The notes under the pieces: model-generated | The model's input: the letters and a program-made list of their open reading frames with translations, nothing else | Told to the model about the DNA's origin: nothing | The model's database searches: none | Made by a program: the position numbers and the translations under genes | Shown here: piece by piece, positions 1-64,000 of the stretch | How the letters are laid out: every line of letters begins with the position of its first letter | How positions within the stretch are numbered: the stretch's first letter is position 1 | Assembly: GCA_013626165.1 (NCBI GenBank) | Contig: NDHX01000003.1 | Span: 115-64,114 of the forward strand | Length of the DNA: 64,000 nucleotides | Source of the DNA: Candidatus Velesiimonas alkalicola | Lineage (GTDB): Bacteria; Omnitrophota; Gorgyraeia; Velesiimonadales; Velesiimonadaceae | Direction: 5' to 3'

Positions 1-2527
1 ACTACCCCGTCAACCTTCGGTTGACACCCCTTCAAAGAAGGGGAATTCTGACGGGGTGTTTTCAATTCTTTTGAAATACCTGATTTATCATAAGCCAAAA
101 CTTTTTTCATTCTCGGTAAAACCACGCTGTAAAAATGCTCACCCATTTCAACGCCAAGCCATTTTCTGCCAAGTTTATGCGCAACTGCGGTTGTCGTGCC
201 AGAGCCGAGGAAGAAGTCAAGAATTAGGTTTTCTCTTTCTGATGTGCTTTCAATTACCCTCTTTAAGACAATTTCTGCGTTCTCTGTTTGAAAGCCGATA
301 GTAAAAGTATATCCTTGAACATCTGTCCAATTAGTGTCCAAGGGTATCTTTTCTGATTCTAAATATTGTGGAATACCTGTTTTTTCGTTTATTCGTATTC
401 TTTCTTCAGATGCTAATTTGTCAAATTTTTCTTGAGAGAATCGCCAGTGTTGACCGGGAGGACACTTATATTCCTTTCCAAAAATTATAACTGTATTTTT
501 CTCTTTATTCTCTTTGGGAGAAAGACAATTAACCCATTTGATTTCTCTGTTTCTCTCTTTGAAAACTGGCAGAAAATAACTTAATATAGTTTTAGGATAA
601 TAAAACAATGATTCATTTGCTGGATTAAAGTTGTTTAATGGGCCTTGACTATTTGCTTTTCTTAAAATAATCTCTCTAAAATTATTTTTATTGTCTGAAA
701 ATAATTCATCCATCAAACACCTTACAATCCAATTCCCATTGTAGTCGCACCTAACAAAAATACTCCCTTTTTTATTTAAAACATCTTTTGCAATCTTTAA
801 TCTATTTTCAAGCAGTGTTGCCCAGTTGGCGTCTTTATAGTTTGTGCGGTATAAAAACTGGTCAGAAGAAGCTAAATTAAACGGCGGGTCAATGTAAATT
901 GTCTGCACTTTTTCTTTGAATTTCGGCAGGATTGTATTTAACGCCTGATAGTTTTCGGACTTTATCAGCCAGCCGTCTAAAGATTTATCTAAATCGTCAA
1001 ACTGGCTCAAAATTTCAAGTTCTAAATCCTTGAAATATTTTGTGTCTATGGGTAAATGCTTAAATTCCCCTTTTATTAAAAGGGGTGTCTGCGGAGCAGA
1101 CGGGGTATTTTCTTTTATCCAACTTTGTATTTGTTCAATAACCGAATTAATGCTTTTTTTTACATCTATATCTCTAAAATGAAGAACTTTTAATCCTAAA
1201 GATTGCAAATATTTCTCTCGTTCTTCATCACATTCAATTTTAAAATTGTGGCTTTCACCATCTATCTCAATTACTAATCTCAAATTTGGACAATAAAAAT
1301 CAACAATGCAATTACCTATGATTTGTTGACGAGTAAAGTCAAATCTTAATTTTTTATTTTTTAATTCATTCCATAAAAGAACCTCTGATAAATTTCCGGC
1401 CTTTCTTAATTCCCTTGCCCTTTGTTTTAAGTTTTGATTGTATGGTAATTTTAAATACCCCGTCAGTCCTTCGGACCGCCACCCCTTTACAAAAGGGGAA
1501 TTTTCAAAAACATCTTCTATCTTAAAATTTTCATCCACAATGCCAAGTTCCTGCCATTCTTTGATTTGCTCTCTAAAATTTTTATGCTTCAAGATTCTCT
1601 CTAATAAATTCCCCTCTTTTAGAGGGGTGTCTGCGAAAGCAGACGGGGTGTTTGCCTCTTTTAGAGGGGTGTCTGCGAAAGCAGACGGGGTGTTAGTCAG
1701 TTTATCTTTTAAATACTCTAATACTTCTTCCAAATTTTTCTTTACATCTAGATCAGAAATATGAATAACTTTGAGCCCAAGACTTTTTAAGCAATTATCT
1801 CTTTCTTTGTCATATTCTATCTTTCCATCGTGACTTACTCCGTCAATTTCAATAACAACTCCCAAATTCTTACAATAAAAATCAACTATATAATCTCCTA
1901 TAATTTTTTGTCTATCAAAATCTAAACTCAAAAATTTTTTATTTTTAACTTGATCCCAGAATAAAACTTCTGATAAATTGCCGGCTTTTCTTAACTCTTT
2001 TGCTCTTTCTTTTAGGTCAGGATTAAATGGTAATTCCTTCCATTTGACTACCCCGTCAGGCTTCGCCTGCCACCCCTTCGTAGAAGGGGAATTCTTGTAA
2101 ATCCTATCCAGCGTAATCACATAATTTGAGTTTTTGACAAACTTCGGCTTGTTCCAGATATTTACCAGTTCATCTTCAAACTGCGAGATAAAATCAATAA
2201 TTTTGAAAGCGATGCCTTTGAGAATTTGTAGTTGATTGACTCTATCCGCGCCCCACTCTTTGGCTCCTTCCCAAAAATACTGATAACTCCAAAGTTTAAA
2301 TTGCTCCTGCAAGAATGCTTTGGCATTTTTGTTGATAAAGAAATCAACCTCGCTCTGCTTTTCAAAAACTCTAAAAGCGCGTTCTAATTGTTCTTCGGTA
2401 ATTGCTATGCCTTTTCTCTTGATGGCTTTTAAGAGCTCGTCCTGTTTTGTTTTTGCACCTCCTTCTGAATACTGAACGTCAAAAACAATGGTGGCGCCTG
2501 CCCCGTAGGAAGCCGAAGGCTTTCCCA
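1..2527 (-). CDS. Composite DNA methyltransferase, continuation and C-terminal part (partial, runs off window start). Reading 5' to 3' on the minus strand it encodes: an N-terminal extension region, two tandem DUF559 / Vsr-like PD-(D/E)xK domains (~1860-1700 and ~1330-1170), then a beta-class amino-methyltransferase (motif IV IYIDPPFN at ~885, motif I DFFLGSGTT at ~175). No ATG start exists in this frame, so it is best read as joined to the 2429..3130 ORF through a frameshift. Type III Mod-like.
   Basis: Manual minus-strand translation gives one continuous open frame from ~2527 down to nt 1. Recognisable segments include VDFYCPNLRLVIEIDGESHNFKIECDEEREKYLQSLGLKV (DUF559), a second diverged copy (VDFYC...VIEIDGVSHD), QTIYIDPPFNL and LILDFFLGSGTTTAVAHKLGRKWLGVE. 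Five REP-like GC-rich elements are translated in-frame. Confidence 0.6.
6..58. repeat. GC-rich double-hairpin REP-like element (family A), copy in the methyltransferase C-terminal coding region
   Basis: ccccgtcaaccttcggttgacaccccttcaaagaaggggaattctgacggggtg. Nested hairpins GTCAACC/GGTTGAC and CCCCTT/AAGGGG. Confidence 0.7.
1063..1107. repeat. Family A REP-like element (in-frame in CDS)
   Basis: aattccccttttattaaaaggggtgtctgcggagcagacggggta. Encodes ...NTPSAPQTPLLIKGEF... Confidence 0.7.
1456..1503. repeat. Family A REP-like element (in-frame in CDS)
   Basis: taccccgtcagtccttcggaccgccacccctttacaaaaggggaatt. Encodes NSPFVKGWRSEGLTGYLK. Confidence 0.7.
1608..1693. repeat. Family A REP-like element, tandem duplicated (in-frame in CDS)
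   Basis: Two copies of cctcttttagaggggtgtctgcgaaagcagacggggtg. Encodes NTPSAFADTPLKEANTPSAFADTPLKE. Confidence 0.7.
2048..2096. repeat. Family A REP-like element (in-frame in CDS)
   Basis: ctaccccgtcaggcttcgcctgccaccccttcgtagaaggggaattc. Confidence 0.7.
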
Positions 2528-3130
2528 CGGGTCTTCGCGGACTTTGCTTAACTCAAAAACAAGCGAGCGTTTTTCGTTGGCTTTTTTGCTTTCTATCTTT
2601 GAAGCGTCAAAGTAGAACTTTAAATACCCCGTCCCTTCGGGACACCCCTTTTGCAAAGGGGAATTAACACCCCGTCCGCCTTCCCCTTCTACGAAGGGGT
2701 GGCAGGCGAAGCCTGACGGGGTAGTTTCTGACACCCCTCTATCAGAGGGGAATTCAACTGGCAAACTCCTGAAAATCCGGTCGGTTTTAACATAGTAAAG
2801 CATCTGCGTTTTCCAGAAGAGGATAACATCTTTTTCATCGGTATAAACCTTTTCGTAGATATTGTTATGAAATGGCGTTGAATTGAAATAAATTGACCCG
2901 CTTTCCGTAAAATAGCGGCTGAAAAAGGAATAGAGTTTGTCAAAAAGTTCATCTCTAAATTTGGGGTGGCTTTTTAGAGCCGATTCAACATCTTTCTTGA
3001 GGATGTCTTCAATCTTGCGGTAGTAATTTGATTTTATTCTCATCAAATTAACAAAACCGCCAGTGCCTTCAATTTTGGCGCCGATAAATACATCCTGTAG
3101 TGCTTTATAAAATTTTTGTTCTTTGGTCAT
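2429..3130 (-). CDS. N-terminal ORF (233 aa) of the composite methyltransferase. Its last ~35 codons are out of frame relative to the downstream continuation. A -1/+1 frameshift lies inside a GC-rich hairpin at ~2500-2531, so this is a likely pseudogene or a sequencing error in the hairpin.
   Basis: ORF track gives ATG at 3130. The C-terminal tail SLRLPTGQAPPLFLTFSIQKEVQKQNRTSS looks out of frame, while the alternative frame continues as ...ATIVFDVQYSEGGAKTKQDELLKAIKRKGIAITEEQLERAF... An in-frame REP-like cluster at 2625-2756 encodes ...SETTPSGFACHPFVEGEGGRGVNSPLQKGCPEGTGYLK... Confidence 0.55.
   Translation of the reverse strand: MTKEQKFYKALQDVFIGAKIEGTGGFVNLMRIKSNYYRKIEDILKKDVESALKSHPKFRDELFDKLYSFFSRYFTESGSIYFNSTPFHNNIYEKVYTDEKDVILFWKTQMLYYVKTDRIFRSLPVEFPSDRGVSETTPSGFACHPFVEGEGGRGVNSPLQKGCPEGTGYLKFYFDASKIESKKANEKRSLVFELSKVREDPWESLRLPTGQAPPLFLTFSIQKEVQKQNRTSS
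2625..2756. repeat. Cluster of three family A REP-like elements (in-frame in the N-terminal ORF)
   Basis: taccccgtcccttcgggacaccccttttgcaaaggggaatt ... ccccgtccgccttccccttctacgaaggggtggcaggcgaagcctgacggggta ... acacccctctatcagaggggaattc. Confidence 0.7.
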
Positions 3131-3137
3131 AGTTAAA

Positions 3138-3344
3138 TCACTTTAATAAATTATCAACTGAAACATCAAGGGATTTGGCTAATTTTTGAAGCGCACCAAT
3201 TAAGAGATAGATGATACCGTCCAACTCCAGTTTTATCACCGTGTTATAGGAAATATCAGCCAATTTAGAAAGCCGGTCTTGCGACAAGCCCTTTTGTTTC
3301 CTTAACTTTTTTATATTTTTGCCTATTTGTGAAATCTCTCTTGA
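3138..3344 (-). CDS. Small XRE-family helix-turn-helix regulator. It resembles an R-M controller (C-protein) and lies 7 nt upstream of the methyltransferase, co-oriented with it. No canonical start codon is present in the frame.
   Basis: Minus-strand translation ...ISQIGKNIKKLRKQKGLSQDRLSKLADISYNTVIKLELDGIIYLLIGALQKLAKSLDVSVDNLLK*. The stop (TGA) is the reverse complement of 3138-3140. An in-frame TAG lies upstream at 3390-3392 with no ATG/GTG/TTG between, so the start is non-canonical or the gene is degenerate. Confidence 0.5.
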   Translation of the reverse strand, partial: SREISQIGKNIKKLRKQKGLSQDRLSKLADISYNTVIKLELDGIIYLLIGALQKLAKSLDVSVDNLLK

Positions 3345-3568
3345 TATTGTGGTATTAAAATAATAATATGTATGTAGAGTAATCGCTATCTATAATTATA
3401 ATACAAAATGATTTTCATAATATAAAAAGATTTTTTGAGAAGTTTAATTTCAAATGCATGTGCACCCCAATAATAGAACGCTTTGCGTTCACTACGGGGC
3501 AGGAAGAAGGGATGGACCAAGGGCATTTACCTTTTTTCTTTTCTAAAAATCGGCGGGCTAATTCAATT

Positions 3569-3645
3569 TGGTGGGCGGTAGAGGACTTGAACCTCTGACC
3601 CCTTGCATGTCAAGCAAGTGCTCCAACCAACTGAGCTAACCGCCC
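3569..3645 (-). tRNA. tRNA-Val (anticodon GAC), CCA encoded
   Basis: Reverse complement GGGCGGTTAGCTCAGTTGGTTGGAGCACTTGCTTGACATGCAAGGGGTCAGAGGTTCAAGTCCTCTACCGCCCACCA folds as a cloverleaf. Anticodon loop is CTTGC-TTGACAT-GCAAG. Confidence 0.85.
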
Positions 3646-3681
3646 ATAGCAGTCTAATTTTGCTATAATCTCCGATGTTAA

Positions 3682-3751
3682 ATGACAAATGTCAAAATCC
3701 AAATGTCATTTGAGATTTGTCATTTGTCATTTATTTCCCATTTGTCATTTG
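3682..3751. repeat. Tandem and inverted TGTCATTTG 9-mer repeats (5-6 copies) upstream of tRNA-Val
   Basis: atgacaaatgtcaaaatccaaatgtcatttgagatttgtcatttgtcatttatttcccatttgtcatttg. Confidence 0.6.
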
Positions 3752-3924
3752 AGCTTTAGAATGTGGGCGAGGTGGGAATATGAACCATCGCTGGCGCTCT
3801 TTAAGGGAAAACCAAGTTTTTCCCTTAATGTTCCTTTTCCTTTCAAAACACAGGGGAAAACTTACCTTTTCCCCTGACCCCTTTGGTGGTTCAAATCCCT
3901 TATCATCCTTTTTCTGCTTAAATG

Positions 3925-4007
3925 TGGGCGAGGTGGGATTTGAACCCACACAACTTTACAGTCATTGGATTTTAAGTCCAACGTGTATGCCATTCCACCA
4001 CTCGCCC
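3925..4007 (-). tRNA. tRNA-Leu (anticodon TAA), long variable arm, no encoded CCA
   Basis: Reverse complement GGGCGAGTGGTGGAATGGCATACACGTTGGACTTAAAATCCAATGACTGTAAAGTTGTGTGGGTTCAAATCCCACCTCGCCCA. Anticodon loop is TTGGA-CTTAAAA-TCCAA. Confidence 0.85.
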
Positions 4008-4019
4008 ATTGTTATGCTA

Positions 4020-4820
4020 CTATATTGCAACAATTTTTATGTTATTTTTATTTGCAATCTCTACACATTCTTGTTTATTAAAAACGAGGGTTTTTCCAGC
4101 CTCAAAAGCAAGCACCCCGGCTTTTGCCTCTATGAGAGACTCCATTGTTTTTGGTCCTATAACTGGAACATCAAAACGGACATCCTGCTTTGGCTTTGCA
4201 ACTTTTACAACTACAACATTTCCGTTCCCAAGCCTTCCTCCCCTTTTTATTGCCTCGTCCGTTCCTTCTATTGCCTCAACAGCAAGAATAGAACCTTGTT
4301 TTATTACAACCGTCTGGCCTATATCAAGCCTTCCCAATTCTTTTGCAATGTTAAAACCTAATTGGACATCCTTCCGTTCTTCGTCTGTAAGAGAAGAGCC
4401 TGCAATAATGCCCTGCGGGATAAACATTTCTTTTAAAAACCTAACAGAACTTATCAGTTTTATCTTGTGTTTTGGTAAAAGATCTGCGGCTGCACCAAAT
4501 ATGGTGTCTGCTCTCTTGTCTTTTAAACCCCTGAGGAATGCTTTTAGTTTAACATCTATCGGAATATCTTTAAAAAGATTTGAAGGTTCTATCTGTCCTG
4601 CAAATATAGCATCAGACGGAGAAAAAAAAGAAATTTTTTCTAAAAACAACGAGAAAGAACCCACATCCACCCATTCTATCCTGTCAACAAAACTCTCTAT
4701 ATTTTTTGATGTTTCACCTATGAAACCTATTGCATTTACAGTAAAACTTTGATTTTTTGCTTGTTGTGCTACAAGGATGGGAAAGTCTCCGCTGCCTGCA
4801 ATGATAAGAATTTGTTTCAC
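4020..4820 (-). CDS. lpxI: UDP-2,3-diacylglucosamine pyrophosphatase LpxI (DUF1009)
   Basis: 266 aa. Conserved AKELGRLDIGQTVVIKQGSILAVEAIEGTDEAIKRGG block of the LpxI family. Adjacent to lpxA. Confidence 0.75.
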   Translation of the reverse strand: MKQILIIAGSGDFPILVAQQAKNQSFTVNAIGFIGETSKNIESFVDRIEWVDVGSFSLFLEKISFFSPSDAIFAGQIEPSNLFKDIPIDVKLKAFLRGLKDKRADTIFGAAADLLPKHKIKLISSVRFLKEMFIPQGIIAGSSLTDEERKDVQLGFNIAKELGRLDIGQTVVIKQGSILAVEAIEGTDEAIKRGGRLGNGNVVVVKVAKPKQDVRFDVPVIGPKTMESLIEAKAGVLAFEAGKTLVFNKQECVEIANKNNIKIVAI

Positions 4821-5587
4821 TACCTGGCAATTCCGCGCTTCGATGTTTTTACAAACTCAACGAGCTTTTTTACCTCATTAATATCTACAATGCGTCTTTC
4901 AACTTCAACAAGTGCATGGGTTGTAGAAAGTCCTGAAAAGAATAAAATTTTGAATGCCTTATAAAGCGTGGCTCTGGTCTGAGGTGAAAAGTTGGCCCTT
5001 CTTAAACCAATAACATTTAAACCACATACCTTGCCGGGCCTTCCATCTACGAGAGAAAAGGGAGGAACATCCTGAACAATCTTTGACATACCGCCTACCA
5101 TAGAATATTCACCGATACGAACAAACTGATGAATTGCAGCAAATCCCCCGAGAACTGCATTATTGTGAATCTCTATATGTCCTGCAAGCCCTGCGTTGTT
5201 TGCCATAATAACATCATCGCCAATCTTACAATCATGTGCGATATGACAGTATGCCATTATAAGAACATTGTTTCCAATGCTTGTAAGGTCTGTTAGACAA
5301 CCGGGATTTATTGTGACAAATTCTCTGATCACTACCCTATCTGCTATTTTTAAGTATGTTTTTTGATTATGAAACTTTAAACTCTGAGGAATACTTCCAA
5401 CAACCGAGCCCTTAAATATAGAACAGTTTTTGCCAATCTCGGTATTGCCTTCTAAGACACAGTGTGAACCTATCTGTGTTCCTTCCCCAATTTGAACATC
5501 CTGCCTTATATATGTCCATGGACCTACTGAGACATTGTCAGAAATATTTTTTGATTCAATTATTGCTGTTGGATGTATGTTATTCAT
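4820..5587 (-). CDS. lpxA: Acyl-ACP:UDP-N-acetylglucosamine O-acyltransferase
   Basis: 255 aa. Left-handed beta-helix hexapeptide repeats. Sits in the lpx cluster. Confidence 0.85.
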   Translation of the reverse strand: MNNIHPTAIIESKNISDNVSVGPWTYIRQDVQIGEGTQIGSHCVLEGNTEIGKNCSIFKGSVVGSIPQSLKFHNQKTYLKIADRVVIREFVTINPGCLTDLTSIGNNVLIMAYCHIAHDCKIGDDVIMANNAGLAGHIEIHNNAVLGGFAAIHQFVRIGEYSMVGGMSKIVQDVPPFSLVDGRPGKVCGLNVIGLRRANFSPQTRATLYKAFKILFFSGLSTTHALVEVERRIVDINEVKKLVEFVKTSKRGIAR

Positions 5588-5599
5588 AGCTCTTATTAT

Positions 5600-6913
5600 T
5601 TACCCAACATCTGAAAGTGCAAACATTATCTCTGCTTCTGCCACTATTTTGTTGTCAACATAAGCAGTGCCTTTAATCTGTCCCGTTTTGGTGCGAAGTC
5701 TTAATACCTCTGTTTCAAGAATTACCTGGTCGCCGGGTATAACGGGCTTTCTAAATTTTACTTTATCAAGGGACATAAAAAATGCCATCTTTCCTATGTT
5801 TGCTCTGCTTGAAAGAAATAGAATACCTGCTGTTTGTGCCAACGCTTCTATTATAAGAACACCGGGCATTACTGGTTTTCCAGGGAAATGTCCTTCAAAA
5901 AATTCTTCGTTCACAGTTACATTTTTTATGGCAATACATCTTTTGTCTTCTTCTAATTTCAGTACTCTGTCCACAAGAAGAAACGGATATCTGTGAGGAA
6001 TTATTTTTTGTATGGTTGTTACATCAAGCCTTTCTCCGGGGGCGCACACATAACGGAATGGAATACCTGCACCCCTTGCCTGCTCTTCAAAAAGTCTGAA
6101 TTTATTTAATAACTTCATATTTGTGGTATGACCGCTTTTTACAGCGCTAATATCTCCTTGTATAGATGCACTAAAAAGATAAAGGTCTCCTATAATATCC
6201 ATAATCTTGTGTCGTACAAATTCATCCTCAAATCTTAATTTATTATCTATAACCCCTTTTTCCGATATTACAAGTGTATTGGCATAATTTGCTCCTTTTC
6301 CCAGTCCCTGTTTCCTTAAATCCTCAACCTCTTTTTCAAAACAAAATGTTCTTGCAGGTGCAATCTCTTTTAAAAATACCTCAGGGGTGATATCAAATTT
6401 TACATACTGGGAACGAACAAACGGATGTTTATAGGAAAGCGTATAAGAAACCCTGTAAGAATCCCCTGGTAAAACTGTTATTGATCCTTCCTGTTCCTGT
6501 ATCCATAACGGTTCTTTTACAATAAATTTTTTATAAGCAACATTTTGTTCTTCAATTCCGACACCTAATAACGCATTGCAAAACGAAAGAGCACACCCGT
6601 CAAAAGACGGAACCTCATCACTATCAACTTCTGCAATTATATTTGTTATACCCAATCCTGCAAGAGAAGATGTTAGATGTTCTATTGTATGAACCTCAAC
6701 ACCGTTTATGCCTACCGAGGTCCTTCTGGGTCTTCTTGAAATATCTGTTATGTTTGTAAGCTTCGCATCTATAACAGGTCTTTCTTGTAAATCAGTTCTT
6801 ACAAATCTTAAACCTGTATCAGGTGGCGCAGGTTTTAAAACAAGGTGTGAAGGATTACCCATATGAAGACCGATACCCTGAAGATGAACCTCTTTACGAA
6901 TTGTTTTTTGCAC
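5600..6913 (-). CDS. lpxC-fabZ: Bifunctional UDP-3-O-acyl-GlcNAc deacetylase / 3-hydroxyacyl-ACP dehydratase (LpxC-FabZ fusion)
   Basis: 437 aa. N-terminal LpxC fold. C-terminal hotdog segment [18 protein letters not shown]...[21 protein letters not shown]. Confidence 0.85.
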
Positions 6914-7943
6914 TTAACATCTCCTCCAATATTTTTATTTTTTTCTCAAGTTCGGAAATCTTATTATACAATTTAGGAAGCCTTTGTATGGATGCCTTTA
7001 ACCTCTTTTCCTCGTTATGGGGCCTTGCCGGGAAACCGGATACACACATATTATCAGAGATAGATTTTGTAACACCCGATTTTGCTGCAACTACAACATT
7101 GTTTCCGATCTTTATATGTCCTATAACGCCTGACTGTCCGGCCAGTGTTACATTTGAACCTATTTCAACACTACCTGATATCCCGGTTTGTGCAACAATA
7201 ACAGAATTTGCTCCTATATATACATTATGGGCAATCTGAACAAGGTTGTCTATCTTTGTTCCCTTACCTATAAATGTCCTGTCAAATCTTGCCCTGTCTA
7301 TTGTAACATTTGAACCTATTTCAACATCGTCCTCTATTACAACAGTCCCAATCTGTGGGATTCTGTGATGTACCCCCCGAACTGTTGCAAATCCAAAACC
7401 ATCACTTCCTATAACACTTCCAGAATGTATAACAACTCTGCTTCCAATACTGGTGCGTTCCCTGATAGAAACATTCGGATATATCAACACATCGTTGCCC
7501 AACTCTGTATGGTGTCCTATATATACACCTGCATATATTACAGTCCCGTCCCCTATCTGAACACTATCCTCTATAACAACAAACGGCTGTATGGCAACAT
7601 TTTTACCTAATTTTACATTCTTTCCTATAATAGACTGTGAACTTATGCCTTTAGGTCTTACAATTTTATTCGGAGCAAGAAGTGAAACAAACTTTGCAAA
7701 TGCAAGACTCGGGTTTTCCGTAACTATCAATGTTTTTGCCCCTGAATAGTTTTTTAATTCCCCTGAGACAATGATTGCAGATGCTCTTGTTTGTTGCATC
7801 AATGGCGCATACTTGAGATTGGCAATAAATGTAACATCGCCTGGCTGTGCCTCTTTTATTCCGCTTGCACCGGCAATTTCAATGCTATCATCTCCTATAA
7901 CCTCCCCTTCTATAATCTCAGCAATTTCTTTTACTGTCTTCAC
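6894..7943 (-). CDS. lpxD: UDP-3-O-acylglucosamine N-acyltransferase
   Basis: 349 aa. Hexapeptide-repeat protein in the lpx cluster. Confidence 0.85.
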
Positions 7944-7946
7944 TTT

Positions 7947-8465
7947 TTATTTCCTTTTCTGGGTATAAGATTCGTTTAATCCTTTTATAATATCGGATGA
8001 CCTATCAAGTTCAGGCCTACCATAAACAACAACCGCTTCAGCCATATTCAGCACTATGTCATAGCCCTGTTTTTCGGCATATTCCTTCACATAGTCTTTT
8101 ATTTCTTGGATAATTTTTCTCAATGCATCATCTCTTGTTTTTGCCATTTCAGACCTTGATTGCTGGTCAAATTCCTGGAGTTTCTTCATTTTATCTTCTA
8201 TCAAGGGTTGTTTTTCTTGTTTTCCCTCAGGGGTTAGCAGGGCAGATTTATCCCTTAACTGCCGTATTTCCTCAACTATCTTCTCTCTTTGTTCCTGTCT
8301 TAATCTATCTTTTTGCTCCAAAGTAGATTCTGCATCTTTTGTTGCTTCATATTCAGAAAATACCTTGGAGAAGTTTATATAAACAATGTTTAAATTCTGT
8401 TGCGGATATAAACTTGTCAAAGAACAAAAACAAAAAATCAAAAAACTAAAAAAAATCTTTTTCAT
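7947..8465 (-). CDS. skp: OmpH/Skp family periplasmic chaperone
   Basis: 172 aa. Signal peptide followed by a coiled-coil. Positioned upstream of lpxD as in Gram-negative bacteria. Confidence 0.75.
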   Translation of the reverse strand: MKKIFFSFLIFCFCSLTSLYPQQNLNIVYINFSKVFSEYEATKDAESTLEQKDRLRQEQREKIVEEIRQLRDKSALLTPEGKQEKQPLIEDKMKKLQEFDQQSRSEMAKTRDDALRKIIQEIKDYVKEYAEKQGYDIVLNMAEAVVVYGRPELDRSSDIIKGLNESYTQKRK

Positions 8466-8614
8466 CTTCCCTCCTGTTTATTCCATTATAACATTTATTT
8501 AAGATTTTACAAGAATTTTAAAATATAATATCAGGAACGGGAACGGACATCCCTGCCAGCCGACAAGTCCTGGTGCACTGGTGCTCTGGTGCTCTGGTGT
8601 TCTTGTGCCTTAGG

Positions 8615-8857
8615 TCACATATTGTCTTTGATATACTTTACCGCCTTCCCTATAACATTAAAATGCTGTTTGTCTACAGTTATAACCGGGTATGCCATCC
8701 TATAGGATGCATCATATCCCCTAAAACAGTACAGGGCAAGTGCATCTTCTGTTTCCATATCCATATATTTATATTCAAGTTTCATATTTTCTCCTATTAT
8801 TCTTTTTGCATCCTGACAGAGAGAACAACCCTGTTTCCCAAATATTTCTATTTGCAT
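8615..8857 (-). CDS. Glutaredoxin-like protein (NrdH-like, CxxC). Probable true start is the internal ATG.
   Basis: MQIEIFGKQGCSLCQDAKRII... A GGAGG Shine-Dalgarno sits 5 nt upstream of the internal ATG at 8857. The ORF track extends to 8920. The gene lies downstream of nrdD. Confidence 0.65.
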   Translation of the reverse strand: MQIEIFGKQGCSLCQDAKRIIGENMKLEYKYMDMETEDALALYCFRGYDASYRMAYPVITVDKQHFNVIGKAVKYIKDNM

Positions 8858-8950
8858 ACTGCCTCCTCTTTCAAACATTGAAAATGTGAGGTTGAAAGAT
8901 CGGGTGGATATGTTTTGCACAACTTCATTAACTTCTCAACTTCAATATCC

Positions 8951-11401
8951 TTAATTTGCAACTTTATAGTCTCCGCTGTGTCTGTCTTCAAGTTCTGCAA
9001 GCTTTGAAGGATTCCAGTTGTTAATCCTGCTATAATATCCTACTATCCTTGTTATAGAGTATATGTCCTTGCTTAAACAGTGGACGCAAGCGCTGTGTAT
9101 GCCCCTTATAACTTTGCCACAATTGTTACATATACTGAATTCAGGTGATATTGTAAGTTGGGCACAGGATGATTTATAGAATGTCTTTTCAACAAGGTTT
9201 AATATGGATTGTGCAGACGGCATCTGTTCTCCAACAAAGGCATGGATAATCGCTCCTGATTCAATAAGGTTGTGGAACTTTGACTGTTTTTCAATCCTTG
9301 TTACAATATCCACAGGTGCGTCTGCCCTGAGATGTATTGAGTTTGTATAATATATAGTGTCATTTTCAATACTTCCTCTTACGACCGATGCCGCACTTTC
9401 AGGGTATGTTTTAAGGTCAACCTTTGCGAGCCTTCTTGTTGCGCTTTCAGCTGGGCTTTCTTCAAGAGAAAATCTTAAACCTGTTTTTTCAGTTTGCTCT
9501 TGTATTTTTAGATACATTCTTGCCACTATTTTTAAACCTGTTAAGAATGCTAAATCCGATTGATGGAGCTCTTCACCCGTTATAAATTGGACGCATTCGT
9601 TAAGTCCGATAAGTCCTATTATATATGTGCATTTATCAAGATCCACATATGGCCTTCCGTCCTGTGCAGGTTTCCCAATCTGCCATAGTGGCATATGCGG
9701 ATCTTTCATAAGGGAGGCAATAAATTGTTTCTTCTGAAGGTGTGCTCGGACACATATTTCTATCATATGATCAATTTCCTTATAAAGTTGACTTAAATTG
9801 TTCTTCTGAGCTCTGTATGCTGCCTGAGGAAGGTTTACTGTTACATTCTGGAATCCACAGAATCTCATTGATTCCGGATGCTCTATCATAAACTTGTCAT
9901 TTATCTTTTGACGAAGCCTGCAGCACATAGAGAGAACAACCTGGCTTCCCCTGTCAAAAACGAAATATACTGAACCATTGGTACTGGCAACCTCCCCAGC
10001 TGCTTTGAAAAGTTCAAACTGTTTTGGGTCTTCAAATGTTTCTTCCGACACATGAAAATCTGCCTTTGGAAATGCAAATGGTCTACCTAACATATCCCCT
10101 TCTTTCCAGACATCAAGCATAGCCTTACAAAACTCCTGTGAGATTGTTTCATAATCTTTATATGTCTTACCCGTATATTTCCCGTCAGGACCTATTGCAG
10201 GGATATTTTTTAAGTACTCTGGCACTCCTGTATGGATATTAAAATCTATAAAAAGGCTCTGTCCTCCGCGACTGAATGCATTCTGACTTCCTGAAAATAT
10301 CAAATGTTGTGCCTCCTGTTTCATTTCCTTATAGGTCATACCTTCAAGATACGGAGCTAAAAGTATGTTCAAGTAACCTATGCCGAGTGCTCCGGCATAA
10401 TAGGCCTGCATTGATGCAAGAAATGTATTCAGGTGCCCTGTAAGTGTTCTTGCATGCTTTGCAGGGGCGCTTGATGTATCAAGATTACAGATATGGGTAA
10501 GTCCATATTTTTTGATGTATTCAAGTGAATGGCTGGAACAGTAAACCCTTGTCGGATAACCAAGGTCATGGATATGTATAGCACCCTTTAGGTGCGCATC
10601 TGCAATATCGGAGGAGAATATGGATTGCAGAGCGTATTGTTTAAGTGTGTTTTCGGCAATTGCAAGATTTATTGCTTCTGGATTGTTTGATGTTATATTT
10701 GAATTTTCTTTTGTTTTTGAAAATACAAGTTGTTCAAGGTCATATACAGGCATACCTATAACAGAGGTTTTTGATATTTTTTTTGTTAATCCTTTTTCAA
10801 AAAGTTCATTATCAACAAGCTCACGGATAAGAGAGGTGGATATAACTGTTAAGCCTGAATTGATAATTCTCTGTTCAACCTTTGATGCTATCTCCCAAGA
10901 AAGCCCTTCTTCTATCTGAGCCTCTTTTTGAAGTGCACCTGCAATCCTTGCTTTGTCCCATGAAAGAAGTTCATGCCTGCTTGAAGCAGTTACAAGAAGA
11001 GAAACATCAGTTGAAGAAGTCTTTCCCCTCACATAGTGTCTTACCCTCATCTGTTCTCTTGTCTGTTGTCTTTTTTTTCTATAAATAATATATGCCTTTG
11101 CTGTTTTTGCATGACCTGTTTCAATAAGAACCTTCTCAACTATATCTTGTATCTGTTCTATCTCAGGGATATTTTTTTGAAATCTATTTTTTAAGTATAA
11201 TGTTACCGCATTGGCAATCTCCTCAGCCATCAAACGATCCTCACCGCCTACAGCCTTTGCAGCCTTGAATATGGCATCCGCTATCTTTGACCTATCAAAA
11301 GTAACAAGCCGCCCGTCTCTTTTTCTTACCTGTGTGAAATATTTAGCGGATGTAGTTGTTTGTTTTTCTTCTTTTTCTTTCAGAATTGTTTGTGCGGTCA
11401 T
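8951..11401 (-). CDS. nrdD: Anaerobic ribonucleoside-triphosphate reductase (class III)
   Basis: 816 aa. N-terminal ATP-cone (VTFDRSKIADAI). C-terminal Zn-ribbon CNNCGK...CVHC and glycine-radical motif TRIVGYYSR. Confidence 0.85.
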   Translation of the reverse strand: MTAQTILKEKEEKQTTTSAKYFTQVRKRDGRLVTFDRSKIADAIFKAAKAVGGEDRLMAEEIANAVTLYLKNRFQKNIPEIEQIQDIVEKVLIETGHAKTAKAYIIYRKKRQQTREQMRVRHYVRGKTSSTDVSLLVTASSRHELLSWDKARIAGALQKEAQIEEGLSWEIASKVEQRIINSGLTVISTSLIRELVDNELFEKGLTKKISKTSVIGMPVYDLEQLVFSKTKENSNITSNNPEAINLAIAENTLKQYALQSIFSSDIADAHLKGAIHIHDLGYPTRVYCSSHSLEYIKKYGLTHICNLDTSSAPAKHARTLTGHLNTFLASMQAYYAGALGIGYLNILLAPYLEGMTYKEMKQEAQHLIFSGSQNAFSRGGQSLFIDFNIHTGVPEYLKNIPAIGPDGKYTGKTYKDYETISQEFCKAMLDVWKEGDMLGRPFAFPKADFHVSEETFEDPKQFELFKAAGEVASTNGSVYFVFDRGSQVVLSMCCRLRQKINDKFMIEHPESMRFCGFQNVTVNLPQAAYRAQKNNLSQLYKEIDHMIEICVRAHLQKKQFIASLMKDPHMPLWQIGKPAQDGRPYVDLDKCTYIIGLIGLNECVQFITGEELHQSDLAFLTGLKIVARMYLKIQEQTEKTGLRFSLEESPAESATRRLAKVDLKTYPESAASVVRGSIENDTIYYTNSIHLRADAPVDIVTRIEKQSKFHNLIESGAIIHAFVGEQMPSAQSILNLVEKTFYKSSCAQLTISPEFSICNNCGKVIRGIHSACVHCLSKDIYSITRIVGYYSRINNWNPSKLAELEDRHSGDYKVAN

Positions 11402-11868
11402 ATTTTTCCTCCTTTTGTTTTCTTAATAAAGTCTTTTGTTTCGGTTATAAACTGGGTTGCATCTCTGAACTGTCTGTACACGGATGCAAACCTTACATAT
11501 GCTACCTCATCAAGGGTGTGCAATTTTTTCATAAGAAATTCGCCTATCTTTTTTGTATTTACCTCTTTTCCATTTTTTCTTTGCAATTTTCTTTCTAACC
11601 TATCAACTATCTGTGTAATCTTATCAGTGCTTATGGGCCTTTTTTCACAGGCTTTTATCAGCCCTGCAATTGTTTTGTTTCTGTTAAATGGCTCTCTTCT
11701 TCCATCTTTTTTTATTACCATAAGAGGAATGTTTTCTATTTGTTCATATGTTGTAAATCTTTTTTCACATTTAAGACATTCCCTTCGTCTTCTTATAGAT
11801 TCACCGTCCTGACTTGTTCTTGAATCTATTACCCTGTCTTCTATACTATTGCAAAAAGGACATTTCAT
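11398..11868 (-). CDS. nrdR: Transcriptional repressor NrdR (start at the internal MKCPFC)
   Basis: MKCPFCNSIEDRVIDSRTSQDGESIRRRRECLKCEKRFTTYE (Zn-ribbon plus ATP-cone). Stop overlaps the nrdD start. The ORF track has a 26-aa N-terminal extension to 11946. Confidence 0.8.
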   Translation of the reverse strand: MKCPFCNSIEDRVIDSRTSQDGESIRRRRECLKCEKRFTTYEQIENIPLMVIKKDGRREPFNRNKTIAGLIKACEKRPISTDKITQIVDRLERKLQRKNGKEVNTKKIGEFLMKKLHTLDEVAYVRFASVYRQFRDATQFITETKDFIKKTKGGKI

Positions 11869-11892
11869 ATTATACCCCAATTGAGCCCAAAA

Positions 11893-11939
11893 ACACAATG
11901 TATTGTGTATGCAACCAGTATATACACAATATATTGCGC
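11893..11939. promoter_or_regulatory. Two NrdR boxes (16-bp palindromes) spaced 31 bp apart, upstream of nrdR-nrdD
   Basis: acacaatgtattgtgt (11893-11908) and acacaatatattgcgc (11924-11939) match the NrdR box consensus acaCwAtATaTwGtgt. Confidence 0.7.
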
Positions 11940-12020
11940 TTGTCAAGAGCCTAAAATCAGGCTAAATTTGGGGTAAAAACCTGAAAATACGAAAAGGATA
12001 CATTAAAATCTCTTTTTTTC

Positions 12021-13739
12021 TTAAATTTTCCTTGACAATAATAATTTTGCCTGTGTTTCTCCTCCATTTATAAGATAAAGAAGAGGAACTGGTCTGTCCA
12101 CACCTTCTATATAGCAGGGCCTTGAACTCCATGGAGTTACAGAAAGCACATTTGCAAGATCCGTCCAGTATTGTAACCTTGACGGTTCAAGTCCCCATAT
12201 CATATGAAAATGGTTCGCAGGCACATACTGTTTATATTCACCCATTGTTGCATATTTAGGAACAACAAATGTATGTGGCCATGTCAGTGTAGATGTCTTA
12301 CATACAGCATCTGATAGTTTGTCTGGAAGTTCTACCGTTTCTGCTTCGTCCCACACAAGTGAGAACATATTATTTACGGCACTATATGCCATTCTTCCCG
12401 CAATTCCTTTTATTCCCCCTGGTGATACAAATGTTATAGAATTTCCAAGCCCGGGGAAATATCCCTCATCTGCAATCGGAAAAGATACTTTTGACATAAT
12501 CTCTTTTACAGAAGCACCCGGCTTTGCCGCCCAGTTGAAAGAGGCGCTTCCTGAATTATCCCCATCAACAAATCCTCTTTTTTCCCATATATTTTTACCA
12601 TTAAGTTTTATACCCAGTTCTGTGGCAAGTTTTTTTATTTCCCAGGGTTCCCATACTTTCCTAAAATCCATAAAAAGAGGCGGATTTCCTCCTGTAAGAT
12701 ATGTAAAAAATAACATTGTAAGAAGTCCCTGAACATCAGCCTCTGTTGCATATGGAGTGGGCGGCTTCTTACCCTGATGGTCAAATGTAGAATTAAAAAG
12801 CGATTCCATAACATCTGCAACGGGAAGAGGTATCCCCCTTTTATCAGAACCCCATTCCAACTGACTCATAAAACCTCCTCCTACTGCATTAAGGTCTTTC
12901 ATAATATCCCTGGTTATAAGGTACATTGCAAGAGACTTATCAAATCTTTCATCGTCTTCACTGTTTCTTACCTGAATTTTAGTCCTGACAATCTTATCAA
13001 GCCAACCTCTTAAATCCTTTAACTCTTTTTCATTGTATGCCTTTTTTGCAAGCATATCGGCAAGAATCTTCATATCAAGCCGGGTAATTTCAATGCCAAA
13101 TATATTTCTTGTCGGAATTATATGGGCAAGTGCGGTTTCCATTCCCATTGAATCATGCCCAAACACAACGACCCTTCTTCCCTGCAAAGCCTTATATGCA
13201 ACAGCAGCATAACACCAATCTATAAGTGGTCTTGCTGTTGATTCGGTCATTTTTGGATCTATGCCAGTATCGGGCCAGGTTCCGACATTGATGTGCATCA
13301 TCTTCCCATACTGTGCAACCGCACCACTGCATGCATGAACATATACAACACCCGGCTTTGGACCGCTATTGCCGCAAACAAGGTTAAGGGGGGTATCCTT
13401 GGAGAATTGCTGGATAAGTGAGATAAGTGTAGGTTGGGGGAATGCCCATGTATCCGGTGCTCCTACAAGTATATTTACTCCTGCTGATTCAAACTGCCTT
13501 GCAACAATATCAGCCTGTTTTTCTCCATCAATTAATACATCGCTATAAACAACCATTACAGGTGAACCATCTGTAATCTTTACGCCTTCTGCAATAACAT
13601 CTGCTACCATCTGTATTATATTTGCAGCCCTTTTTCTTGAAGTCTTATCAATCCTCGGGTCACAGGGAGCAAACACACCTATAACAGGCTCTTTTATGGG
13701 TTTTAACCCTGATGTAGAAATTTTTATCGCTTTCTCCAT
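12021..13739 (-). CDS. L-fucose/D-arabinose isomerase family protein (FucI-like)
   Basis: 572 aa. Segments resembling E. coli FucI: GGGFMSQLEWGSD, LFMDFRKVWEPWE, TWPHTFVVP...ANHFHMIWG. Confidence 0.6.
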   Translation of the reverse strand: MEKAIKISTSGLKPIKEPVIGVFAPCDPRIDKTSRKRAANIIQMVADVIAEGVKITDGSPVMVVYSDVLIDGEKQADIVARQFESAGVNILVGAPDTWAFPQPTLISLIQQFSKDTPLNLVCGNSGPKPGVVYVHACSGAVAQYGKMMHINVGTWPDTGIDPKMTESTARPLIDWCYAAVAYKALQGRRVVVFGHDSMGMETALAHIIPTRNIFGIEITRLDMKILADMLAKKAYNEKELKDLRGWLDKIVRTKIQVRNSEDDERFDKSLAMYLITRDIMKDLNAVGGGFMSQLEWGSDKRGIPLPVADVMESLFNSTFDHQGKKPPTPYATEADVQGLLTMLFFTYLTGGNPPLFMDFRKVWEPWEIKKLATELGIKLNGKNIWEKRGFVDGDNSGSASFNWAAKPGASVKEIMSKVSFPIADEGYFPGLGNSITFVSPGGIKGIAGRMAYSAVNNMFSLVWDEAETVELPDKLSDAVCKTSTLTWPHTFVVPKYATMGEYKQYVPANHFHMIWGLEPSRLQYWTDLANVLSVTPWSSRPCYIEGVDRPVPLLYLINGGETQAKLLLSRKI

Positions 13740-13779
13740 ACTTCCTCCATTCCAATATTATCTGACTACAATATATGTT

Positions 13780-14694
13780 TTACAATCCTGATTCTTCTAA
13801 TACATCAGGAACATATTTTTCCCACCCCAAAGGCATAATATGAATTCCCTGACATATATTTTTCATACCCTTAATAAGTTCAGCGGCAATCTTTATACTT
13901 GTTTTTACCCTATCTTCCTTTTTTGCTTCAGCCATCATTTTTATATATTTTTCCGGGACATTGATACCTGCAACCTTTTCGTTCATATACTTTGCCATCC
14001 CTGCTGATTTTAACAGAACAATTCCGCCAAGAATCGGAACCTTATATTTTTCTACAATTTTCATAAACCTCTCAAAGGCATTCAAATTATAGACTGCCTG
14101 TGTCTGAAAAAATCTTGCTCCTGCCATAATTTTTTTCTCCATTTTCATAATCTGCGGTTCAAGTGGATCAGAGGATGGACTTACAATTGCCCCAAGAAAA
14201 AATTTAGGGATTCCATCAAGCTCGTTTCCTTTCATATCTTTTCCATTCATCAAATCAGTCGCAACCTTCAATAAACTTATAGAATCTAAATCAAAAACCG
14301 GTTTCGCCTCAGGATGGTCCCCCAGAACAGGATGATCTCCTGTCAAAATAAGAATATTTCTTATTCCAAGGGCATGGGCGCTTAACAGATCCGATTGTAA
14401 AGCCAAACGGTTCCTATCCCTGCAGGTTGCTTGAAAAATCGGTTCAAGCCCTTTTTGAACAAGAAGGCAGGACACAGCAAGGGAGCCTAAACGCATCACA
14501 GAACTTTGTAAATCGGTAACATTGAAAGCATCAATCTTGTTCTTTATATGTTCTGCCTCTTTGATATGCAGTTCAATGTTTGTTCCTTTCGGAGGACCAA
14601 TCTCAGAAGTTATTACAAATTCCCCACGGGTAAGTTTTTTTGCAAAACTCATTCCCCCTCCATTTTCAACAAGGACACGCCAACAAATTCTCAC
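13780..14694 (-). CDS. metF: Methylenetetrahydrofolate reductase
   Basis: 304 aa MTHFR fold. ATGA overlap with the upstream metV stop. Confidence 0.8.
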   Translation of the reverse strand: MRICWRVLVENGGGMSFAKKLTRGEFVITSEIGPPKGTNIELHIKEAEHIKNKIDAFNVTDLQSSVMRLGSLAVSCLLVQKGLEPIFQATCRDRNRLALQSDLLSAHALGIRNILILTGDHPVLGDHPEAKPVFDLDSISLLKVATDLMNGKDMKGNELDGIPKFFLGAIVSPSSDPLEPQIMKMEKKIMAGARFFQTQAVYNLNAFERFMKIVEKYKVPILGGIVLLKSAGMAKYMNEKVAGINVPEKYIKMMAEAKKEDRVKTSIKIAAELIKGMKNICQGIHIMPLGWEKYVPDVLEESGL

Positions 14695-15326
14695 TTGCCT
14701 GTTATATATCTCTGATAATTTCTTATTTTACACTCTGTTGCAATTTCTATTGCTCTTTTCTGTTCTTTTAGTCTGTTATAAATTCTCACCCATCCACATT
14801 CCATCTGTGGATTTACCTCGCATTTCCCATTTTTGTATCCGCCACAGGGACCGTTTAATAAATATTTTGCACAGGCAGTTATGGGACATATACCCCCTGT
14901 ACTGTTAAGATAACATTCACCACACTGCCTACAATCAGAAGGTTGAATATCTAACCCCTGAAATCCATTTACATAAGAGGTATCGCAACCGGTAAAAACA
15001 TACCTTTCTTCTTCACCTAACAATAAGATTTGTGATATTATTTTTGAGATAACCCCAACACCTACGCCACAGGAAAAAACAAGGATTGATTTTGAATTTT
15101 CTATATCGTTTTTATATTTTTCCATATATTCTTTTGAAAAATCCTCATTGCATAAATAATCAAGACGAACAATTCCTGATATTCTCTCCCGGTTTTCAGA
15201 TAAAAACTCATTAATCTCTTCTTCCGGGAAATATACTTCTTTACATCCATAACATTTAATAACAAAAGGGGTTAAGGCAACCAACAGGTCAATATCTTCT
15301 TTCTTCTTAATTTTTGTTATAAGCAT
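14691..15326 (-). CDS. metV: MetV (methylene-THF reductase C-terminal-domain zinc-ribbon protein)
   Basis: 211 aa. Cys cluster CRQCGECYLNSTGGICPITACAKYLLNGPCGGYKNGKCEVNP. Confidence 0.7.
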   Translation of the reverse strand: MLITKIKKKEDIDLLVALTPFVIKCYGCKEVYFPEEEINEFLSENRERISGIVRLDYLCNEDFSKEYMEKYKNDIENSKSILVFSCGVGVGVISKIISQILLLGEEERYVFTGCDTSYVNGFQGLDIQPSDCRQCGECYLNSTGGICPITACAKYLLNGPCGGYKNGKCEVNPQMECGWVRIYNRLKEQKRAIEIATECKIRNYQRYITGK

Positions 15327-17305
15327 TTTCCCTTTGCTCTCTTTATAAAACTCAATATATCTATTTTAGATGAACATATATAATTACAGGAACCGCATTC
15401 AATACAGTTTTTGACCCTATAATTTTTAGTTTCCTCCCACATCTGCCTTTCTCCATAATAAACATAATTCAAGGGCAAAAGTTCAACAGGGCACACAGAA
15501 ACACATCTTCCACATTTAATACATTCTCTTTCTTCTTTTGATTCAACAGGATATTTTTTTAAAATTGTAAAACCGCCTGTTCCTTTAATAACGGCTGAAT
15601 CAAGATTCTTTTGAAGAATACCCATCATTGGACCACCCATAAATATATTATATTCTTCAAAGATATTCTTATTATGCATACCAAGATAAAAATCAAGAAT
15701 ATTTTTTAATGGAGTTCCTATCTTAACAATAAAATTCCCGTCTTTACCAACACCGTCTCCTGAAACTGTTATAACTCTGTCTATTAATGGTATCCCTTCA
15801 AATATTGCCTTGTATATCGCAAGGGCTGTTCCAACATTTATAACAATAGAACCAACCTCTATTGGAAGACCGCCTTCTGGAACATTTTTCCCTGTCAACC
15901 GCTTAATTAACATCTTTTCCGCTCCCTGAGGATACTTTGTCCTTAATGACAAAACAGTTATATCAGAAGAAGAATATTTCTGTAATATCTCTATTGCTTC
16001 TTTCTTGTTATCCTCTATTCCAATGATTGTATTTTTAGGATTTGCAATCTTTTGAAGAACTTTTATGCCCTTTAATATTTTTTCAGGGTACTCTATCATT
16101 ATCCTGTTATCTGTATTAAGATATGGTTCGCATTCACATCCATTAACAATTAATGTTTCAATTGATTTTTTTGAAACCTCAAAAAGAAACTTAACATATG
16201 TGGGAAACATTGCCCCACCAAGCCCGACGATTCCTTTTTCCTTTAATATCTCTATAATGTTTTCTTTTGATAAACCTTCAAAATCAACCGGTTTTATTGA
16301 TTCATCCATAGTATTCTTCCCGTTATTTTCTATAATAATTGCTGGAATTGGTTTTTGTAATGTTGGATGTATTTTTTCTTCAATTTTTACAACCCTTCCG
16401 CTTATACTTGAATGTATTGTAGATGATATCACACCTGTGCTTTCTGCTATCTTCTGACCCATCTTTACTGTATCGCCTTCTTTTACTATCGGTTTTGATA
16501 AAGAACCCGTATGTTGAGAAATAAATATTAATACATATGGGGGCTCTGGAAAATTTAGTATTCTTGCCCTGCTTGTGTTTTCTTTTGAATCCAATGGATG
16601 GACTCCTCCATAAAAACCTTCCTGCCTTTTGCTTAAAGATATTTCGGAATATTTCTTTTTTTCATCAAAATTAAATCTGTTAAAATCTCTTACCTGTATT
16701 TCAGAACAAAATAATTTATTCTGTTTTTTTAGTCTGTTATAAATGTCTTCCCAGGCGCAAGGTATATCGGGGTTAACCTCGCATTTTCCGTTTTTTACAC
16801 CACCACAGGGACCGTTCAAAAGAGACTTAGAACAATTGACTATAGGGCATATCCCTCCTGTTAAATTTAAGTAGCATTGAGAACAGGCAGCACATTTTTC
16901 TTTACTCAGCGATACTCCGTGAAACCCCTCAGGACTTGTTGAATTTCCACTTTGTGGTATTGAATCGCAAAGGGCAAAAATCCTTTTATCAGGGAATTTC
17001 TCAGAAACAAATTGCACCCCAAGTCCGCAGGCTATAATTCCTATTGAATCAAAACTATTTACACCCAACTCAATAAGTTTTTCCGCTGTATGATGATTAT
17101 TACAAAGAAAATCAATACCTGTCCATCCTTTTATTTTGGAGTTCTCCTCTCCCAATATTTCATTTAATCTTTCGCATTCAGGCTCAATATCTGTTTTATA
17201 TTTTTTATAGCACTTTTTACACCAGAGATTAAATATAGAATTTATTTCTCTAAAAATATTTTTTATTTCATCGTCCGGTTTTAAACCATATTTTGTATAA
17301 TCCAT
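15317..17305 (-). CDS. MetV-like domain fused to an RnfC-like NADH-binding/4Fe-4S module
   Basis: 662 aa. N-terminal half is paralogous to metV (CAACSQCYLNLTGGICPIVNCSKSLLNGPCGGVKNGKCEVNP). C-terminal half has RnfC hallmarks (GDTVKMGQKIAES, GLGGAMFPTYVKF, LIVNGCECEPYLNTD, CIKCGRCVSVCP, CIECGSCNYIC). Confidence 0.7.
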   Translation of the reverse strand: MDYTKYGLKPDDEIKNIFREINSIFNLWCKKCYKKYKTDIEPECERLNEILGEENSKIKGWTGIDFLCNNHHTAEKLIELGVNSFDSIGIIACGLGVQFVSEKFPDKRIFALCDSIPQSGNSTSPEGFHGVSLSKEKCAACSQCYLNLTGGICPIVNCSKSLLNGPCGGVKNGKCEVNPDIPCAWEDIYNRLKKQNKLFCSEIQVRDFNRFNFDEKKKYSEISLSKRQEGFYGGVHPLDSKENTSRARILNFPEPPYVLIFISQHTGSLSKPIVKEGDTVKMGQKIAESTGVISSTIHSSISGRVVKIEEKIHPTLQKPIPAIIIENNGKNTMDESIKPVDFEGLSKENIIEILKEKGIVGLGGAMFPTYVKFLFEVSKKSIETLIVNGCECEPYLNTDNRIMIEYPEKILKGIKVLQKIANPKNTIIGIEDNKKEAIEILQKYSSSDITVLSLRTKYPQGAEKMLIKRLTGKNVPEGGLPIEVGSIVINVGTALAIYKAIFEGIPLIDRVITVSGDGVGKDGNFIVKIGTPLKNILDFYLGMHNKNIFEEYNIFMGGPMMGILQKNLDSAVIKGTGGFTILKKYPVESKEERECIKCGRCVSVCPVELLPLNYVYYGERQMWEETKNYRVKNCIECGSCNYICSSKIDILSFIKRAKGKCL

Positions 17306-17307
17306 AG

Positions 17308-18309
17308 TTAGATTCCTGCCTGCATTTTGGTTGTCTGAACAATATTTTTAAGAAGAATTGCAACAGTCATAGGTCCTACGCCTCCTGGGACGGGTGTAAT
17401 CCAGGAGCATTTCTCTTTTGCTTTTTCAAAATCCACATCACCGACTGTTTTCATTTTCGGTTTGCCCTTTTCATTTAATAAAGGATTGCCATTGTGGTCA
17501 AAACCTTCAGGGATTCTGTTTATGGCAATGTCTATGACGGTGCTTCCTTCTTTTATCATACCTGCTTTGATAAGAGCAGATAAATCCGGGACTTTCGGTA
17601 TGGGAAGTGTTTTGTCCTGGCTATATTTCTTCAGTTCCGAATTGTATTTTAACCACACTGCCTGTGATCTACCTGCTGCTGAAAATATAATATCTGCTCT
17701 TTTTGTATGAAAGGCAAGGTCTTTTGTTGCAATATGACAGACTGTAACTGTCGGAGATTCTGTTATTGACTGAAGAAGAAGCATTGCAACCGGCTTTCCC
17801 ACAATCTCACTGTGTCCTACAATAACTGCTTCTAGTCCTTTTAATCTTACACCTGTTGATTTAAGAAGTTCTACTGCACCAAGTGCGGTGCAGGGCCCGA
17901 TTATATTTGTTGCAGATACAAGACGCCCCATATTTGAAGGATGAAGCCCTTCAACATCTTTTTCAGGAGATATTGATACCTGAATCTTTCTTGCATCAAT
18001 GCCCTGGGGCAGAGGCATCTGAAGTATTATACCGGTTATATTCTTATTACTATTTAGTTTCTTAATCTCAGAAAGTATATTTTCTTCTGTTTCTGTGTCC
18101 GACATCTGGTCAAGTGTATACAATATACCCATCTGCTCACAGGTTTTCTGTTGTTGTCCCACATATATTTTTGAGGCTGGATTTTCACCCAATTGAACAG
18201 CAACAAGATAAGGCACTTTGCCTTTTGATTTTAATTCTGATATTTCTTTTTTTAATTTCTCTTTTATTCTGCCTGCAAGGACCTCACCATCAAGTATTTT
18301 TGCTGACAC
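17308..18309 (-). CDS. folD: Bifunctional methylene-THF dehydrogenase/methenyl-THF cyclohydrolase (with C-terminal extension)
   Basis: 333 aa. N-terminal MSAKILDGEVLAGRIKEKLKKEI...YLVAVQLGENPASKIYV. Confidence 0.85.
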   Translation of the reverse strand: MSAKILDGEVLAGRIKEKLKKEISELKSKGKVPYLVAVQLGENPASKIYVGQQQKTCEQMGILYTLDQMSDTETEENILSEIKKLNSNKNITGIILQMPLPQGIDARKIQVSISPEKDVEGLHPSNMGRLVSATNIIGPCTALGAVELLKSTGVRLKGLEAVIVGHSEIVGKPVAMLLLQSITESPTVTVCHIATKDLAFHTKRADIIFSAAGRSQAVWLKYNSELKKYSQDKTLPIPKVPDLSALIKAGMIKEGSTVIDIAINRIPEGFDHNGNPLLNEKGKPKMKTVGDVDFEKAKEKCSWITPVPGGVGPMTVAILLKNIVQTTKMQAGI

Positions 18310-18971
18310 TATTTTCCTCCATTTTTCCTGTTAGCGGTCATCTTATTTTTTACTATATCAAGCGTATTTTTACTTGTTTTTTCTATCTCTTTTGTGATAA
18401 CTTCAAGTTCATTTTTTGCACACTGGATAAACACCTCATCTTTTATTGAAGACAAATTTATCTGGACATTAAGCACAGCTGATCTGTATGCAGACTCAAG
18501 CAACAATACTCCTACACCGACATCGCTTATCAGATTTTTATTACATTTTTGTGCAAGCTCTTCACACATTTTTATAGACCGAAAACAGGTCTTACATATT
18601 TCAAAAGGAACGCTTGTTGCAGATTTTAGTGCATCCTGTATCTTTTCATATCTGTTTGGGTCCTTTTTTGGTATTTTCCAAGCCTGTCTTATTTTTTTAT
18701 ACACCAATACATCTTCATCCACAAGTTCCATAAGTTTTTTTCTACAAGATTCTGTTATATTTAAGAAAAGTTTAATATCTTCTTCTACATCTTTATATTT
18801 TTCTTTACCAAGGGTAAGGTTTGCAGACATAGAAAGACAGGCGCAACCTATTGCACCTGTAAGTGCAGAAGCACTCCCTCCTCCCGGTGCAGGAAGGTTT
18901 GAGGCAAGGTCGTTTAAGTAGACTTCAAAAGATTTATAATATTTAGTGTTTATTTCTTCTTTAGGTACCAT
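18309..18971 (-). CDS. fchA: Cyclodeaminase/cyclohydrolase family protein (FTCD C-terminal-like, FchA-like)
   Basis: 220 aa. LPAPGGGSASALTGAIGCACLSMSANLTLGKEKY. Confidence 0.7.
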   Translation of the reverse strand: MVPKEEINTKYYKSFEVYLNDLASNLPAPGGGSASALTGAIGCACLSMSANLTLGKEKYKDVEEDIKLFLNITESCRKKLMELVDEDVLVYKKIRQAWKIPKKDPNRYEKIQDALKSATSVPFEICKTCFRSIKMCEELAQKCNKNLISDVGVGVLLLESAYRSAVLNVQINLSSIKDEVFIQCAKNELEVITKEIEKTSKNTLDIVKNKMTANRKNGGK

Positions 18972-18974
18972 TTT

Positions 18975-19949
18975 TTACGCCCACCACATCCTGCCAGCAG
19001 ATTCTTTTAATATAATTTTTTTAAGAAAATCCACCGCTTTATAAAATCCTTCGTCTTTGCTCATAAGACTGTCTTCATGCTCTATTGAAAGAACCCCGTC
19101 ATACCTGACCATACGAAGTGTACTTACAAAGTCTTTCCAGAAATCTTCACCATGCCCATATCCAACTGTTCTGAATATCCATGACCTTACGCTTTCTTTT
19201 CCATAAGATTTTGTATCCAGAACCCCGTTTATTTTTGAATTTGCCTCGTATATTTTTGTATCTTTTGAATGAATATGGAATATTGTTTTCTCCAGCGCCC
19301 TTACCGATAATATCGGGTCTATGCCCTGCCAGAAAAGGTGGCTCGGGTCAAAGTTTGCACCTATATTTTCCCCACATTCTGCCCTTAACCTTAATAATGT
19401 CTCTGTATTGTAGACAACAAAACCGGGATGCATCTCAAAACATATTCTTACTCCATGCTCTCTGGCTACTTTCGCCTCTTGTTTCCAGTAGGGTATAACC
19501 TTTTTATTCCACTGCCATTCCACAATCTGTGTAAAATCCTCAGGCCAGGGACAAGTAACCCAGTTAGGGAATTTTGCATCTTCACTATCACCCGGACACC
19601 CGGAAAAATTTACCACATTTTTTACACCCAATTTTTTTGCAAGTCTAATGGTCTTTCTATGTGTCTGGTGATGTTCTCTTGCTATTTTTTTATCAGGATG
19701 CAGAGGATTTCCATGACAGGAAAGCGCACTTATTATAAGTCCATTGTCTTTTATCATAGCAAGGTATTCCTTGCATTTCCCGTCACTTTCAAGAAGTTTA
19801 TCCACAGGGCAATGTGAAGAGCCGGGATAGTTTCCAGTCCCAATTTCAATTGCCTCAAGTCCTGCCTCTGCAAATTTTACAAGTGCTTTTTCAAATTCTA
19901 CATCTCCATAAAGAACAGTAAATACACCAAGTTTCATATTCCCCTCCAA
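18975..19949 (-). CDS. Sugar phosphate isomerase/epimerase (xylose isomerase-like TIM barrel)
   Basis: 324 aa. Family-level similarity only. Confidence 0.6.
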   Translation of the reverse strand: MEGNMKLGVFTVLYGDVEFEKALVKFAEAGLEAIEIGTGNYPGSSHCPVDKLLESDGKCKEYLAMIKDNGLIISALSCHGNPLHPDKKIAREHHQTHRKTIRLAKKLGVKNVVNFSGCPGDSEDAKFPNWVTCPWPEDFTQIVEWQWNKKVIPYWKQEAKVAREHGVRICFEMHPGFVVYNTETLLRLRAECGENIGANFDPSHLFWQGIDPILSVRALEKTIFHIHSKDTKIYEANSKINGVLDTKSYGKESVRSWIFRTVGYGHGEDFWKDFVSTLRMVRYDGVLSIEHEDSLMSKDEGFYKAVDFLKKIILKESAGRMWWA

Positions 19950-19963
19950 TTTTTAATTTTTTC

Positions 19964-21118
19964 TTATATTTTTATCCATTTTTTTTCTTTAACAGATTGC
20001 ATTACAGCATCTAACACTTTCTGACATTTAAGCCCATCCTCAAAATTAGGAGAAGGCATCCTGTTATCAGCAATATCATTGAGAAGATCATATATAGTGT
20101 TTATAAATGTATGCTCATAGCCTATTATATGTCCGGGTGGCCAGTAGCCGTCTATATATGGATGAATACCTGGTTCGGTAACAAGTATTGTCCTGAAGCC
20201 CTGTATGTGTGAAGGGTCTTTTCTTGAATAAAATTTAAGTTCATTCATTCTCTCAAACTCAAAAACAAGACTTCCTTCACTTCCATTTATTTCTATTTTT
20301 TCACCATTTTTTCTTCCTGCTGCAAATCTTGTTGCCTCAAAACTTCCCAGTGCTCCATTTTTAAACCTTGCAAGAAAAAGCATCGCATCGTCAACCGTAA
20401 CCTTACCCTTCTTGGGAGAACTTTTGGCAGAAAGTCCTTCCGTTGTTGCAGATAATACAGGTCTTTGTTTTATAAATGTTTCACTGCAACCTACAACCTC
20501 ATCAAAATCTCCTGCAAGAAACCTTGTAAGGTCTATAAGATGAGCATTTAAGTCACCGTGTGAACCTGAACCTGCAACCCTGCTGTCCAACCTCCATACA
20601 AGAGGAAATTCAGGATTTATAATCCAGTCCTGCAAATAAACAGCCCTTATATGGTATATCCTTCCGATTCTTCCCTCATCTATAATTTTTTTTGCAAGAG
20701 AAATGGCAGGAACCCTCCTGTAATTAAAACAAATCATATGTTTTACTCCTGCTTTTTTAACCGCATTAACCATCTTTTTTGCTTCTTCACTATTCATAGC
20801 AAGAGGTTTTTCACAAAGAATATGCTTCCCTGCTTTTGCTGCCTCAATGGCAATCTCACAGTGCGTATCATTGGGGGTTGAAATATCAACCAGATGTATG
20901 TCATCTCTTTTTATAAGTTTTTTCCAATCAGTTTCATATGTTTCCCATCCCCAGTTTTGTTGAACATTTATCACTTCTTTTTCATGCCTTCCGCATATAG
21001 CTCTCATTACCGGTTTAATCTTTGGCTTAAAAAATTTATTTACTTTCAAAAAAGCGTTTGAATGAGCCTTTCCCATAAACTTATAACCTACAAGTCCTAC
21101 ACCAATTGTATCAGCCAT
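19964..21118 (-). CDS. Gfo/Idh/MocA family oxidoreductase
   Basis: 384 aa. N-terminal Rossmann fold IGVGLVGYKFMGKAHSNAF. Confidence 0.7.
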   Translation of the reverse strand: MADTIGVGLVGYKFMGKAHSNAFLKVNKFFKPKIKPVMRAICGRHEKEVINVQQNWGWETYETDWKKLIKRDDIHLVDISTPNDTHCEIAIEAAKAGKHILCEKPLAMNSEEAKKMVNAVKKAGVKHMICFNYRRVPAISLAKKIIDEGRIGRIYHIRAVYLQDWIINPEFPLVWRLDSRVAGSGSHGDLNAHLIDLTRFLAGDFDEVVGCSETFIKQRPVLSATTEGLSAKSSPKKGKVTVDDAMLFLARFKNGALGSFEATRFAAGRKNGEKIEINGSEGSLVFEFERMNELKFYSRKDPSHIQGFRTILVTEPGIHPYIDGYWPPGHIIGYEHTFINTIYDLLNDIADNRMPSPNFEDGLKCQKVLDAVMQSVKEKKWIKI

Positions 21119-21139
21119 ATGTTCTCCTATTTTTTTATG

Positions 21140-21265
21140 TTTACCGTTAACTGTTCACCGTATTCCGTTACCCATATTCCATATCCCGTCGCCCGTATTC
21201 CGTATACCGCATTTCATAAAAGATACTTACGATGATATACGAACAAAGGTTTTCCCTGTTATCCA
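21140..21265. repeat. Family B intergenic repeat (MITE-like), copy 1, left end degenerate
   Basis: The core tatcccgtcgcccgtattccgtataccgcatttcataaaagatacttacgatgatatacgaac is shared with 39157-39219. The right terminal aaaggttttccctgttatcc is similar to the copy-2 TIR. Confidence 0.6.
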
Positions 21266-21291
21266 TCACTTATAACCCTGCTTACTGTTTT

Positions 21292-22992
21292 TTAAAACAG
21301 TCCCACTATTTTTCCTTTCTTATCAATATCAACCCTTTCACCGCAGGGTTCTGTAGGAAGTCCCGGCATTGTTCTCATTGTCCCGCAAAGAGGATATAGA
21401 AAACCAGCACCTACTGATGCCCTGATATCTCTTACAGGTAATGTATAGCCCGTAGGTCTTCCCTTCCGTTCAGGGTCGTGTGAAAGTGAAAGATGTGTCT
21501 TTGCCATGCATACAGGCACTCTATCAAATCCCCATTCTGTGTACTGCTTTATCTTTTTCTCTGCAATCGGCGAATATTCAACCTTTGCTGCACCATATAT
21601 TTCAGTGGCAATCGCTTTAATTTTTTCTTTTATAGAAATATTAAGCGGATATAAGAACCTGAACTTGTTCGGTTTATCTGTTGCTTTTACGACTGCCTGT
21701 GCAAGGTCTTTTCCACCTTCTCCGCCTTTTTCCCATACATCACTTACAACAGCATCATCCGCCCCGGCATCAATTGCTTTTTTTCTTATAAGAGCAATCT
21801 CTTTATCTGTATCGGTTGTGAACCTGTTTATTGCTACAACAACAGGCACCTTAAAAAGCCTCATATTTTCTATCTGTTTTTCAAGGTTACATATACCTTC
21901 TTCTATTGCCGGAAGATTTTCTTTTGTCAAACCCGGGTCAAGCGGTTTTCCTGCCACAACCTTGAACTTTCCTGAGTGCATCTTCAGCGCCCTTACTGAA
22001 CATACAACAACCGTTGCATTTGGAACAAGATTGCTCTGTCTGCATTTTATATTAAAAAATTTCTCTGCACCCATATCCGCACCAAAACCTGCCTCTGTTA
22101 CAACAAAATCAGAAAGACGAACCGCTATCTTATCTGCAATAATAGATGAGTTTCCATGTGCAATATTTGCAAAAGATCCTGCATGGACAAATGCGGCGGT
22201 ATGTTCTGTTGTCTGCATAAGGTTTGGTTTTATAGCATCCTTTAACAGAGCTGTCATAGCACCCGCAACCTTTATATCTTCTGCTGTTACGGGTTTTCCA
22301 TCGTATGTGGAAGCAAGTACAATCTTCCCCAATCGTTTTCTTAAATCTTTTAAGTCTGTTGTAAGAGCAAGTATGGCCATTATCTCGCTTGCAGCAGATA
22401 TATCAAAACCTGACTCCCTGGGAACTCCATCTTCTTTTCCACCGAGTCCTATTACGATATTCCGCAGCGCCCTGTCGCTTACATCTACGACCCTTCTCCA
22501 GGTGATACTTAAAGGGTCTATATTTATTGTTCTTTTAAGAAGTGCATTGTCAAGAAATGCCGCACAAAGGTTATGCGCAAGAGATACCGCATGCACATCT
22601 CCCGTAAGATGAAGATTGAAGTCCTCCACTGGAAGAACCTGTGAATATCCTCCGCCTGCTGCGCCACCTTTTATGCCAAATACAGGCCCCAGTGAAGGCT
22701 GCCTTATACAGGTTATTATCTTTTTACCTATTTTCGCAAGCCCCAATGAAAGACCTATGGTTGTAACAGTTTTCCCCTCACCCAACGGTGTTGGTGTTAT
22801 TGCGGTTACAACAATATATTTTGCCTGTGGTCTGTTCTTTATTTTTTCAAGAATTTCAAGAATAACCTTTGCTTTGAACTTTCCATAAAGTTCAAGTTCA
22901 TCCTCTTTAATCCCGATTTTTTCTGCTATTTTTGTAATTGGTTCAATCTTCGCAGACTGCGCGATTTCCAAGTCGCTTGGTATCTTTGACAT
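21292..22992 (-). CDS. fhs: Formate--tetrahydrofolate ligase
   Basis: 566 aa. [15 protein letters not shown] and the FTHFS signature. Confidence 0.9.
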
Positions 22993-23569
22993 ACCCCTCC
23001 TTTGAATGGTGTATTATAAGATTATTTTTGATATTTCTTTATATTTTATGACATTTTCCCATATACTGCATTTATTGCCTTATTTCTTATCCTGCAAGAA
23101 TCGCACTTTCAGCAAGTGCAGATGCAATACTTAAAAATATTATATTTCTGGAAGGAACATATGTCTGCGGGACATTAAGTCTTATATCGGATGTTCTTAC
23201 TCTTAAACCTGAAGATGTATGAGGGCAGACTTCCAAACAGGCAGATCAAGTTTTGCAATATATAAGGGAACTTTTGCTTTTTGGACAATTTTTTTTGCAG
23301 ATTCAATCTCACATTTGTGCCTCTGGTTGCATCCTATAATGCATTGAAAACAAAATAAGGATTGCATTGATTACACAGATTTTTAAATCCGATTACACAG
23401 ATTTCGACAGCAATCTTTATCTGTGTAATCTAAACTAATCTGTGTAATCATACCTTTATTTATTTGACAGAGCACTATAAGCATGGCAAAAGGTAAAAAT
23501 CCTCTGTTTTTTGCAAAAAAAGTGTAACAGATGAATCAAGCCCTCCCGATAAAAGAACCACACACTTTT

Positions 23570-23938
23570 TCACAATATATATGTTGCTGCTGCTGTATCC
23601 TTTTCCCAAACCTTTATACTTATTATCTTAATTTTTTTTAAATCTTTATCTTTTTTTAACTCCTGTGCAATATATTTTGTAATATTTTCTGATGTTGGGT
23701 TGTTTTTTTTAAAGTATGGAATTTCATTAAGGTATGTATGGTCAATTTTTGATAATATACTCTTCAAAGAATCTCTTAAAACCGTAAAATCAATAACCAT
23801 ACCTAATCTGTTTAGGATTCCTGTTACGCTAACCTCAACCTTCCAGTTATGCCCGTGGAGTTTTTCGCATTCGCCCTGATATTCTCTTAAATTATGGGCG
23901 CCACTGAATGTCTCATATATGCAAATCTGAAACGGCAT
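23570..23938 (-). CDS. queD: 6-carboxy-5,6,7,8-tetrahydropterin synthase (6-pyruvoyl-tetrahydropterin synthase family)
   Basis: 122 aa. CEKLHGHNWKVEV motif. Confidence 0.8.
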   Translation of the reverse strand: MPFQICIYETFSGAHNLREYQGECEKLHGHNWKVEVSVTGILNRLGMVIDFTVLRDSLKSILSKIDHTYLNEIPYFKKNNPTSENITKYIAQELKKDKDLKKIKIISIKVWEKDTAAATYIL

Positions 23939-23954
23939 ATTACCTTTCCTTAAT

Positions 23955-24752
23955 CTACAAGGTTATTATTGCTGTTATTTTTTCTCCAAGAATCTTTGTT
24001 CCAATCTTTTCAAAACCTTCAGGGTCATCACTTACATAACATTTAAGGAAACCTTTATTGTTTGGACTTAAAATCTTATTTTTTTCAAGGTAATCTTTGA
24101 CAGAACTTGCACAGACGGAGGCTGAATTTACGATATAAATTTTTTTACCCAGAATCTTACTTATAGTGCTTTCAAGAATTGGATAATGCGTACAACCTAA
24201 AATAAGTGTATCTATGTTTTTATCAATTAAACCCCTTAAATACTCTCTTGCAATATCTTCAACAATCTTTCCTCCTGTTCTTCCTTCTTCAACCAGCGGG
24301 ACAAATAAAGGACAGGCTTTACTAAAAACTTTTAAACCTGAATCTAACTTAATGAGATGCTTTTGATATGACTGGCTCTTAATTGTTGTCTGTGTGCCTA
24401 TGACACCTATTCTTTTATTTCTTGTTTTCTTTGCCGCAATTTTTGCACCCGGTTCAATCACACCCATAATAGGAACAGAAAAGTATTTTTCCAGTGTTGA
24501 AAGTGCCACACTTGAAGAAGTATTGCAGGCAATGATTATTATTTTTACTTTATGTTTTAAAAAAAACAACACATTTTCTATTGAAAAACGAAGTATGGTA
24601 TCATTTGACTTTGTGCCGTAAGGAACCCTTGCCGTATCCCCGAAATATATTATAGACTCACGGGGGAGGATTTTTCTTATCTGCTTAACAACTGTAAGCC
24701 CACCGAGCCCTGAGTCAAAAACGCCTATGGGAAGCCTGCCTGGAGAAACCAT
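23955..24752 (-). CDS. murI: Glutamate racemase
   Basis: 265 aa. VFDSGLGGLTV ... LGCTHYP. Confidence 0.85.
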   Translation of the reverse strand: MVSPGRLPIGVFDSGLGGLTVVKQIRKILPRESIIYFGDTARVPYGTKSNDTILRFSIENVLFFLKHKVKIIIIACNTSSSVALSTLEKYFSVPIMGVIEPGAKIAAKKTRNKRIGVIGTQTTIKSQSYQKHLIKLDSGLKVFSKACPLFVPLVEEGRTGGKIVEDIAREYLRGLIDKNIDTLILGCTHYPILESTISKILGKKIYIVNSASVCASSVKDYLEKNKILSPNNKGFLKCYVSDDPEGFEKIGTKILGEKITAIITL

Positions 24753-25824
24753 CTGTCTTTTCGTATAATTCTTTAAATCTTAAAATGCCATCAGCAATGG
24801 ATTCTGCAACCATTTTTTGATAGTGTGTATTTGTTAATTTGGATGCCTCCCAACGGTTTGAAAGAAAACCGACCTCAACAAGAACAGAAGGTATGTGTGT
24901 CCATTTTAACACATAAAAGCGGGCTGTCTTTGAACCCCTGTTGGGGGTGGCAAGGCTTCTGTCAAGAGAACTGACAATTAACTGTGAGAGTTGTTTTGAT
25001 TCTATCTTGTTTTCATCCTGAATAATATCCCAGAGTAGTGCTCTTATATTAAGTCCAACATTTTCAGAAATTCCCCCCTCATATTTTAAGCGACCACGCT
25101 CTACCGCTTCTTTAAGGCGGGATTCTTCATCCATAGGACCACCAAGTGAAAACACCTCAAAACCTTTTGGCCTTGTTCTTGTTCTTCTCCTTCCCCTGCA
25201 TGCATTACAGTGTATGCTGACAAAAATATCTGCACCAGATGTATTTGCAATTCTTACTCTTTGAGAAAGAGGAACAAAAACATCTGTTTTTCTTGTCATT
25301 ATAACTTCTATACCGTTGGAAAGAAGTTCTTTTTCAAGATGTCTTGCTATTGAAAGATTTATATCATCCTCATGAATACCAAAGTGCACTGCACCCGGGT
25401 CATGTCCGCCATGCCCTGCATCAATAACTATTCTTCTTATCCTGTGAACAGCGGATGGAACAAGAGCAGGAATGAGAAAAACTTGGACAGCATCCTTTGA
25501 TATAAAAAGTGCACCGCTTTTATAGATAAGCGGTAATTTAAGGGTTGTAGGTTGATTATTTATTAAAGCAGTATTTGAATTAATAAAAAATACTGCTTCA
25601 TGCTCAGGACTTCTTATGGTAAATTTCTGTGAAATGACATCCCATTCCCAAATCAAATTATTTCTGTTGCAAAATTCAACTACATTTACATATCTAGAAA
25701 TATCAGGATGTGGCACTCTTCTATATGGGGCGGGAACACAACCGGACATAAATAAAATACACATACAACCAAGCCACAAAGGCGCAAAGAAAAAATTAAA
25801 AATAAACAATTTTATGTTTTTCAT
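24715..25824 (-). CDS. N-acetylmuramoyl-L-alanine amidase (AMIN domain plus amidase_3)
   Basis: 369 aa. IVIDAGHGGHDPGA. Signal/lipoprotein N-terminus. Confidence 0.8.
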   Translation of the reverse strand: MKNIKLFIFNFFFAPLWLGCMCILFMSGCVPAPYRRVPHPDISRYVNVVEFCNRNNLIWEWDVISQKFTIRSPEHEAVFFINSNTALINNQPTTLKLPLIYKSGALFISKDAVQVFLIPALVPSAVHRIRRIVIDAGHGGHDPGAVHFGIHEDDINLSIARHLEKELLSNGIEVIMTRKTDVFVPLSQRVRIANTSGADIFVSIHCNACRGRRRTRTRPKGFEVFSLGGPMDEESRLKEAVERGRLKYEGGISENVGLNIRALLWDIIQDENKIESKQLSQLIVSSLDRSLATPNRGSKTARFYVLKWTHIPSVLVEVGFLSNRWEASKLTNTHYQKMVAESIADGILRFKELYEKTDGFSRQASHRRF

Positions 25825-26066
25825 TTTTTTCTTAAAAAAAATATACCGCTCTGTTAATTCCCATTCCCTTTTATGGCAAGAGTATATTCCGTTGTCTGTT
25901 TATCTTGTACTTCATACAATACTGGGGTGGTAGCGTTTATTTGACCAAATCTGAACTTTTTTGCCTGCGCCTGCCAAAGTCCGAAGGACAACAGAGGGAG
26001 CAAAACTGACGCTCCGCCCCCCAGAGGCCTTTGAATCACTCTACATTCAAAAAATCTCAGTGATTC

Positions 26067-26456
26067 TCATTTCATTAGCCTGCTCACCAGCCAGATAACC
26101 ACCACGAGCACCAGTATCACTAATGCCAGCTTGATGATGCCCGGCCCCACCAGCCTGGCTGCTACCAGAATAAACACCAGCAAGATAACAGGCACGATAA
26201 ACCAGCCCCAGAACCTCCCGGATGGTAATTCCCTCATGGAGGTTACTCCCCCGGAGTGATCATATGCCGCCCTCCTGTCAGAATCGGAGAGCACCTCATA
26301 GGCTTCATTAAGCTGCTTCATCTTCTCGGCCGCATCCGGCGAGGTGCTCACATCGGGATGGTACTTTGCTGCCAGTCGGCGATAGGCGGCGACGACCACC
26401 TCTCTGTCTGCCTCGGGATGGACCTGCAGGGTAGCGTAATAGTCAGGCTTTCCCAT
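26067..26456 (-). CDS. J-domain (DnaJ-like) membrane protein, inside the high-GC island
   Basis: 129 aa. DYYATLQVHPEADREVVVAAYRRLAAKYHPD plus a C-terminal TM helix. GC-rich codon usage. Confidence 0.7.
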   Translation of the reverse strand: MGKPDYYATLQVHPEADREVVVAAYRRLAAKYHPDVSTSPDAAEKMKQLNEAYEVLSDSDRRAAYDHSGGVTSMRELPSGRFWGWFIVPVILLVFILVAARLVGPGIIKLALVILVLVVVIWLVSRLMK

Positions 26457-26472
26457 TGCCTAAGTGCGGTTC

Positions 26473-27339
26473 TCATTCCCTGGGCTGCGGACTCACCAGG
26501 AATCTGAAGAGCTCGGAGTTAGATCCCAACACCAGGGTAGTTTCCCCAACAAGGAATTTCTCGTATGCCTCCAGTGTCCTCAGAAAGGCGTAGAACTCAG
26601 GGGCTTGCCCAAAGGCTTCGGCATAGATGCTGGCGGCCCCAGCTTCTCCCTCTCCCCTGAGGATCAGGGCAGCCCTCTCAGCCTCGGCCAGTAGAACCAC
26701 TACCTCTCTATCTGCGCTGGCCCTGATTTTCATGGCCTCCTGTGCCCCTTCAGCACGAGCCTCCTTGGCCATCCGGTCTCGCTCCGCTCTCATCCGGGCA
26801 AAAACAGCCTCTTCTACCCCTTCAGGGAGGTCGGCCCTTCTCATCCGGACGTCTATTACCTCGATACCAAACTCACGGCGAGCAACCTCATCTACATGTC
26901 GGCCTACGGTCTCCATAATCGGCTTCCTCTCGACGCTAATTATGTCCCAGAGGTTGTGTCGAGCAATCTCCTCCCGTAATCTGGAGATAGCAATGCTATT
27001 TAACCTGAGCCTGGCCCCATGTTCATCTCTTACCGACTCGTAAAATCGGAGCGGAACTACAATCCGCCACCGGCTGTAACTATCCACCAGCAGCCTCTCT
27101 TTGTCCAGGGTAATGAACTCCGTCGCCGGGGCATCAGCAAACAATATCCTTCTTTCCATGCGGGATACTGTTTGAATGAAAGGGACTTTGAAGTTTATCC
27201 CTGGTTCCTTGATCGTCCTTATATATTCCCCAAATTGCAGAATGATCGCCTGCTCAGCCTCGTCTATCGTAAATATGGTCTGACCTAACATGAACATGGC
27301 CGCCACTACGATTATTACGGTTATCATTAATTTTCTCAT
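26473..27339 (-). CDS. hflC: HflC (SPFH/band-7 protease modulator), inside the high-GC island
   Basis: 288 aa SPFH domain. GC-rich. Confidence 0.8.
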   Translation of the reverse strand: MRKLMITVIIVVAAMFMLGQTIFTIDEAEQAIILQFGEYIRTIKEPGINFKVPFIQTVSRMERRILFADAPATEFITLDKERLLVDSYSRWRIVVPLRFYESVRDEHGARLRLNSIAISRLREEIARHNLWDIISVERKPIMETVGRHVDEVARREFGIEVIDVRMRRADLPEGVEEAVFARMRAERDRMAKEARAEGAQEAMKIRASADREVVVLLAEAERAALILRGEGEAGAASIYAEAFGQAPEFYAFLRTLEAYEKFLVGETTLVLGSNSELFRFLVSPQPRE

Positions 27340-28370
27340 TGTTCACCCCCCAGGTCCCTCAGTGGCAGAAACGGCATCAGGTTGCCGCCGACTGCGGGAT
27401 CGATAATGATTTTCTCGGTTCCGGCAAGAACCCGTTCTATCGTCTCCAGGTATAGCCTCTGTCGGGTCACTGCCGGTGCCATCTGGTACTCCGCAAGAAT
27501 TTTGAGAAACCGCGCTGTATCACCCTCAGCCAGCGCTATCCTTTCGTCCCTAAAGGCAGTGGCGGCGTGTGTTTTCGCTGCCGCCTCTCCCCTGGCTCGG
27601 GGAACTATATCCCGGGCGTACCCTTCAGCCTCTCTCTGAAGCCTTTCCCTATCTGCCTTAGCCCGGACCACATCGTAGAAGGCTTCCCTGACTTCTTCTG
27701 GCGGGTCCACTACCTGTAGTTCCACTCTAATTACATGCAGTCCCGTCAGATGAGCATCCAGCAGAGACTGCAGAAACTCCCAGGTTCCTGCTTCTACATC
27801 AGGGCGACCCACGGTCATCGCATGATCAATATCCATGTTCCCGATAACACTGCGCAGGGCGACCTCAGTATTTACGCGCAGAGCCTCCTCGGGACCTTCA
27901 GTCCGGAATAGATAGGTAGGTGCATCCTTCACCTGATAAAGCACCAAAACCTGGACATCAGCGATATTCCTATCCCCGGTGAGCATCAGCGATTCCAATG
28001 GCATTCGCGCGTGTCTCGGCGGTCTCCCCGGCCTCTCTACCGTCCGAAAGCCGATCTCGGCCCTCCTTACCGCAAGCACATTCACCACATTATGGCTCTG
28101 AATTGGCCAGGGCAGGCGATATTTCAACCCGGGGTCAGTTTGGGATACAAATTTCCCGAATTGCCTCACCACCCCCACTTCGGCGGGCCCAACCGTGTAG
28201 ATTCCACTTGCCAGCCAGATTGCCACCACAACCCCTATTACGAGCCATATTATTGGCCCTATCTTCACCGGCTTGCCCTTCTTCTCACCACCCATCCACC
28301 CGACTATCTCCTGCCAGATATCCTCCCATGGCATCTGGCTTCCTGCTCCTCCTCCTAATCCTCCGTTCAC
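27336..28370 (-). CDS. hflK: HflK (SPFH/band-7 protease modulator), inside the high-GC island
   Basis: 344 aa. VGPAEVGVVRQFGKF... Overlaps the hflC start. GC-rich. Confidence 0.8.
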   Translation of the reverse strand: MNGGLGGGAGSQMPWEDIWQEIVGWMGGEKKGKPVKIGPIIWLVIGVVVAIWLASGIYTVGPAEVGVVRQFGKFVSQTDPGLKYRLPWPIQSHNVVNVLAVRRAEIGFRTVERPGRPPRHARMPLESLMLTGDRNIADVQVLVLYQVKDAPTYLFRTEGPEEALRVNTEVALRSVIGNMDIDHAMTVGRPDVEAGTWEFLQSLLDAHLTGLHVIRVELQVVDPPEEVREAFYDVVRAKADRERLQREAEGYARDIVPRARGEAAAKTHAATAFRDERIALAEGDTARFLKILAEYQMAPAVTRQRLYLETIERVLAGTEKIIIDPAVGGNLMPFLPLRDLGGEQ

Positions 28371-28687
28371 TTCTACGCCTCCTTTCTTTTTTCTACTCGT
28401 TTTACTCGTCCGGGTTCCGTTCCCGGAGAGACTTGATTTTACACTTCATATAATACAGTTAATGTGTTTATTTAACCAAACCTAAACCCTTTGCCTGCTC
28501 GCCAAAACCCGAAAAGCAACGAAGGGAACTAAGCCAACCGCTTCTGTTTTGCTCCGGCGGCAACGCTTCCGACATATTTACTCTGTTCTCCACAACGAGA
28601 AAAACATAAACCCTGATTGATTGGGAATTTCCTCTAAATTATTTTCAATTGGTCTTGTTTTTAAGTTAATTTTCCCATACAATTTTA

Positions 28688-29533
28688 TTACTTATACCTT
28701 TGCCATTTTACTTTTGTAGTAGAATTAGAATTTTCAACTTTACTATCAGGTTTTTTTGCTAAAATTAAATATTTAAATCCTCGCAAAAAGAAATTAAATT
28801 TTTGGGCCCGATAATGCCAAATTCTAGTATTTGAGCTTTGATTTTTTCTTGTAACACATATTAAATCTACGGGCTCAAATTTTATATTATCAATTAACAT
28901 TTGATAAATTTTTAATCCAACAGGAGTAAATTTTTTCTTTACCCATTGGTCACCAATAAGCCACCCTATTACCTTACCGGGTTTCAAAATTCTGTAAATC
29001 TCCCCGGCAACCTTTTCTAATTCCTCGAAAAATTTTGGACCCTCGGCAGAAATTTTACCAATATCTGCAAGCTCGTTAGAATAATTAACGTTATCGCCAT
29101 AAGGGGAATCTATAAAAACCATATCTACCGAATTATCTTTAAGTGGAATTTTCCGCGAATCATTTTTTACAACTTTGGGGTGCTGCGGGTTTATATCATA
29201 GCCGATTACTTTTCTTCCTTCCTCCTCACAGACATCAATCGTTGTTCCGCTCCCGCACATTGGATCAACTACCAAATCGTCCGGCCTCGTGTATCTTTGT
29301 AGCATATTCCAAATGATAAAAGCAGGTGTAACGCCCTGAAACTTATTATTGCCTTTTGGTTTTTTGCCGTAGCTTTGCCTTGAAAAATCCCAAAGGGTGG
29401 TCGTCTCAAAAGGTGGTTTTTCTTCTTCTATTTTCTTCTTTTTTATTTCTCTCTCGTTCGAACTTTCATTCAGTTTTTGAGATTTTATCTCACCAATTTT
29501 TGTATTCTGTTTTACGGCTATTGTGTTTTGCAT
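28688..29533 (-). CDS. Small orphan N6-adenine/N4-cytosine methyltransferase (motif I DPMCGSGTT, then motif IV IDSPYG)
   Basis: 281 aa. VTPAFIIWNMLQRYTRPDDLVVDPMCGSGTT resembles the PF01555 AdoMet region. DSPY lies ~55 aa downstream. No adjacent restriction gene. An RNA methyltransferase of the RsmD type is not fully excluded. Confidence 0.6.
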   Translation of the reverse strand: MQNTIAVKQNTKIGEIKSQKLNESSNEREIKKKKIEEEKPPFETTTLWDFSRQSYGKKPKGNNKFQGVTPAFIIWNMLQRYTRPDDLVVDPMCGSGTTIDVCEEEGRKVIGYDINPQHPKVVKNDSRKIPLKDNSVDMVFIDSPYGDNVNYSNELADIGKISAEGPKFFEELEKVAGEIYRILKPGKVIGWLIGDQWVKKKFTPVGLKIYQMLIDNIKFEPVDLICVTRKNQSSNTRIWHYRAQKFNFFLRGFKYLILAKKPDSKVENSNSTTKVKWQRYK

Positions 29534-29827
29534 AAAATTTTTTTAATCAACTTGTCCACCTTAACATCCAACACAGATGCAATTTTTGACAGAGTATCAA
29601 TTGTTGGTGGTGCATATAGAAATCGAACCATGCATCCCCGAACTTCCGCAAACAAAGAGGCTTTGCCCCTCTGGTATCACCCCTTGAATACTGGGGAAGC
29701 CTCTTCCCCAGACCCCTTCTATGACGCGGGTATATTCTATTACCTATTTTCTGCACTTCATTCAATATCTTTTATCTTTTTTCCTACCTCCTACCTACTA
29801 TCTCCTATCTCCTATCTCCTATCTTTT

Positions 29828-30178
29828 TGGTGGAGGTGGCGGGAATCGAACCCGCGTCCTGAAAACCCTGGCCAAGGTATCTACATCCGTGTCTATTCTA
29901 TTGTCTTTCGCAGTACAAAACACCGAACAGCAGGTTTCTTATACCACTATGGCTTATTGTTCTTGTTCACAGGTTCAAGCCCGAAACCTGCGAACCAGCC
30001 TGCAAACCGACATCCTTTCAAATCTTACAGGCAGAGATTTGAAGGATGTGACTGCTTAAGCAGCCAATGCTAAGTGTTCGTTAGCGTTTGTTTTTTGTCA
30101 GGTTTTCAACGAGGCCACCTGACAACCTCGGGATGCAACCTTCACCAGCAATTTTTCAGTCGAGCCCTATTCACCCCC
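29828..30178 (-). ncRNA. ssrA: tmRNA (ssrA), tag peptide ANEHLALAA
   Basis: 5' end GGGGGTGAATAGGGCTCGAC. 3' end GGACGCGGGTTCGATTCCCGCCACCTCCACCA. Internal reading frame GCT AAC GAA CAC TTA GCA TTG GCT GCT TAA. ~351 nt. smpB adjacent. Confidence 0.85.
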
Positions 30179-30294
30179 AATCTTTAAATCTGTATAATTT
30201 TGAACTTAAAAATCCGAATTTTAATTGAATTTTAAAAACATTCAAAATTGGAAATTAAAAACTCATCCCCTACCTACTATCTACTATCTCCTAT

Positions 30295-30834
30295 CTACTG
30301 TCTTTTTGCCTCTCTTGTTTCTCTTTCTATCTGACGTTTTTTAATTTTTTCTCTTTTGTCAAAGATACGTTTTCCCTTGCATAATGCAATCTCAATTTTT
30401 GTAAATCCTTTTTTAAAATACACCTTTAAAGGGACAAGTGTACAACCTTTCTGCGTAAGATATCCGATAATTTTTTTAACCTCGTAATTATGTAAAAGGA
30501 GCCTCCTGGGCCTTTTGGGGTCAATCTTCTCAAGTGCACCAGATGTATAGGGTGCTATATGCATATTAAAAAGCACAATACCTGATGAATCAGCCCTTGC
30601 ATATGCATCGCTTATTTCAACATCACCCTGCCTTATTGATTTTACCTCGCTTCCTTTTAATGATATTCCCGCTTCCCATTTCTGGAGTATCAGATAAGTA
30701 TAATATGCCTTCTTGTTGGTTGCAACTGCTCTTTCTTCCACTTGTGTATAATACCATAAAAAATAATGTTCTACAAGATTCCAGCCTGTCCTTGCTAATC
30801 TGTGGCAAGGCAGGCTCGTAAAACTTGGAAGCAA
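30295..30834 (-). CDS. smpB: SsrA-binding protein SmpB (true start probably downstream of the first ATG)
   Basis: NKKAYYTYLILQKWEAGISLKGSEVKSIRQG... The ORF-track N-terminus looks like an extension. Confidence 0.8.
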   Translation of the reverse strand: MLPSFTSLPCHRLARTGWNLVEHYFLWYYTQVEERAVATNKKAYYTYLILQKWEAGISLKGSEVKSIRQGDVEISDAYARADSSGIVLFNMHIAPYTSGALEKIDPKRPRRLLLHNYEVKKIIGYLTQKGCTLVPLKVYFKKGFTKIEIALCKGKRIFDKREKIKKRQIERETREAKRQ

Positions 30835-30886
30835 CTGGTGCCCTGGTGCTTCATCCCTTCCTTAACAATGTCTTTAATCTTTTAAC

Positions 30887-32248
30887 TTAAACTTTTATAG
30901 GAATCCGTTCAACAGGACGAACCTCAGGTAATTGCTTATCCCCGGATGCTCCCAATTCCTTGAATTTTCTAACACTGACCATAATCCTGTGTTCAAGCGA
31001 CATAATCATCTTGTTAAACGATTCTGTTGCCTCAGATAGACATGTTCCTGTCCTATTCACATGCTGTAAAAATGGTTCAAACCTATCGTATATTTCTTTA
31101 CCGAGAGTTGCAATCTCCTCAGCATGTTTTGAGATTTGCTCCTGTCTCCATCCAAATGCAACGGCACGAAGCAGTGCTATAAGAGTTGTGGGTGTAGCAA
31201 TAATAACCTTGTTTTCCATGCCATCTTCAATCAATGTGTGGTCAACAGCAAGAGCGGCGCTTAAAAAAGATTCGCCCGGAATAAACATAATAATAAATTC
31301 CGGTGTTTTATTGAATTGCTCCCAATATTTTTTGTTAGTTAAAGTCTTCATATGATTTCTTACCTGACGAGAGTGCTTTTCTATAAGCAACTGCCTTTGT
31401 CCTTCATCAGCCACTGCTGTAGCATCAATAAATGCATCTAAAGAAACTTTGCTATCAATAACAATCTCTCTGCCTCCCGGCAAATACACCACCATGTCGG
31501 GACGCAACCTCCCATCTTCGGTAGCAATAGACACCTGTTCTATGAAATCACAGTGTTCTGACATACCTGATAGTTCTACAACCCGTTTTAAGGTTACCTC
31601 GCCCCATCTACCCCTAATTTCAGGCTTGCGAAGCGCAGTAACAAGATTCCCGGTTTCTTTCTGTAATTGCTGGTTTGTTAAAACTAATGTCTTGATTTGA
31701 TTTTCAAGACTTCCATAATCCGACGCACGCCTTTTTTCCAATGCGTCTACCTGTTGTTCATACCTTTTTAATGCATCACTTAGCGAGCCAACTATATTTT
31801 TGACGGATTCTTCTTTCTCACCCAATTCGCCTCTGGCTCTGATAAGGACAGTCTCTAATGTCTCTTTTGCAAGTTCAATAAACGCTTTACTGTTGCTTTT
31901 TAAAGACTCTCCCGATAATGCCTGGAATGTTGTTGTTAATTTCTCTTCGGCTTTTTGAAGTAGTTTTTTCTGCTCTTCAATATTCTTAAATGCTTCTTCA
32001 CACCGCACTTGGGCAGATATTTTAGCCTGCTGTAAACTTAAAATTTCCTGTCGTGCCTTTTCAATTGTTTCATCCTTAAATCCTACCTGTTGCCGTATTT
32101 CGTCGGTCAATTTTTCAGAACCTTGAATCTGCGTCTGCAAGCGGATAATAATTTTATCTTTATTACGGTTTTTTCTTGATGCAATAACAATGCCTACTAT
32201 TAAGCCCACGCCCATTGAAATGACTATATAATAAAGAATAGCAATCAT
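30887..32248 (-). CDS. rmuC: DNA recombination protein RmuC
   Basis: 453 aa. N-terminal TM, coiled-coil, RmuC C-terminal domain. Confidence 0.8.
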   Translation of the reverse strand: MIAILYYIVISMGVGLIVGIVIASRKNRNKDKIIIRLQTQIQGSEKLTDEIRQQVGFKDETIEKARQEILSLQQAKISAQVRCEEAFKNIEEQKKLLQKAEEKLTTTFQALSGESLKSNSKAFIELAKETLETVLIRARGELGEKEESVKNIVGSLSDALKRYEQQVDALEKRRASDYGSLENQIKTLVLTNQQLQKETGNLVTALRKPEIRGRWGEVTLKRVVELSGMSEHCDFIEQVSIATEDGRLRPDMVVYLPGGREIVIDSKVSLDAFIDATAVADEGQRQLLIEKHSRQVRNHMKTLTNKKYWEQFNKTPEFIIMFIPGESFLSAALAVDHTLIEDGMENKVIIATPTTLIALLRAVAFGWRQEQISKHAEEIATLGKEIYDRFEPFLQHVNRTGTCLSEATESFNKMIMSLEHRIMVSVRKFKELGASGDKQLPEVRPVERIPIKV

Positions 32249-32440
32249 AGTATCTATTATAAATACTTTCTAATATTAAAACAATAAAAAATTTATTTTT
32301 ACATGGAGAAACGGGAAGGAACACATCCCTGCCCCGATCCCTGTTTGCACAAGGGCAAGTTTATCGAGGAAGAAGAAAAATGGAGAAAAATGGGGTCAAC
32401 TCTATTTTTCTTTAACAATTTGTGCTATGATAAACCAACT

Positions 32441-33139
32441 ATGCCAAGATCCTTACGAATTACTCTTCCAAATCTGCCTTTCCATGTCCTTGACCGGGGG
32501 AACAATCGTCAAGTAGTTTTCCGAGACGAGCAAAATTTTATTTATTTCCTTAAATTATTGAAAAGATATAAAAAGGAGTTGAAATTCAAGCTCTACCACT
32601 TTTGCCTGATGCCAAACCATATCCATTTAGTGATTGAGCCGACAATTGATGGCAGCCTACCTAAGATTATGATGAGACTTACCCTGGCTTACTCTTCGTA
32701 TTTCAATAAAAAGTATGGTGGAGTAGGTCATGTCTGGCAGGGGAGATATAAAAGTTCTTTAATAGATAGAGAAGAATATTTTATCTGGTGTGGATTATAT
32801 GTAGAGTTAAATCCAGTAAGAGCAGGACTGGTAGTTCGGTCAGAAGATTGGCGATGGTCAAGTTATAATTTCTATGCCTTTGGGCCAGGCGATCCCTTAA
32901 TAGAAGGATTAATTGATGTCGATTCTTATTATTTAAAATTAGGAGAGACTTCAGAAGAACGTCAAAAAAGATACCGCCAGAACGTAGAGGAAGTAATAAA
33001 AGAAAAATTTTTGCAAGATATTCGAAAGAAATTAGATGAAGGAGTTTTTGGAAGTTTAGAATTTATTAAAGCAATGAAAGAGAAATTTAAAATTAAATCG
33101 TTAATGGGTAGAGGAAGACCAAGGAGGGAGGAAAAATAG
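32441..33139 (+). mobile_element. REP-associated tyrosine transposase (RAYT; IS200/IS605 Y1 HUH transposase family), single copy, plus strand
   Basis: MPRSLRITLPNLPFHVLDRGNNRQVVF...LYHFCLMPNHIHLVIEP (HuH)...GHVWQGRYKS (catalytic Y). The ORF track starts at 32303, but the internal ATG at 32441 matches the family N-terminus. Confidence 0.75.
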
Positions 33140-33166
33140 AGTTGACCCCATTTTCCCCTGACATAT

Positions 33167-34453
33167 CTATTTCCCTGTTGAAACTATTGTCTGCCCTCTT
33201 TCAGGACCAACGGTAATTATTGCAATCGGAGTTTTAACAAGTTCTGAAAGTCTTCGCAGGTACTTTCTTGCATTCAGAGGAAGTTCGTCATATGATGTGA
33301 TATGGGTGGTGTCCTCCTGCCATCCGGAATGGTCCTCATAGAGAGGCTGGCAATTTTGTAGTATCTCTATATCAGAAGGATATTCTTCATAAACCTTTCC
33401 ATTATACATGTAACCTGTGCATATCCTTATATTTTCCTGTGTATCAAGAACATCAAGTTTTGTAATTGCAATACTATCAAGACCGTTTACCAGTGCAGAG
33501 TATCGGACAATTACTGCATCAAACCATCCGCATCTTCTTGGGCGACCTGTCGTTGCCCCGAATTCTTTTCCTCTTGACCTTACCTTTGCCATCATATCTT
33601 CCGTAAATTCTGTCGGAAAAGGTCCTTCTCCAACTCTTGTTGTATACGCCTTTGCAACCCCTATGACTTTGTCTATCTTTGTCGGACCTATTCCGCTACC
33701 TGTACAGGCTCCTCCGGCAGATGAATTTGACGATGTTACAAAGGGGTATGTTCCAAAATCTATATCAAGAAATGTTCCCTGTGCGCCTTCAAACAGTATA
33801 TTTTTCCCATTTGCTACCGCCTCTGACAAAAGATATGTTACATCACAAAGATATTTCTTGATTTTTCTCCCATATGTAAGATATTTCTCAAATATTTCTT
33901 CAAATTTTAACAGCGGTTCATTATATATTTTTTGTAACACCTGATTTTTCTCATTTATATTAAATTTAAGTTTTTGATAGAGCACTCCCTCATTAACAAT
34001 ATCAATCGCTCTTATTCCGCATCTTGCTATTTTATCCGTGTAACACGGACCGATTCCTCTTCCTGTTGTTCCGATTTTTTCTCTGCCTGAGTATTTTTCT
34101 TTTACATGGTCAAGAATTTTATGGTATGGGAATATGATGTGGGACTGATAGCTTATCTTAATATTACTGTCAACATCAATCCCTCTTTTCGTTAACATTT
34201 CCATTTCTGAAAAAAGTGCTTCCGGATCAATTACAACACCGTTTCCGATCACACACTGTTTTCCCTTGTGTAACACACCAGATGGGATAAGGTGAAGAAT
34301 AAACTCCTGGTCATCTATAATTACCGTATGCCCTGCATTGTTTCCACCCTGATACCTTACAATACAGTCCATGTCCCTTGCAAGGATATCAATAATTTTA
34401 CCCTTCCCTTCATCACCCCACTGTGAACCAACAACTACCCAGACTTTTCCCAT
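33167..34453 (-). CDS. purA: Adenylosuccinate synthetase
   Basis: 428 aa. MGKVWVVVGSQWGDEGKGKIID. Confidence 0.9.
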   Translation of the reverse strand: MGKVWVVVGSQWGDEGKGKIIDILARDMDCIVRYQGGNNAGHTVIIDDQEFILHLIPSGVLHKGKQCVIGNGVVIDPEALFSEMEMLTKRGIDVDSNIKISYQSHIIFPYHKILDHVKEKYSGREKIGTTGRGIGPCYTDKIARCGIRAIDIVNEGVLYQKLKFNINEKNQVLQKIYNEPLLKFEEIFEKYLTYGRKIKKYLCDVTYLLSEAVANGKNILFEGAQGTFLDIDFGTYPFVTSSNSSAGGACTGSGIGPTKIDKVIGVAKAYTTRVGEGPFPTEFTEDMMAKVRSRGKEFGATTGRPRRCGWFDAVIVRYSALVNGLDSIAITKLDVLDTQENIRICTGYMYNGKVYEEYPSDIEILQNCQPLYEDHSGWQEDTTHITSYDELPLNARKYLRRLSELVKTPIAIITVGPERGQTIVSTGK

Positions 34454-34457
34454 TAAA

Positions 34458-35387
34458 CTATTTACCCTCCAATTCTTTCACTTTCTTCTCTGCAAACTTT
34501 GTCCACTCATCAAAAGGATCGCCCATTTTTGCTCTTATTCTCCAGTGTTCCAGTGCTTTTTCCCTATCACCTTTTAATTCATAGAGTTTGCCTAAACTTG
34601 AGTGAACCTTGAAATTTCCAGAATCAATCTCAAGTGCTTTGAAAAATTCCTTCTCTGCCTCATCATACTTTCCTTTATCAGACAACACTGTTCCAAGGTC
34701 ATGATAAGCAGTTGCAAAAATCGGGTCTAAATGGATCGCCTTTCTATAATATTCCTCTGCCTTACCGAGATTTTTTCTCCTCTGATATGTAAGTCCTCTG
34801 TTTCTGGCCCTTAATGCCTCCCGTTTCTTTCTTTCCTGTTCTCTTTGTGCAACTGCTTCCTGTCTTTTTCTTTGTCTTTCCTGTTCTTCTTGTATCTTTC
34901 TTTGCTCTTCAGCCTCCCGTCTTGCAAGTCTTTCAAGCCTTTCGGTTTCTTTTTTCTCTATTTCTTCTTCAGGTTTAACCGCTACTACAATTGGCGGCTT
35001 TTGTTTCCTTATACTTACTACTTTAATATTATCCTGTCTTCTAAAGTCAAAAGGCACAGACTCTTGTAAATCTACCACAAAAAAATCTAACTTTCCTCCG
35101 GCACCGATAACCCTTCTAATTTGCTTTACCATCCCTTTTTCAATAAAGAAAGAACCGATCCCATCTAAAATTGTAACATCTCCAATAGGGTCAATGACAA
35201 TGCGGGCTGGATTTTCAAGTTCATAGCAAATAACAGGTACAGGGGCATCAAAGGTAACTTTAATAAAAACATAATTTTTTGTTTCACTTAAACCAACATC
35301 TATTACACCTGCATTTTGCGAAAAAGATGTCCAACAAAATAAAAAAATAAACGCCACTGTCTTGTATATTTTCATGCCACCCCCCAT
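34458..35387 (-). CDS. Tetratricopeptide-repeat protein with signal peptide and charged coiled-coil
   Basis: 309 aa. C-terminal TPRs (AEEYYRKAIHLDP...). Family-level only. Confidence 0.55.
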   Translation of the reverse strand: MGGGMKIYKTVAFIFLFCWTSFSQNAGVIDVGLSETKNYVFIKVTFDAPVPVICYELENPARIVIDPIGDVTILDGIGSFFIEKGMVKQIRRVIGAGGKLDFFVVDLQESVPFDFRRQDNIKVVSIRKQKPPIVVAVKPEEEIEKKETERLERLARREAEEQRKIQEEQERQRKRQEAVAQREQERKKREALRARNRGLTYQRRKNLGKAEEYYRKAIHLDPIFATAYHDLGTVLSDKGKYDEAEKEFFKALEIDSGNFKVHSSLGKLYELKGDREKALEHWRIRAKMGDPFDEWTKFAEKKVKELEGK

Positions 35388-35423
35388 GTTTGATTATTGA
35401 CAATAAGAATTAAACAAGTATTT

Positions 35424-35524
35424 CATTCCCCTTTGAGTAAAGGGGTGTCCCGACTTTGTCGGGACAGGGTATTTCCCTTTTGTAGGGTTGTGTCTTGTGA
35501 ATACCCCGTCAGGCTTCGCTCGCC
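35424..35524. repeat. Intergenic cluster of family A REP-like elements (between the TPR gene and ilvE)
   Basis: cattcccctttgagtaaaggggtgtcccgactttgtcgggacagggta ... ataccccgtcaggcttcgctcgcc. The ORF-track 69-aa ORF 35423..35632 is just its translation. Confidence 0.7.
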
Positions 35525-35610
35525 TTCCTCTTCATATTCAAGCCTCTTCGGTCTTATGGAAGGGAAATAAGCGGACAGAAACGCACAAATAGTATACCAT
35601 ATTAGGCTTT

Positions 35611-36531
35611 TTATTCCACATATGTTAGCCAATTATGTTTATCTTCAACATTGCCCCCTACATAGTCAAGGTATGCTGCCTGAACTTTTTCTGTAATAGA
35701 TCCTTTTATACTGCTTTTTATATTGATATTATCTATGCTTGAAACAGGTGTAACCTCTACTGCTGTTCCGGTAAAGAAAACCTCATCTGCAATATACAGT
35801 GCCTCTCTCGGTATCATATGCTGTTCTATTCTTATTCCTAATTCTCTTGCAAGTATAAAAACAGTATGTCTTGTTATACCAGCAAGTATGGATGAACTTG
35901 TAGGAGGTGTAAAAATAACACCTGATTTTACAATAAATATATTCCCTCCCGATGCTTCAGACACATAACCCTGCGTATCCAGCGCTATTCCTTCATCAAA
36001 TCCATATCTTAGTGCTTCCATTTTTATAAGTTGTGAATTCAAATAATTGCCACCAGCCTTTGCAAGAGACGGAAATGTGTCAGGTGCCGCTCTTCTCCAT
36101 GAGGATACGCATACACTTACTCCTTTTTGTGTTGCTTCTTCTCCAAAATATGCACCCCATTCCCAGCAGGCAATAGCACACACAAGAGGATTATTCAAAG
36201 GATTGACACCCATCGCTCCATATCCTCTGAATACAACAGGCCTTATATAACATTCTTTAAATCCATTTATCTTTACAGTATCAACAATAATTGTGCAGAA
36301 CTGTTTCTTTGTGTACGGAATTTCCATCCTGTATATCTTTGCAGAGTCATAGAGTCTGTCTATATGTGATTTAAGCCTGAATATGGCAGGCCCTTTTTGT
36401 GTTTTATAACACCTGCAACCTTCAAATACGGAAGAGCCATAATGTATAGCATGTGTAAGTATATGAACATTTGCATCTTTCCAGTTAATAAACCTACCAT
36501 CTACCCAGATTTTACTGTTTTCTTTTTCCAT
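35611..36531 (-). CDS. ilvE: Branched-chain amino acid aminotransferase
   Basis: Start set at MEKENSKIWVDGRF, with AGGAGGAG 3-4 nt upstream. The ORF track extends to 36600. PLP fold IV. Confidence 0.8.
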   Translation of the reverse strand: MEKENSKIWVDGRFINWKDANVHILTHAIHYGSSVFEGCRCYKTQKGPAIFRLKSHIDRLYDSAKIYRMEIPYTKKQFCTIIVDTVKINGFKECYIRPVVFRGYGAMGVNPLNNPLVCAIACWEWGAYFGEEATQKGVSVCVSSWRRAAPDTFPSLAKAGGNYLNSQLIKMEALRYGFDEGIALDTQGYVSEASGGNIFIVKSGVIFTPPTSSSILAGITRHTVFILARELGIRIEQHMIPREALYIADEVFFTGTAVEVTPVSSIDNINIKSSIKGSITEKVQAAYLDYVGGNVEDKHNWLTYVE

Positions 36532-36651
36532 GTCTCCTCCTAAAAACATAGTATATAGGAATTGGTAGGTAGGAGATAGGGGAAAATATAATCCACCCAA
36601 CCCTCCTTTATAAAAGGAGGGTTATTTTTCCTACCTACTACCTACTATCTA

Positions 36652-37845
36652 CTATCTACTATCTACTGCCTCCTGTTTTTTAAATACCTGTTCAACATCT
36701 TTATCTCCTCTGCCTGACAGGCAGATAATAATTATTTTATCTTTCAAGGCTCTGGCATTTTTTCTAACATATGCAACAGCATGTGCAGGTTCAAGGGCAG
36801 GTATGATGCCCTCTACTTCTGAAAGGAAATGGAATCCGCTGAGTGCTTCTGCATCTGTGATTGTAAAATATTTTGCTCTTCCCGTTTGTTTTAGATATGA
36901 ATGTTCAGGACCAACACCGGGATAATCAAGCCCGGCAGATATTGAATGTGCAATGCTTATCTGACCATTTTTATCCTGTAGAATATAACTCTTGCTACCG
37001 TGGAGTATTCCTATTTTTCCATAACAAAGTGTTGCAGCATGCCTGCCTGTTTTTATGCCAAAACCTGCTGCTTCAACACCTATAAGTTTAACATTTTTAT
37101 CTTTTATAAACGGATAAAAGAGCCCCATTGAATTTGAACCGCCGCCAACACAGGCAATCAAACAATCAGGAAGTTTTCCTTCACATTTTAATATCTGTTT
37201 TTTTGCCTCTTTTCCAATAACAGATTGAAAATCTCTTACCATCATTGGAAAAGGATGTGGACCTGCAACAGAACCTATCACATAATGTGTGTTTCTTACA
37301 TTGGTTACCCAATCCCTCATAGCCTCGTTCATTGCATCTTTTAGTGTCTTTGAACCCATATATACGGGATTTACCTTTGCACCAAGAAGCTGCATCCTGA
37401 ACACATTCAACCTCTGTCTTTCAATGTCCTCTTCCCCCATATATATCTCACACTTAAGACCAAATAAAGAAGAGGCTGTGGCAGTTGCAACTCCATGCTG
37501 GCCGGCGCCGGTTTCTGCAATGATCCTTTGCTTTCCTATTTTTTTTGCAAGTAAAATTTGACCCAGAGTATTATTTATCTTATGAGCACCCATATGGCAC
37601 AAATCTTCTCTTTTAAGATATATCTTTGGCCCTCTTAAAACATGAGAAAGATGTTTTGCATAATAAAGCGGTGTGGGTCTTCCGGCATAATTTTCCAGAT
37701 ACCACTTCAGTTCTTTCTGAAATTCAGTGTCTTTCTTTGCCTTTGTGTATGCTGTTTCAAGTTCATCAAGAGCAAACATCAATGTCTCAGGAACAAACCT
37801 GCCGCCGAACTGACCAAAATGTCCTTTTTTATCCGGTAATTTCAT
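36652..37845 (-). CDS. trpB: Tryptophan synthase beta chain
   Basis: 397 aa. [33 protein letters not shown]. Confidence 0.85.
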
Positions 37846-37884
37846 ATTTTTATTTATTAAAAGCCTGTGAGGAACGGACTTTTT

Positions 37885-38892
37885 TTAAGTATCCTGCTTG
37901 ACTGCCATTTTTTTCATTACTTCTACAATATGCTTGTTCACATTTTGATAAGCATATTCTTTTGCAACCCTGATGGCATTGAATATTGCCTTTGGACTTG
38001 ACCTGCCATGGCTTATGATGCAACATCCATCTATTCCCAGAAGAGGTGCTCCTCCATATTCTGAATAGTCAACTTCTTTTTTAAGTGCAGCAAGGGCGGA
38101 TCTACTTAACAATGCGCCCATTGTTGTCATTATCCCCTTTCTCATATGTCTTCTAAGAAGTATTTCTATTGCCTCAGCAAGGCTTTCAGATATTTTCAGC
38201 ACAACATTCCCCACAAACCCATCACAAATAATACATTCATAATTCCCGGAAAATATGTCCCTTCCCTCAACATTGCCAGAAAAATTAAGTTCGCTGTTTT
38301 CAAGAAGTTTATATGTATCTTTTATAAATGTAGTTCCCTTGCATTCTTCCTCACCCACATTCAGAAGCCCTATCCTTGGACTGTTTATTTTTAGTATTTC
38401 TTTCAGGTATAAATCCCCCATTATTCCATACTGCAATAAATGTGTAGGTTTTGGAACAATGTTTGCACCAGCATCAATAAGCATACACGGACCCTGCAGG
38501 GTTGGAAGAATTATTGCAATGCCGGGCCTTTCAATCCCTTCTAACATCCTTAATCCTAATGTTGCAGAACAAACAACAGCCCCTGTATTGCCAGCAGAGA
38601 TTATGGCATCCACCATATTTTTTTTTGCAAGTTGAACCATCACATTTATTGAAGAATCTCTTTTTTTTCTCACGCTCATTGCCGCCGGTTCATGCATTTC
38701 TATTATCTCTGTTGCATTACAGACCTCTACTTTTTTAAGGTCATAACGATGTCTTGAAAGTTCTTTATTAATAGGCTTCTCATTCCCGACAAGAACAACT
38801 TTTATATCCATCTTCTGGGTTGCAAGAACAGCCCCCTCAACCATTGCATAGGGAGCCTTATCTCCCCCCATTGTATCAAGTGCAATCCTCAT
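37885..38892 (-). CDS. plsX: Phosphate acyltransferase PlsX (start at the internal MRIALDTMGGD)
   Basis: The ORF-track N-terminal extension overlaps rpmF. The conserved PlsX N-terminus begins at the internal Met. Confidence 0.8.
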   Translation of the reverse strand: MRIALDTMGGDKAPYAMVEGAVLATQKMDIKVVLVGNEKPINKELSRHRYDLKKVEVCNATEIIEMHEPAAMSVRKKRDSSINVMVQLAKKNMVDAIISAGNTGAVVCSATLGLRMLEGIERPGIAIILPTLQGPCMLIDAGANIVPKPTHLLQYGIMGDLYLKEILKINSPRIGLLNVGEEECKGTTFIKDTYKLLENSELNFSGNVEGRDIFSGNYECIICDGFVGNVVLKISESLAEAIEILLRRHMRKGIMTTMGALLSRSALAALKKEVDYSEYGGAPLLGIDGCCIISHGRSSPKAIFNAIRVAKEYAYQNVNKHIVEVMKKMAVKQDT

Positions 38893-38894
38893 AA

Positions 38895-39089
38895 TTATTT
38901 CTTCTCTTTTTTGCTCTTTACAATAACCATCTGTCTTCCCCTGTAATATCCGCAAGAAGAACAAACACGATGTGTAAGACGGATTGCCCCGCACTGAGGA
39001 CAATCTGTAGAAGGCAATCCTGACACCCTCTGGTGTGTTCTTGATTTATCTCTTCTTGCCTGTGAGTGTCGCCTTTTAGGTAAAGCCAT
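38895..39089 (-). CDS. rpmF: 50S ribosomal protein L32
   Basis: 64 aa. MALPKRRHSQARRDKSRTHQ...CPQCGAIRLTHRVCSSCGYYRGR. Confidence 0.85.
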   Translation of the reverse strand: MALPKRRHSQARRDKSRTHQRVSGLPSTDCPQCGAIRLTHRVCSSCGYYRGRQMVIVKSKKEKK

Positions 39090-39125
39090 TTGAGCCTCCT
39101 TTTTTCTAAAGCAACAGGTTCACCG

Positions 39126-39245
39126 GTTACAGGTAACAGGGAAAAGCCGTACTCTGTATCCCGTCGCCCGTATTCCGTATACCGCATTCCATAAAAGATA
39201 CTTACGACGATACACGAACGACGGCTTTTCCCCGTTACCTCGTCA
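39126..39245. repeat. Family B intergenic repeat (MITE-like), copy 2, with ~19-bp terminal inverted repeats
   Basis: TIRs ggtaacagggaaaagccgt ... acggcttttccccgttacc flank the same ~63-bp core. Lies between yceD and rpmF. Confidence 0.6.
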
Positions 39246-39249
39246 TCTG

Positions 39250-39720
39250 TCACCTCGTCACCTGTTTTTTTAGTTTTTCTATACTTTTTATTCTACTTCT
39301 ATGAAATCTATCATCCTGCACACACTGACATTTTTCTTCATTTAGGTTTTTTCCGCATTTTGGACAAAGTCCTCTGCAATCGGGTGTGCAAAGCATCCTT
39401 ATAGGATAGTCTAAAATGAGTTCTTCTCTTACATCCTTTGTTATATCTGCCCCTTCCTTCTGGTTAATAGAATATGTAAATAAAAACTGCTTTTGTAGTT
39501 TTAACATAGATGTTTTAAGACATCTGGCACAAACAAACTCAAATGAAAAATTAACATCGGTAATGATATCAACCTTGCCGCCGTTTTTTATAACATCGCA
39601 TCTTATAATAACAGGGGATTGGATTTTTATATCCTTACGGTCAAGATCAATTTGCTCAGGTGCAAGTATCTCCTCTTTCAAAAGCCCGCTGGCCGGTATC
39701 TCACTAAGTTTTATTTTCAT
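39250..39720 (-). CDS. yceD: YceD/DUF177 family protein (23S rRNA accumulation protein)
   Basis: 156 aa. C-terminal CxxC...CxxC. Classic position upstream of rpmF-plsX. Confidence 0.75.
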   Translation of the reverse strand: MKIKLSEIPASGLLKEEILAPEQIDLDRKDIKIQSPVIIRCDVIKNGGKVDIITDVNFSFEFVCARCLKTSMLKLQKQFLFTYSINQKEGADITKDVREELILDYPIRMLCTPDCRGLCPKCGKNLNEEKCQCVQDDRFHRSRIKSIEKLKKQVTR

Positions 39721-39765
39721 ACACTTAAAACCAGGGCAAATATGTCCCTGGCTATAAGAAGTTCT

Positions 39766-40032
39766 TCATTTGTAGGAATAACAAAAAGAAACTGCGCCCT
39801 CAAAACAGGGGCGTCTTAAAACAGAATAGATTTCCACTCTGGTTTTATCTACATCAAAAATTTTTAACTTTTTAAGTACCTCTTCCGGTTCACCCAACAA
39901 AACAGACATACAATAATTATTCTTCAAAATAATCCTGATTGCATTAAGCGTCCTTTCTTCTGTGCTTTCTGGAAGTATAATCTTTTTACCTGAATTTTTA
40001 GTCCTTTTTCTTATATCGTCAATCAGCCCCAC
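39766..40032 (-). pseudogene. Remnant encoding only the N-terminal ~88 aa of a phosphate acetyl/butyryl-transferase (Pta/Ptb family)
   Basis: MGLIDDIRKRTKNSGKKIILPESTEERTLNAIRII... then a stop. No continuation in any frame before yceD. Confidence 0.45.
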
Positions 40033-40063
40033 ACATCCCCCTTTAATAAAGATTTTTCTCCCG

Positions 40064-40561
40064 TCATCTGCCCGCTGTAAGTTTAAGAAATTTTTCTCTT
40101 AGTCTTTTTTCAACAAACGGAGGAACAAACTTTGAAATATCCCCGCCAAGCGATGCAACCTGATTTATAAGCCGTGAAGAAATATAAAAATATTTTTCAT
40201 CCGGCATAATACAAACTGTTTCAATATCAGGTGCAAGGTTTCTGTTTGTAAGAGACATCTGGAGTTCATATTCAAAATCCGAAAAAACCCTTAATCCTCG
40301 GACAATAATCTTTGCTTTTTTCTTTTTTGCGAAATCAATAACAAGCCCCTTAAATCCTTCTACTTTTATATTTGATATGTCTTTAACCACAATTTGGACA
40401 ATCTCAATCCTTTCATCAAGTGAAAATAAAGACTTTTTATCAGGATTTTCCCCGACACCGACAATAACCCTGTCAAACATAGAACAAACCCTTTTAATTA
40501 CATCTATATGTCCGTAGGTAATAGGATCAAATGTCCCAGGGTATATAACAATATTTTTCAT
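40064..40561 (-). CDS. coaD: Phosphopantetheine adenylyltransferase (start at the internal MKNIVIYPGTFDP)
   Basis: IYPGTFDPITYGHIDVIKR. The ORF track has a 41-aa N-terminal extension. Confidence 0.8.
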   Translation of the reverse strand: MKNIVIYPGTFDPITYGHIDVIKRVCSMFDRVIVGVGENPDKKSLFSLDERIEIVQIVVKDISNIKVEGFKGLVIDFAKKKKAKIIVRGLRVFSDFEYELQMSLTNRNLAPDIETVCIMPDEKYFYISSRLINQVASLGGDISKFVPPFVEKRLREKFLKLTAGR

Positions 40562-40724
40562 TTTACTTTCCTTTTTATTGGCTACGGTTTTCAAACATAA
40601 AAGGCATAAATCACCCTTTTGAACAATAGAACAATTGAACATCAGACCGCAATTGAATATCGGCTTTATTGTTCTATTACTCAATTTTCAATTGCTCTAC
40701 CAATTTCGGGCCTAAACTCAAAAT

Positions 40725-40798
40725 TGGCTGCGGGACCTGGATTCGAACCAGGGTTACCTGATCCAGAGTCAGGCGTGCTACCACTGCACTATCCCGCA
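40725..40798 (-). tRNA. tRNA-Gln (anticodon CTG), U1:A72, discriminator G, CCA encoded
   Basis: Reverse complement TGCGGGATAGTGCAGTGGTAGCACGCCTGACTCTGGATCAGGTAACCCTGGTTCGAATCCAGGTCCCGCAGCCA. Anticodon loop is CCTGA-CTCTGGA-TCAGG. Confidence 0.75.
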
Positions 40799-42096
40799 AC
40801 AACGCTTTTCAATCTCTGTATCGCCCTTTCTTTCCCAAGAAGTTCCATAACCTCAAAAAGTCCTGGACTTACTTTTTTTCCTGTAAGCGCAACCCTTGCA
40901 GGTTGTGCTATACTTGCAATTTTAAGCCCTTTTTCTTCGGCAAGGCCTCTTAATATATTTTCCAAATTTTTTGAATTAAATTCAAGTAGGCCTTCAATTC
41001 TTCTGATAAATTCAGAAAGTAAATTCAGCGGTTCACTTTTTAGATATTCTTCCTTCAAAACAGGGTCTGTCCGGACATTTTCCTGTTTATAAACCTGAAC
41101 AGCATCAAATAAATCTGCAAGTGTTTTTACTCTTGTATGATATAATGCAACAAATCTTTTAGTCCACTCTTCATCAAGAAAAACCTCTGATTTTATAACA
41201 TTTTTCATATAATCTTTTAATTTTTTTATTACATCTTCCGCAGACATTGTTCTCATATACTGTGAATTTATCCATTCCAATTTTTTTATATCAAACATTG
41301 CACCTGTTTTGTTCACCTTTTCAAGACTGAAAATTTTTACCATAGTATTTACATCTAATATTTCCCTGTTATCACCAGGGGACCATCCCAAAAGTAAGAG
41401 AAAATTTATCATCGCATCAGGGTCAAAACCGTCTTTCCTGTACTGCGTAAGGCTTGTTGCCCCATGTCTTTTTGAAAGTCTGCTTCTATCTGTTCCAAGT
41501 ATCAGCGGTATATGTGCATATTGAGGAATAGAAAACCTCAGCGCTTCATACAATACAATCTGTTTGGGTGTGTTTGATATATGGTCTTCTCCTCTTATTA
41601 TATGTGTTATTCCCATCGTTGCATCATCTACAACATTGGCAAAGTTAAAAGCAGGATACCCATCTGATTTTATTATGGGAAGGTCTTCAAATATAGATGT
41701 ATCAATACTTATCTTTCCTCTTACAATATCATCTACCACAACATTTTTCTTTGGCATTTTAAATACTACTCCCTTAAACAAACTTCCTTCCTGTTTTTGA
41801 CAGTATGCAAGCCCTTTTTCAAGCAGTTGTTCGGCATATTTCTTGTATATATCAAGCCTCTGTGACTGGTAATACGGACCTTCATCTGTTTTAAGCCCCA
41901 ACCAATCAAGCCCATTAGTAATGTCCAGAAGATACTCATCCTTTGAACGAACACTATCGGTATCTTCTATGCGAAGAATAAATACCCCGCTGTTATGCCT
42001 TGCAAATAGCCAGTTAAAAAGCGCTGTCCTTGCCCCTCCTATATGAAGAAAACCCGTAGGGCTTGGCGCAAAACGAACACGAACCTTACCTTGCAT
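40789..42096 (-). CDS. gltX: Glutamyl-tRNA synthetase (the 3' end overlaps tRNA-Gln by ~10 nt)
   Basis: 435 aa. VRVRFAPSPTGFLHIGGARTALFNW (HIGH) and KLSKR. Confidence 0.85.
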   Translation of the reverse strand: MQGKVRVRFAPSPTGFLHIGGARTALFNWLFARHNSGVFILRIEDTDSVRSKDEYLLDITNGLDWLGLKTDEGPYYQSQRLDIYKKYAEQLLEKGLAYCQKQEGSLFKGVVFKMPKKNVVVDDIVRGKISIDTSIFEDLPIIKSDGYPAFNFANVVDDATMGITHIIRGEDHISNTPKQIVLYEALRFSIPQYAHIPLILGTDRSRLSKRHGATSLTQYRKDGFDPDAMINFLLLLGWSPGDNREILDVNTMVKIFSLEKVNKTGAMFDIKKLEWINSQYMRTMSAEDVIKKLKDYMKNVIKSEVFLDEEWTKRFVALYHTRVKTLADLFDAVQVYKQENVRTDPVLKEEYLKSEPLNLLSEFIRRIEGLLEFNSKNLENILRGLAEEKGLKIASIAQPARVALTGKKVSPGLFEVMELLGKERAIQRLKSVVAG

Positions 42097-42097
42097 T

Positions 42098-42691
42098 CTA
42101 TCTCCTGTTTCTTATTTTCCATCCCTGTTCCAGTGCCTTTTTGTTTAATTCAAAATACCGCTTTTTTGAAGATCCCAAAGCATCATCCATAATATTTATA
42201 ATATCACTTATTTTAAAAATATTTGTAACTTTACAAAAGGCTCCTAACATAACAAGATTGGAAATTTTTATATTCCCGATATCTGATGCAATCTGTGTTG
42301 CGGAAATTCCGACCTGATTTATATTTTTAATTTTTTTCTCCTTTATCATTGAACTATTAAAAATAATTATTCCATCTGTGTTTAACCTTCTAAAAAAAGA
42401 ATCGTAAGAAATCTGGTTCATTGTAATAAAATAGTCTGCCTTATCAAACTCTGGCATTGCAATCGGTTGGCTTGATATTACAACACTGCAGTAAGCCTCC
42501 CCTCCCCGCACCTCGGCACCATATGCAGGCAGAATAGTTATAAAATATCTGTTTCTCATTGCAGCCCATCCTAACATCTTCCCCATTACAATGATACCCT
42601 GACCGCCACGACCTCCACACAATATTCTTTTTACATCACTCATTTCAGAACTCCCAACGGAAAAGTTTTTATCAATTCGTTCTGGAGCCAT
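42098..42691 (-). CDS. korC: 2-oxoacid:ferredoxin oxidoreductase gamma subunit
   Basis: 197 aa. ILCGGRGGQGIIVMGKML. Confidence 0.75.
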   Translation of the reverse strand: MAPERIDKNFSVGSSEMSDVKRILCGGRGGQGIIVMGKMLGWAAMRNRYFITILPAYGAEVRGGEAYCSVVISSQPIAMPEFDKADYFITMNQISYDSFFRRLNTDGIIIFNSSMIKEKKIKNINQVGISATQIASDIGNIKISNLVMLGAFCKVTNIFKISDIINIMDDALGSSKKRYFELNKKALEQGWKIRNRR

Positions 42692-43362
42692 AATGCAGAC
42701 TCAACAGGCGTCTTATCCCAGCAGCTGGGACAGGTAGATAAAATTTCAACCAGTGAAAATCCTTTTTTTTCTATCTGATTCTGGAACGCTTTTTTTATGG
42801 CCTTTTTTGTTTTTATAACATTTTGAGGGTTATGAACAGATGTTCTTTCAATATATGCAACTGCTGGCAGAAGTGCAAGCATCTCAGATATTTTCAAAGG
42901 ATAGCCATCATCTTCAGGATTTCTTCCATCAGGTGTTGTTGCGGTTTTCTGTCCGATAAGTGTAGTAGGGGCCATCTGTCCTTGTGTCATACCATAAACG
43001 GCGTTGTTTATAAAAAATATACAAATATTTTCACCCCTGTTTGCACAGTGGATAATCTCTGCAAGCCCTATTGCAGCAAGGTCCCCATCCCCCTGACATC
43101 CGAAAACTATTCTATCAGGTAGCACCCTTTTAATCCCCATTGCAACAGCAGGGACTCTTCCGTGTGCTGCCTCTGTCGTGTCAAAGTTCCAGTAGTTATA
43201 TGCAAGAACAGCACAACCGATAGGCGCAATACCTATGGTTTTCTCTCTTATATTAAGTTCATCTATTGCCTCACATATAAGACGGGTAATGATCCCATGT
43301 CCACACCCTGCACAATAATGCGTAACATTGTGCTTCATACTTTTGGGAAACCAACTTATCAT
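42640..43362 (-). CDS. korB: 2-oxoacid:ferredoxin oxidoreductase beta subunit (TPP-binding)
   Basis: 240 aa. YCAGCGHG...GCQGDGD. Confidence 0.8.
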   Translation of the reverse strand: MISWFPKSMKHNVTHYCAGCGHGIITRLICEAIDELNIREKTIGIAPIGCAVLAYNYWNFDTTEAAHGRVPAVAMGIKRVLPDRIVFGCQGDGDLAAIGLAEIIHCANRGENICIFFINNAVYGMTQGQMAPTTLIGQKTATTPDGRNPEDDGYPLKISEMLALLPAVAYIERTSVHNPQNVIKTKKAIKKAFQNQIEKKGFSLVEILSTCPSCWDKTPVESALWLQNELIKTFPLGVLK

Positions 43363-43364
43363 CT

Positions 43365-44399
43365 TTATAATAACCTCAAAACTTGTTTTTCATCTGGAAT
43401 GTTACCCCCCATTCTTCCATAAAATTCAATAGCACACCTTCCTTCAACTGAAATTTTAATATCCTCTAACATCTGCCCGGCATTCATTTCAACCACAACT
43501 ATTTTTTTTACCTTTTCAGAAATTTTTCTTAAAAAAGACCGCGGAAATGGCCAGAGCGTTATTGGTCTAAACCATCCGGCATTGATACCCTTTTTTCTTG
43601 CGTCTTCTACAACAGCCTTACATATTCTGGAAACAGTTCCAAAAGAAACAACAAGAGTTTGCGTCCCATTTTTTATATCTGCTTCAAACCGTATTTCTTT
43701 TTTTTCTATTTCCCGGTATCTGCCCTGCAGTCTTAAATTTAAGTTTTCAAGCTCATCAGGTTTTAGTAAAAGAGAACGGATAATTCTCGGCTTCCTGTTT
43801 TTACATCCGTCCAATATCCATTCTTTATCAATCTTTATGGACTTAAACTTTTTTATCTCCAATGGCTCTATCATCTGGGCAAGAATACTATCTCCAAGAA
43901 CAATGACAGGAGTTCTGTATTTTACCGCAAGGTAAAATGCATCATACATCAGGCCATACATTTCCTGAACACTTGAAGGCGCAAGTGTTATGGTTCTATA
44001 ATCGCCGTGACCGCCGCCACGTGTTGCCTGAAAATAATCACCCTGAGCAGAGGCAATATTTCCAAGTCCTGGGCCACCCCGCATCATATTTACAATAACT
44101 GCTGGAAGCTCGCATCCTGCACAATACGATATACCTTCCTGCTTTAAACTTATACCAGGGCTTGAGGAAGAGGTCATTACAAGTGCGCCTGTTACAGATG
44201 CGCCAAATACCATGTTTATGGAACTGATTTCGGATTCTGCCTGAATAAATGTGCCACCAACCTCTTTTATTCTTTTTGCCATATATTCGGTCAGTTCGTT
44301 CTGAGGGGTTATAGGATAGCCTGCATAAAATCTACATCCCGACTGGATGGCCCCTTCACCGCAAGATTCATTTCCACTTGCAAGAATTATGTTTTTCAT
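43365..44399 (-). CDS. korA: 2-oxoacid:ferredoxin oxidoreductase alpha subunit
   Basis: 344 aa. Confidence 0.8.
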   Translation of the reverse strand: MKNIILASGNESCGEGAIQSGCRFYAGYPITPQNELTEYMAKRIKEVGGTFIQAESEISSINMVFGASVTGALVMTSSSSPGISLKQEGISYCAGCELPAVIVNMMRGGPGLGNIASAQGDYFQATRGGGHGDYRTITLAPSSVQEMYGLMYDAFYLAVKYRTPVIVLGDSILAQMIEPLEIKKFKSIKIDKEWILDGCKNRKPRIIRSLLLKPDELENLNLRLQGRYREIEKKEIRFEADIKNGTQTLVVSFGTVSRICKAVVEDARKKGINAGWFRPITLWPFPRSFLRKISEKVKKIVVVEMNAGQMLEDIKISVEGRCAIEFYGRMGGNIPDEKQVLRLL

Positions 44400-44636
44400 T
44401 CATCCTCTACGAATAATTAAACATCCCTGCCCGCCTTTATCTACCATTTTTATTGCCATATCCGGACATATGATTGCACAGATACCACAACCAGCACACT
44501 CCTTCGTTAAATATTCAACAGTTTGGACACCTGACTGTGTAACCTGTTTTGATAAATACAAAACTTTTTTAGGACAGTACATAACACACAGACCACAGCC
44601 TTTGCATCTGTTCTTATTTATTATTATTTTAGACAT
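44400..44636 (-). CDS. korD: 4Fe-4S ferredoxin delta subunit of the oxidoreductase
   Basis: 78 aa. Two CxxCxxCxxxCP motifs. Confidence 0.8.
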   Translation of the reverse strand: MSKIIINKNRCKGCGLCVMYCPKKVLYLSKQVTQSGVQTVEYLTKECAGCGICAIICPDMAIKMVDKGGQGCLIIRRG

Positions 44637-44768
44637 CGTCAGGGTATGATACCATTAAAGGCAGGATAAATCAAATTAAGAGTGTGAGCAAAAACCCCCT
44701 TTAGGCGCAATGCCTGATACAACAAAAACACTGAATTCCACAATTTAATCGGGAAATCCATCTCTTAA

Positions 44769-44810
44769 AATTCCCCTCTTATAAGGGGGTGTCCTAAAAG
44801 GGACGGGGTG
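44769..44810. repeat. Intergenic family A REP-like element (between korD and the NTase-fold gene)
   Basis: aattcccctcttataagggggtgtcctaaaagggacggggtg. Confidence 0.7.
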
Positions 44811-44811
44811 T

Positions 44812-45396
44812 TTAAGAGTGTTGCAGCATTTTTAATTTTCTAAACCGTTTATCTTTATGCACAATTTTTGAAAGATTTAATGCCTTCTCCTTTTCCTTTT
44901 GCCCCATCACTGAAAGTAAATTCAAGATATCGTATTCATCTTTTAAGCCCCCGGCTTGAAGCTTCATTGCCACAAGATATGGCTTTGAAAAACAAGGAAA
45001 AGCAAGCCCTAAATCCTCTGCATTTTCAAGAGCTTCTATTTCCCATCCATAATGTGCAAATAAAATATCTATTGTCGGACACTCGCCCTCAATATGAGCA
45101 ATCCGTATAAGTGAATGTTTAAGGGGGTCTGAAATATTTGTAAAAGGTTTGTATTCAACATTAAAATCTAAAAGTTTTTGCTTCAAAAAAATAAAAAGGT
45201 TTTCAGGGTCAATCTCTTTCTGATTCTTATCAGTTATAACTACACATAAATCAACATCCATTGTTGTTCTCGGCACACCCTGCGAAATGATCGCCTGCCC
45301 ACCGATTAAAGCAGCCTTAATGTTGCAATTTTTTAATCTGCTAAACTTCTCTAAATTTTTTTTGACCAATCTTAAGGTACTCTTGATAGACTTCAT
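44812..45396 (-). CDS. Nucleotidyltransferase-fold protein (minimal NTase motif GGQAIISQGVPRTTMDVDL); start uncertain
   Basis: 194 aa. Overlaps the upstream small ORF by 56 nt. Confidence 0.45.
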   Translation of the reverse strand: MKSIKSTLRLVKKNLEKFSRLKNCNIKAALIGGQAIISQGVPRTTMDVDLCVVITDKNQKEIDPENLFIFLKQKLLDFNVEYKPFTNISDPLKHSLIRIAHIEGECPTIDILFAHYGWEIEALENAEDLGLAFPCFSKPYLVAMKLQAGGLKDEYDILNLLSVMGQKEKEKALNLSKIVHKDKRFRKLKMLQHS

Positions 45397-45526
45397 ATTC
45401 GGTTTTTCCTGTTCTTAATGCCCTTATCTTGATATGCTCCTTCAATATCCTCTCCATTGTTTCAATCCTCTTAACAGGGGATAATTTTAAAAACTGTTCC
45501 TGAATAATTTTTCTTTTACTTTGCAT
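45341..45526 (-). CDS. Small hypothetical protein (61 aa) immediately upstream of, and overlapping, the NTase-fold gene
   Basis: ORF only. Possible antitoxin-like partner. Confidence 0.3.
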   Translation of the reverse strand: MQSKRKIIQEQFLKLSPVKRIETMERILKEHIKIRALRTGKTEYEVYQEYLKIGQKKFREV

Positions 45527-46628
45527 TTATTACCTGATTTACAAGACTTAAAACCGCATCTTTTTTATACAAACGAACCATCTTTGACGATATTTCGTCT
45601 TTTATATTTTTATCAATAATCCTTAAAATTTCACAACAGAGAACCTCTGGGCTTAATTCTTTTTCTTCTATAACAATACAACCCGTTTTTGTTTGTAGCC
45701 ATCTCGCATTATAAACCTGATGATTTGTTCCAGCAGAATGGGGGATAAGTATTGCAGGAAGACCGAAAGCACACAGTTCAGTTATTGTCCCTGCTCCTGC
45801 CCTGCATATTGCAACATTGGATACCTTATATATACCTGTTATTTTATCAGAGAAATCGAAAACAACGCAGGGTATTTTAAGAAGAGCATACCTTTGCCGG
45901 ACAGATTTATAATCTGCTATGCCCGTTATATGTATAACCTGTATACGGGATTTTATGTTTTCTGGCAATTTTTCCAATGCTAACAAAACCTGTTCATTTA
46001 TTAAGTGCGAGCCCTGACTTCCTCCTAAAACAAGTATTGTCGTTTTATCTTTGCTTAAGGAGTTTTGTGGCAGGATATTGTTAAATATATCTTCTTTTAT
46101 TAAATTTCCTGTATAAACAACATTTTTGTTCTTAAAATATTTTTTGGCATCCTCAATCCCGACAGCAACAGTACTTGCATATTTAGAAAGAAAAAGATTT
46201 GCCCTTCCAGGTGTGGCATTCTGTTCATGTATAAGGATTGGTATATTAAGCATCTTTGCTGAAAATACAACCGGAGCAGATGCAAACCCCCCCATACCAA
46301 CAACAACCGAGGGAGAAATGTTTTTTAAGATTTTTTTGGAATAGAAAATACCGCAGGACATTATTTTAAAAAATCTAAGCCAATAAAAAATATTTTTATC
46401 CGTAGGCATTGCAATACTGGGAACAGGAAAAGCAGAAAATCCCTGTTTTTTAAATATTTCAGCCTCCTTGTCCATAACAAATTTTTTCTTTTCTGAACAG
46501 AAAAATACCACCTCATATCCCAGTTCTTTTAACTTCTTTCCAAGCACAATCCCGGGTAATATATGTCCAGTTGTTCCCCCGCAGGCAATTACAATTTTTT
46601 TATTTTTGGCAACGCAACCGTTGTTCAT
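45516..46628 (-). CDS. murG: UDP-N-acetylglucosamine--N-acetylmuramyl-(pentapeptide) pyrophosphoryl-undecaprenol N-acetylglucosamine transferase
   Basis: KKIVIACGGTTGHILPG... Start taken at MNNG. The ORF track extends to 46691. Confidence 0.85.
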   Translation of the reverse strand: MNNGCVAKNKKIVIACGGTTGHILPGIVLGKKLKELGYEVVFFCSEKKKFVMDKEAEIFKKQGFSAFPVPSIAMPTDKNIFYWLRFFKIMSCGIFYSKKILKNISPSVVVGMGGFASAPVVFSAKMLNIPILIHEQNATPGRANLFLSKYASTVAVGIEDAKKYFKNKNVVYTGNLIKEDIFNNILPQNSLSKDKTTILVLGGSQGSHLINEQVLLALEKLPENIKSRIQVIHITGIADYKSVRQRYALLKIPCVVFDFSDKITGIYKVSNVAICRAGAGTITELCAFGLPAILIPHSAGTNHQVYNARWLQTKTGCIVIEEKELSPEVLCCEILRIIDKNIKDEISSKMVRLYKKDAVLSLVNQVINAK

Positions 46629-47767
46629 ACCAACCTGTTTTTTATATCTTTTCCCACATTTAATACTATGCCGATTAAAACAAGATTGCACACAAGTGCA
46701 GAGCCTCCGTAAGACAAAAAGGGGAGTACAAGTCCTTTTGTAGGAAGAAGCGCCAGAGATACTGCTATATTTATCCCAATCTCTATTGCAAGCTTACTTA
46801 TAATACCTATTACAATTAGATGTCCAAAAAGATCGTTTGACTTAAAGGCAATCCTTGCACTATGAAAAAGCACCGACAGATACAAAAAAAGTATGACAGC
46901 CGCTCCTATAAATCCAAGTTCTTCTGCTATTATTGAAAAGATAAAATCTGTATGCGCTTCTGGAAGAAAATAAAGTTTCTGATACGAATCGCCCAATCCT
47001 TTTCCAAAAAAACCACCTGAACCGATTGCAATAAGAGACTGGATCGGTTGATAGCCAACACCCAGGGGGTCTCTCCAGGGATTTATAAATGTAAGAACCC
47101 TTTCTATTCTATAAGCCTTATGTATTATAAATGCAATTACAACAGGAATGCTACCGATAACCATTGGGACAATATGAACCATCCTTATGCCCGCAACATA
47201 AAACATAATAGATGCTATAAATATTATTATAACAGAGGTACCCAGGTCAGGCCCAATAATGATAAGCCCCGTGCACAGACCAAGTATAAGCATAGGAGGA
47301 AGAAATCCTTCAGAAAAACTGTTTATCTTCGGCTGTTTTCTTGAAAGTACCTCGGCAAGATACAGGATAAGTGTTATCTTTGCAAACTCGGAAGGTTGAA
47401 AACTAAATGGCCCTATCACAAACCATCTTCTTGCTCCTCTTATTTCATGACCTATACCTGGAATAAGAACAAGCAAAAGAAGAAGGATTGTCAAAAAAAG
47501 AAGGGGTTTTGTCCACTTTCTTAATTTTACATAGTCTATGCTCATTACAAAGAACATCAGGATAAGGCCTACTATAAAAAATAAAATGTGCCGCTTTAAA
47601 AAAAATTCACCATCTCCAAATCTTTCAAGTGCAAATAAAGAACTTGCACTGTAAACCATAACAATACCTATACAGGTGAGAATTAAAACACTAAAAAACA
47701 ATGAAAGCCTTGAATTACGCATATCTATATCTAAAGCAAAGCATAAGTTCCAACCCATTAAGGGCAA
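46625..47767 (-). CDS. ftsW: Cell division protein FtsW (SEDS family)
   Basis: 380 aa polytopic membrane protein. VMVYSAS. The true start is possibly the internal Met at ~47722. Confidence 0.8.
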   Translation of the reverse strand: MPLMGWNLCFALDIDMRNSRLSLFFSVLILTCIGIVMVYSASSLFALERFGDGEFFLKRHILFFIVGLILMFFVMSIDYVKLRKWTKPLLFLTILLLLLVLIPGIGHEIRGARRWFVIGPFSFQPSEFAKITLILYLAEVLSRKQPKINSFSEGFLPPMLILGLCTGLIIIGPDLGTSVIIIFIASIMFYVAGIRMVHIVPMVIGSIPVVIAFIIHKAYRIERVLTFINPWRDPLGVGYQPIQSLIAIGSGGFFGKGLGDSYQKLYFLPEAHTDFIFSIIAEELGFIGAAVILFLYLSVLFHSARIAFKSNDLFGHLIVIGIISKLAIEIGINIAVSLALLPTKGLVLPFLSYGGSALVCNLVLIGIVLNVGKDIKNRLV

Positions 47768-47799
47768 TGCTTACAAATTTTTTCCCTTTTAACTTAAAT

Positions 47800-48888
47800 T
47801 TATCTTAGTTTTAATGTGGCAAGCGCAAGAAGTGAAAATACACCGGCCAATATCCAGAACCTGACCATAATCTTGGGCTCTTTGGCCCCCGATAATTCAA
47901 AATGGTGATGTATGGGAGACATAAGAAATACTCTTTTCTTTCTTATCTTACAGGATACCACCTGAACAACAACAGACAGGACCTCCATAAAAAAAACACC
48001 GCCTGCAATAAGAAGAACTATCTCTTTTTTCAATATAAGAGCAAGAATTGCAAATAAACCGCCGATTGCAAGTGAACCTGTATCGCCCATAAATACCTGT
48101 GCGGGGTATGTATTAAACCATAGAAATCCTAACATTGTTCCTGCTATGGCTACACAGAATACCGTAAGCTCACCTGAACCGGGTATATAATTAAAAATAA
48201 GGTAATCACTTATCACCCTGTGTCCTACAACATAAGAAAACACCGCATATGTAAGTGCAAGTATCACGGTACAACCTGATGCAAGCCCATCAATACCGTC
48301 TGTTATATTTACAGCATTTGATGCCACTGTAATAAGAAGTATAGCAAATGGTATATATAAAAAACCTATATCTATAATAAGATCTTTGAAGAAGGGTATC
48401 TCTATACCTGAAGAAACCATAGGGTCCAGATAAAGAATACAACCTATGATTAAGCCTAAAACCGCCTGTCCATAAATTTTGGCTCTAGCACTTAAACCTT
48501 TTTTTCCGTTGTTTTTCAATTTCAGACGATCATCAAGTATGCCTATAAAACCAAGCCACAGTGTACTTAAAACCACAACAATAATATATGGATTTAATAT
48601 ATCCGCCCACAGTAGTGTTGTAGCAAGTATTGCAGGGACAATTATTATGCCACCCATTGTAGGTATGCCCTGTTTATGTTTATGGAGTTGATGAAGTCCC
48701 GGGGCATCTTGTTCTGTCCTTATATTTTCTTTTAAGCGCATCTTCTCAAGAAATCTTATCCATCTTTTCCCCGTAAGAAGACAGAATAAAAATGCAAATA
48801 CACCTGCCATAAATGCTCTGAAAGTAATATACCTGAATATATTAAAACCGAAGAATATGTCTTTTAATTCCCAGAGGTAATAAAACAT
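47800..48888 (-). CDS. mraY: Phospho-N-acetylmuramoyl-pentapeptide transferase
   Basis: 362 aa. Confidence 0.9.
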   Translation of the reverse strand: MFYYLWELKDIFFGFNIFRYITFRAFMAGVFAFLFCLLTGKRWIRFLEKMRLKENIRTEQDAPGLHQLHKHKQGIPTMGGIIIVPAILATTLLWADILNPYIIVVVLSTLWLGFIGILDDRLKLKNNGKKGLSARAKIYGQAVLGLIIGCILYLDPMVSSGIEIPFFKDLIIDIGFLYIPFAILLITVASNAVNITDGIDGLASGCTVILALTYAVFSYVVGHRVISDYLIFNYIPGSGELTVFCVAIAGTMLGFLWFNTYPAQVFMGDTGSLAIGGLFAILALILKKEIVLLIAGGVFFMEVLSVVVQVVSCKIRKKRVFLMSPIHHHFELSGAKEPKIMVRFWILAGVFSLLALATLKLR

Positions 48889-50258
48889 TTAAGTATCCTT
48901 TCCATCCGTATAGTTCTTGAACCCTTTATAAGCACACAGTCGCCGGGTTTTATAATCTCGGACAATATTTTTGATGTAGAACTTATATCATCAACACAAA
49001 ATATTTTTTTAAAAGGTATCCCATCCTTTGCTGACTGAGCAATAAATTTAGCCGCCTTACCAACTGTTATAAGAAAATCTATATCTTGTTTTGCAATTCT
49101 TCTGCCTACATTTATATGAAAAGATTTTGAAAACCTTCCAAGTTCTTTCATATCTCCGAGAATTATTATTCTTCTACCTTTGCATTCTTTTTGCTTAAAA
49201 ACCTCAATAGCGACGTGGACCGCATCCGGATTTGAGTTATAACAGTCCATGAGAAAATTAACACCTCTTATATTTTCCCACTTGAGTCTAAGAGGAAGAG
49301 GCGCCATATCAGATACCGAAGAACAGAACACCTTTTCTTCTATGCCAAGCAAAGAGGAAACAGCAGCAGCGGCACAGGCATTCAGCACATTGTGCCGCCC
49401 ACACAATTTAAGACTTACATCATATTTCCCGTTTAACTTAAAATCTATTTTTTCCGATGATTCTGTTATATCGGATGGATAAAAATCAGACAGTGAATTT
49501 TCTCCAAATGTTTTAAAATTTATATTCAATAACCTTGCAAGTTTTATAACACCATCTTCACAAAAAGGCAGAACAGCAGATGCGCCAGCAGAAAGGGATT
49601 CCAGGAGACTTGATTTTTCTTTTCTTACATTATAAACCGAACCAAAAAAACCGATATGTGCTTTTCCTATGTTTGTAAGAACAGCTATGGTGGGCTTGCA
49701 GATACCTGTAAGATACCTGGTCTCGCCCGGACGATTTATACCAAGCTCAAGAACAACATTTTTGTAAGAAGGCGTTAAGCCAAGAAGTGTAAGCGGAAGC
49801 CCTATATCATTATTACAGGTACCTGGTGTTTTAAGAACAGGCCCTGAATATTCAAGGCACCTTGCAGACATTTCTTTTGTTGTTGTTTTACCGCAACTTC
49901 CTGTTATTGCTACAACCGGTACAGTGAACCTTTCCCTGTGAAATCTTGCAAGCATCCCGAGTGCTTTTCTGGTATCATCTGTTTTTATTAAAGCACAAGG
50001 GGCCTGGACAGAAACATCACGGCATACTATTGCTCCTGTGCATCCTGAGGATACAGCATCCCGCACAAAGATATGCCCATCAAAATTATTGCCTTTTATC
50101 GCAATAAATAAAGAGCCGGGCTTGCACATCCTGCTGTCAATCAATACACCGTTAAATAATATATTTCTTTCACAGGGATGAATAAGAATCCCCCCTGTTG
50201 CTTCTAAAACATCTTCAAGAGAAAAACAAACATCCGAATAGTTTATAGAATCTTCCAT
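48864..50258 (-). CDS. murF: UDP-N-acetylmuramoyl-tripeptide--D-alanyl-D-alanine ligase
   Basis: 464 aa Mur ligase. Confidence 0.85.
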   Translation of the reverse strand: MEDSINYSDVCFSLEDVLEATGGILIHPCERNILFNGVLIDSRMCKPGSLFIAIKGNNFDGHIFVRDAVSSGCTGAIVCRDVSVQAPCALIKTDDTRKALGMLARFHRERFTVPVVAITGSCGKTTTKEMSARCLEYSGPVLKTPGTCNNDIGLPLTLLGLTPSYKNVVLELGINRPGETRYLTGICKPTIAVLTNIGKAHIGFFGSVYNVRKEKSSLLESLSAGASAVLPFCEDGVIKLARLLNINFKTFGENSLSDFYPSDITESSEKIDFKLNGKYDVSLKLCGRHNVLNACAAAAVSSLLGIEEKVFCSSVSDMAPLPLRLKWENIRGVNFLMDCYNSNPDAVHVAIEVFKQKECKGRRIIILGDMKELGRFSKSFHINVGRRIAKQDIDFLITVGKAAKFIAQSAKDGIPFKKIFCVDDISSTSKILSEIIKPGDCVLIKGSRTIRMERILKCFITSGN

Positions 50259-50410
50259 GGTATTAACAGGTTAAGGTTTCAGGGTTTCAGGGTTTTAGGG
50301 TTTCAAGGATTCTACTACGATTTAATCTTGATGTTTTACCCTTGATACCTCGATCCCTTAATGCCTTGACGCCTAAATATTAAATTAAACTATAACCATA
50401 CTTAAAGATA

Positions 50411-51856
50411 TTACTTATTGACTATATTTCCCGCCTCTTCCCTGTCATCAAAAGGGACTACTGTATCTTTAAGTGTCTGATAGGTTTCATGCCCTTTGCC
50501 CGCTATAAGAACAATATCTCCCTGTTTTGCGTTTTGTATTGCAGTTCTTATTGCCTCTTTTCTGTCTACAATAATATTATAATCTACGCTGTGATTGAGC
50601 CCTGCTTCAATATCCTTACATATGTCCAGAGCATTCTCTGTCCTCGGATTATCACTTGTAATGATTACATAATCTGCGCCTTCACCTGCAGTCTTGCCCA
50701 TCTTCGGTCTTTTGGTCTTGTCTCTATCTCCGCCGGCACCAAATACAACAATAATTCTTCCATCTTTTTTTATATCCTTTAATGTTTGAAGCACATTTTT
50801 CAAAGCATCATCTGTGTGCGCATAGTCAACATATATCATTATGCCTTTATTATTTTCTACTGGTTCCATTCTTCCCGGAATTCCTTTTAATGCTTTTATG
50901 CCCTCTTCTATGTTTTCTTTTTTAACACCTTCACATATTGCAGCCCCTATGCAACCCATTATATTATAAACATTGTATCTGCCAATGATATTAGATTCAA
51001 TTCTTAACAACCCCACAGGTGTGTTTATACTTCCATACATACCACTTTTTAAAATTTTTATATCCACAGGATATATCTGTGCATTGTTCCCAAATCCATA
51101 TGTCATGATACTTACCTTTGTTCTTTGTGACAGAATATTAAAACTGTTGTCATCAATATTTAAAACCGCATATGAATTATTTGAAAGCATTTCAAATAGT
51201 TTCGACTCGGCATCTAAATAAGAATTCATATCCTTATGATAATCAAGATGTTCCGGTGTAAGATTTGTAAATACCGCACACCTAAAGTTTATACCATCCA
51301 CACGCCCCTGGTCAAGAGAATGAGAAGAAACCTCCATACAACAATACTTGCAATCTTGGTCCCTGATTGAAGCAAGGAGCGCCTGTAATTCAACAGGACC
51401 GGGCGTAGTATTTGTTGCGGGAATTGAACGGCCTTTAAACCTATAACTTATGGTACCTATCACACCAACAGAAAATCCCTGCGTCTTAAGAACTGATTCT
51501 AAAAGATATGTTGTTGTTGTTTTCCCGTTTGTTCCTGTTACACCTATTACCCTTAAAGATTCTGAGGGATTAAAATAAAATGTCTTTAAAATACTTATCA
51601 ACGATTTATGACTGTCCTTAACCTGAACATAAGAAACACCGTTATTAACTTTTTCCTCACACACTACAACAACTGCACCCCTGTGCACAGCATCTTTTAT
51701 AAACCTGTGCCCATCGGTATGGACACCCTTTACTGCAACAAAACAATACCCTTCCCTTACAAGTCTTGAATCACTTACTATGCCTTTAATATCTATACTG
51801 CTGTTGCAATTTTTGAATATAACACTTATATTTTTCAAAAGATTTTGCAGTTCCAT
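50411..51856 (-). CDS. murE: UDP-N-acetylmuramoyl-L-alanyl-D-glutamate--2,6-diaminopimelate ligase
   Basis: 481 aa Mur ligase. GVTGTNGKTTT. Confidence 0.85.
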   Translation of the reverse strand: MELQNLLKNISVIFKNCNSSIDIKGIVSDSRLVREGYCFVAVKGVHTDGHRFIKDAVHRGAVVVVCEEKVNNGVSYVQVKDSHKSLISILKTFYFNPSESLRVIGVTGTNGKTTTTYLLESVLKTQGFSVGVIGTISYRFKGRSIPATNTTPGPVELQALLASIRDQDCKYCCMEVSSHSLDQGRVDGINFRCAVFTNLTPEHLDYHKDMNSYLDAESKLFEMLSNNSYAVLNIDDNSFNILSQRTKVSIMTYGFGNNAQIYPVDIKILKSGMYGSINTPVGLLRIESNIIGRYNVYNIMGCIGAAICEGVKKENIEEGIKALKGIPGRMEPVENNKGIMIYVDYAHTDDALKNVLQTLKDIKKDGRIIVVFGAGGDRDKTKRPKMGKTAGEGADYVIITSDNPRTENALDICKDIEAGLNHSVDYNIIVDRKEAIRTAIQNAKQGDIVLIAGKGHETYQTLKDTVVPFDDREEAGNIVNK

Positions 51857-51950
51857 ACATTCTCCTTATCTAATCCTGCCTTGTCTCTGCCTGTCTTTTA
51901 AGATAAAGGTCCCAACAAGACAGGGCTCCTAAGTTGCACAACAGGCAAAT

Positions 51951-53675
51951 CTACCGCAAGGCACGAGAACGCAATTGTGCTATTGTTGTAGATGTTTCTT
52001 GTAAGGATTCGTCCACCATGTAGGCTAAAATTTTCTGGCAAACCTCTTTAAATACAGGGGCTGCAACAACACTGCCGAAGGGCGAGGTTTGTGGTTCATC
52101 AATGACAACAACCCCGGCTATAGATATATCGTCTGTTTTTACATATCCGACAAATGACGCAATAAATTTATCAGCAGAATATCTACCGTCAGCACCTATC
52201 TTCTGTGCTGTTCCTGTTTTTCCGGCCACCAAAACCCCGGGTATTTTTGCACGAAAACCAGTCCCTCTTTCAACAACCCCTGTAAGTATCTCCTCCATTA
52301 GACCTGCTGTCCGTTCTGATATAACTCTCCTGGCGGGCAATCTTTTAGGCATCCACCGAACACCACCGTCATTAGACTGAAAATAATCTGTAATGTAGGG
52401 TTGAACCCAGTATCCGCCATTTGCAATAGTAGATATCATACTATATAACTGTATACCCGTAACACCTACTTCCTGCCCCATAGGTATACACCATTCTGAT
52501 GTTTTACTCCATTTAGAAACAGGTCTTATAAGACCCCTTACCTCACCCGGCATATCAATGCCTGTTTTTTTCCCAAATCCAAAACCATCTATATATTTAT
52601 ATAGTTTATCAGGACCCAGCATCATAGCAATTTTTGCTGTCCCTATGTTTGAAGATTGTTCAATTACTTCTTTAAATGTCAACCAACCAAAAGGTTTGTG
52701 GTCGCGAAGTCTAAACCTTCCGATGTTGTAAATTCCCTGTTCACAATAAAACCTATCCTGTAGTTCAACTATTTCCTCTTCTATTGCAGCCGATGCTGTT
52801 ACAACTTTAAATGAAGAACCAGGCTCAAAGATATCTGTTACAGGAAAATTTCTTTTTGATTCCGCAGATAATGAAAAGGGAGTATTTGGATCAAATGATG
52901 GGTAACGAACAAATGTTATAATTTCACCTGTTTTTGGAAAACCCGTTATAATAAATCCTCTTTTAGCGCCTGTCTGTAGCACAGCCTTTTTTAAGGCTTC
53001 ATATGCTATATTCTGATATATTGCATCAAGCGATAAAACCACTTCCAAACCGTTTTTAACATCAATATTTTTATCAGGAAGAGCCTTAAATCTTCTTCCT
53101 CTTGCATCAACAGAATAATATTCAAAACCCCTGCTCCCAGAAAGAAGGCTATCCCAGTGTTTTTCTAACCCCTCAATGCCTTTGTTATCAATATCAGAGT
53201 ATCCAACAATACTAAAAAGTTCAGAAGTAGGATATACCCTTTTTCTTTCTTCACGCACACCAAGCCCTTCAATTTTCAACGCCCTTATAGAATCCCCTGT
53301 TTGTGTATCTGTTTTTCTTTTAATCCAAACAAAATTTTTGTCCGATGTGATTCTTGATTTTAACACATCCTCTTTTATATCTAATTTTTCTGAAAGAATG
53401 CGGGATACTTTTTTTACATCTGATATTTTTTTAGGATGAACATACACGGATGTGGTAAGAATTGAGGTTGCAATCTTCCTGCCTCTGCGGTCAAGAATAT
53501 CTCCTCTGTGGGGTTCAACGCGTACTCTAGAAGTATGCTGAGATGCAGCAAGATTTTTATAAAATTTATTTTGAAATACTTGCAGATAAAATATTCTGAC
53601 ACCCAATATAAAAAATATAAAGATGCAAGAAAAAAATACAATAATAGATCTTGATTTATGCTGTTGGTTATACAT
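51951..53675 (-). CDS. ftsI: Peptidoglycan D,D-transpeptidase FtsI (PBP3)
   Basis: 574 aa. N-terminal TM, PBP dimerisation and transpeptidase domains. Confidence 0.85.
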   Translation of the reverse strand: MYNQQHKSRSIIVFFSCIFIFFILGVRIFYLQVFQNKFYKNLAASQHTSRVRVEPHRGDILDRRGRKIATSILTTSVYVHPKKISDVKKVSRILSEKLDIKEDVLKSRITSDKNFVWIKRKTDTQTGDSIRALKIEGLGVREERKRVYPTSELFSIVGYSDIDNKGIEGLEKHWDSLLSGSRGFEYYSVDARGRRFKALPDKNIDVKNGLEVVLSLDAIYQNIAYEALKKAVLQTGAKRGFIITGFPKTGEIITFVRYPSFDPNTPFSLSAESKRNFPVTDIFEPGSSFKVVTASAAIEEEIVELQDRFYCEQGIYNIGRFRLRDHKPFGWLTFKEVIEQSSNIGTAKIAMMLGPDKLYKYIDGFGFGKKTGIDMPGEVRGLIRPVSKWSKTSEWCIPMGQEVGVTGIQLYSMISTIANGGYWVQPYITDYFQSNDGGVRWMPKRLPARRVISERTAGLMEEILTGVVERGTGFRAKIPGVLVAGKTGTAQKIGADGRYSADKFIASFVGYVKTDDISIAGVVVIDEPQTSPFGSVVAAPVFKEVCQKILAYMVDESLQETSTTIAQLRSRALR

Positions 53676-53872
53676 ATCTGCTTTCTTCTTCGCGCAGGCG
53701 AGCCTATCTGCTGAAAGGCTTAAAGGGTTATTGGCAAAATGAATTGAGCGGTCTAATTTTGCTATAATCCCCGATGTTAAATGATAAATGTCAAAGAGAA
53801 AACCAGGTGCTCATTTTCATCTTGCATATAGTCCTTCCCCTGCTCTTTTTTGGAAAGGCAGGGTTCATTCCC

Positions 53873-54235
53873 TTATCTTCTATCTTGTGCTTGTGTTTGT
53901 GGAAATATAAAACTATATACCTTGTTAAATATTGTTTTTTCTTCCGCCATTTGCCGTGTAGAACTTACAGGTATGTAAAAAGTATTGGTATTGTCACTTA
54001 AAACATAATTTTCCTTATCCTTCCCTAAAATGTTTGACAGAACAATTGGAGACCGCATTGTTTCTTTTATATAATCAAGATGTCTCCTTTCGTTAGAAAG
54101 AATTATGTTTTCCTGTAATATTTTTTTCTCCCTGTAACCATTAACAATAATCTGTGTTCTTTGATGGACATAAATAAGAGAAACACAGGTGATAAACAAA
54201 ACAAAAAACAAAAGCCTTCCCTTTTTCATAATCAC
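53873..54235 (-). CDS. ftsL: Cell division protein FtsL-like (small bitopic protein between rsmH and ftsI)
   Basis: 120 aa with a single TM. Assigned from position in the dcw cluster. Confidence 0.6.
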   Translation of the reverse strand: MIMKKGRLLFFVLFITCVSLIYVHQRTQIIVNGYREKKILQENIILSNERRHLDYIKETMRSPIVLSNILGKDKENYVLSDNTNTFYIPVSSTRQMAEEKTIFNKVYSFIFPQTQAQDRR

Positions 54236-55128
54236 CTCTTTTCTGCCGCTCTTAATATTGAGCTTCTTGCTCTGGGATTTACCCTTGTTTCTTCAAGAGA
54301 CGGTCTTATGGGTTTTGTAGTTAAGATATTTATAATTCCCTGTTTTTCATATTTTTTGAAAGTCCGTTTAACAATTCTGTCCTCTAATGAATGAAAAGAT
54401 ATGACACAGATCCTTCCGCATCTTGCCAGGACTTGAATTGCCTTGGGAAGAGATTTTTCAAGTGTGCTGAGTTCTTCATTTACGGCAATCCTGAGTGCCT
54501 GAAATGTTCTTGTCGCAGGATGTATCTTTCCCCTTTTTTTAATCACACTAAGAATAATATTTGATAACTCAAAAGTCGTTTTTATCGGATGTTTTTTTCT
54601 CTTCTCAATAATCCCGGAAGCAACCTTCCTTGAAAATCTCTCGCCGCCGTAATTGAATAAAACATCTGCAATTTCATCTTTTGTCCATCTATTCACAATT
54701 GTATATGCAGACAAATCCTGCTCTTTATCCATCCTCATATCAAGAGGACCGTCCACGGAAAAACTAAATCCTCTCCGGGCACTGTCAATTTGAAAAGATG
54801 AAACTCCCAAATCAAAAAGCATTCCGTCAAAACTTTTTATCTTTCCTGTCAAAGGCAAACTATGAAGCGTATCTAATATAGAATCAATACCTACAAAGTC
54901 CTTTTTAAAAAGAAAAAAATGCCCCTCAAACTCTTTAAGATTTTGTCCGGCAATGCGTAAAATATCTTCATCCTTATCAATGCCTATCAGTATCCCGTCA
55001 GGCATTATCCTTTGAAGAATTTCTTTTGAATGCCCACCGGCACCAACAGTGCAATCAAGCATAAAAAAACCGTTCCTGGGCTTAAGGTAATCCAGAACCT
55101 CTTTTAACAGGACAGGAATATGGACCAT
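54232..55128 (-). CDS. rsmH: 16S rRNA (cytosine1402-N4)-methyltransferase
   Basis: 298 aa MraW. Confidence 0.9.
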   Translation of the reverse strand: MVHIPVLLKEVLDYLKPRNGFFMLDCTVGAGGHSKEILQRIMPDGILIGIDKDEDILRIAGQNLKEFEGHFFLFKKDFVGIDSILDTLHSLPLTGKIKSFDGMLFDLGVSSFQIDSARRGFSFSVDGPLDMRMDKEQDLSAYTIVNRWTKDEIADVLFNYGGERFSRKVASGIIEKRKKHPIKTTFELSNIILSVIKKRGKIHPATRTFQALRIAVNEELSTLEKSLPKAIQVLARCGRICVISFHSLEDRIVKRTFKKYEKQGIINILTTKPIRPSLEETRVNPRARSSILRAAEKR

Positions 55129-55143
55129 ATTAGTCTGTGTCTT

Positions 55144-55572
55144 TTATAATCTTTCTGCAATCTCTTCAAAACTATCTTCCGATTCTTTTTTAAACACTTC
55201 CCACTTTTTAGGATCCCAGATTTCAAAATAATGTGAAACCCCTATAATCTTTGCATCATTTTTAAGTTCTGCATATTTTTTCAAATAATCAGGTATCAAT
55301 ATCCTTCCCTGAGAATCCATTTCTGTTTCAGATACCCCACTAAAGAATAACCTCTGAAACCTTCTTGCATCCTTTCTTTGAAATGGCATTGACTTTAACC
55401 TTTCCTCTTCTTTTCTCCACCCTGATTCTGCAAATCCCATAAGACATCCTTCAAGCCCTCTTGTTATAAAAAATTTTGAAGATACCTCTTCCTGCAAAAC
55501 ACGTTTAAATTTTGAAGGAACAAACAGCCGTCCTTTGTTATCTATCTTATAATTGTATTCGCCGTAAAACAC
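55144..55572 (-). CDS. mraZ: Transcriptional regulator MraZ (probable GTG start giving MFYGEYNYKIDNKGRLFVP)
   Basis: The N-terminus matches the MraZ consensus (B. subtilis MFMGEYQHTIDAKGR). The ORF track carries a 33-aa upstream extension that translates the operator repeats. Confidence 0.75.
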   Translation of the reverse strand: MFYGEYNYKIDNKGRLFVPSKFKRVLQEEVSSKFFITRGLEGCLMGFAESGWRKEEERLKSMPFQRKDARRFQRLFFSGVSETEMDSQGRILIPDYLKKYAELKNDAKIIGVSHYFEIWDPKKWEVFKKESEDSFEEIAERL

Positions 55573-55603
55573 TATCCACCACTTTCCACCACTTTCCACC
55601 ACA
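55571..55603 (-). promoter_or_regulatory. Putative MraZ operator. Three direct repeats GTGGTGGAAA / GTGGTGGAAA / GTGGTGGATA with a 10-bp period, abutting the mraZ start.
   Basis: Minus strand ggtggaaagtggtggaaagtggtggatagtg. MraZ is known to bind triplicated TGGGN-type direct repeats with 10-bp spacing. Confidence 0.6.
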
Positions 55604-55741
55604 AATCTACCATATAAAATAAACCCTGTCAAGTATTTTTTTTGAAATTTTTTTTTCAATAAAAAGGACAAGATAAAAAGGCAAAAAAGACTGTCTGTTT
55701 TGGATAGGACATGATGCTTGTTGTAGGGAGTGCTGTTGAGT

Positions 55742-56881
55742 TTAATTGATGAGAGAGATTATTTTTTGCAGATCTTGTTTTTTATGATGGTATGTTATTG
55801 AAAATCTTATTCTGGATGTGCCTTCAGGCACAGTGGGAGGCCTTACTGAGAAAACCCAGAATCCATTTTCCAGAAGCAATGATGCTGTTTTTTGTGTATT
55901 AGTATTATCACCTGTAATCAAAGGAACAATCTGTGAATTTCCGATAATTTTATAACCTTTTGTTTTTAAAGACTCTCTTAAAAAATCGGATAATTCAAGT
56001 ACGGTTTTTCTTCTTTCAGGTTCTTTTTCTATTAAATCCAGTCCCGCAAGATTGCAGGCAGATATAAAGGGAGGAAGAGCGGTTGAATATATAAAACTTC
56101 TGGATGTGTTTATAATGTAACTGGCTATCTTTTTTGATGTTGCAAGATACCCGCCATAACCAGCCAGTGCCTTGCTGAAAGTTCCCATTATTAACTCTAC
56201 ATCAGAACAAAGCCCTTCTTCTTCAATCATACCGGAACCGTTTCTGCCATATATACCTGTTGAATGGGCTTCATCAACCATAAGATAAGAATCATATCTG
56301 TTTTTCAGACCGACAATATTTTTCAAATCTGCCCTGTCCCCATCCATACTAAATATGGTTTCAGTAATTATCATTGAGGTCTTATACTGTTTTCTTTTTT
56401 GTTTAAGAAGACTTTCAAGGTGGTTCGTATCATTATGTCTGAACCTGAACAGTTTTGAACCCGAAAGTATAATCCCGTCAATAATACTTGCATGACAGGC
56501 CTTGTCGGCAAAAACAACATCCTGTGTTGATAACAAAGAACTTAAAATCCCTATGTTTGCCTGATATCCTGTATTAAACACAACGGCGGACTCTTTGCCC
56601 TTGAACCTGGCAACCCTTTCCTCTAGTCTGTGATGAATCTGAAAATCTCCACCTAAAAGTCTTGATGCAGAAGAACAGGTGCCGAACATTGCAACAGCTT
56701 CTCTGACTTTTTCAATAAGATAGGGATGTGAAGACAGACCCAAATAATCATTTGAGGAAAAATCTATAAAAACCCTTTCGTCTGTATATATCTTCCCCTG
56801 TATCTTAAAAGAAAAGGGTCTCAACTCCCTTAAAAGTCCCCTTTCTTTTCTTTCTTCTAAAAACATTTCTATTTTTTTCAT
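55742..56881 (-). CDS. Alpha-oxoamine synthase family PLP enzyme (8-amino-7-oxononanoate synthase / Kbl / serine palmitoyltransferase-like)
   Basis: 379 aa. IDFSSNDYLGLSSHP...GTFSKA. Confidence 0.75.
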   Translation of the reverse strand: MKKIEMFLEERKERGLLRELRPFSFKIQGKIYTDERVFIDFSSNDYLGLSSHPYLIEKVREAVAMFGTCSSASRLLGGDFQIHHRLEERVARFKGKESAVVFNTGYQANIGILSSLLSTQDVVFADKACHASIIDGIILSGSKLFRFRHNDTNHLESLLKQKRKQYKTSMIITETIFSMDGDRADLKNIVGLKNRYDSYLMVDEAHSTGIYGRNGSGMIEEEGLCSDVELIMGTFSKALAGYGGYLATSKKIASYIINTSRSFIYSTALPPFISACNLAGLDLIEKEPERRKTVLELSDFLRESLKTKGYKIIGNSQIVPLITGDNTNTQKTASLLLENGFWVFSVRPPTVPEGTSRIRFSITYHHKKQDLQKIISLIN

Positions 56882-57019
56882 ATGTTTTTAATTATGGTAT
56901 ATTATAACATATGCGACTGTTTAGGTAGATAGACTGATAAGAAGATAGACTTTTAAAATAAACTACAAGGCTATAGAAAAAACCTGCAGCCTAACAGTCT
57001 ACAGCCTGAACAACCCGTT

Positions 57020-58210
57020 ATGGAAAAGACTATATCTATTATAGGTGGCGGAGCATCCGGAATGATTGCTTCAATATTTGCTGCAAAAAGCAATTCAAAA
57101 GTCATTCTATGGGAGAAAAAACAGGATTTAGGAAAGAAAATTCTTGTAACAGGAAACGGTAGATGTAATTTTACAAACAAAGACTTACGTTTATCACACT
57201 TTCATTGTAGGGATAAAAATTTTATAAAGCCGGCCCTTGATGCATTTGATAATAAGGCATCCGTTGATTTTTTTAATTCAATAGGTATTGATTCTTATTG
57301 TGATGAAAAAGGAAGGTTTTTCCCAAAATCAAATCAGGCATCTTCTGTTGTTTTTTGCCTTAAACAAAAAATCAAAGAACTTGGTGTAATAGAAAATACA
57401 GGTTGCGAAATAATAGGAATAAAACCTGTAAAAAACGGATTTAAAATATTTCAAAGAGGATGTTCTCATACCTGTAACAGGGTAATAATAAGTTGCGGCG
57501 GAAAAGCATATGAACAATCCTCCAATACTGATACAGGATATCAGATTGCACAATCACTTGGACACAGAGTAAGCCTATTAAAACCCGGACTTGTTCCAAT
57601 AGAAACCGAAGGAAGCTGGCCTCATACTCTACAGGGAATAAGGCTTGATGTTACGCTAACAATTCCTGAATGCGGACTTAAAATAACGGATGAAATCCTT
57701 TGGACAAAATATGGGATATCGGGTCCTGCTGCACTTTTTTCAAGCAGGTTTGTGAGCAGAAATTCAAATATAAATATTGACTTTCTGCCTTATGAAAATG
57801 ATATTGAAAAGAAACTGAAAAAAAGGATTTTGCTTCTTAAAAATAGAAAAGCATCGGATTTATTTATCGGCTTTCTACCTGATAGACTCGGGAGGTTTCT
57901 TATCTTTGTATCAGGTATTGCTTCTGATTTACCCTGTGAAAAGATTAAGAATAGTGATATGAAAAGACTTATAAAAAACTTAAAAAATTTTGAAATTAAA
58001 ATAAAAGGGCTAAGACCATTTAGAGAAGCGCAAACGACCTGTGGTGGAGTGGATGTATCAGAGGTCAGAGCCGATATAATGCAGTCTAAGATAATACCAA
58101 ATTTATTTTTTTGTGGAGAGATACTGGATGTAGATGCAGATACAGGAGGATATAACCTGCAGTGGGCATGGTCTTCTGGATTTGTTGCAGGAAATTCGGC
58201 GGGTCATTAA
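57020..58210 (+). CDS. HI0933-like flavoprotein (BaiN/aminoacetone oxidase family FAD oxidoreductase)
   Basis: 396 aa. ISIIGGGASGMIASIFAA...GNGRCNFTN. Confidence 0.75.
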   Translation: MEKTISIIGGGASGMIASIFAAKSNSKVILWEKKQDLGKKILVTGNGRCNFTNKDLRLSHFHCRDKNFIKPALDAFDNKASVDFFNSIGIDSYCDEKGRFFPKSNQASSVVFCLKQKIKELGVIENTGCEIIGIKPVKNGFKIFQRGCSHTCNRVIISCGGKAYEQSSNTDTGYQIAQSLGHRVSLLKPGLVPIETEGSWPHTLQGIRLDVTLTIPECGLKITDEILWTKYGISGPAALFSSRFVSRNSNINIDFLPYENDIEKKLKKRILLLKNRKASDLFIGFLPDRLGRFLIFVSGIASDLPCEKIKNSDMKRLIKNLKNFEIKIKGLRPFREAQTTCGGVDVSEVRADIMQSKIIPNLFFCGEILDVDADTGGYNLQWAWSSGFVAGNSAGH

Positions 58211-58229
58211 AAACTATAGAAGGAGGAAC

Positions 58230-59522
58230 CTATTTCTCTACAACAACCTGCTGTAAAAGTTTTTCAAAACCTGGAAATGATTTTCTAATGCAGGCTGTAT
58301 CTTCAACAACAACAGGACCATCTGCTCTTAAGGCTCCTACCATCATTGACATAGCAGTTCTGTGGTCACCAAAACTTTTGACTTTGCAACTCCTGCCTGT
58401 TTTTATTCCCTGTATATATATATCATTGCCTTTTATATCCATCTTAATCCCGAGATGTTCTAGTCCTTCTTGCATGGAATAAATTCTGTCCGCTTCTTTT
58501 ACTCTCAATTCAGATGCACCCTTTATAACAGATATACCATCAGCAAAACCTGCACAGACCATAAGTATAGGAAGTTCATCTATAACAGAAGGAACTTCAT
58601 CGGGATTTATAATAAAAGGCTTTATGTTTTTTACGCCCTTACAGATAATATCACCCTTAGGTTCATAACCCTGTTCCTTAATCTCTTCTTCTATATCAAC
58701 CCCCATTCTTTTTAGTATGTCTATTACACCAGTCCTTGTTGGATTCAATCCCACATTGCTTATATAAATTTCACTTCCTTCTAAAATAGCCCCTGCACAT
58801 AAAAAAAACGCTGCGCTTGATATGTCCCCCGGAACATTAATTTCTCGGGCAATAAGTCTATCTATCGGTTTTATTGAAATGCTTAAATCTTCAACATGGA
58901 CATCGGCCCCAAAATAGGAAAGCATCCTTTCAGTGTGGTCTCTTGACTTCAAAGGTTCTATTACAGTTGTTGTCCTGTCTGCATAAAGTCCTGCAAGAAG
59001 TATAGCAGATTTCACTTGGGCACTTGCAACACTTGTTCTGTATGTTATTGAACGAAGCCTTTTTCCTTTTATTATTATCGGGGCAAAATTTCCACCGCCA
59101 GAGCCGGCAATATCAGCACCCATAAGCCTTAAAGGCTCTACAACCCTTCCCATAGGCCTTGATGAAAGGGACCTGTCACCTGTAAGTGTAGACTCAAAAT
59201 CCTGTGGCGCAAGAATACCCATTATAATCCTGATAGATGTTCCGGAATTCCCAAAATATAATTCCTTTGAAGGTTTTTTAAGTCCGTACATTTCCACACC
59301 CTGCACAATAATATCAGAGCCCCGTTTTTCAAATCTTACACCCATCTGTTCAAAACATTTTATTGCAAAAATACAATCATCGCCTTCAAGAAAGCCCTTA
59401 ATACAGGTTTTCCCTTGTGAGATACTTCCTGTTATTATTGCCCTCTGGGATATTGATTTATCACCCGGAATTTCAATGCTTCCTTTAATCATTTTTGCGG
59501 GATTTACAAGTATATTTTCCAA
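58230..59522 (-). CDS. aroA: 3-phosphoshikimate 1-carboxyvinyltransferase
   Basis: 430 aa. IPGDKSISQRAI. Confidence 0.9.
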   Translation of the reverse strand: MENILVNPAKMIKGSIEIPGDKSISQRAIITGSISQGKTCIKGFLEGDDCIFAIKCFEQMGVRFEKRGSDIIVQGVEMYGLKKPSKELYFGNSGTSIRIIMGILAPQDFESTLTGDRSLSSRPMGRVVEPLRLMGADIAGSGGGNFAPIIIKGKRLRSITYRTSVASAQVKSAILLAGLYADRTTTVIEPLKSRDHTERMLSYFGADVHVEDLSISIKPIDRLIAREINVPGDISSAAFFLCAGAILEGSEIYISNVGLNPTRTGVIDILKRMGVDIEEEIKEQGYEPKGDIICKGVKNIKPFIINPDEVPSVIDELPILMVCAGFADGISVIKGASELRVKEADRIYSMQEGLEHLGIKMDIKGNDIYIQGIKTGRSCKVKSFGDHRTAMSMMVGALRADGPVVVEDTACIRKSFPGFEKLLQQVVVEK

Positions 59523-59533
59523 TCCGAGCCTCC

Positions 59534-60532
59534 TTATATCCCTGCATAGATAAGTAAAAGTGGTGTGGTTATCAGCATAAAAAGTGTTGTTACCAGCATA
59601 CTTGCGCCAATGAATTCTTTATCTCCTCCATAGTGTTCAACAAAAATCGCACCTGCAATTGCAACAGGCATAACAGAAACTATTGATGCAACTGTATAGC
59701 CTGTTGTTTGAAGAATATTTCTATATACAAAAAATTTAAGGACCGTCAGCAATATAAATGGTATTATAATAAGCCTCATCAATGTTATAAATATTATCCA
59801 TTTGTCATTAAATACATACTTTGGTTTTAATCTACCTATGTTTATTCCTGCTATAATCATTGCAAGTGGTATGGCGCAGGCTCCTGTATTTTTTATACTT
59901 TCTATGGCTATCTTTGTAAAACGGTAATTCCAGAAATGCAACTCTCTTGTAAAATGAGCAATAATAATTGATAGAAAAAGCACAATAAGTGTCGGGCTTA
60001 AAAGATGTTTCAGACTATGTTTATCCATCCTGGCGCCTGTAATGCTTATGGTTCCTAATGTCCACAAGGCAGTCTCTGAGCCGATTGTCATAAGCGCAAG
60101 TAGAACCACTCCTTCCTGTCCGCAAGTAGACATAACAATAGGAAGCGGAAAGAAAAAGTAATTATTTATAGAACAATTAAAAAGAAATGCCCTTTGTTTA
60201 TTTATATTTGTGTTGAAGAAAACTAAAAATATTTTCCCGATTATATATCCGACAAGAGGCATCAGAAAGCCGAGCACAGGAAGCATCCAGTTTTTTGAAA
60301 TCAAATCAACACTGTACCTTTCAAGCATCACTGTAAAGATAAGACAAGGAAAAGCAATCCGCATCAAAAGTGTGGTTAGTGTTAAGACACCACTCTCCCT
60401 GCATAACAGATAGGTTTCCTTTTTAGAAGAAGCCTGGATATATCTTGAAAATATAACCCCGAATCCCATCAGAATAAAAATATATATTATCTGATAAATA
60501 ACATCAGTTGTGGTGCCTGAAAATATATTCAT
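59534..60532 (-). CDS. AEC (auxin efflux carrier) family membrane transporter
   Basis: 332 aa polytopic membrane protein. Family-level only. Confidence 0.6.
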   Translation of the reverse strand: MNIFSGTTTDVIYQIIYIFILMGFGVIFSRYIQASSKKETYLLCRESGVLTLTTLLMRIAFPCLIFTVMLERYSVDLISKNWMLPVLGFLMPLVGYIIGKIFLVFFNTNINKQRAFLFNCSINNYFFFPLPIVMSTCGQEGVVLLALMTIGSETALWTLGTISITGARMDKHSLKHLLSPTLIVLFLSIIIAHFTRELHFWNYRFTKIAIESIKNTGACAIPLAMIIAGINIGRLKPKYVFNDKWIIFITLMRLIIIPFILLTVLKFFVYRNILQTTGYTVASIVSVMPVAIAGAIFVEHYGGDKEFIGASMLVTTLFMLITTPLLLIYAGI

Positions 60533-61806
60533 AAAAGTTTCTTTATCATATCTGCTATTTTATCGGAAGAACCCTTATTCTTTAATATAAGCTCTTTTCC
60601 CTTTTCTCCTATTTGTTCCGCATACTGTTTGTCTTTCAGCAGTTTTTCTATCACTGTTTTTAATTCGGTTTTATTATTTATTTGTATCGCGGCACCTGAA
60701 TTCAACATTATTGATACGGATTCTTTAAAATTAAATGTGTACTTCCCGAACAATACAGGTATCCCAAAAGATGCAGGCTCAAGTATATTGTGTCCTCCCT
60801 TTGGTACAAAACTTCCCCCTACAATTGCAATATCAGCCGCACCGTACAGAAATCTTAATTCGCCCATCGTATCAAGCAAGATGATACTATGCTTTAAGTC
60901 AGTTTGTTTTTTAAAATTACTCAACCTTAACGGATTATATCCATATCTTGTGATAATATCCTCAACCTCTTTAAGTCTTTCAAGATGTCTTGGAGCCAGA
61001 ATAAGAAATCCCTCTTTGATGTACTTAAATGCTTTTAGTATTATTTCTTCTTCACCCCTGTGTGTGCTTCCTGCAACAATCAAAGGATGTGTCAATACAA
61101 ATAATTCTTTGTAATACCCTGTTTTGCTTGAAAAACACATCTCATCTACACTGTCAAATTTAATGTTGCCTGTTACAAAAACATCTTCTGGGTCTGCTCC
61201 TATACCAATAATTCTTCTTGCATCTTCGTCTGTCTGCATAAAAAATCCTGATACACTTTTAAAAACATTTTTTAAAACAGGTTTTATAATTCTATATTTT
61301 TTATAAGAACGGTCAGATATTCTTCCGTTGACAAAAAAAACAGGTATTTTTCTTTTTGAAAGACTGATAAGAAGATTGGGCCAGATTTCGGTTTCCATAA
61401 CAATAACAAGAGACGGATTTATGGCGTCTATTGCTCTTTTTACGCTGAAACTAAAATCAAGCGGGAAATAGATAACCTCTGAGAAATTGCCCCAGTTGTG
61501 TTGGACCACCTCCTGTGCTGTATCAGTGACAGTTGAAAACACCCATTTGTAAGAAGTAAGTCTCTCTTTTAAGGATTTAATAAATTTCTGGGCTGATATT
61601 GCCTCTCCGACACTTACAGAATGGAGCCATATCACAGGAGATTGTTTTGAATATTTAGACAAACGTGTGGGATAAAAACCAAAACGAGATAGAATGCCTT
61701 TTTTATATTTCCCCTGTGTTATTGACTTAAATATAAAAAAGGGTAGTGAAAAAATAAAAAATAAAAAATATGCCACATCTATTATAATCTGCATATTTTT
61801 TGTCAA
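60529..61806 (-). CDS. waaA: 3-deoxy-D-manno-octulosonic acid transferase
   Basis: 425 aa. VIWLHSVSVGEAISAQ. Confidence 0.85.
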   Translation of the reverse strand: MTKNMQIIIDVAYFLFFIFSLPFFIFKSITQGKYKKGILSRFGFYPTRLSKYSKQSPVIWLHSVSVGEAISAQKFIKSLKERLTSYKWVFSTVTDTAQEVVQHNWGNFSEVIYFPLDFSFSVKRAIDAINPSLVIVMETEIWPNLLISLSKRKIPVFFVNGRISDRSYKKYRIIKPVLKNVFKSVSGFFMQTDEDARRIIGIGADPEDVFVTGNIKFDSVDEMCFSSKTGYYKELFVLTHPLIVAGSTHRGEEEIILKAFKYIKEGFLILAPRHLERLKEVEDIITRYGYNPLRLSNFKKQTDLKHSIILLDTMGELRFLYGAADIAIVGGSFVPKGGHNILEPASFGIPVLFGKYTFNFKESVSIMLNSGAAIQINNKTELKTVIEKLLKDKQYAEQIGEKGKELILKNKGSSDKIADMIKKLL

Positions 61807-61839
61807 CTATTGTATACCCTCTGATTGTCTTCTTTGTCT

Positions 61840-62742
61840 TTATGCTCTCGGATGCGTTTTTTCATAAACCAATTTTAATCTCTGCGGTGTAAGGTGTGTA
61901 TATATTTGCGTTGTTGAAAGGCTCTGATGACCGAGCAATTCCTGAACAGCCCTTAAGTCCGCTCCTCTGTCAAGCATATGAGTTGCAAACGAATGTCTTA
62001 GTGTGTGTGGTGAAATATTATGCCTTGTGCCTGCAATAGTTATATATTTTTCAACAATTCTTCTTATAGAGCGGTCTAAAAGACGTCCGCCTTTATGATT
62101 TAAAAATACTGCTTTCTGGTTGATATTTTTTACTCCCAATTTATTTAAGTATCTGTCTTTTTTCTCAAGGTAGGTCTTTATATAAGAAAGTGCTCTGTCT
62201 CCAATAGGAACGAGCCTTTGTTTTTTCCCTTTTCCGAATACAACAATACTTCCTCCGATAAAATCAATATCATCTTTATCTAATCCGACAAGTTCGCTTA
62301 CCCTTATACCGGTGCTGTACAATGTTTCAAGAACCGCTCTATCACGGATTCCAGATACATCATCTTCAGGTGGGGCTTCAAGAAGTTTTATAATCTCTGC
62401 TTCATCAAGTACAATGGGAAGTCTTTTTTCTTTCCGAGGAAGGCTCACCGCAGCCGCAGGGTTGGAAGATAGATGCCCTTCCCTGCACATAAACCTGAAA
62501 AAAGACCTTAAACAGGCTATCTTTCTTCTTATACTGCTTTTATTGTACTTCTCTTTTAGTATTGAAAGAAATGCCCTGATGGTAAGATAGTCTATTTCTT
62601 TTAAGGGTTTATCCGCTATATATGTCTTAAAATTTTTCAGGTCATTTGAATAGGCCTTCAGTGTGTTCACAGATGCATTTCTTTCAACCTCAAGATATCT
62701 TAAATATCTTTCAATAAAAATTTCCATCCTACTTAAACACAC
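61840..62742 (-). CDS. Tyrosine site-specific recombinase XerC/XerD
   Basis: 300 aa. RHSFATHMLDRGADLRAVQELLGHQSLSTTQIYTH. The start is possibly the internal Met at 62727. Confidence 0.85.
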   Translation of the reverse strand: MCLSRMEIFIERYLRYLEVERNASVNTLKAYSNDLKNFKTYIADKPLKEIDYLTIRAFLSILKEKYNKSSIRRKIACLRSFFRFMCREGHLSSNPAAAVSLPRKEKRLPIVLDEAEIIKLLEAPPEDDVSGIRDRAVLETLYSTGIRVSELVGLDKDDIDFIGGSIVVFGKGKKQRLVPIGDRALSYIKTYLEKKDRYLNKLGVKNINQKAVFLNHKGGRLLDRSIRRIVEKYITIAGTRHNISPHTLRHSFATHMLDRGADLRAVQELLGHQSLSTTQIYTHLTPQRLKLVYEKTHPRA

Positions 62743-63148
62743 CTACAAACTTCATCCTTAATTCATAAAGAACATCTTCTATTGCTTTTGCCTCCTGAGG
62801 AGAAAGATTGCCCTCTGTTTTTTCTTTTATCATCCCGAGCATGTCAACCGTCTGTTTTGCTCTTTCAACATCTCTTACCCTGTTTCCAGCCTCATCAACA
62901 GGCATCTCACCCATAAACACCAGTGCCTGTGTTGCAAGACTGCTTATAAGCATACCGAAAAGATTTGCACTCTGTTCTTCAAATTCAGGCTGAGGTTTGC
63001 TCTGTCTTTGTTGTTGAGGTTCTTCAGAAGTAAAGGTTTTTGACGCTTCCTGTTTTGCCTCATCCCTGGACTTTTCCTTTTCTACACCTTCTTTCCAGGA
63101 TTCATCAACCCTTTTTTCTATAATTTTAAAATCCTTATTTTTTTCCAT
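62729..63148 (-). CDS. DUF1844 domain protein (start at the internal MEKNKDF, AAGGAGGAATT upstream)
   Basis: The ORF-track N-terminal extension translates the CACCAG tandem repeats. Confidence 0.6.
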   Translation of the reverse strand: MEKNKDFKIIEKRVDESWKEGVEKEKSRDEAKQEASKTFTSEEPQQQRQSKPQPEFEEQSANLFGMLISSLATQALVFMGEMPVDEAGNRVRDVERAKQTVDMLGMIKEKTEGNLSPQEAKAIEDVLYELRMKFVGVFK

Positions 63149-63230
63149 AATTCCTCCTTGGAGCCAGTTACCAGAGCACCAGTCACCAGAGCACCAGTGC
63201 ACCAGTCACCAGTGCACCAGTCTCCGGTCT

Positions 63231-63854
63231 TTAGTATCTGCTTTCTATTATTTCTTTTACTCTCATAAGCCTTGTAAGATTTGACCTTTCATCCTCTGAA
63301 AGTTTAATGGTAATGCCTCTGGTTGTCTCCAGAAGAGAAGGAATCAGCACATATTCTAATGCATTTACCCTTCTTCTTGTTTTTTCTATCTCTTTTGCAA
63401 GAAGTTCAACCTTTGTTTCTATTTCTGCAAGTTTTATCATACTTGACCACAAACCACAAACAAGTCCTACTGCCTTATCAAGATAAACTCCTGTATGTGC
63501 AAAACCATAGGAATAAGGGTCTATCCTGCCTGAAATCTTAAAAACAGGCACTTTTATATTTAATACATTTTGAACCGAGACATCAACAGTTATGCTCCCC
63601 TTTGGGAATGCAAGGGCACTGTGCAATTCCTCTTGTGTCATTTTGGACCTTGCCAATAAAAAGGCAAATTGTGCCTCTTTTAATTGCGCATCAAGTTCTA
63701 TCCTTAATTTTTTTGCGGCTTTTATGGTAAGGATAAACATTTTCATCAGTTCTTCTTGTTTGTCTTTGAGAAGTTTATGTCCTTTTTTTGCAAGAATAGT
63801 TCTTTTCTTTATCCTTAAAAGTTCCATTCTATTGGGATTTACAGTAAGTTTCAT
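63231..63854 (-). CDS. V-type ATPase subunit D homolog (orphan; no other V-ATPase genes nearby)
   Basis: 207 aa. NRMELLRIKKRTILAKKGHKLLKDKQEEL and an overall coiled-coil NtpD-like pattern. Confidence 0.6.
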   Translation of the reverse strand: MKLTVNPNRMELLRIKKRTILAKKGHKLLKDKQEELMKMFILTIKAAKKLRIELDAQLKEAQFAFLLARSKMTQEELHSALAFPKGSITVDVSVQNVLNIKVPVFKISGRIDPYSYGFAHTGVYLDKAVGLVCGLWSSMIKLAEIETKVELLAKEIEKTRRRVNALEYVLIPSLLETTRGITIKLSEDERSNLTRLMRVKEIIESRY

Positions 63855-64000
63855 ATTAACCCCTCAACATAGGAAAACATATTGCATCAGAAACCCTGCA
63901 CACATCCCTCATCTGTGCAACATCGTGCACCCTTACAATATGTGCCGCTTTTAAAATAGCAAGAGCAACAGTGGCGGCGGTGCCAAAAATTCTTTCATCC
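63855..64000 (-). CDS. folP: Dihydropteroate synthase, C-terminal fragment (runs off window end)
   Basis: Reverse translation of the window end: DERIFGTAATVALAILKAAHIVRVHDVAQMRDV. Confidence 0.6.

What the first reader, a model, noticed from the sequence alone, without database searches (positions are those of the whole stretch)
1..3392. Degenerating R-M-like module: C-protein-like HTH plus a giant composite methyltransferase with two tandem DUF559 nuclease-fold domains
The minus strand from ~3130 to nt 1 (and beyond the window) reads as one very long gene. In order it encodes a ~200-aa N-terminal domain, a further region (FLQEQFKLWSYQYFWEGAKEW...), and two tandem DUF559 (Vsr-like PD-(D/E)xK) domains, each showing the VDFYC...VIEIDG(E/V)SH signature. 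These are followed by a beta-class amino-methyltransferase with motif IV QTIYIDPPFN about 237 aa before motif I DFFLGSGTT, which is Type III Mod-like spacing. A small XRE HTH gene ends 7 nt upstream, the arrangement expected for an R-M controller protein. Two features argue for decay. The 233-aa N-terminal ORF goes out of frame inside a GC hairpin at ~2500-2531, while the downstream frame has no ATG for more than 800 codons. The HTH gene has no canonical start codon. A methyltransferase carrying two nuclease-fold DUF559 domains in a single chain is an unusual architecture. If functional it could behave as a single-chain restriction-modification or defence enzyme. The partner gene (a possible Res) would lie beyond the window start.
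Basis: partly seen in the sequence, partly recalled or inferred. Interest (0 to 1): 0.8.

Follow-up and report, generated by a model that had tools for sequence, protein, structure and literature searches.

The report
Selfish nuclease cassettes inside a methyltransferase gene
The "giant composite" gene is an ordinary, widely shared Type III-like DNA methyltransferase gene that has been colonised, in frame, by two small DUF559 nuclease cassettes and about ten GC-rich hairpin repeats; this looks like an undescribed kind of tiny mobile element that can sit inside a protein-coding gene without breaking its reading frame.

Summary
The minus strand 3130→1 reads as one gene, broken once at about 2493-2530. 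It carries two DUF559 domains and a beta-class methyltransferase, and an HTH gene ends 7 nt upstream. The interpretation as a designed methyltransferase-nuclease fusion is not supported. With the repeats and DUF559 segments removed, the protein aligns end to end, at 70-79% identity, with thousands of ~800-aa Mod-like methyltransferases that lack DUF559. Each DUF559 segment has no start or stop codon of its own. Each is bracketed by inverted copies of a ~47-nt double-hairpin unit. Homologues carry three DUF559 lineages at two different linker sites. The same nuclease-plus-inverted-hairpin cassette occurs free-standing, or fused to unrelated genes, in many phyla. Embedded copies are under strong purifying selection (dN/dS 0.03-0.17). 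The frameshift is a 35-nt hairpin insertion that lacks one T of a perfect palindrome; restoring that T gives 36 nt in frame. My best reading is a selfish, REP/RAYT-like or homing-like DUF559 element family that tolerates translation through itself. That the nuclease mobilises the hairpins is inferred, not shown. I found no description of it in the searchable literature.

The parts
3141..3347 (-). XRE-type HTH open frame (69 codons). It has no ATG, GTG or TTG before an internal TTG at 3287. Its stop (3138-3140) lies 7 nt before the methyltransferase ATG.
   Evidence: Pfam HTH_3 E 7e-10. Weak PADLOC hits to HTH_VI, capH and Control_protein. The counterpart in L004 is a 70-aa gene with an ATG.
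2750..3130 (-). Host methyltransferase, N-terminal segment (MTKEQKFY...RSLPVEF).
   Evidence: Near-identical to insertion-free homologues P0002 and P0009.
2621..2749 (-). Cluster of three hairpin units (129 nt; insertion-free L005 has 9 nt, L004 has 45). It stays in frame. The middle unit (2681-2725) lies inside hairpin A of the first unit. It is a 45/45 inverted copy of the unit at 2047-2091, so it looks like a recent nested copy.
   Evidence: (I2).
2493..2530 (-). A different 35-nt hairpin insert (CCGTGGGAAAGCC-TTCG-GCTTCCTACGG...) that shifts the frame. Its 3' arm lacks one T of the perfect palindrome. With that T restored the insert is 36 nt, in frame and free of stops.
   Evidence: 38 nt here against 3 nt (GGA/GGC) in L005 and L004. 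The frames are shown.
2100..2492 (-). Host methyltransferase, middle segment (TIVFDVQY...NYVITLDRI).
2046..2093 (-). Left hairpin unit of cassette A (AATTCCCCTTCTACGAAGGGGTGGCAGGCGAAGCCTGACGGGGTAGTC; peptide NSPSTKGWQAKPDGVV).
1698..2045 (-). DUF559-A nuclease domain (116 codons). It has no start or stop codon of its own.
   Evidence: Pfam PF04480. PDB 3hrl at E 5e-9. dN/dS is 0.04-0.14 against copies in L006-L011.
1608..1697 (-). Two tandem right hairpin units of cassette A (ACACCCCGTCTGCTTTCGCAGACACCCCTCTAAAAGAGG...), inverted relative to the left unit.
   Evidence: (D6).
1503..1607 (-). Host linker between the two insertion sites (LLERILKHKNF...IEDVFE).
   Evidence: Aligns with the same linker in homologues.
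1455..1502 (-). Left hairpin unit of cassette B (peptide NSPFVKGWRSEGLTGY).
1110..1454 (-). DUF559-B nuclease domain. It is 63% identical to DUF559-A, a separate lineage shared with P0005 and P0007.
1062..1109 (-). Right hairpin unit of cassette B (peptide NTPSAPQTPLLIKGEF).
60..1061 (-). Host methyltransferase catalytic region. The PF01555 match is at nt 908-126, motif IV IYIDPPFN at 899-876 and motif I DFFLGSGTT at 218-192.
1..59 (-). Third insertion site: a truncated right unit plus a left unit (TPRQ|NSPSLKGCQPKVDGV), cut by the window edge. Homologues continue with YQGGGFFKYYELEQYE... for about 135 more aa.
35420..35530 (.). Intergenic cluster of the same hairpin units elsewhere in the window.
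44769..44814 (-). Solo hairpin unit immediately after the stop codon of ORF 44812..45396.

Best explanation
The locus is a Type III-like mod gene with an XRE HTH gene upstream. The mod gene belongs to a highly conserved family of about 800-aa proteins that transfers horizontally.

The gene has been invaded by a family of small selfish elements. The autonomous form is about 0.45 kb. It consists of a left double-hairpin unit (AATT-CCCC..GGGG-TG-[GTCnnn..nnnGAC]-GGGGT), a DUF559 (Vsr-like PD-(D/E)xK) nuclease reading frame, and the same unit inverted on the right.

In the intragenic copies the nuclease frame has neither a start nor a stop codon, and the hairpin units are open in the frame used. 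The whole cassette would therefore be translated as an extra domain in a linker of the host protein, and the host gene stays open. Solo units and unit dimers are the non-autonomous derivatives. They also sit in frame at several linkers and in intergenic DNA.

**Shown:** the anatomy, the insertion polymorphism, the bracketing repeats, the covariation in the hairpin stems, the purifying selection on the nuclease, and copies in unrelated loci.

**Inferred:** that the DUF559 nuclease nicks or cleaves the hairpin units (as cruciform or single-stranded DNA). Such cuts would promote copying of cassettes and solo units to new sites, by a homing-like or REP/RAYT-like route.

In this genome the mod gene is currently split. 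A separate 36-nt hairpin insert lost one base. This is most likely a very recent real mutation, and less likely a sequencing error.
For: 1. **Insertion-free relatives.** The protein with repeats and DUF559 removed (661 aa) aligns over 100% of its length, at 70-79% identity, with thousands of ~780-830-aa methyltransferases that have PF01555 only. Only 14 of the 120 best hits carry PF04480.
2. **Precise insertion points.** The alignment shows insertions at linkers between near-identical host blocks. Lineage A sits at site 1 in the window, L006, L009, P0088, P0118 and P0120, but at site 2 in P0001, L007 and L008. Lineage B sits at site 1 in P0005 and at site 2 in P0007 and the window. Lineage C sits at site 2 in P0012, P0041 and P0057. 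The closest pair of DUF559 sequences (L006 and L007) lies at different sites.
3. **DNA-level insert sizes.** The inserts add 120, 480 and 444 nt relative to L005, all multiples of three. The fourth adds 35 nt and causes the frameshift.
4. **Bracketing repeats.**
   - Each DUF559 has a left unit and an inverted right unit.
   - Across 71 DUF559 loci from many phyla, 33 have flank-to-flank inverted repeats scoring at least 14. None of 60 control flank pairs does.
   - L013 has a perfect 33-nt inverted pair.
5. **Structure is conserved rather than sequence.** Among 104 units there are 46 distinct hairpin-A stems. The mean perfect stem is 4.3 bp against 2.5 in shuffles. Hairpin B has 2.6 extra pairs against 0.45.
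6. **Purifying selection.** dN/dS is 0.03-0.17 among embedded DUF559-A copies, with synonymous sites saturated.
7. **Same cassette elsewhere.** It occurs free-standing, in other methyltransferase-like ORFs (L011, L012, P0211, P0224), and read through into downstream ORFs. I identified those ORFs by eye from their N-terminal sequences as IspG-, LipA- and CysQ-like (L036/L037, L013, L049).
8. **Discrete repeated elements.** Two loci of one isolate genome (Cyclobacterium jeungdonense, L065 and L068) share a 0.83-kb DUF559 element at 91% identity within unrelated flanks.
9. **Recent activity here.** A 45/45-identical inverted copy of cassette A's left unit is nested inside another unit 590 nt away (I2).
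10. **Unit subtype follows DUF559 similarity, not host taxonomy**.
Against: - No biochemical or genetic evidence links DUF559 to the hairpin units; the association is positional only.
- I found no clean pair of filled and empty sites in near-identical hosts, so no target-site duplication or exact insertion chemistry could be defined.
- Solo dimers in homologues are arranged right-left (L004 site 1). A simple excision footprint would be left-right.
- Units are sparse in the rest of the window: two other loci in 61 kb.
- Only about half of the DUF559 loci pass the flank-repeat test.
- Strong purifying selection on embedded copies would also fit a domain that is useful to the host.
- The structure model of the host protein is poor (pLDDT 61). 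The claim that the sites are surface loops rests mainly on alignment variability and domain boundaries.
Confidence: 0.72

Rival explanations
1. Designed fusion. The methyltransferase and the two DUF559 nuclease domains form one functional single-chain restriction-modification or defence enzyme.
For: All parts lie in one reading frame. DUF559 is a restriction-endonuclease-fold domain. The embedded copies are under purifying selection. About 12% of the closest homologues also carry a DUF559.
Against: - Most homologues lack DUF559.
- Position and lineage vary between close relatives.
- The domains are bracketed by inverted repeats, which also occur around free-standing DUF559 genes and around DUF559 copies fused to unrelated housekeeping-type genes.
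- Homologous loci already have a separate Res (ResIII+YagJ) partner.
Confidence: 0.07
2. Domesticated passenger. The cassettes arrived as mobile DNA, but the DUF559 domain is now kept because it benefits the host Mod protein, for example as a nicking or repair activity tethered to the methyltransferase.
For: dN/dS is low in embedded copies. DUF559 is found repeatedly in DNA methyltransferase genes of at least two families.
Against: Low dN/dS is equally expected for an active selfish nuclease. The same cassettes occur in genes I identified by eye as IspG-, LipA- and CysQ-like, and as stand-alone ORFs. No fixed position is kept within the family.
Confidence: 0.1
3. The hairpin units are REP-like elements of the host, spread by some other enzyme or by recombination. 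On this view DUF559 genes merely tend to sit next to them and play no part in their mobility.
For: Solo units occur without DUF559, both in intergenic DNA and in genes. CGTC-tagged REPs of similar form are reported to lack a dedicated transposase (PMC3733652).
Against: The units sit in inverted orientation tightly against both ends of DUF559 in many phyla. Unit subtype tracks DUF559 similarity rather than host taxon. Cassette plus units recur as one block at different sites.
Confidence: 0.1
4. Assembly or sequencing artefact. Repeats caused a chimeric join, or the frameshift is an error.
For: The region is full of near-identical GC-rich hairpins. The frameshift is a 1-nt loss in a T run inside a hairpin.
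Against: The same architecture is seen in more than 14 independent assemblies from different sources. The window agrees with three independent short-read contigs at 99.87-99.98% identity with no gaps over 4.7 kb nearby. Only the single-base frameshift could plausibly be an error.
Confidence: 0.03

Closest known systems
Rickettsia palindromic elements (RPE) and intragenic REPs (Ogata et al. 2000, from my own knowledge; Di Nocera et al. 2013, PMC3733652)
   Same: Short palindromic repeats inserted in frame, without stops, into conserved protein-coding genes. They add 15-45 aa in variable regions. They occur as single units, dimers and clusters.
   Different: Here a subset of the insertions carries a complete nuclease domain between two inverted units. 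No mobilising enzyme is known for RPEs or CGTC-REPs. The unit here is a double hairpin with C- and G-tracts, not the RPE sequence.
REP/RAYT (REPIN) systems (PMC2817692, PMC3116915)
   Same: A nuclease gene flanked by inverted copies of a hairpin repeat, with the same repeat dispersed as singlets and dimers. Stem sequences vary while pairing is kept.
   Different: The protein is a Vsr-like PD-(D/E)xK domain (PF04480), not an HUH/Y1 transposase. The gene itself is clearly multi-copy, moves horizontally and inserts inside genes, whereas RAYTs are mostly single-copy and vertically inherited.
Vsr-like homing endonucleases (fractured genes, PMC2677866; I-Bth0305I, PMC3239194)
   Same: A Vsr-fold nuclease acting as a selfish passenger in conserved genes, including DNA-metabolism genes.
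   Different: Those sit in group I introns, or between split-intein halves, with their own start and stop codons. Here there is no intron (no Rfam hit) and no intein domain. The frame is continuous with the host. The flanking inverted hairpin units have no counterpart there.
Type III restriction-modification Mod subunits (EcoP15I Mod 4zcf, M.HpyAXVII-type 6k0w; PADLOC MTase_III PDLC03638)
   Same: The host gene is of this type. It is a beta-class methyltransferase with DPPF before FxGxG, and a homologue matches PDLC03638 over its full length. Related loci have a Res-like helicase-nuclease downstream.
   Different: The family has an N-terminal region of about 330 aa of unknown role. In related loci variable cargo genes lie between mod and res. 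Some members are in phage-like contigs without res.
GC clusters and byp elements of yeast mitochondria (from my own knowledge)
   Same: GC-rich hairpin mini-elements that colonise AT-rich protein-coding genes.
   Different: Byp elements are skipped by the ribosome. Here nearly all inserts are multiples of three and free of stops, which points to plain translation.

Membership tests
Type III Mod-like beta-class N6/N4 DNA methyltransferase | PF01555 domain with motif IV (D/S)PP(Y/F) upstream of motif I FxGxG | tested here: met
   PF01555 E 3e-30. IYIDPPFN is at 899-876 and DFFLGSGTT at 218-192.
Type III Mod-like beta-class N6/N4 DNA methyltransferase | Full-length similarity to a curated Type III methyltransferase model | tested here: met
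   The insertion-free homologue P0002 (79% identical to the cleaned window protein) matches PADLOC PDLC03638 MTase_III at positions 3-816 of 816, E 7e-282. Mod structures 6k0w and 4zcf are the nearest solved relatives.
Type III Mod-like beta-class N6/N4 DNA methyltransferase | A res (helicase-nuclease) gene in the same operon | not testable with these tools
   The relevant DNA lies beyond the window start, and the window's own contig could not be retrieved. In L004, L086 and L087 a ResIII+YagJ protein follows after variable cargo.
DUF559 / Vsr-like PD-(D/E)xK nuclease (PF04480) | Pfam PF04480 match above the gathering score, with the conserved D...ExD...H core | tested here: met
   186 bits against a cutoff of 20.6, in two stretches. 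VDFYC and IEIDGxSH are present in both copies. 3hrl matches at E 5e-9. NCBIfam PRK09767 matches at E 5e-17.
DUF559 / Vsr-like PD-(D/E)xK nuclease (PF04480) | Nuclease activity and its substrate | not testable with these tools
   I found no characterised member of this clade in the literature searches.
Homing endonuclease in an intron or intein | Residence in a self-splicing intron or an intein that restores the host product | tested here: not met
   No Rfam intron family matches in the window. No intein or Hint domain appears in the Pfam scan. The frame is continuous with the host.
REP/RAYT system | An HUH/Y1 tyrosine transposase as the associated protein | tested here: not met
   The protein between the repeats is PF04480, a PD-(D/E)xK fold.
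REP/RAYT system | Nuclease gene flanked by inverted hairpin repeats that are also dispersed in the genome | tested here: met
   Dispersed units lie at 35420-35530 and 44769-44814.
CGTC-tagged REPs (Di Nocera 2013) | A CGTC tag, then an 8-9-bp stem beginning with AT, a 4-5-nt loop and a CCA tail | tested here: inconclusive
   Hairpin A reads C-CGTC-AGGC-TTCG-CCTG-CCA, so the tag and tail fit. But the stems are 4-7 bp, lack the leading AT pairs, and a second hairpin is always attached.
In-frame palindromic insertions of RPE type | Inserts are multiples of three, free of stops, and located between conserved blocks of an otherwise intact protein | tested here: met
   Inserts add 120, 480 and 444 nt relative to L005. 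One exception adds 35 nt.
R-M controller (C) protein | A small HTH just upstream of, and co-oriented with, an R-M gene, plus a C-box operator | tested here: inconclusive
   The HTH_3 domain and the position fit. PADLOC Control_protein matches only at E 2e-5, behind other HTH families. There is no canonical start codon. The C-box was not examined. Most homologous loci lack the HTH.

The most novel reading that the evidence does not exclude
DUF559 proteins are a huge family with no assigned function. On this reading they are the nucleases of a widespread class of minimal autonomous mobile elements. Each element is about 0.45-0.8 kb: hairpin unit, Vsr-like nuclease, inverted hairpin unit. Their non-autonomous derivatives would be GC-rich REP/RPE-like palindromes, possibly including the 'orphan' CGTC-type REPs. 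The elements have evolved to be readable straight through, so they can live inside protein-coding genes with no intron or intein.
Probability: 0.35. Interest if true: 0.8.

Novelty: new variant of a known kind. Interest (0 to 1): 0.62.

Why it matters
If the reading is right, four things follow.

- **A role for DUF559.** It would give a role to DUF559, one of the large domains of unknown function in prokaryotes.
- **A candidate mobilising enzyme.** It would supply a candidate enzyme for palindromic repeats that have none, such as CGTC-type REPs and RPE-like in-frame elements.
- **A third way to live in a gene.** It would show a way, besides introns and inteins, for a nuclease-encoding selfish element to reside in a gene: being translated through in a tolerant linker.
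- **A practical warning for annotation.** "Novel domain architectures" such as methyltransferase+DUF559, or DUF559 fused to what look like IspG, LipA or CysQ genes, can be insertion products rather than functional fusions. The short GC-rich peptides that litter predicted proteins from metagenomes (NSPSLKGWQAKPDGVV, TPLKEGN and similar) can be translated repeat units.

Tried and rejected
- **Retrieving the window's own contig** to read past nt 1 and to check the frameshift. Exact-protein look-ups of the 233-aa ORF and the 49-aa HTH found nothing. LpxA found only 2.9-4.7-kb short-read contigs that stop at tRNA-Leu.
- **Metagenome scan for the frameshift hairpin**, allowing TT or TTT: no hits.
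- **Viral contigs scan with DUF559-A:** one weak hit, so no sign that the cassette is mainly phage-borne.
- **AlphaFold model of the insertion-free homologue,** to show that the insertion sites are loops. Confidence was low (pLDDT 61, pTM 0.32), because the alignment is shallow in diversity. I use it only as weak support.
- **A covariance model of the unit** was not built. MAFFT misaligned the variable hairpin A, so I counted stems by script instead.
- **Programmed frameshifting at the break** was considered and rejected. There is no canonical slippery heptamer in the 70-nt overlap, and a single missing T of a palindrome explains the shift.
- **Intein or intron explanations** were rejected.
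- **Literature searches** for DUF559, COG2852 or PF04480 as mobile elements, and for restriction-endonuclease-like nucleases with MITE-like ends, found no prior description. The library lacks most subscription journals, so this is not proof of novelty.

Full report
**Observation**

On the minus strand an ATG at 3130 opens a 233-codon ORF that ends at 2429. A second frame is open from 2498 to nt 3 (832 codons) and runs off the window. The other two frames of that strand contain 71 and 79 stops over the same stretch, so the open frame is maintained.

- Pfam finds two DUF559 stretches (PF04480, E 2e-55) and an N6_N4_Mtase domain (PF01555, E 3e-30) in the 832-aa translation.
- The 69-codon frame 3347-3141 matches HTH_3 (E 7e-10) and stops 7 nt before the ATG.
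- Two details need correction. The downstream frame has its first ATG at codon 596, not beyond 800. The motif IV to motif I distance is 227 aa.

The region is studded with a ~47-nt GC-rich repeat.

- In one orientation it reads AATT-CCCCTTCTACGAAGGGG-TG-GCAGGCGAAGCCTGAC-GGGGTAGT. This is hairpin B, built on CCCC/GGGG, then hairpin A, then a second G-tract. The other orientation is its reverse complement.
- The probe pattern for hairpin B matches seven places in 1-2760, most on both strands because the hairpin is palindromic. It matches only two places in the remaining 61 kb. Shuffled sequence gives 0.05 matches.
- A left unit (2093-2046) directly precedes DUF559-A (2045-1698), and two inverted right units (1697-1608) directly follow it.
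- A left unit (1502-1455) precedes DUF559-B (1454-1110), and an inverted right unit (1109-1062) follows it.
- Further units form a cluster at 2749-2621 and lie at the window edge (59-1).
- Neither DUF559 segment has a start or stop codon of its own.

**Is this a designed fusion?**

I removed the repeats and DUF559 segments and bridged the frameshift. The resulting 661-aa protein aligns over 100% of its length, at 70-79% identity, with thousands of ~780-830-aa methyltransferases that have only PF01555. These come from Patescibacteria, Atribacterota, Acetothermia, Ignavibacteria, Desulfurella and others. Only 14 of the 120 best hits also contain PF04480.

A multiple alignment shows near-identical host blocks, interrupted at a few variable linkers by repeat-encoded peptides and DUF559 segments. 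Positions and lineages differ between relatives.

| DUF559 lineage | At site 1 (after NYVITLDRI) | At site 2 (after EDVFE) |
|---|---|---|
| A | window, L006, L009, P0088, P0118 (Rosettibacter firmus), P0120 (Leptonema) | P0001/L004, L007, L008 |
| B | P0005 | P0007, window |
| C (flanked by a different repeat) | none seen | P0012, P0041, P0057 |

The most similar pair of DUF559-A sequences, L006 and L007, occupies different sites.

Relative to the insertion-free gene in L005, the window carries four insertions. They add 120 nt at LPVEF|KFYFD, 35 nt at KVRED|TIVF, 480 nt at site 1 and 444 nt at site 2. At least 50 more nt are added at site 3.

This is insertion polymorphism, not an ancestral domain architecture. 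Both DUF559 cassettes lie in the variable linker just N-terminal to the PF01555 match (nt 908-126). Site 3 lies just after that match. A structure model of the clean homologue places all the sites between secondary-structure elements, but the model is poor (pLDDT 61).

**The cassette elsewhere**

- **Close relatives of DUF559-A.** They are mostly short stand-alone ORFs (115-260 aa). Their ends carry the same repeat peptides (NSPSLKGWQAKPDGVV ... NTPSxxADTPLKEGN). They come from bacteria of many phyla and from an Aenigmarchaeota MAG.
- **Eighty genomic loci.**
  - DUF559 lies inside the same methyltransferase family in L006-L010.
  - It lies inside other large methyltransferase-like ORFs in L011 and L012; P0211 and P0224 are similar.
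  - It is read through, without a stop, into downstream ORFs in L036/L037, L013 and L049. I identified these by eye from their N-terminal sequences as IspG-, LipA- and CysQ-like.
  - Otherwise it stands alone.
- **Flanking units.** A strict pattern for the double-hairpin unit finds, in locus after locus, one unit on the minus strand just upstream of DUF559 and one on the plus strand just downstream. L013 has a perfect 33-nt inverted pair.
- **Pattern-free test.** In 33 of 71 loci the two 150-nt flanks contain an inverted repeat scoring at least 14. None of 60 control flank pairs taken 635-800 nt further out does.
- **Unit subtypes.** The subtype (CCCCTCT.., CCCCTCC.., CCCCCTTT.. without hairpin A, and others) follows DUF559 similarity rather than host taxonomy.
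- **Stem variation.** Stems vary while pairing is kept. There are 46 different hairpin-A stems among 104 units. The mean perfect stem is 4.3 bp against 2.5 in shuffles. Hairpin B has 2.6 extra pairs against 0.45.
- **Copies within one genome.** Two loci of Cyclobacterium jeungdonense KCTC 23150 share a 0.83-kb DUF559 element at 91% identity (the coding part is almost identical) within unrelated flanks. In L065 another copy begins immediately after the first.

**Is the embedded nuclease alive?**

Embedded DUF559-A copies (window, L006-L011) give dN/dS of 0.03-0.17 with saturated synonymous sites. Both window copies keep the family's conserved core. Because they lack their own start codons, they can only be made as part of the Mod polypeptide.

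Within this gene, the 45-nt unit at 2047-2091 has a 45/45 identical inverted copy at 2681-2725. That copy sits inside hairpin A of another unit, and the other unit is intact in L004 (I2). This looks like a recent nested copy.

**The frameshift**

At KVRED|GTIVF, homologues have one glycine codon. The window has 38 nt: CCGTGGGAAAGCCTTCGGCTTCCTACGGGGCAGGCGCC. This is another hairpin insert. Its 3' arm (GGCTTCC) lacks one T relative to the complement of its 5' arm (GGAAAGCC). With that T restored the insert is 36 nt and reads EDPWESLRLSYGAGATIVF in frame.

No other lesion exists in about 2.5 kb. Nearby sequence agrees with three independent short-read contigs at 99.87-99.98% identity without gaps. 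A very recent real 1-nt deletion is therefore most likely, although an error in a GC hairpin cannot be excluded. I could not retrieve reads or other assemblies of this stretch.

**The host module**

- The clean homologue matches PADLOC MTase_III PDLC03638 end to end (E 7e-282). Its nearest solved relatives are Mod subunits 6k0w and 4zcf.
- Related loci read Mod, then variable cargo, then a ResIII+YagJ protein of about 980 aa. The cargo is Peptidase_M78 plus DUF4411, or SIR2 plus a DUF87-domain (HerA-like) protein plus ThsB-TIR, or three unknown genes.
- One homologue sits in a phage-like contig.
- A res gene beyond nt 1 is therefore plausible but unseen.
- The HTH is present only here and in L004. 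Here it lacks a canonical start. Its match to controller-protein models is weak.
- The module lies next to tRNA-Val and tRNA-Leu. The independent contigs all end at tRNA-Leu. This fits a strain-variable island.

**Mechanism**

*Shown:*
- a compact cassette (hairpin unit, DUF559, inverted hairpin unit);
- insertion polymorphism in a conserved gene;
- in-frame, stop-free design;
- selection on the nuclease;
- structural conservation of the hairpins;
- dispersed solo units and repeated copies in unrelated loci.

*Inferred:*
- that the Vsr-like nuclease recognises and nicks the hairpin units, as extruded cruciforms or single-stranded hairpins;
- that repair or recombination then copies cassettes and solo units to new places, in the manner of homing endonucleases or of REP/RAYT systems.

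I could not define a target duplication or an excision footprint. Solo dimers are arranged right-left, not left-right, so the insertion chemistry remains open.

**Comparison with what is known**

- The behaviour resembles Rickettsia palindromic elements and intragenic REPs, which are in-frame palindromic inserts.
- It resembles REP/RAYT systems, in which a nuclease gene lies between inverted hairpin repeats.
- It resembles the Vsr-like homing endonucleases of introns and split inteins (PMC2677866, PMC3239194).
- It is not a member of the last two groups. The protein is not an HUH transposase, and there is no intron or intein.
- Hairpin A resembles the CGTC-tagged REPs, which were reported to lack a dedicated transposase (PMC3733652). 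The stem rules do not fully fit, so this is a lead only.
- Searches of the held literature for DUF559, COG2852 or PF04480 found no description of such cassettes.

**Verdict**

The "single-chain restriction-modification enzyme" reading is replaced by selfish DUF559/hairpin cassettes inserted in frame in a Type III-like mod gene that has just acquired a 1-nt frameshift. I rate it a new variant of known kinds of selfish element. Interest is moderate to high, because it suggests a function for DUF559 and a source for orphan palindromic repeats.

Noticed in passing
window 26000-28400: A block with 52-56% G+C in a window that averages about 37%. It encodes a J-domain membrane protein (26067-26456), an HflC-like protein (26473-27339) and an HflK-like protein (27336-28370), identified by eye from the translations. 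It looks like a horizontally acquired segment.
   Followed up: partly
window 28688-29533 (-) and 29828-30178 (-): A second, small DNA methyltransferase-like ORF (281 aa, with GSGTT and DSPY motifs) lies next to the tmRNA gene. That is a typical island integration site.
   Followed up: no
window 3569-4007: tRNA-Val and tRNA-Leu lie between the HTH/Mod module and the lpx genes. Three independent short-read contigs of the same organism (L001-L003) all end at about 3921-3925, inside tRNA-Leu. This suggests that the R-M module is a strain-variable island.
   Followed up: partly
L036 2443-2772, L037 3001-3342, L013 3001-3339, L049 3001-3345: DUF559 frames with no stop codon read through hairpin-unit peptides into downstream ORFs: 536-563 aa open downstream in L036/L037, 295 aa in L013, and 285 aa in L049. 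I identified these ORFs by eye from their N-terminal sequences as IspG-like, LipA-like and CysQ-like. Annotation would show these as odd N-terminal fusions.
   Followed up: partly
L027 3342-4208 (Gammaproteobacteria MAG chromosome OZ255827.1): Fourteen hairpin units lie in 6.3 kb around a DUF559 gene. They include a run of units spaced 126 nt apart downstream of the gene.
   Followed up: no
L065 2600-3620 and L068 2580-3620 (Cyclobacterium jeungdonense): A 0.83-kb DUF559 element is shared by two loci of one isolate genome (91% identity, coding part nearly identical). In L065 a further copy starts head to tail right after it.
   Followed up: partly
L089 3541-4330 (E. coli K-12 ycjD, NC_000913.3 1351040-1351829): The E. 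coli DUF559 gene ycjD ends in a GC-rich hairpin (CCCTCTCCCTGAAAGAGCGAGGGGG). This is followed by a partial duplicate of the gene's own 3' end and by a second GC-rich hairpin with G-tracts (CCCCTCTGGGGAGAGGGTTAGGGTGAGGGG). A different hairpin overlaps its start.
   Followed up: partly
L004 13125-20960, L086 11165-16531, L087 10496-15111, L005 8641-10079: In homologous loci, variable cargo lies between mod and a ResIII+YagJ res gene. The cargo is SIR2_2 plus DUF87 (HerA-like) plus ThsB_TIR, or Peptidase_M78 plus DUF4411, or three unknown ORFs. The mod-res pair seems to act as a frame for other defence-type genes.
   Followed up: no
window 3347-3141: The HTH frame has no ATG, GTG or TTG until codon 21. 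Only ATA or ATT codons preceded by AGAGAG could start a full-length product. It is either a pseudogene or uses a non-canonical start.
   Followed up: partly

Follow-up and report, generated by a model that had tools for sequence, protein, structure and literature searches.

DUF559 nuclease cassettes bracketed by inverted copies of a double-hairpin repeat, in frame within a Mod-type DNA methylase gene

How does a short structured repeat come to lie many times over, in frame, within a single bacterial gene? Repeats of this kind (REP, RPE, BoxC/TMECO) are abundant in bacteria, and for several of their families we know of neither a function nor a mobilising enzyme. The window, meaning here the whole 64-kb stretch of DNA that was analysed, contains a methylase gene in which the first-pass annotation had counted at least eight copies of a GC-rich element. 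A covariance model built from 38 element copies, and run with filters off at a cut-off of E<1e-3, recognises nine copies in this gene (2.75 kb) and two elsewhere in the window. The copies located by cmsearch, one of them listed with a degenerate partner, are the following:

1-47 (-), 1063-1109 (+), 1454-1502 (-), 1607-1652 (+) and 1653-1694 (+): element copies within the methylase gene, left part
2047-2093 (-), 2623-2665 (-), 2681-2725 (+) and 2723-2754 (-): element copies within the methylase gene, right part
35424..35570 (+): outside the methylase gene, intergenic convergent pair ("empty" head-to-head dimer) made of an intact copy, 35424-35473 (+), and a degenerate inverted copy at about 35503-35570
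44769..44812 (+): outside the methylase gene, single copy in an intergenic position, directly next to the stop codon of ORF 44812-45396 (-)

The element is about 45 nt long, forms a double hairpin and is GC-rich, with a mean of 53% over its copies against 37.8% for the window, a background that had first been put too low, at about 34%. Its 5' part consists of AATT, a pyrimidine block CCCCTYY, a loop and a purine block RRAGGGG; in its 3' part, TG is followed by another hairpin, whose sequence varies, and then by GGGGTRK, a G/T block mirroring the purine block. In the window, CCCCTT-N3-8-AAGGGG occurs 7 times for 0.00 expected and ACCCCGTC 13 times for 0.45 expected, the latter including the CGTC found in every window copy. 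The nested hairpins proposed on first reading both fold in structure prediction and are both backed by covariation: 90.8% of the cells are paired, against 52-59% when the partners are slid, and helix 2, which was left unconstrained by the search pattern, displays compensatory changes at 5 of 7 pairs. The third block follows the purine arm according to a mirror rule. Of 184 copies scored, 136 obey it (shuffled mean 75.5, maximum 92), and of 143 copies scored, 96 do so (shuffled mean 68.3, maximum 78); all four main haplotypes comply with it. No Rfam family was found for the element, either at the gathering threshold over the whole window or at E<=1 over positions 1-3200.

The product of the host gene matches N6_N4_Mtase and two DUF559 domains in Pfam. 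Once the inserts are removed, the methylase aligns over 100% of its length with hundreds of Mod methylases of about 800 aa, at 70-79% identity, and this full-length match identifies the inserts as true insertions. The comparison with orthologues lacking them, suggested in the first-pass annotation, leads to the same result: orthologues with empty sites are the majority, and the junctions could be mapped at both the protein and the DNA level. The gene, its upstream neighbor and its insertion sites are organized as follows:

1..3130 (-): Mod-type N6/N4 DNA methyltransferase gene (PF01555), with its ATG at 3130 and extending past the left window edge
3138..3287 (-): truncated HTH_3 ORF upstream of the methylase, with an intact 70-aa HTH_3 counterpart in the orthologous locus L002
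2623..2754 (-): site A, three clustered copies (2723-2754, 2681-2725 and 2623-2665) without nuclease, adding 40 aa after 'SLPVEF', as aligned to empty orthologues
2499..2530 (-): hairpin-only 32-nt insert after 'KVRED', from the DNA alignment to the empty orthologue L001
1607..2093 (-): cassette 1, after 'ITLDRI', with upstream copy 2047-2093, DUF559 at 1704-2033 and inverted downstream copies 1653-1694 and 1607-1652
1063..1502 (-): cassette 2, after 'IEDVFE', with upstream copy 1454-1502, DUF559 at 1116-1448 and inverted downstream copy 1063-1109
1..60 (-): edge copy, consisting of copy 1-47 and a partial copy 26-60, after 'SGISKELK'

The occupancy of these sites is polymorphic. Among 69 orthologues, at least nine distinct in-frame element sites and two DUF559 sites can be counted; a solo copy occupies the position of site A in P0121, P0202 and other orthologues, and the 'SGISKELK' site in many of them. 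No record was found for the 233-aa ORF at the left window edge, and the other assemblies of the organism break at tRNA genes. The copies are translated in frame and the peptides quoted for them are correct, the gene being on the minus strand. The frameshift attributed earlier to a degenerate copy coincides with, and is caused by, the 32-nt insert at 2499-2530, which would measure 33 nt, and hence be in frame, if its stem were perfectly palindromic. Being frameshifted, the gene may be a pseudogene that accumulates inserts freely. In an AF2 model of P0121, used just for local coil and domain assignment because it is poor overall (pLDDT 63, pTM 0.33), the peptides encoded by the element, located between secondary-structure elements, are coil to 81-100%, and DUF559 forms a confident separate domain.

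The presence of nine of the eleven window copies in one gene is explained by their position as termini of DUF559 cassettes. As noticed from the start, copies flank each DUF559 segment: in both cassettes the upstream copy lies on the same strand as DUF559, and whatever copies lie downstream are inverted. The initial comparison with Rickettsia palindromic elements holds as far as a dispersed repeat translated in frame is concerned; the copies, being oriented termini, are not the independent insertions which that comparison implied. Similarly, internal tandem duplication accounts for a 42-nt unit at 1607-1691, which generated the two downstream copies of cassette 1, and for none of the remaining copies in any simple way; copies are also present outside the gene. 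An internal duplication of the DUF559 segments themselves was considered and rejected, the two being just 59% identical at the amino acid level and 67.5% at the nucleotide level. The DUF559 assignment itself is robust (PF04480, two domains, E=2.1e-55, 185.7 bits for a cut-off of 20.6). Each segment, about 330 nt, encodes a nuclease fold of about 110 aa (Vsr-fold, PD-(D/E)XK) in which D50, E61, D63 and H67 are invariant among 36 DUF559 cores; both window copies keep these residues (IVDF...EIDGxSH..K). The only solved relative, 3HRL, is uncharacterised, and we know of no lone PD-(D/E)XK nuclease acting as a transposase. The window cassettes, cassette 2 included, have no start codon of their own, so that the predicted nuclease may lack activity, or work solely as part of a fusion protein.

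The same-strand-upstream, inverted-downstream geometry recurs across phyla. A pattern scan with about 17 specified bases over 596 Gb retrieved the element in 120 loci from more than 15 phyla which, together with the intergenic copies of the window, bears out the idea of one dispersed family. A few hundred random matches are possible over 596 Gb; chance was nevertheless rejected as an explanation, most matches carrying a second hairpin and a GGGGT block that the pattern does not specify. By visual count, the second hairpin and CGGGGT were seen in about 85% of 160 matches, of which 82 were scored by an automated energy filter.

Conversely, 80 metagenomic loci were picked by their DUF559 core alone, blind to the element, which is present in 72 of them. 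A same-strand copy is found at <=200 nt upstream of DUF559 in 57 of the 80 loci (median gap 31 nt) and an inverted copy downstream in 55 of 79 (median gap 24 nt), both flanks being occupied in 46 of 79. Copy density reaches 4.4 per kb near DUF559 against 0.145 per kb elsewhere in these loci, an enrichment of about 30-fold. Distant viral DUF559 loci, used as a negative control, yielded the element in 0 of 80 and any flanking inverted repeat in 0 of 73. Pairs of copies are convergent (28, tags facing inward), divergent (18) or tandem (27). The spacers of the convergent pairs are bimodal, with twenty at 17-107 nt and four at 429-540 nt; all four of the long ones contain DUF559, and no transposase lies between convergent pairs. 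The window pair at 35424..35570 fits the short-spacer class. The orientation rule is broken in L112, and a second DUF559 clade (L207) has a palindrome on its downstream side only, so that a clean bracket is not universal. When loci are ascertained by the element, DUF559 is found within the 8 kb fetched in just 8 of 120, indicating that most copies spread or persist apart from the nuclease gene. Viral contigs and plasmids yielded only distant DUF559 relatives (<=43% identity), without this clade and without a vector between phyla. The openly accessible literature that was searched yielded no description of DUF559 pairing with inverted structured repeats.

Cassette lineages exchange insertion sites among orthologues. 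Lineage A occupies site 5 in the window (cassette 1) and site 10 in P0121, with 77% identity; lineage B occupies site 10 in the window (cassette 2) and site 5 in P0125, with 75% identity. The cassettes have inverted termini. No clean target-site duplication was found at five junctions, and at four of these a (G)AAT that was already in place adjoins the hairpin-1 end. The window probably contains two copies of a composite selfish element, made of a nuclease and a structured repeat, in frame in the Mod methylase gene, together with solo or clustered end derivatives. The best reading of the DUF559 cassette is that of an element which would be analogous to RAYT/REP, its mobility being presumably driven by the nuclease.

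Other explanations have to be weighed against this one. The element could be an independent REP- or RPE-like repeat with an unknown host or trans-acting mobiliser, DUF559 genes merely attracting or retaining copies because of permissive flanks or because the G-rich motif serves as an RBS or terminator. This would suit the location of the majority of copies away from DUF559, the solo copies at many sites and the absence of a dedicated enzyme reported for CGTC REPs (PMC3733652), as well as the start codon of free-standing cassettes: the upstream copy, G-rich at its 3' end, is followed after 3-6 nt by an ATG, this end occupying the place of a Shine-Dalgarno sequence. Such an independent repeat predicts, however, neither the strict two-sided orientation rule, nor the 30-fold local enrichment, nor bimodal spacers filled only by DUF559, nor the clade-specific families of flanking palindromes described below; moreover, the cassettes within genes retain both flanks although they need neither RBS nor terminator. 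It is considered unlikely, without being negligible. A programmed inversion of the DUF559 segment, driven by the inverted repeats and switching a phase-variable methylase on and off, appears quite improbable. DUF559 proteins are indeed enriched among predicted inversion targets (odds ratio 14, PMC9881135), and stop codons on the reverse strand of the cassettes would make an inversion turn the methylase off. However, no invertase gene was seen near the methylase among those window ORFs that were annotated, the arms are imperfect and just about 45 nt long, free-standing DUF559 genes outside any host gene have the same bracket, and solo copies and empty dimers are left unexplained.

Two further possibilities concern the protein rather than the repeat. 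The in-frame position of the inserts, and the existence of Vsr-like homing endonucleases in introns and beside split inteins (PMC2677866, PMC3384342), could evoke self-splicing homing-endonuclease elements of intein or intron type. This is very hard to reconcile with the lack of any intein or Hint domain in the methylase protein (Pfam) and of any Rfam match, to introns or otherwise, at a threshold as loose as E<=1, with inserts holding only the nuclease fold of about 110 aa and repeats, and with the occurrence of the same cassette as a free-standing gene with its own ATG. Even less credible is the view that the peptides belong to a multidomain methylase-nuclease enzyme, as its conserved linkers or motifs, and do not reflect DNA-level repeats. 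The same peptides do occur in many proteins, next to intact DUF559 domains. The element, however, is read in more than one frame and in either orientation (NSP.., FPS.., TP..), it is also intergenic, and the proportion of stop-free copies (67-88% in every reading frame) is what GC-rich composition alone predicts. This view is already contradicted by the orthologues from which the inserts are wholly absent, by the conserved base pairing with its compensatory changes and by the copies detected with the covariance model.

If the composite nuclease-repeat element is retained as the preferred reading, a mode of spread can be proposed. The DUF559 nuclease would recognise and cut the motif, either as a folded structure or as a specific sequence, and the break would be repaired by copying a filled copy, the flanking motifs providing homology. 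Through such copying repair, empty dimers would acquire the cassette, which would also be reshuffled among sites. Solo motifs and head-to-head dimers would represent non-autonomous forms, as REPINs are to RAYT genes or MITEs to transposons. Insertions would arise widely, and the survivors in coding regions would be those that keep the frame, avoid stops and sit in surface loops or linkers, to be translated as extra peptides or as an added nuclease domain of the host protein. The insertions in the methylase show by what route mobile DNA can add folded domains and short peptides to proteins without splicing. Annotation calls for some caution in this respect, as many 'endonuclease domain-containing proteins' and many methylase length variants stem from such insertions.

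This pairing may extend beyond the present clade. Six of eight distant cellular DUF559 genes are flanked by C-run/G-run palindromic repeats of their own, and differing DUF559 clades bear differing palindrome families. In S. meliloti the flanks form a 114-nt inverted repeat (96%) of the TMECO type, and in E. coli a perfect TMECO lies 168 nt downstream of ycjD, a DUF559 gene. TMECO loci are in addition rearrangement hot spots (PMC4666352). It can be tentatively proposed, as a possibility rather short of an even chance, that DUF559 nucleases are the dedicated partners of a superfamily of structured GC-rich repeats, as RAYTs are for GTAG REPs. This superfamily would comprise BoxC/PIT/TMECO, CGTC-type REPs, some RPE-like repeats and the double-hairpin element, each clade recognising the non-B DNA (hairpin or intrastrand triplex) of its own family and driving its spread and local rearrangements. 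If true, this proposal would explain the 'lack' of transposase of CGTC REPs, the instability of TMECO loci and the scoring of DUF559 genes as inversion targets, and would define a new class of mobile elements able to live as a translated domain of host proteins. The pairing of DUF559 with repeats may reveal the means by which a class of repeats common in bacteria is propagated, and the oriented association across phyla makes DUF559, including E. coli YcjD and 3HRL, a concrete candidate for direct biochemistry.

How does this element compare with known systems? With Rickettsia palindromic elements it shares the behaviour of a dispersed palindromic repeat located in frame in ORFs and translated, a likeness which does not imply homology. 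CGTC-tagged REPs and BoxC/TMECO triplex motifs are its closer structural relatives. The CGTC REP superfamily, which includes Rickettsia RPE-4 and RPE-6 and is reportedly without dedicated enzyme (Di Nocera et al. 2013, PMC3733652), is defined by an unpaired CGTC tag, an 8-9 bp stem whose first pairs are A/T, a 4-5 nt loop and a 3-nt unpaired tail with CCA as consensus. The reverse strand of hairpin 2 approaches this layout, reading CGTC, stem, loop, stem and (G)CCA, with an exact fit in Chryseobacterium copies, and both families display predominant head-to-head dimers, in-frame intragenic units and no associated transposase. In contrast to the definition, the window stems measure 5-7 bp (8 bp at 35424) and their loops 3-4 nt, the values of 8-9 bp and 4-5 nt being those of Chryseobacterium copies; GTC is often paired with GAC in the window, CGTC is replaced by CGCC or CGGC in many copies from elsewhere, and the element possesses, in addition, a G/T block and a further conserved hairpin. 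Hairpins of the GCAGGC..GCCTGAC type have a (G)CCA tail, and those of the GTCTGC..GCAGAC type an ACA tail. BoxC/PIT/TMECO repeats (Holder et al. 2015, PMC4666352) have in common with the element the order of pyrimidine, purine and mirrored G/T blocks and the mirror covariation; they are also GC-rich, highly conserved, widespread and found as inverted pairs. The blocks of the element are however shorter than those of BoxC/TMECO (7 nt against 9 nt), and its second loop is a hairpin of 12-30 nt instead of 3 nt. Element copies are found inside ORFs, whereas TMECO is reported to be always intergenic in K-12 and without association to mobile elements (PMC4666352).

On the nuclease side, ShiLan (Arsenault et al. 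2025, PMC11855218) offers a parallel, with a non-splicing insertion that lies in the DNA methylase of a phage. It too is a homing-type nuclease element within a methylase gene; the host frame stays open through it, neither intein nor intron is detectable, and the insertion is predicted to loop out from the host fold. Its HNH is however encoded out of frame, whereas DUF559 is in the host frame, and ShiLan is phage-borne and lacks structured terminal repeats, the DUF559 element being cellular. Vsr-like homing endonucleases (I-Bth0305I, the 'fractured gene' family), which reside in group I introns or between the two halves of split inteins (PMC2677866, PMC3384342), provide another case of the same nuclease superfamily as a selfish mobile gene, the likeness remaining at the superfamily level. 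Terminal repeats are present in DUF559 cassettes and none are reported for these homing endonucleases. In REPtrons, the gene for a RAYT (REP-associated tyrosine transposase) lies between inverted REPs, and REPIN dimers are the non-autonomous partners. The arrangement seen here is comparable: a short palindromic repeat, in inverted copies, encloses one small nuclease gene and is found dispersed as well, in the form of singlets and head-to-head dimers, and repeat families vary together with enzyme clades. DUF559 cassettes differ from REPtrons by their enzyme, a Vsr-fold PD-(D/E)XK nuclease instead of a HUH/Y1 transposase, by the triplex-type third block of their repeat, and by their additional ability to reside in frame within genes and to be translated.

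The interrupted Mod methylase gene at the left end of the window has taken up, in frame, a composite element made of a DUF559 nuclease segment with inverted structured repeats at its two ends, as well as solo derivatives of that element. The first-pass annotation had described the repeats as GC-rich, RPE-like elements; this holds for their behaviour but misses the main point, the copies being the ends of DUF559 (Vsr-fold PD-(D/E)XK) nuclease cassettes. The repeats are real, and far above chance: CCCCTT-N-AAGGGG was found 7 times in the window against 0 expected, and ACCCCGTC 13 times against 0.45. A search of the window with R1, a covariance model built from 38 element copies (filters off, threshold E<1e-3), retrieved 11 copies, nine in the methylase gene and two elsewhere, so that the dispersal beyond this gene proposed earlier is confirmed. 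Their mean GC content is 53%, against 37.8% for the window.

Methylase gene, nuclease cassettes and element copies (R1) in the window
1-3130, minus strand: methylase gene, ATG at 3130, continuing past the left window edge
1607-2093: cassette 1
1063-1502: cassette 2
1-47: element copy in the methylase gene
1063-1109: element copy in the methylase gene
1454-1502: element copy in the methylase gene
1607-1652: element copy in the methylase gene
1653-1694: element copy in the methylase gene
2047-2093: element copy in the methylase gene
2623-2665: element copy in the methylase gene
2681-2725: element copy in the methylase gene
2723-2754: element copy in the methylase gene
35424-35473: element copy outside the methylase gene
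44769-44812: element copy outside the methylase gene

According to Pfam, the gene encodes one N6_N4 DNA methylase and two DUF559 domains. Once all putative inserts are taken out, the resulting 660-aa methylase is 70-79% identical over 100% of its length to hundreds of proteins annotated as 'adenine-specific DNA methylase Mod' (about 780-820 aa, PF01555 only), and DUF559 is also present in about one tenth of its closest relatives. The inserts were placed by protein and DNA alignments.

Inserts in the methylase
After SLPVEF: 40 aa encoded by three element copies
After KVRED: 32-nt hairpin insert, 2499-2530
After ITLDRI: cassette 1
After IEDVFE: cassette 2
After SGISKELK: element copy at the window edge

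The frameshift in the gene does coincide with a degenerate copy, as had been noticed from the sequence: it is caused by the 32-nt hairpin insert. The perfect-stem version of this hairpin is 33 nt long and in frame, so that a single base is missing, possibly through recent mutation or a fault in the assembly. Among 69 orthologues, at least nine distinct in-frame element sites and two DUF559 sites were counted. Whichever of the six frames is read, 67-88% of element copies lack stop codons simply as a result of their GC-rich composition, and their lengths show no bias towards multiples of three; selection acting after insertion is therefore the best explanation for the frame being kept in genes. 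An AlphaFold2 model of P0121, a complete orthologue, is weak overall (pLDDT 63, pTM 0.33); in it, all peptides encoded by the element are 81-100% coil and lie between secondary-structure elements, and the DUF559 core forms a confident separate domain (pLDDT 77-92). The same methylase positions (sites 2, 5 and 22 of A3, the alignment of orthologues) also hold other, unrelated GC-rich peptides of apparent repeat origin (PAFAEASAGRDG, SACHSERSE and NPSSSLETS), which points to common permissive loops used by several repeat families rather than to target specificity. In two further proteins, P0011 and P0012, an element-derived peptide, RIPRPSGTPLLEKGE, separates EIDGESHDFKG from EYDEK, in frame and within the DUF559 domain itself. 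Genes besides the Mod methylase have also been invaded, since two element copies in locus L061 (4813-5147) enclose part of another host gene, a segment resembling the C-terminal region of a type IIG/Eco57I-like enzyme.

The association of the element with the nuclease follows a rule of orientation. Read in gene orientation, each DUF559 segment of the window has a same-strand copy directly upstream and one or two inverted copies directly downstream. This geometry is repeated in 10 of the 11 cassettes first examined, which include the two of the window and others from L002, Bacteroidales, Oscillospiraceae, Flavobacteriaceae (a complete Daejeonia genome), Melioribacteraceae, Cloacimonadales and further loci; L112 (Propionibacteriaceae) is a partial exception. 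For an unbiased sample, metagenome contigs were queried with an alignment of the DUF559 core, flank peptides excluded, and the 80 loci obtained were then searched with R1. The element was present in 72 of them. A same-strand copy lies at most 200 nt upstream of DUF559 in 57/80 loci (median gap 31 nt) and an inverted copy at most 200 nt downstream in 55/79 (median gap 24 nt), both being in the expected orientation in 46/79; the wrong orientation alone was seen in only 4 and 6 loci. Per kb, the 250-nt flanks hold 4.4 element copies and the remainder of those loci 0.145. Among distant DUF559 loci from viral contigs, an element copy was found in 0 of 80, and a flanking inverted repeat of any kind in 0 of 73.

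Conversely, DUF559 is present in only 8 of 120 loci ascertained through the element. The spacers of convergent pairs are bimodal, with 20 pairs at 17-107 nt and four at 429-540 nt, all four containing DUF559; no other enzyme gene was found between convergent pairs. The window pair 35424-35570 falls in the 'empty dimer' class. In many free-standing cassettes an ATG follows 3-6 nt after the upstream copy, past its G-rich end. The window cassettes lack a start codon of their own; their expression is possible only within the methylase.

Identity between the two window cassettes is 59% for protein and 67.5% for DNA; they were thus acquired separately. Lineages have been exchanged between sites, cassette lineage not tracking insertion site: lineage A (cassette 1) occupies site 5 in the window and site 10 in P0121 (77% identity), and lineage B (cassette 2) occupies site 10 in the window and in P0127 and site 5 in P0125 (75% identity). 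Insertion is polymorphic as well, site 5 holding a back-to-back element pair in L002 against a full cassette in the window. No clean target-site duplication was found at the insertion junctions of the five sites; the hairpin-1 end adjoins a pre-existing (G)AAT at four of them. P0001, a 253-aa protein, joins an HTH_3 domain, a 37-aa N-terminal fragment of the methylase and a complete cassette 77% identical to window cassette 2, and appears to be the product of recombination or deletion between element copies. Presumably it is the nuclease that, acting on the repeats, makes them spread. D50, E61, D63 and H67, invariant in 36 diverse DUF559 cores, are kept in both window copies. By sequence, only one relative has a solved structure, the Neisseria 'endonuclease-like protein' 3HRL, which is uncharacterised, and no biochemistry on the window-type DUF559 clade was found in the literature.

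The element consensus reads AATT-CCCCTYY-loop-RRAGGGG-TG-[second hairpin]-C-GGGGTRK-T. Covariation supports both hairpins (90.8% of cells paired, against 52-59% with slid partners), with compensatory changes at 5 of 7 pairs in the second helix, which the search pattern had left free. Mirror-symmetric covariation also links the 3' G/T block to the purine arm of hairpin 1.

Purine arm of hairpin 1, third block and number of copies
GGA-GGGG, GGGG-TGG, 158 copies
GAA-GGGG, GGGG-TAG, 32 copies
AGA-GGGG, GGGG-TGT, 22 copies
AAA-GGGG, GGGG-TAT, 4 copies

Scored at both variable positions, the mirror rule (G with G, A with A or T) is obeyed in 136/184 copies (shuffled mean 75.5, maximum 92) and, in an independently ascertained set, in 96/143 (shuffled mean 68.3, maximum 78). 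Watson-Crick pairing does not produce a mirror repeat. Such a pattern is the signature of the purine-motif intrastrand triplex described for BoxC/PIT/TMECO (PMC4666352). The symmetry of the element is consistent with such a triplex without proving it, because there are only four main haplotypes and part of the pattern may reflect shared descent.

Other DUF559 genes have repeats of their own. Six of eight distant cellular ones (36-41% identical) are flanked by significant repeats made of their own C-run/G-run palindromes.

DUF559 genes with flanking repeats
S. meliloti: 114-nt inverted repeat, 96% complementarity, TMECO-type units
N. gonorrhoeae: repeat units about 100 nt long in both flanks
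Pseudanabaena: domain within a 1621-aa protein
Sphingobium: double hairpin and mirrored block
Deinococcus: also among the six
Picosynechococcus: also among the six

In E. coli K-12, the stop codon of ycjD, the single DUF559 gene, is overlapped by a degenerate palindrome, and a perfect TMECO lies 168 nt downstream, an adjacency with a chance probability of roughly 0.3% by our own estimate from 23 TMECOs in 4.6 Mb (PMC4666352). Between the two, in the ycjD-fabI spacer (L296 985-1245, L297 2540-2908), the ycjD 3' end recurs as a 39-nt duplicate, apparently the trace of an earlier rearrangement. A second DUF559 clade (P0131, P0163, P0179), in the same Mod methylase family and site, has a different palindrome, TCCCCCCTTTGT/ACAAAGGGGGGA, on the downstream side only (L207 2426-2510). 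On a Synechocystis sp. B12 plasmid (L290 28-1718), a DUF559 gene has a short (175-aa) DUF1156 methylase-family ORF on one side and a downstream ORF on the other, and in Picosynechococcus it lies directly upstream of a full-length DUF1156 gene; DUF1156 may be another methylase-family host of DUF559.

The Mod methylase hosting the window inserts is horizontally mobile. A truncated HTH_3 ORF (3138-3287) is found directly upstream of it, and the counterpart position in L002 (9775-9987) holds an intact HTH_3 gene of 70 aa; the SIR2_2, DUF87, ThsB_TIR and ResIII/YagJ genes found downstream of it place the methylase in a defence island. The adjoining tRNA-Val and tRNA-Leu genes (3569-4007) are where three other assemblies of the same organism (L204-L206) stop, which suggests a variable or repeat-rich island boundary. 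Farther along, a second, small N6_N4 DNA methylase gene (28688-29533 and 29828-30178) adjoins the tmRNA gene (tag ANEHLALAA). The stretch 26400-28400, with 52-55% GC against 38% for the genome, contains two neighbouring SPFH/Band_7 genes (26473-27339 and 27336-28370, minus strand) and may be a horizontal acquisition.

Several known systems resemble parts of this one. Vsr-fold homing endonucleases are known from introns and 'fractured genes' (PMC2677866, PMC3384342), and Arsenault et al. (PMC11855218) described a non-splicing insert carrying a nuclease in a phage methylase. Milman et al. (PMC9881135) listed DUF559 among the protein products with the strongest enrichment as predicted inversion targets, a result that flanking inverted repeats would yield. 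No link of DUF559 or ycjD to such repeats was found in the literature searched, subscription journals being mostly outside it, and an earlier description is possible. TMECO is, in K-12, always intergenic, without mobile-element association and of unknown function, and is linked to rearrangements (Holder et al., PMC4666352). The CGTC-tagged REPs of Di Nocera et al. (PMC3733652), which include RPE-4 and RPE-6, are found within genes, form head-to-head dimers and 'apparently lack a dedicated transposase'. Hairpin 2 of the element, on the reverse strand, fits their definition in Chryseobacterium copies, whereas the window copies fit it only partly. As a nuclease-associated palindromic repeat, the window element is analogous to the RAYT/REP system, and DUF559 is a plausible candidate for the missing partner of BoxC/TMECO and CGTC-type repeats.

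Follow-up and report, generated by a model that had tools for sequence, protein, structure and literature searches.

The closest described system is the type III MTHFR of Acetobacterium woodii, which is encoded by the genes Awo_c09290-09310. These genes belong to cluster II, which has the order fhs1-fchA-folD-rnfC2-metV-metF (PMC3315566; also PMC8760232). RnfC2 of A. woodii carries an N-terminal MetV-like extension of ~220 aa (PMC3315566, Poehlein 2012; PMC8760232, Oppinger 2021). According to PMC8760232, which cites Bertsch 2015, the enzyme contains RnfC2, MetF, and MetV in a 1:1:1 ratio as well as 2 FMN and about 24 Fe, which fits six predicted [4Fe-4S] clusters. The reaction is described there as NADH-dependent, and ferredoxin neither stimulates it nor gets reduced.

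A corresponding locus lies on the minus strand of the window, the whole 64-kb stretch of DNA analyzed here. The original prediction had described it as an eight-gene block of the Wood-Ljungdahl methyl branch. Its coordinates and gene order match the ORF list, and Pfam backs each assignment, including fhs, fchA, folD, metV, and metF. In minus-strand order, fhs is followed by a GFO/IDH oxidoreductase, a xylose-isomerase-like TIM barrel, fchA, folD, a 662-aa protein, metV, and metF. An isomerase-like gene lies beyond metF:

21292..22992, minus strand: fhs, formate-tetrahydrofolate ligase, 566 aa (Pfam FTHFS, 6.6e-260)
19964..21118, minus strand: GFO/IDH/MocA NAD-dependent sugar oxidoreductase, levoglucosan-dehydrogenase-like, 384 aa (Pfam GFO_IDH_MocA and C-terminal domains)
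18975..19949, minus strand: xylose-isomerase-like TIM-barrel protein, about 320 aa (ORF 324 aa; Pfam AP_endonuc_2, 4e-35)
18309..18971, minus strand: fchA, methenyl-THF cyclohydrolase, 220 aa (Pfam FTCD_C, 3.8e-59)
17308..18309, minus strand: folD, methylene-THF dehydrogenase/cyclohydrolase, 333 aa (Pfam THF_DHG_CYH plus a THF_DHG_CYH_C match split into two stretches)
15317..17305, minus strand: rnfC2, whole 662-aa ORF (PF12225 and RnfC domains)
16631..17305, minus strand: N-terminal MetV-like domain of rnfC2, residues 1-225 (PF12225, 1.3e-27)
15317..16621, minus strand: RnfC-like NADH/FMN/2x[4Fe-4S] module of rnfC2, residues 229-662 (RnfC_N, Complex1_51K, SLBB, Fer4)
14691..15326, minus strand: metV, small Cys-rich MTHFR subunit, 211 aa (PF12225, 1.8e-29)
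13780..14652, minus strand: metF, catalytic MTHFR subunit, 290 aa from ATG (PF02219, 4.7e-36)
12021..13739, minus strand: fucose/arabinose-isomerase-like gene (Pfam Fucose_iso_N1 and N2)

Judged by its genes and domains, the block most probably represents a Wood-Ljungdahl methyl-branch operon that encodes a type III (RnfC2-MetV-MetF) MTHFR of the kind purified from A. woodii (probability roughly 0.88). The genes are closely packed, with overlaps of 1 bp (fchA/folD) and 10 bp (rnfC2/metV) and gaps of 2-38 bp. The gap is 14 bp between the GFO/IDH and TIM-barrel genes, 3 bp between the TIM-barrel gene and fchA, and 38 bp between metV and the ATG of metF at 14652. metF most likely starts at this ATG and not at the GTG at 14694 to which the ORF reaches: GGAGGGGG stands ahead of the ATG, homologues align from residue 15 onward only, and NCBI likewise calls a gene product of 290 aa. 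rnfC2, metV, and metF follow one another on one strand and are presumably co-transcribed. Consensus scans of positions 11300-24000 returned promoter sites at chance level (40 versus 41.6 expected) and terminator matches that all lie inside coding sequence. Both scans are uninformative, so the limits of the operon are drawn from gene spacing only. In the Rfam scan of the window, one tmRNA and three tRNAs were the only matches, none of them within the cluster.

Fhs scores 813 bits against NCBIfam NF010030, exceeding the cutoff of 652, and is 53% identical to Acetobacterium Fhs. FchA reaches 204 bits against MthfCyhylaseFchA, which lies under the cutoff of 275. In the alignment, FolD contains a 29-aa insertion relative to Acetobacterium FolD.

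The fusion of a MetV domain with an RnfC-like module, after which a free MetV and MetF are encoded, was the core of the original prediction and is borne out by the domain annotation proposed with it. Within 662 aa, the MetV family match in the N-terminal half (PF12225, residues 128-198) is followed by RnfC_N (231-330, 1.4e-28), Complex1_51K (355-498, 8.6e-47), SLBB, and a Fer4 dicluster (591-647) for 2x[4Fe-4S]. Over its first 229 aa, the protein shares 41% identity with the free MetV (E 1e-43). The remainder scores 482 bits against NCBIfam TIGR01945 rnfC (residues 231-660) and contains the motifs GLGGAMFPT, CIKCGRCVSVCP, and CIECGSCNYIC. The N-terminal domain and MetV have twelve invariant Cys columns in common, enough for two predicted [4Fe-4S] clusters and a Zn site in each. 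Together with two clusters in the RnfC ferredoxin domain, the six clusters predicted for the type III enzyme would thus be reproduced. In the free MetV, all 13 Cys columns conserved among free MetVs are present. It shares 46-50% identity with MetV from Acetobacterium and Blautia, and as a query in a PDB sequence search it gave no match at E <= 1.

The comparison with Acetobacterium was based on A. paludosum, A. tundrae, an Acetobacterium MAG, and the published description of A. woodii, which is itself not among the 80 loci retrieved. The window matches A. woodii in the three genes rnfC2, metV, and metF and in their order, with fhs, fchA, and folD likewise upstream. In A. paludosum (locus L031), fhs-fhs-fchA-folD are followed by a 654-aa protein with PF12225, RnfC_N, Complex1_51K, SLBB, and Fer4 and then by metV and metF. 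The RnfC2 proteins of A. paludosum and the window align end-to-end (residues 2-658) with 45% identity. In both the window and Acetobacterium, a MetV-like N-terminal domain of ~220 aa precedes the RnfC module, and the conserved Cys set is the same. On the basis of this alignment, the window RnfC2 is an orthologue of Acetobacterium RnfC2 over its full length. Identity to Acetobacterium is 46% for MetV and 51% for MetF; MetF is 71-83% identical to its counterparts in candidate phyla. Unlike the A. woodii locus, the window carries two sugar genes between fhs and fchA in addition to the insertion in FolD. The hosts differ as well, since the window stems from an uncultured organism and not from a Firmicute acetogen, and the activity of its enzyme is a predicted one. 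The window also encodes lipid A and outer-membrane genes, as in a Gram-negative-type host.

The same arrangement is widely distributed. Free metV and metF follow a full-length fused RnfC2 in 48 of the 51 loci from 51 species genomes, which include Acetobacterium, Blautia, Sporobacter, Marvinbryantia, Oscillospiraceae, Dehalococcoidales, Omnitrophota, and Aerophobetes. Of the three exceptions, two are cut off by the end of their contig and the third is disrupted. By the names of its nearest homologues, the window RnfC2 belongs to a clade from Ratteibacteria, Omnitrophota, Aerophobetes, Dehalococcoidia, and Elusimicrobia, a non-Firmicute sister clade to the A. woodii protein. In the tree, the N-terminal domains of RnfC2 are monophyletic in 98/100 bootstraps and the free MetVs in 100/100, and the two groups show a parallel internal topology. 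The window N-terminal domain sits with the Acetobacterium sequences in the former clade (98/100), and the window MetV sits in the latter. This separation into two clades indicates one ancient duplication of MetV and a single fusion onto RnfC. On phylogenetic grounds, the MetV-like domain is an ancient MetV paralogue in every RnfC2 examined and not new in this organism.

Other MTHFR types share only part of this architecture. Type II MetVF enzymes (Clostridium ljungdahlii, Thermoanaerobacter kivui, and Eubacterium callanderi) have MetF and a PF12225 MetV in common with the window. However, they lack RnfC2 and an NADH site and use reduced ferredoxin in vitro (PMC8760232), whereas rnfC2 directly precedes metV in the window. 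Type IV MetFV-HdrABC-MvhD enzymes (Moorella thermoacetica and Sporomusa ovata) share the MetF and MetV core and the Wood-Ljungdahl context. In the window, by contrast, no hdr or mvhD is adjacent and the NADH module is RnfC-like.

[quoted passage not shown] Window residues 229-660 cover the whole fold of RnfC (PDB 9eri_C, 7zc6_C, and 8ahx_C, E 7e-107 to 4e-81), with 9eri_C giving E 7e-107 over residues 229-659. The FMN/NADH motif and two CxxCxxCxxxC(P) motifs are shared. Genuine RnfC lacks the 225-aa MetV-like N-terminal domain, so that ordinary RnfC genes match window residues ~200-660 only, and it is encoded with rnfDGEAB. No rnfD, rnfG, rnfE, rnfA, or rnfB was found among the annotated ORFs of the 64-kb window. 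The public annotation of the 662-aa protein as the Rnf subunit RnfC/RsxC is rejected on account of the partners missing from these ORFs and the extra PF12225 domain.

By orthology to the A. woodii enzyme, the RnfC-like part of RnfC2 would oxidize NADH at its FMN and hand the electrons on along predicted [4Fe-4S] clusters. These would be located in the ferredoxin domain of RnfC, in the N-terminal MetV-like domain, and in the MetV subunit. The electrons would finally reach the flavin of MetF, where 5,10-methylene-THF would be reduced to 5-methyl-THF. Neither ferredoxin nor bifurcation would be involved in this type III reaction. The Cys count is compatible with six [4Fe-4S] clusters, and the predicted NADH-dependent, ferredoxin-independent activity is known biochemically for A. 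woodii only.

The two embedded sugar genes set the operon apart from the loci of other species that were compared. The GFO/IDH protein scores 430 bits against NCBIfam LevoglcsnDh, under the cutoff of 650, and matches PDB entries 4h3v (E 5.7e-133) and 6a3f (E 1.6e-102). The TIM-barrel protein matches 2zds (2.9e-19) and 8ro4, a “2-hydroxy-3-keto-glucal hydratase” (8e-10). Among the 88 related loci compared, the GFO/IDH gene occurs in the operon in the same-species loci L001 and L002 only, and both sugar genes are absent from all loci of other species. The fucose/arabinose-isomerase-like gene lies 40 bp downstream of metF and is possibly part of the same transcript. Its product matches D-arabinose isomerase (PDB 3a9r, 3.8e-31), and its NCBIfam scores are far under the equivalog cutoffs.

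The window encodes NrdD/NrdR and a 2-oxoacid:ferredoxin oxidoreductase, in line with the anaerobe gene set noted in the original prediction. No CODH/ACS (acs, cooS), formate dehydrogenase, or rnf genes were found in its 64 kb. The same MTHFR could serve an organism without CODH/ACS, in which the methyl branch has a role other than acetogenesis. The branch might take up or supply NADH in sugar fermentation, in formate or methyl-group oxidation, in a reductive-glycine-type route, or in methionine synthesis. The lack of acs and cooS in the 64 kb and the NAD-dependent sugar-oxidizing genes within and flanking the operon speak for such a role, as do the PfkB-family sugar kinase and GH172 genes directly upstream of fchA in the relative L084. 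Nevertheless, a non-acetogenic role is possible rather than likely. CODH/ACS and RACo genes are directly adjacent in relatives of the same RnfC2 clade, with CODH/ACS immediately beside rnfC2-metV-metF in L088 (Dehalococcoidia) and L090 (Aerophobetes), and the absence of acs and cooS applies to about half of a 131-kb contig and not to the whole genome. Literature searches for RnfC2 with Omnitrophica found nothing, and those for Ratteibacteria with Wood-Ljungdahl gave one irrelevant match.

A more specific and doubtful proposal is that the methyl-branch operon captured three sugar genes. By their sequence matches, these would encode a levoglucosan-dehydrogenase-like NAD-dependent sugar 3-dehydrogenase, a 3-keto-sugar hydratase-like TIM barrel, and the downstream fucose/arabinose-isomerase-like protein. 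One particular sugar-oxidizing route would thereby share its expression with the type III MTHFR, which consumes NADH. The folate branch would serve as a dedicated electron sink for this sugar, possibly in a host that has no carbonyl branch, rather than in classical acetogenesis.

It is very improbable that RnfC2 replaces RnfC on the membrane-bound Rnf complex and thereby wires methylene-THF reduction to an ion pump. Such a docking was proposed for A. woodii (Poehlein 2012, model B; PMC3315566) and taken up again for MetVF enzymes as a hypothesis (PMC8760232), and the high similarity of the RnfC module to genuine RnfC speaks for it. The purified A. woodii enzyme, however, is a soluble 1:1:1 complex of RnfC2, MetV, and MetF and shows high NADH:methylene-THF activity (PMC8760232). 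Furthermore, neither the window nor any of the related loci inspected has rnfD/G/E/A/B beside rnfC2.

Hardly any credence is left for the claim of the original prediction that a covalently fused MetV-RnfC protein alongside a second MetV represents a novel electron-input architecture that differs from the A. woodii complex. The fusion and the second MetV are both real, and the public name “RsxC” makes the architecture invisible in databases. The claim fails because its premise was wrong: RnfC2 of A. woodii already has the N-terminal MetV-like domain (PMC3315566, PMC8760232), and PF12225 is present in the Acetobacterium proteins. Domain order and gene order are identical in A. paludosum, A. tundrae, Blautia, Sporobacter, and others, and the phylogeny points to one ancient fusion common to all. 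The architecture is thus already known, with the non-Firmicute host and the two embedded sugar genes as minor novelties.

One could suppose a priori that an assembly or sequencing error, in the form of a lost stop codon or a frameshift, joined metV to rnfC in the 662-aa ORF, as its two halves resemble genes that are separate elsewhere. This idea is refuted with negligible residual probability by five 662-aa sequences in the 90%-identity cluster (four on separate NCBI contigs, one of the five sequence-identical), the same frame in a Logan assembly (L002), PF12225 and RnfC domains in all of the best 120 90%-identity clusters (50-99% identity, 660-690 aa), a linker (residues 200-230) that is conserved and ungapped in 18 homologues with R227 and G234 invariant, and full-length matches in the 51 species genomes.

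Read as a type III MTHFR operon of the A. woodii kind, the locus adds little to the enzymology: the architecture has been known since 2012, and purification of the enzyme followed in 2015. Its significance lies in the wide occurrence of the fused RnfC2-MetV-MetF arrangement outside Firmicutes, in Ratteibacteria, Omnitrophota, Aerophobetes, Dehalococcoidia, and Elusimicrobia. The parallel topologies of MetV and the RnfC2 N-terminal domain provide a clean case of co-evolving paralogues that is useful for structural work on the complex. The non-Firmicute RnfC2 proteins are uniformly annotated as “RsxC/RnfC”. Under this name, metabolic reconstructions may miss an NADH-dependent, nonbifurcating MTHFR in uncultured groups, or an Rnf complex may be wrongly inferred. 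Either error alters the estimated ATP yield of the Wood-Ljungdahl pathway.

Positions 13780-22992 of the window harbor eight consecutive genes, all on the minus strand. The ORF list, Pfam and NCBIfam bear out both the block and the gene identities of the original prediction. The genes are listed in order along the minus strand, with the gene that follows metF.

minus strand: fhs, formate-THF ligase (Pfam FTHFS, 6.6e-260)
minus strand: GFO/IDH/MocA oxidoreductase (Pfam and NCBIfam)
minus strand: xylose-isomerase-like TIM barrel (Pfam AP_endonuc_2)
minus strand: FchA-like cyclohydrolase (Pfam FTCD_C, 3.8e-59)
17308-18309, minus strand: FolD (Pfam and NCBIfam)
15317-17305, minus strand: RnfC2, 662 aa (PF12225 and RnfC domains)
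minus strand: free MetV (PF12225, 1.8e-29)
minus strand: MetF (PF02219, 4.7e-36)
12021-13739, minus strand: fucose/arabinose-isomerase-like protein, 572 aa, 40 bp downstream of metF

The start of metF is most likely the ATG at 14652, giving a 290-aa product, because GGAGGGGG lies just upstream, homologues align only from residue 15 (tblastn), and the NCBI gene call for the product is 290 aa.

RnfC2 combines a MetV-like domain with an RnfC-like module. Pfam places PF12225 at residues 128-198, RnfC_N at 231-330, Complex1_51K at 355-498 and a 2x[4Fe-4S] domain at 591-647, with SLBB also present; the NCBIfam model TIGR01945 (rnfC) scores 482 bits across residues 231-660. Over residues 1-229, identity to the adjacent free MetV is 41% (E 1e-43). 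The predicted fusion with retention of a free MetV holds. The fusion is real. A missing stop codon as its origin is ruled out by several observations: four of the five 662-aa sequences in the 90%-identity cluster lie on separate NCBI contigs, the fused reading frame is unchanged in a Logan assembly, and all 120 best-scoring cluster representatives (660-690 aa, 50-99% identity) carry PF12225 together with RnfC domains. In an alignment of 18 of these representatives the linker is unbroken, R227 and G234 are invariant, and the N-terminal domain contains 12 invariant cysteines.

The original prediction took this architecture to be distinct from the MetF-MetV-RnfC2 complex of Acetobacterium woodii, on the premise that the RnfC2 of that species has RnfC-like sequence only. 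This premise is contradicted by the genome paper of A. woodii (PMC3315566), which describes a MetV-like N-terminal extension of ~220 aa, as Oppinger et al. (PMC8760232) also do; the Acetobacterium loci and the tree described below likewise fail to bear out the distinction. A scan with RnfC2, using one genome per species, lists 51 full-length and 29 partial loci. The 51 match nearly end to end, most from residues 1-2 to 654-659. Identities are 53-56% in Dehalococcoidales, Omnitrophota, Ratteibacteria and Aerophobetes, and 42-46% in Acetobacterium paludosum, A. tundrae, an Acetobacterium MAG, several Blautia, Sporobacter termitidis, Marvinbryantia and numerous Lachnospiraceae and Oscillospiraceae. 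The remaining 29 are ordinary RnfC genes, in which the match starts only at ~residue 200-231. In A. paludosum the gene order is fhs, fhs, fchA, folD, a 654-aa fused protein, MetV (205 aa) and MetF (298 aa); the fused protein has PF12225, RnfC_N, Complex1_51K, SLBB and Fer4 domains and aligns with residues 2-658 of the window RnfC2 at 45% identity. On a tblastn synteny map, 48 of the 51 loci have free metV and metF after the fused gene; of the other three, two stop at a contig edge and one is disrupted. The window shares with the type III MTHFR of Acetobacterium the order of fused RnfC2, metV and metF. Judged by sequence, its RnfC2 is an orthologue of Acetobacterium-type RnfC2, and the block is predicted to add a new enzyme to the known type III MTHFRs, here from a non-Firmicute host. 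The earlier gene identifications were right and the claim of novelty was wrong.

N-terminal domains and free MetVs of 18 organisms were placed in a neighbor-joining tree, with a stand-alone MetV-like protein encoded next to a second metF in the Lachnospiraceae locus L033 as its root. In this tree the N-terminal domains are one clade (98/100 bootstraps), separate from that of the free MetVs (100/100), and the split between Firmicutes and candidate phyla is repeated within both. One clade per paralogue with a matching internal split indicates a single MetV duplication and fusion to RnfC, older than the divergence of the sampled lineages. Across N-terminal domain and free MetV, 12 cysteine columns are invariant, which would be enough for two [4Fe-4S] clusters and a Zn site per paralogue. 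At 5979-7522, L033 carries its second, type II-like MetV-MetF pair ~4 kb upstream of rnfC2-metV-metF, so that two types of MTHFR appear to be encoded close together in this genome. In a locus of the window's own species (L001 11990-12794, BBPF01001770.1, 99% identical), metV is absent from the NCBI record between rnfC2 and metF; tblastn recovers it intact (residues 1-208, 100% identity), and the absence is a gene-calling omission.

By orthology, the RnfC module, whose GLGGAMFPT motif aligns with a solved RnfC (PDB 9eri_C), would oxidize NADH at its FMN site. Iron–sulfur clusters of RnfC2 and MetV would then carry the electrons to the MetF flavin, where methylene-THF would be reduced to methyl-THF. 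Searched against PDB sequences, free MetV had no match. The A. woodii enzyme is fast (248 U/mg), and ferredoxin neither stimulates it nor is reduced (PMC8760232).

Two sugar genes (18975-21118, minus strand) separate fhs from fchA, and the gaps are 14 bp and 3 bp. The GFO/IDH protein is levoglucosan-dehydrogenase-like (PDB 6a3f, 1.6e-102; NCBIfam 430 bits, under the cutoff of 650), and the TIM barrel distantly resembles 2-hydroxy-3-keto-glucal hydratase (PDB 8ro4, 8e-10). The 572-aa protein scores 151 bits for FucI, far under the equivalog cutoff of 775. None of the three genes occurs in another related locus on the tblastn map, and among 88 related loci compared the GFO/IDH and TIM-barrel insertion is restricted to the window's species. 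Compared with Acetobacterium FolD, the window FolD has a 29-aa insertion (residues ~214-242) in its NAD(P)-binding domain, which Pfam divides into two stretches; FolD of the related locus L084 is similar in size (331 aa, 68% identical). The sugar genes and the FolD insertion are lineage-specific details, short of a new system.

The window proteins are identical to NCBI "bacterium Unc6" entries (contig of 130,873 bp), where RnfC2 carries the name "RsxC" and MetV is called a "hypothetical protein". The lpx cluster, OmpH and KdtA indicate an outer membrane with lipid A; the envelope genes encode LpxA, LpxD, LpxI, OmpH and the following proteins.

5600-6913, minus strand: LpxC-FabZ (FabA-like dehydratase) fusion, 437 aa, within an lpxI-lpxA-lpxC/fabZ-lpxD-ompH cluster
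60529-61806: KdtA

Also present are NrdD/NrdR, a three-subunit 2-oxoacid:ferredoxin oxidoreductase, a dcw cell-wall cluster and a V-type ATPase D subunit. A sharp GC island at 26001-28000 (0.54 vs ~0.37 for the remaining window) takes in a small gene with a DnaJ domain and a pair of neighboring Band_7/SPFH genes (26473-27339 and 27336-28370); horizontal transfer or an unusual constraint on composition may account for it. Annotated genes lie almost wholly on the minus strand; of just two on the plus strand, one encodes an IS200-like Y1 transposase (PF01797; 32303-33139). Positions 1-2428 have only short ORFs, none of at least 120 aa being listed in a listing that omits genes running off the window start.

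CODH/ACS, formate dehydrogenase, hdr and rnf partner genes are all missing from the 64-kb window. Two relatives whose RnfC2 falls in the same clade place the trio beside CODH/ACS: in L088 (Dehalococcoidia), Prismane, CdhC, CdhD and CooC lie upstream and formate dehydrogenase downstream, and in L090 (Aerophobetes), AcsB, AcsC, RACo, CooC, AcsD, AcsE and fhs lie upstream and folD downstream. The trio directly follows [NiFe]-hydrogenase genes in L085 (Omnitrophica, 1-10023; Mbh/Mrp-type membrane complex and HycI) and in L086 (6000-9911; soluble group-3-like enzyme and HycI), which suggests H2-linked C1 reduction in these lineages. Because CODH/ACS adjoins rnfC2-metV-metF in relatives, a Wood-Ljungdahl role is well supported for the window's RnfC2 clade; for the organism itself it is only probable.
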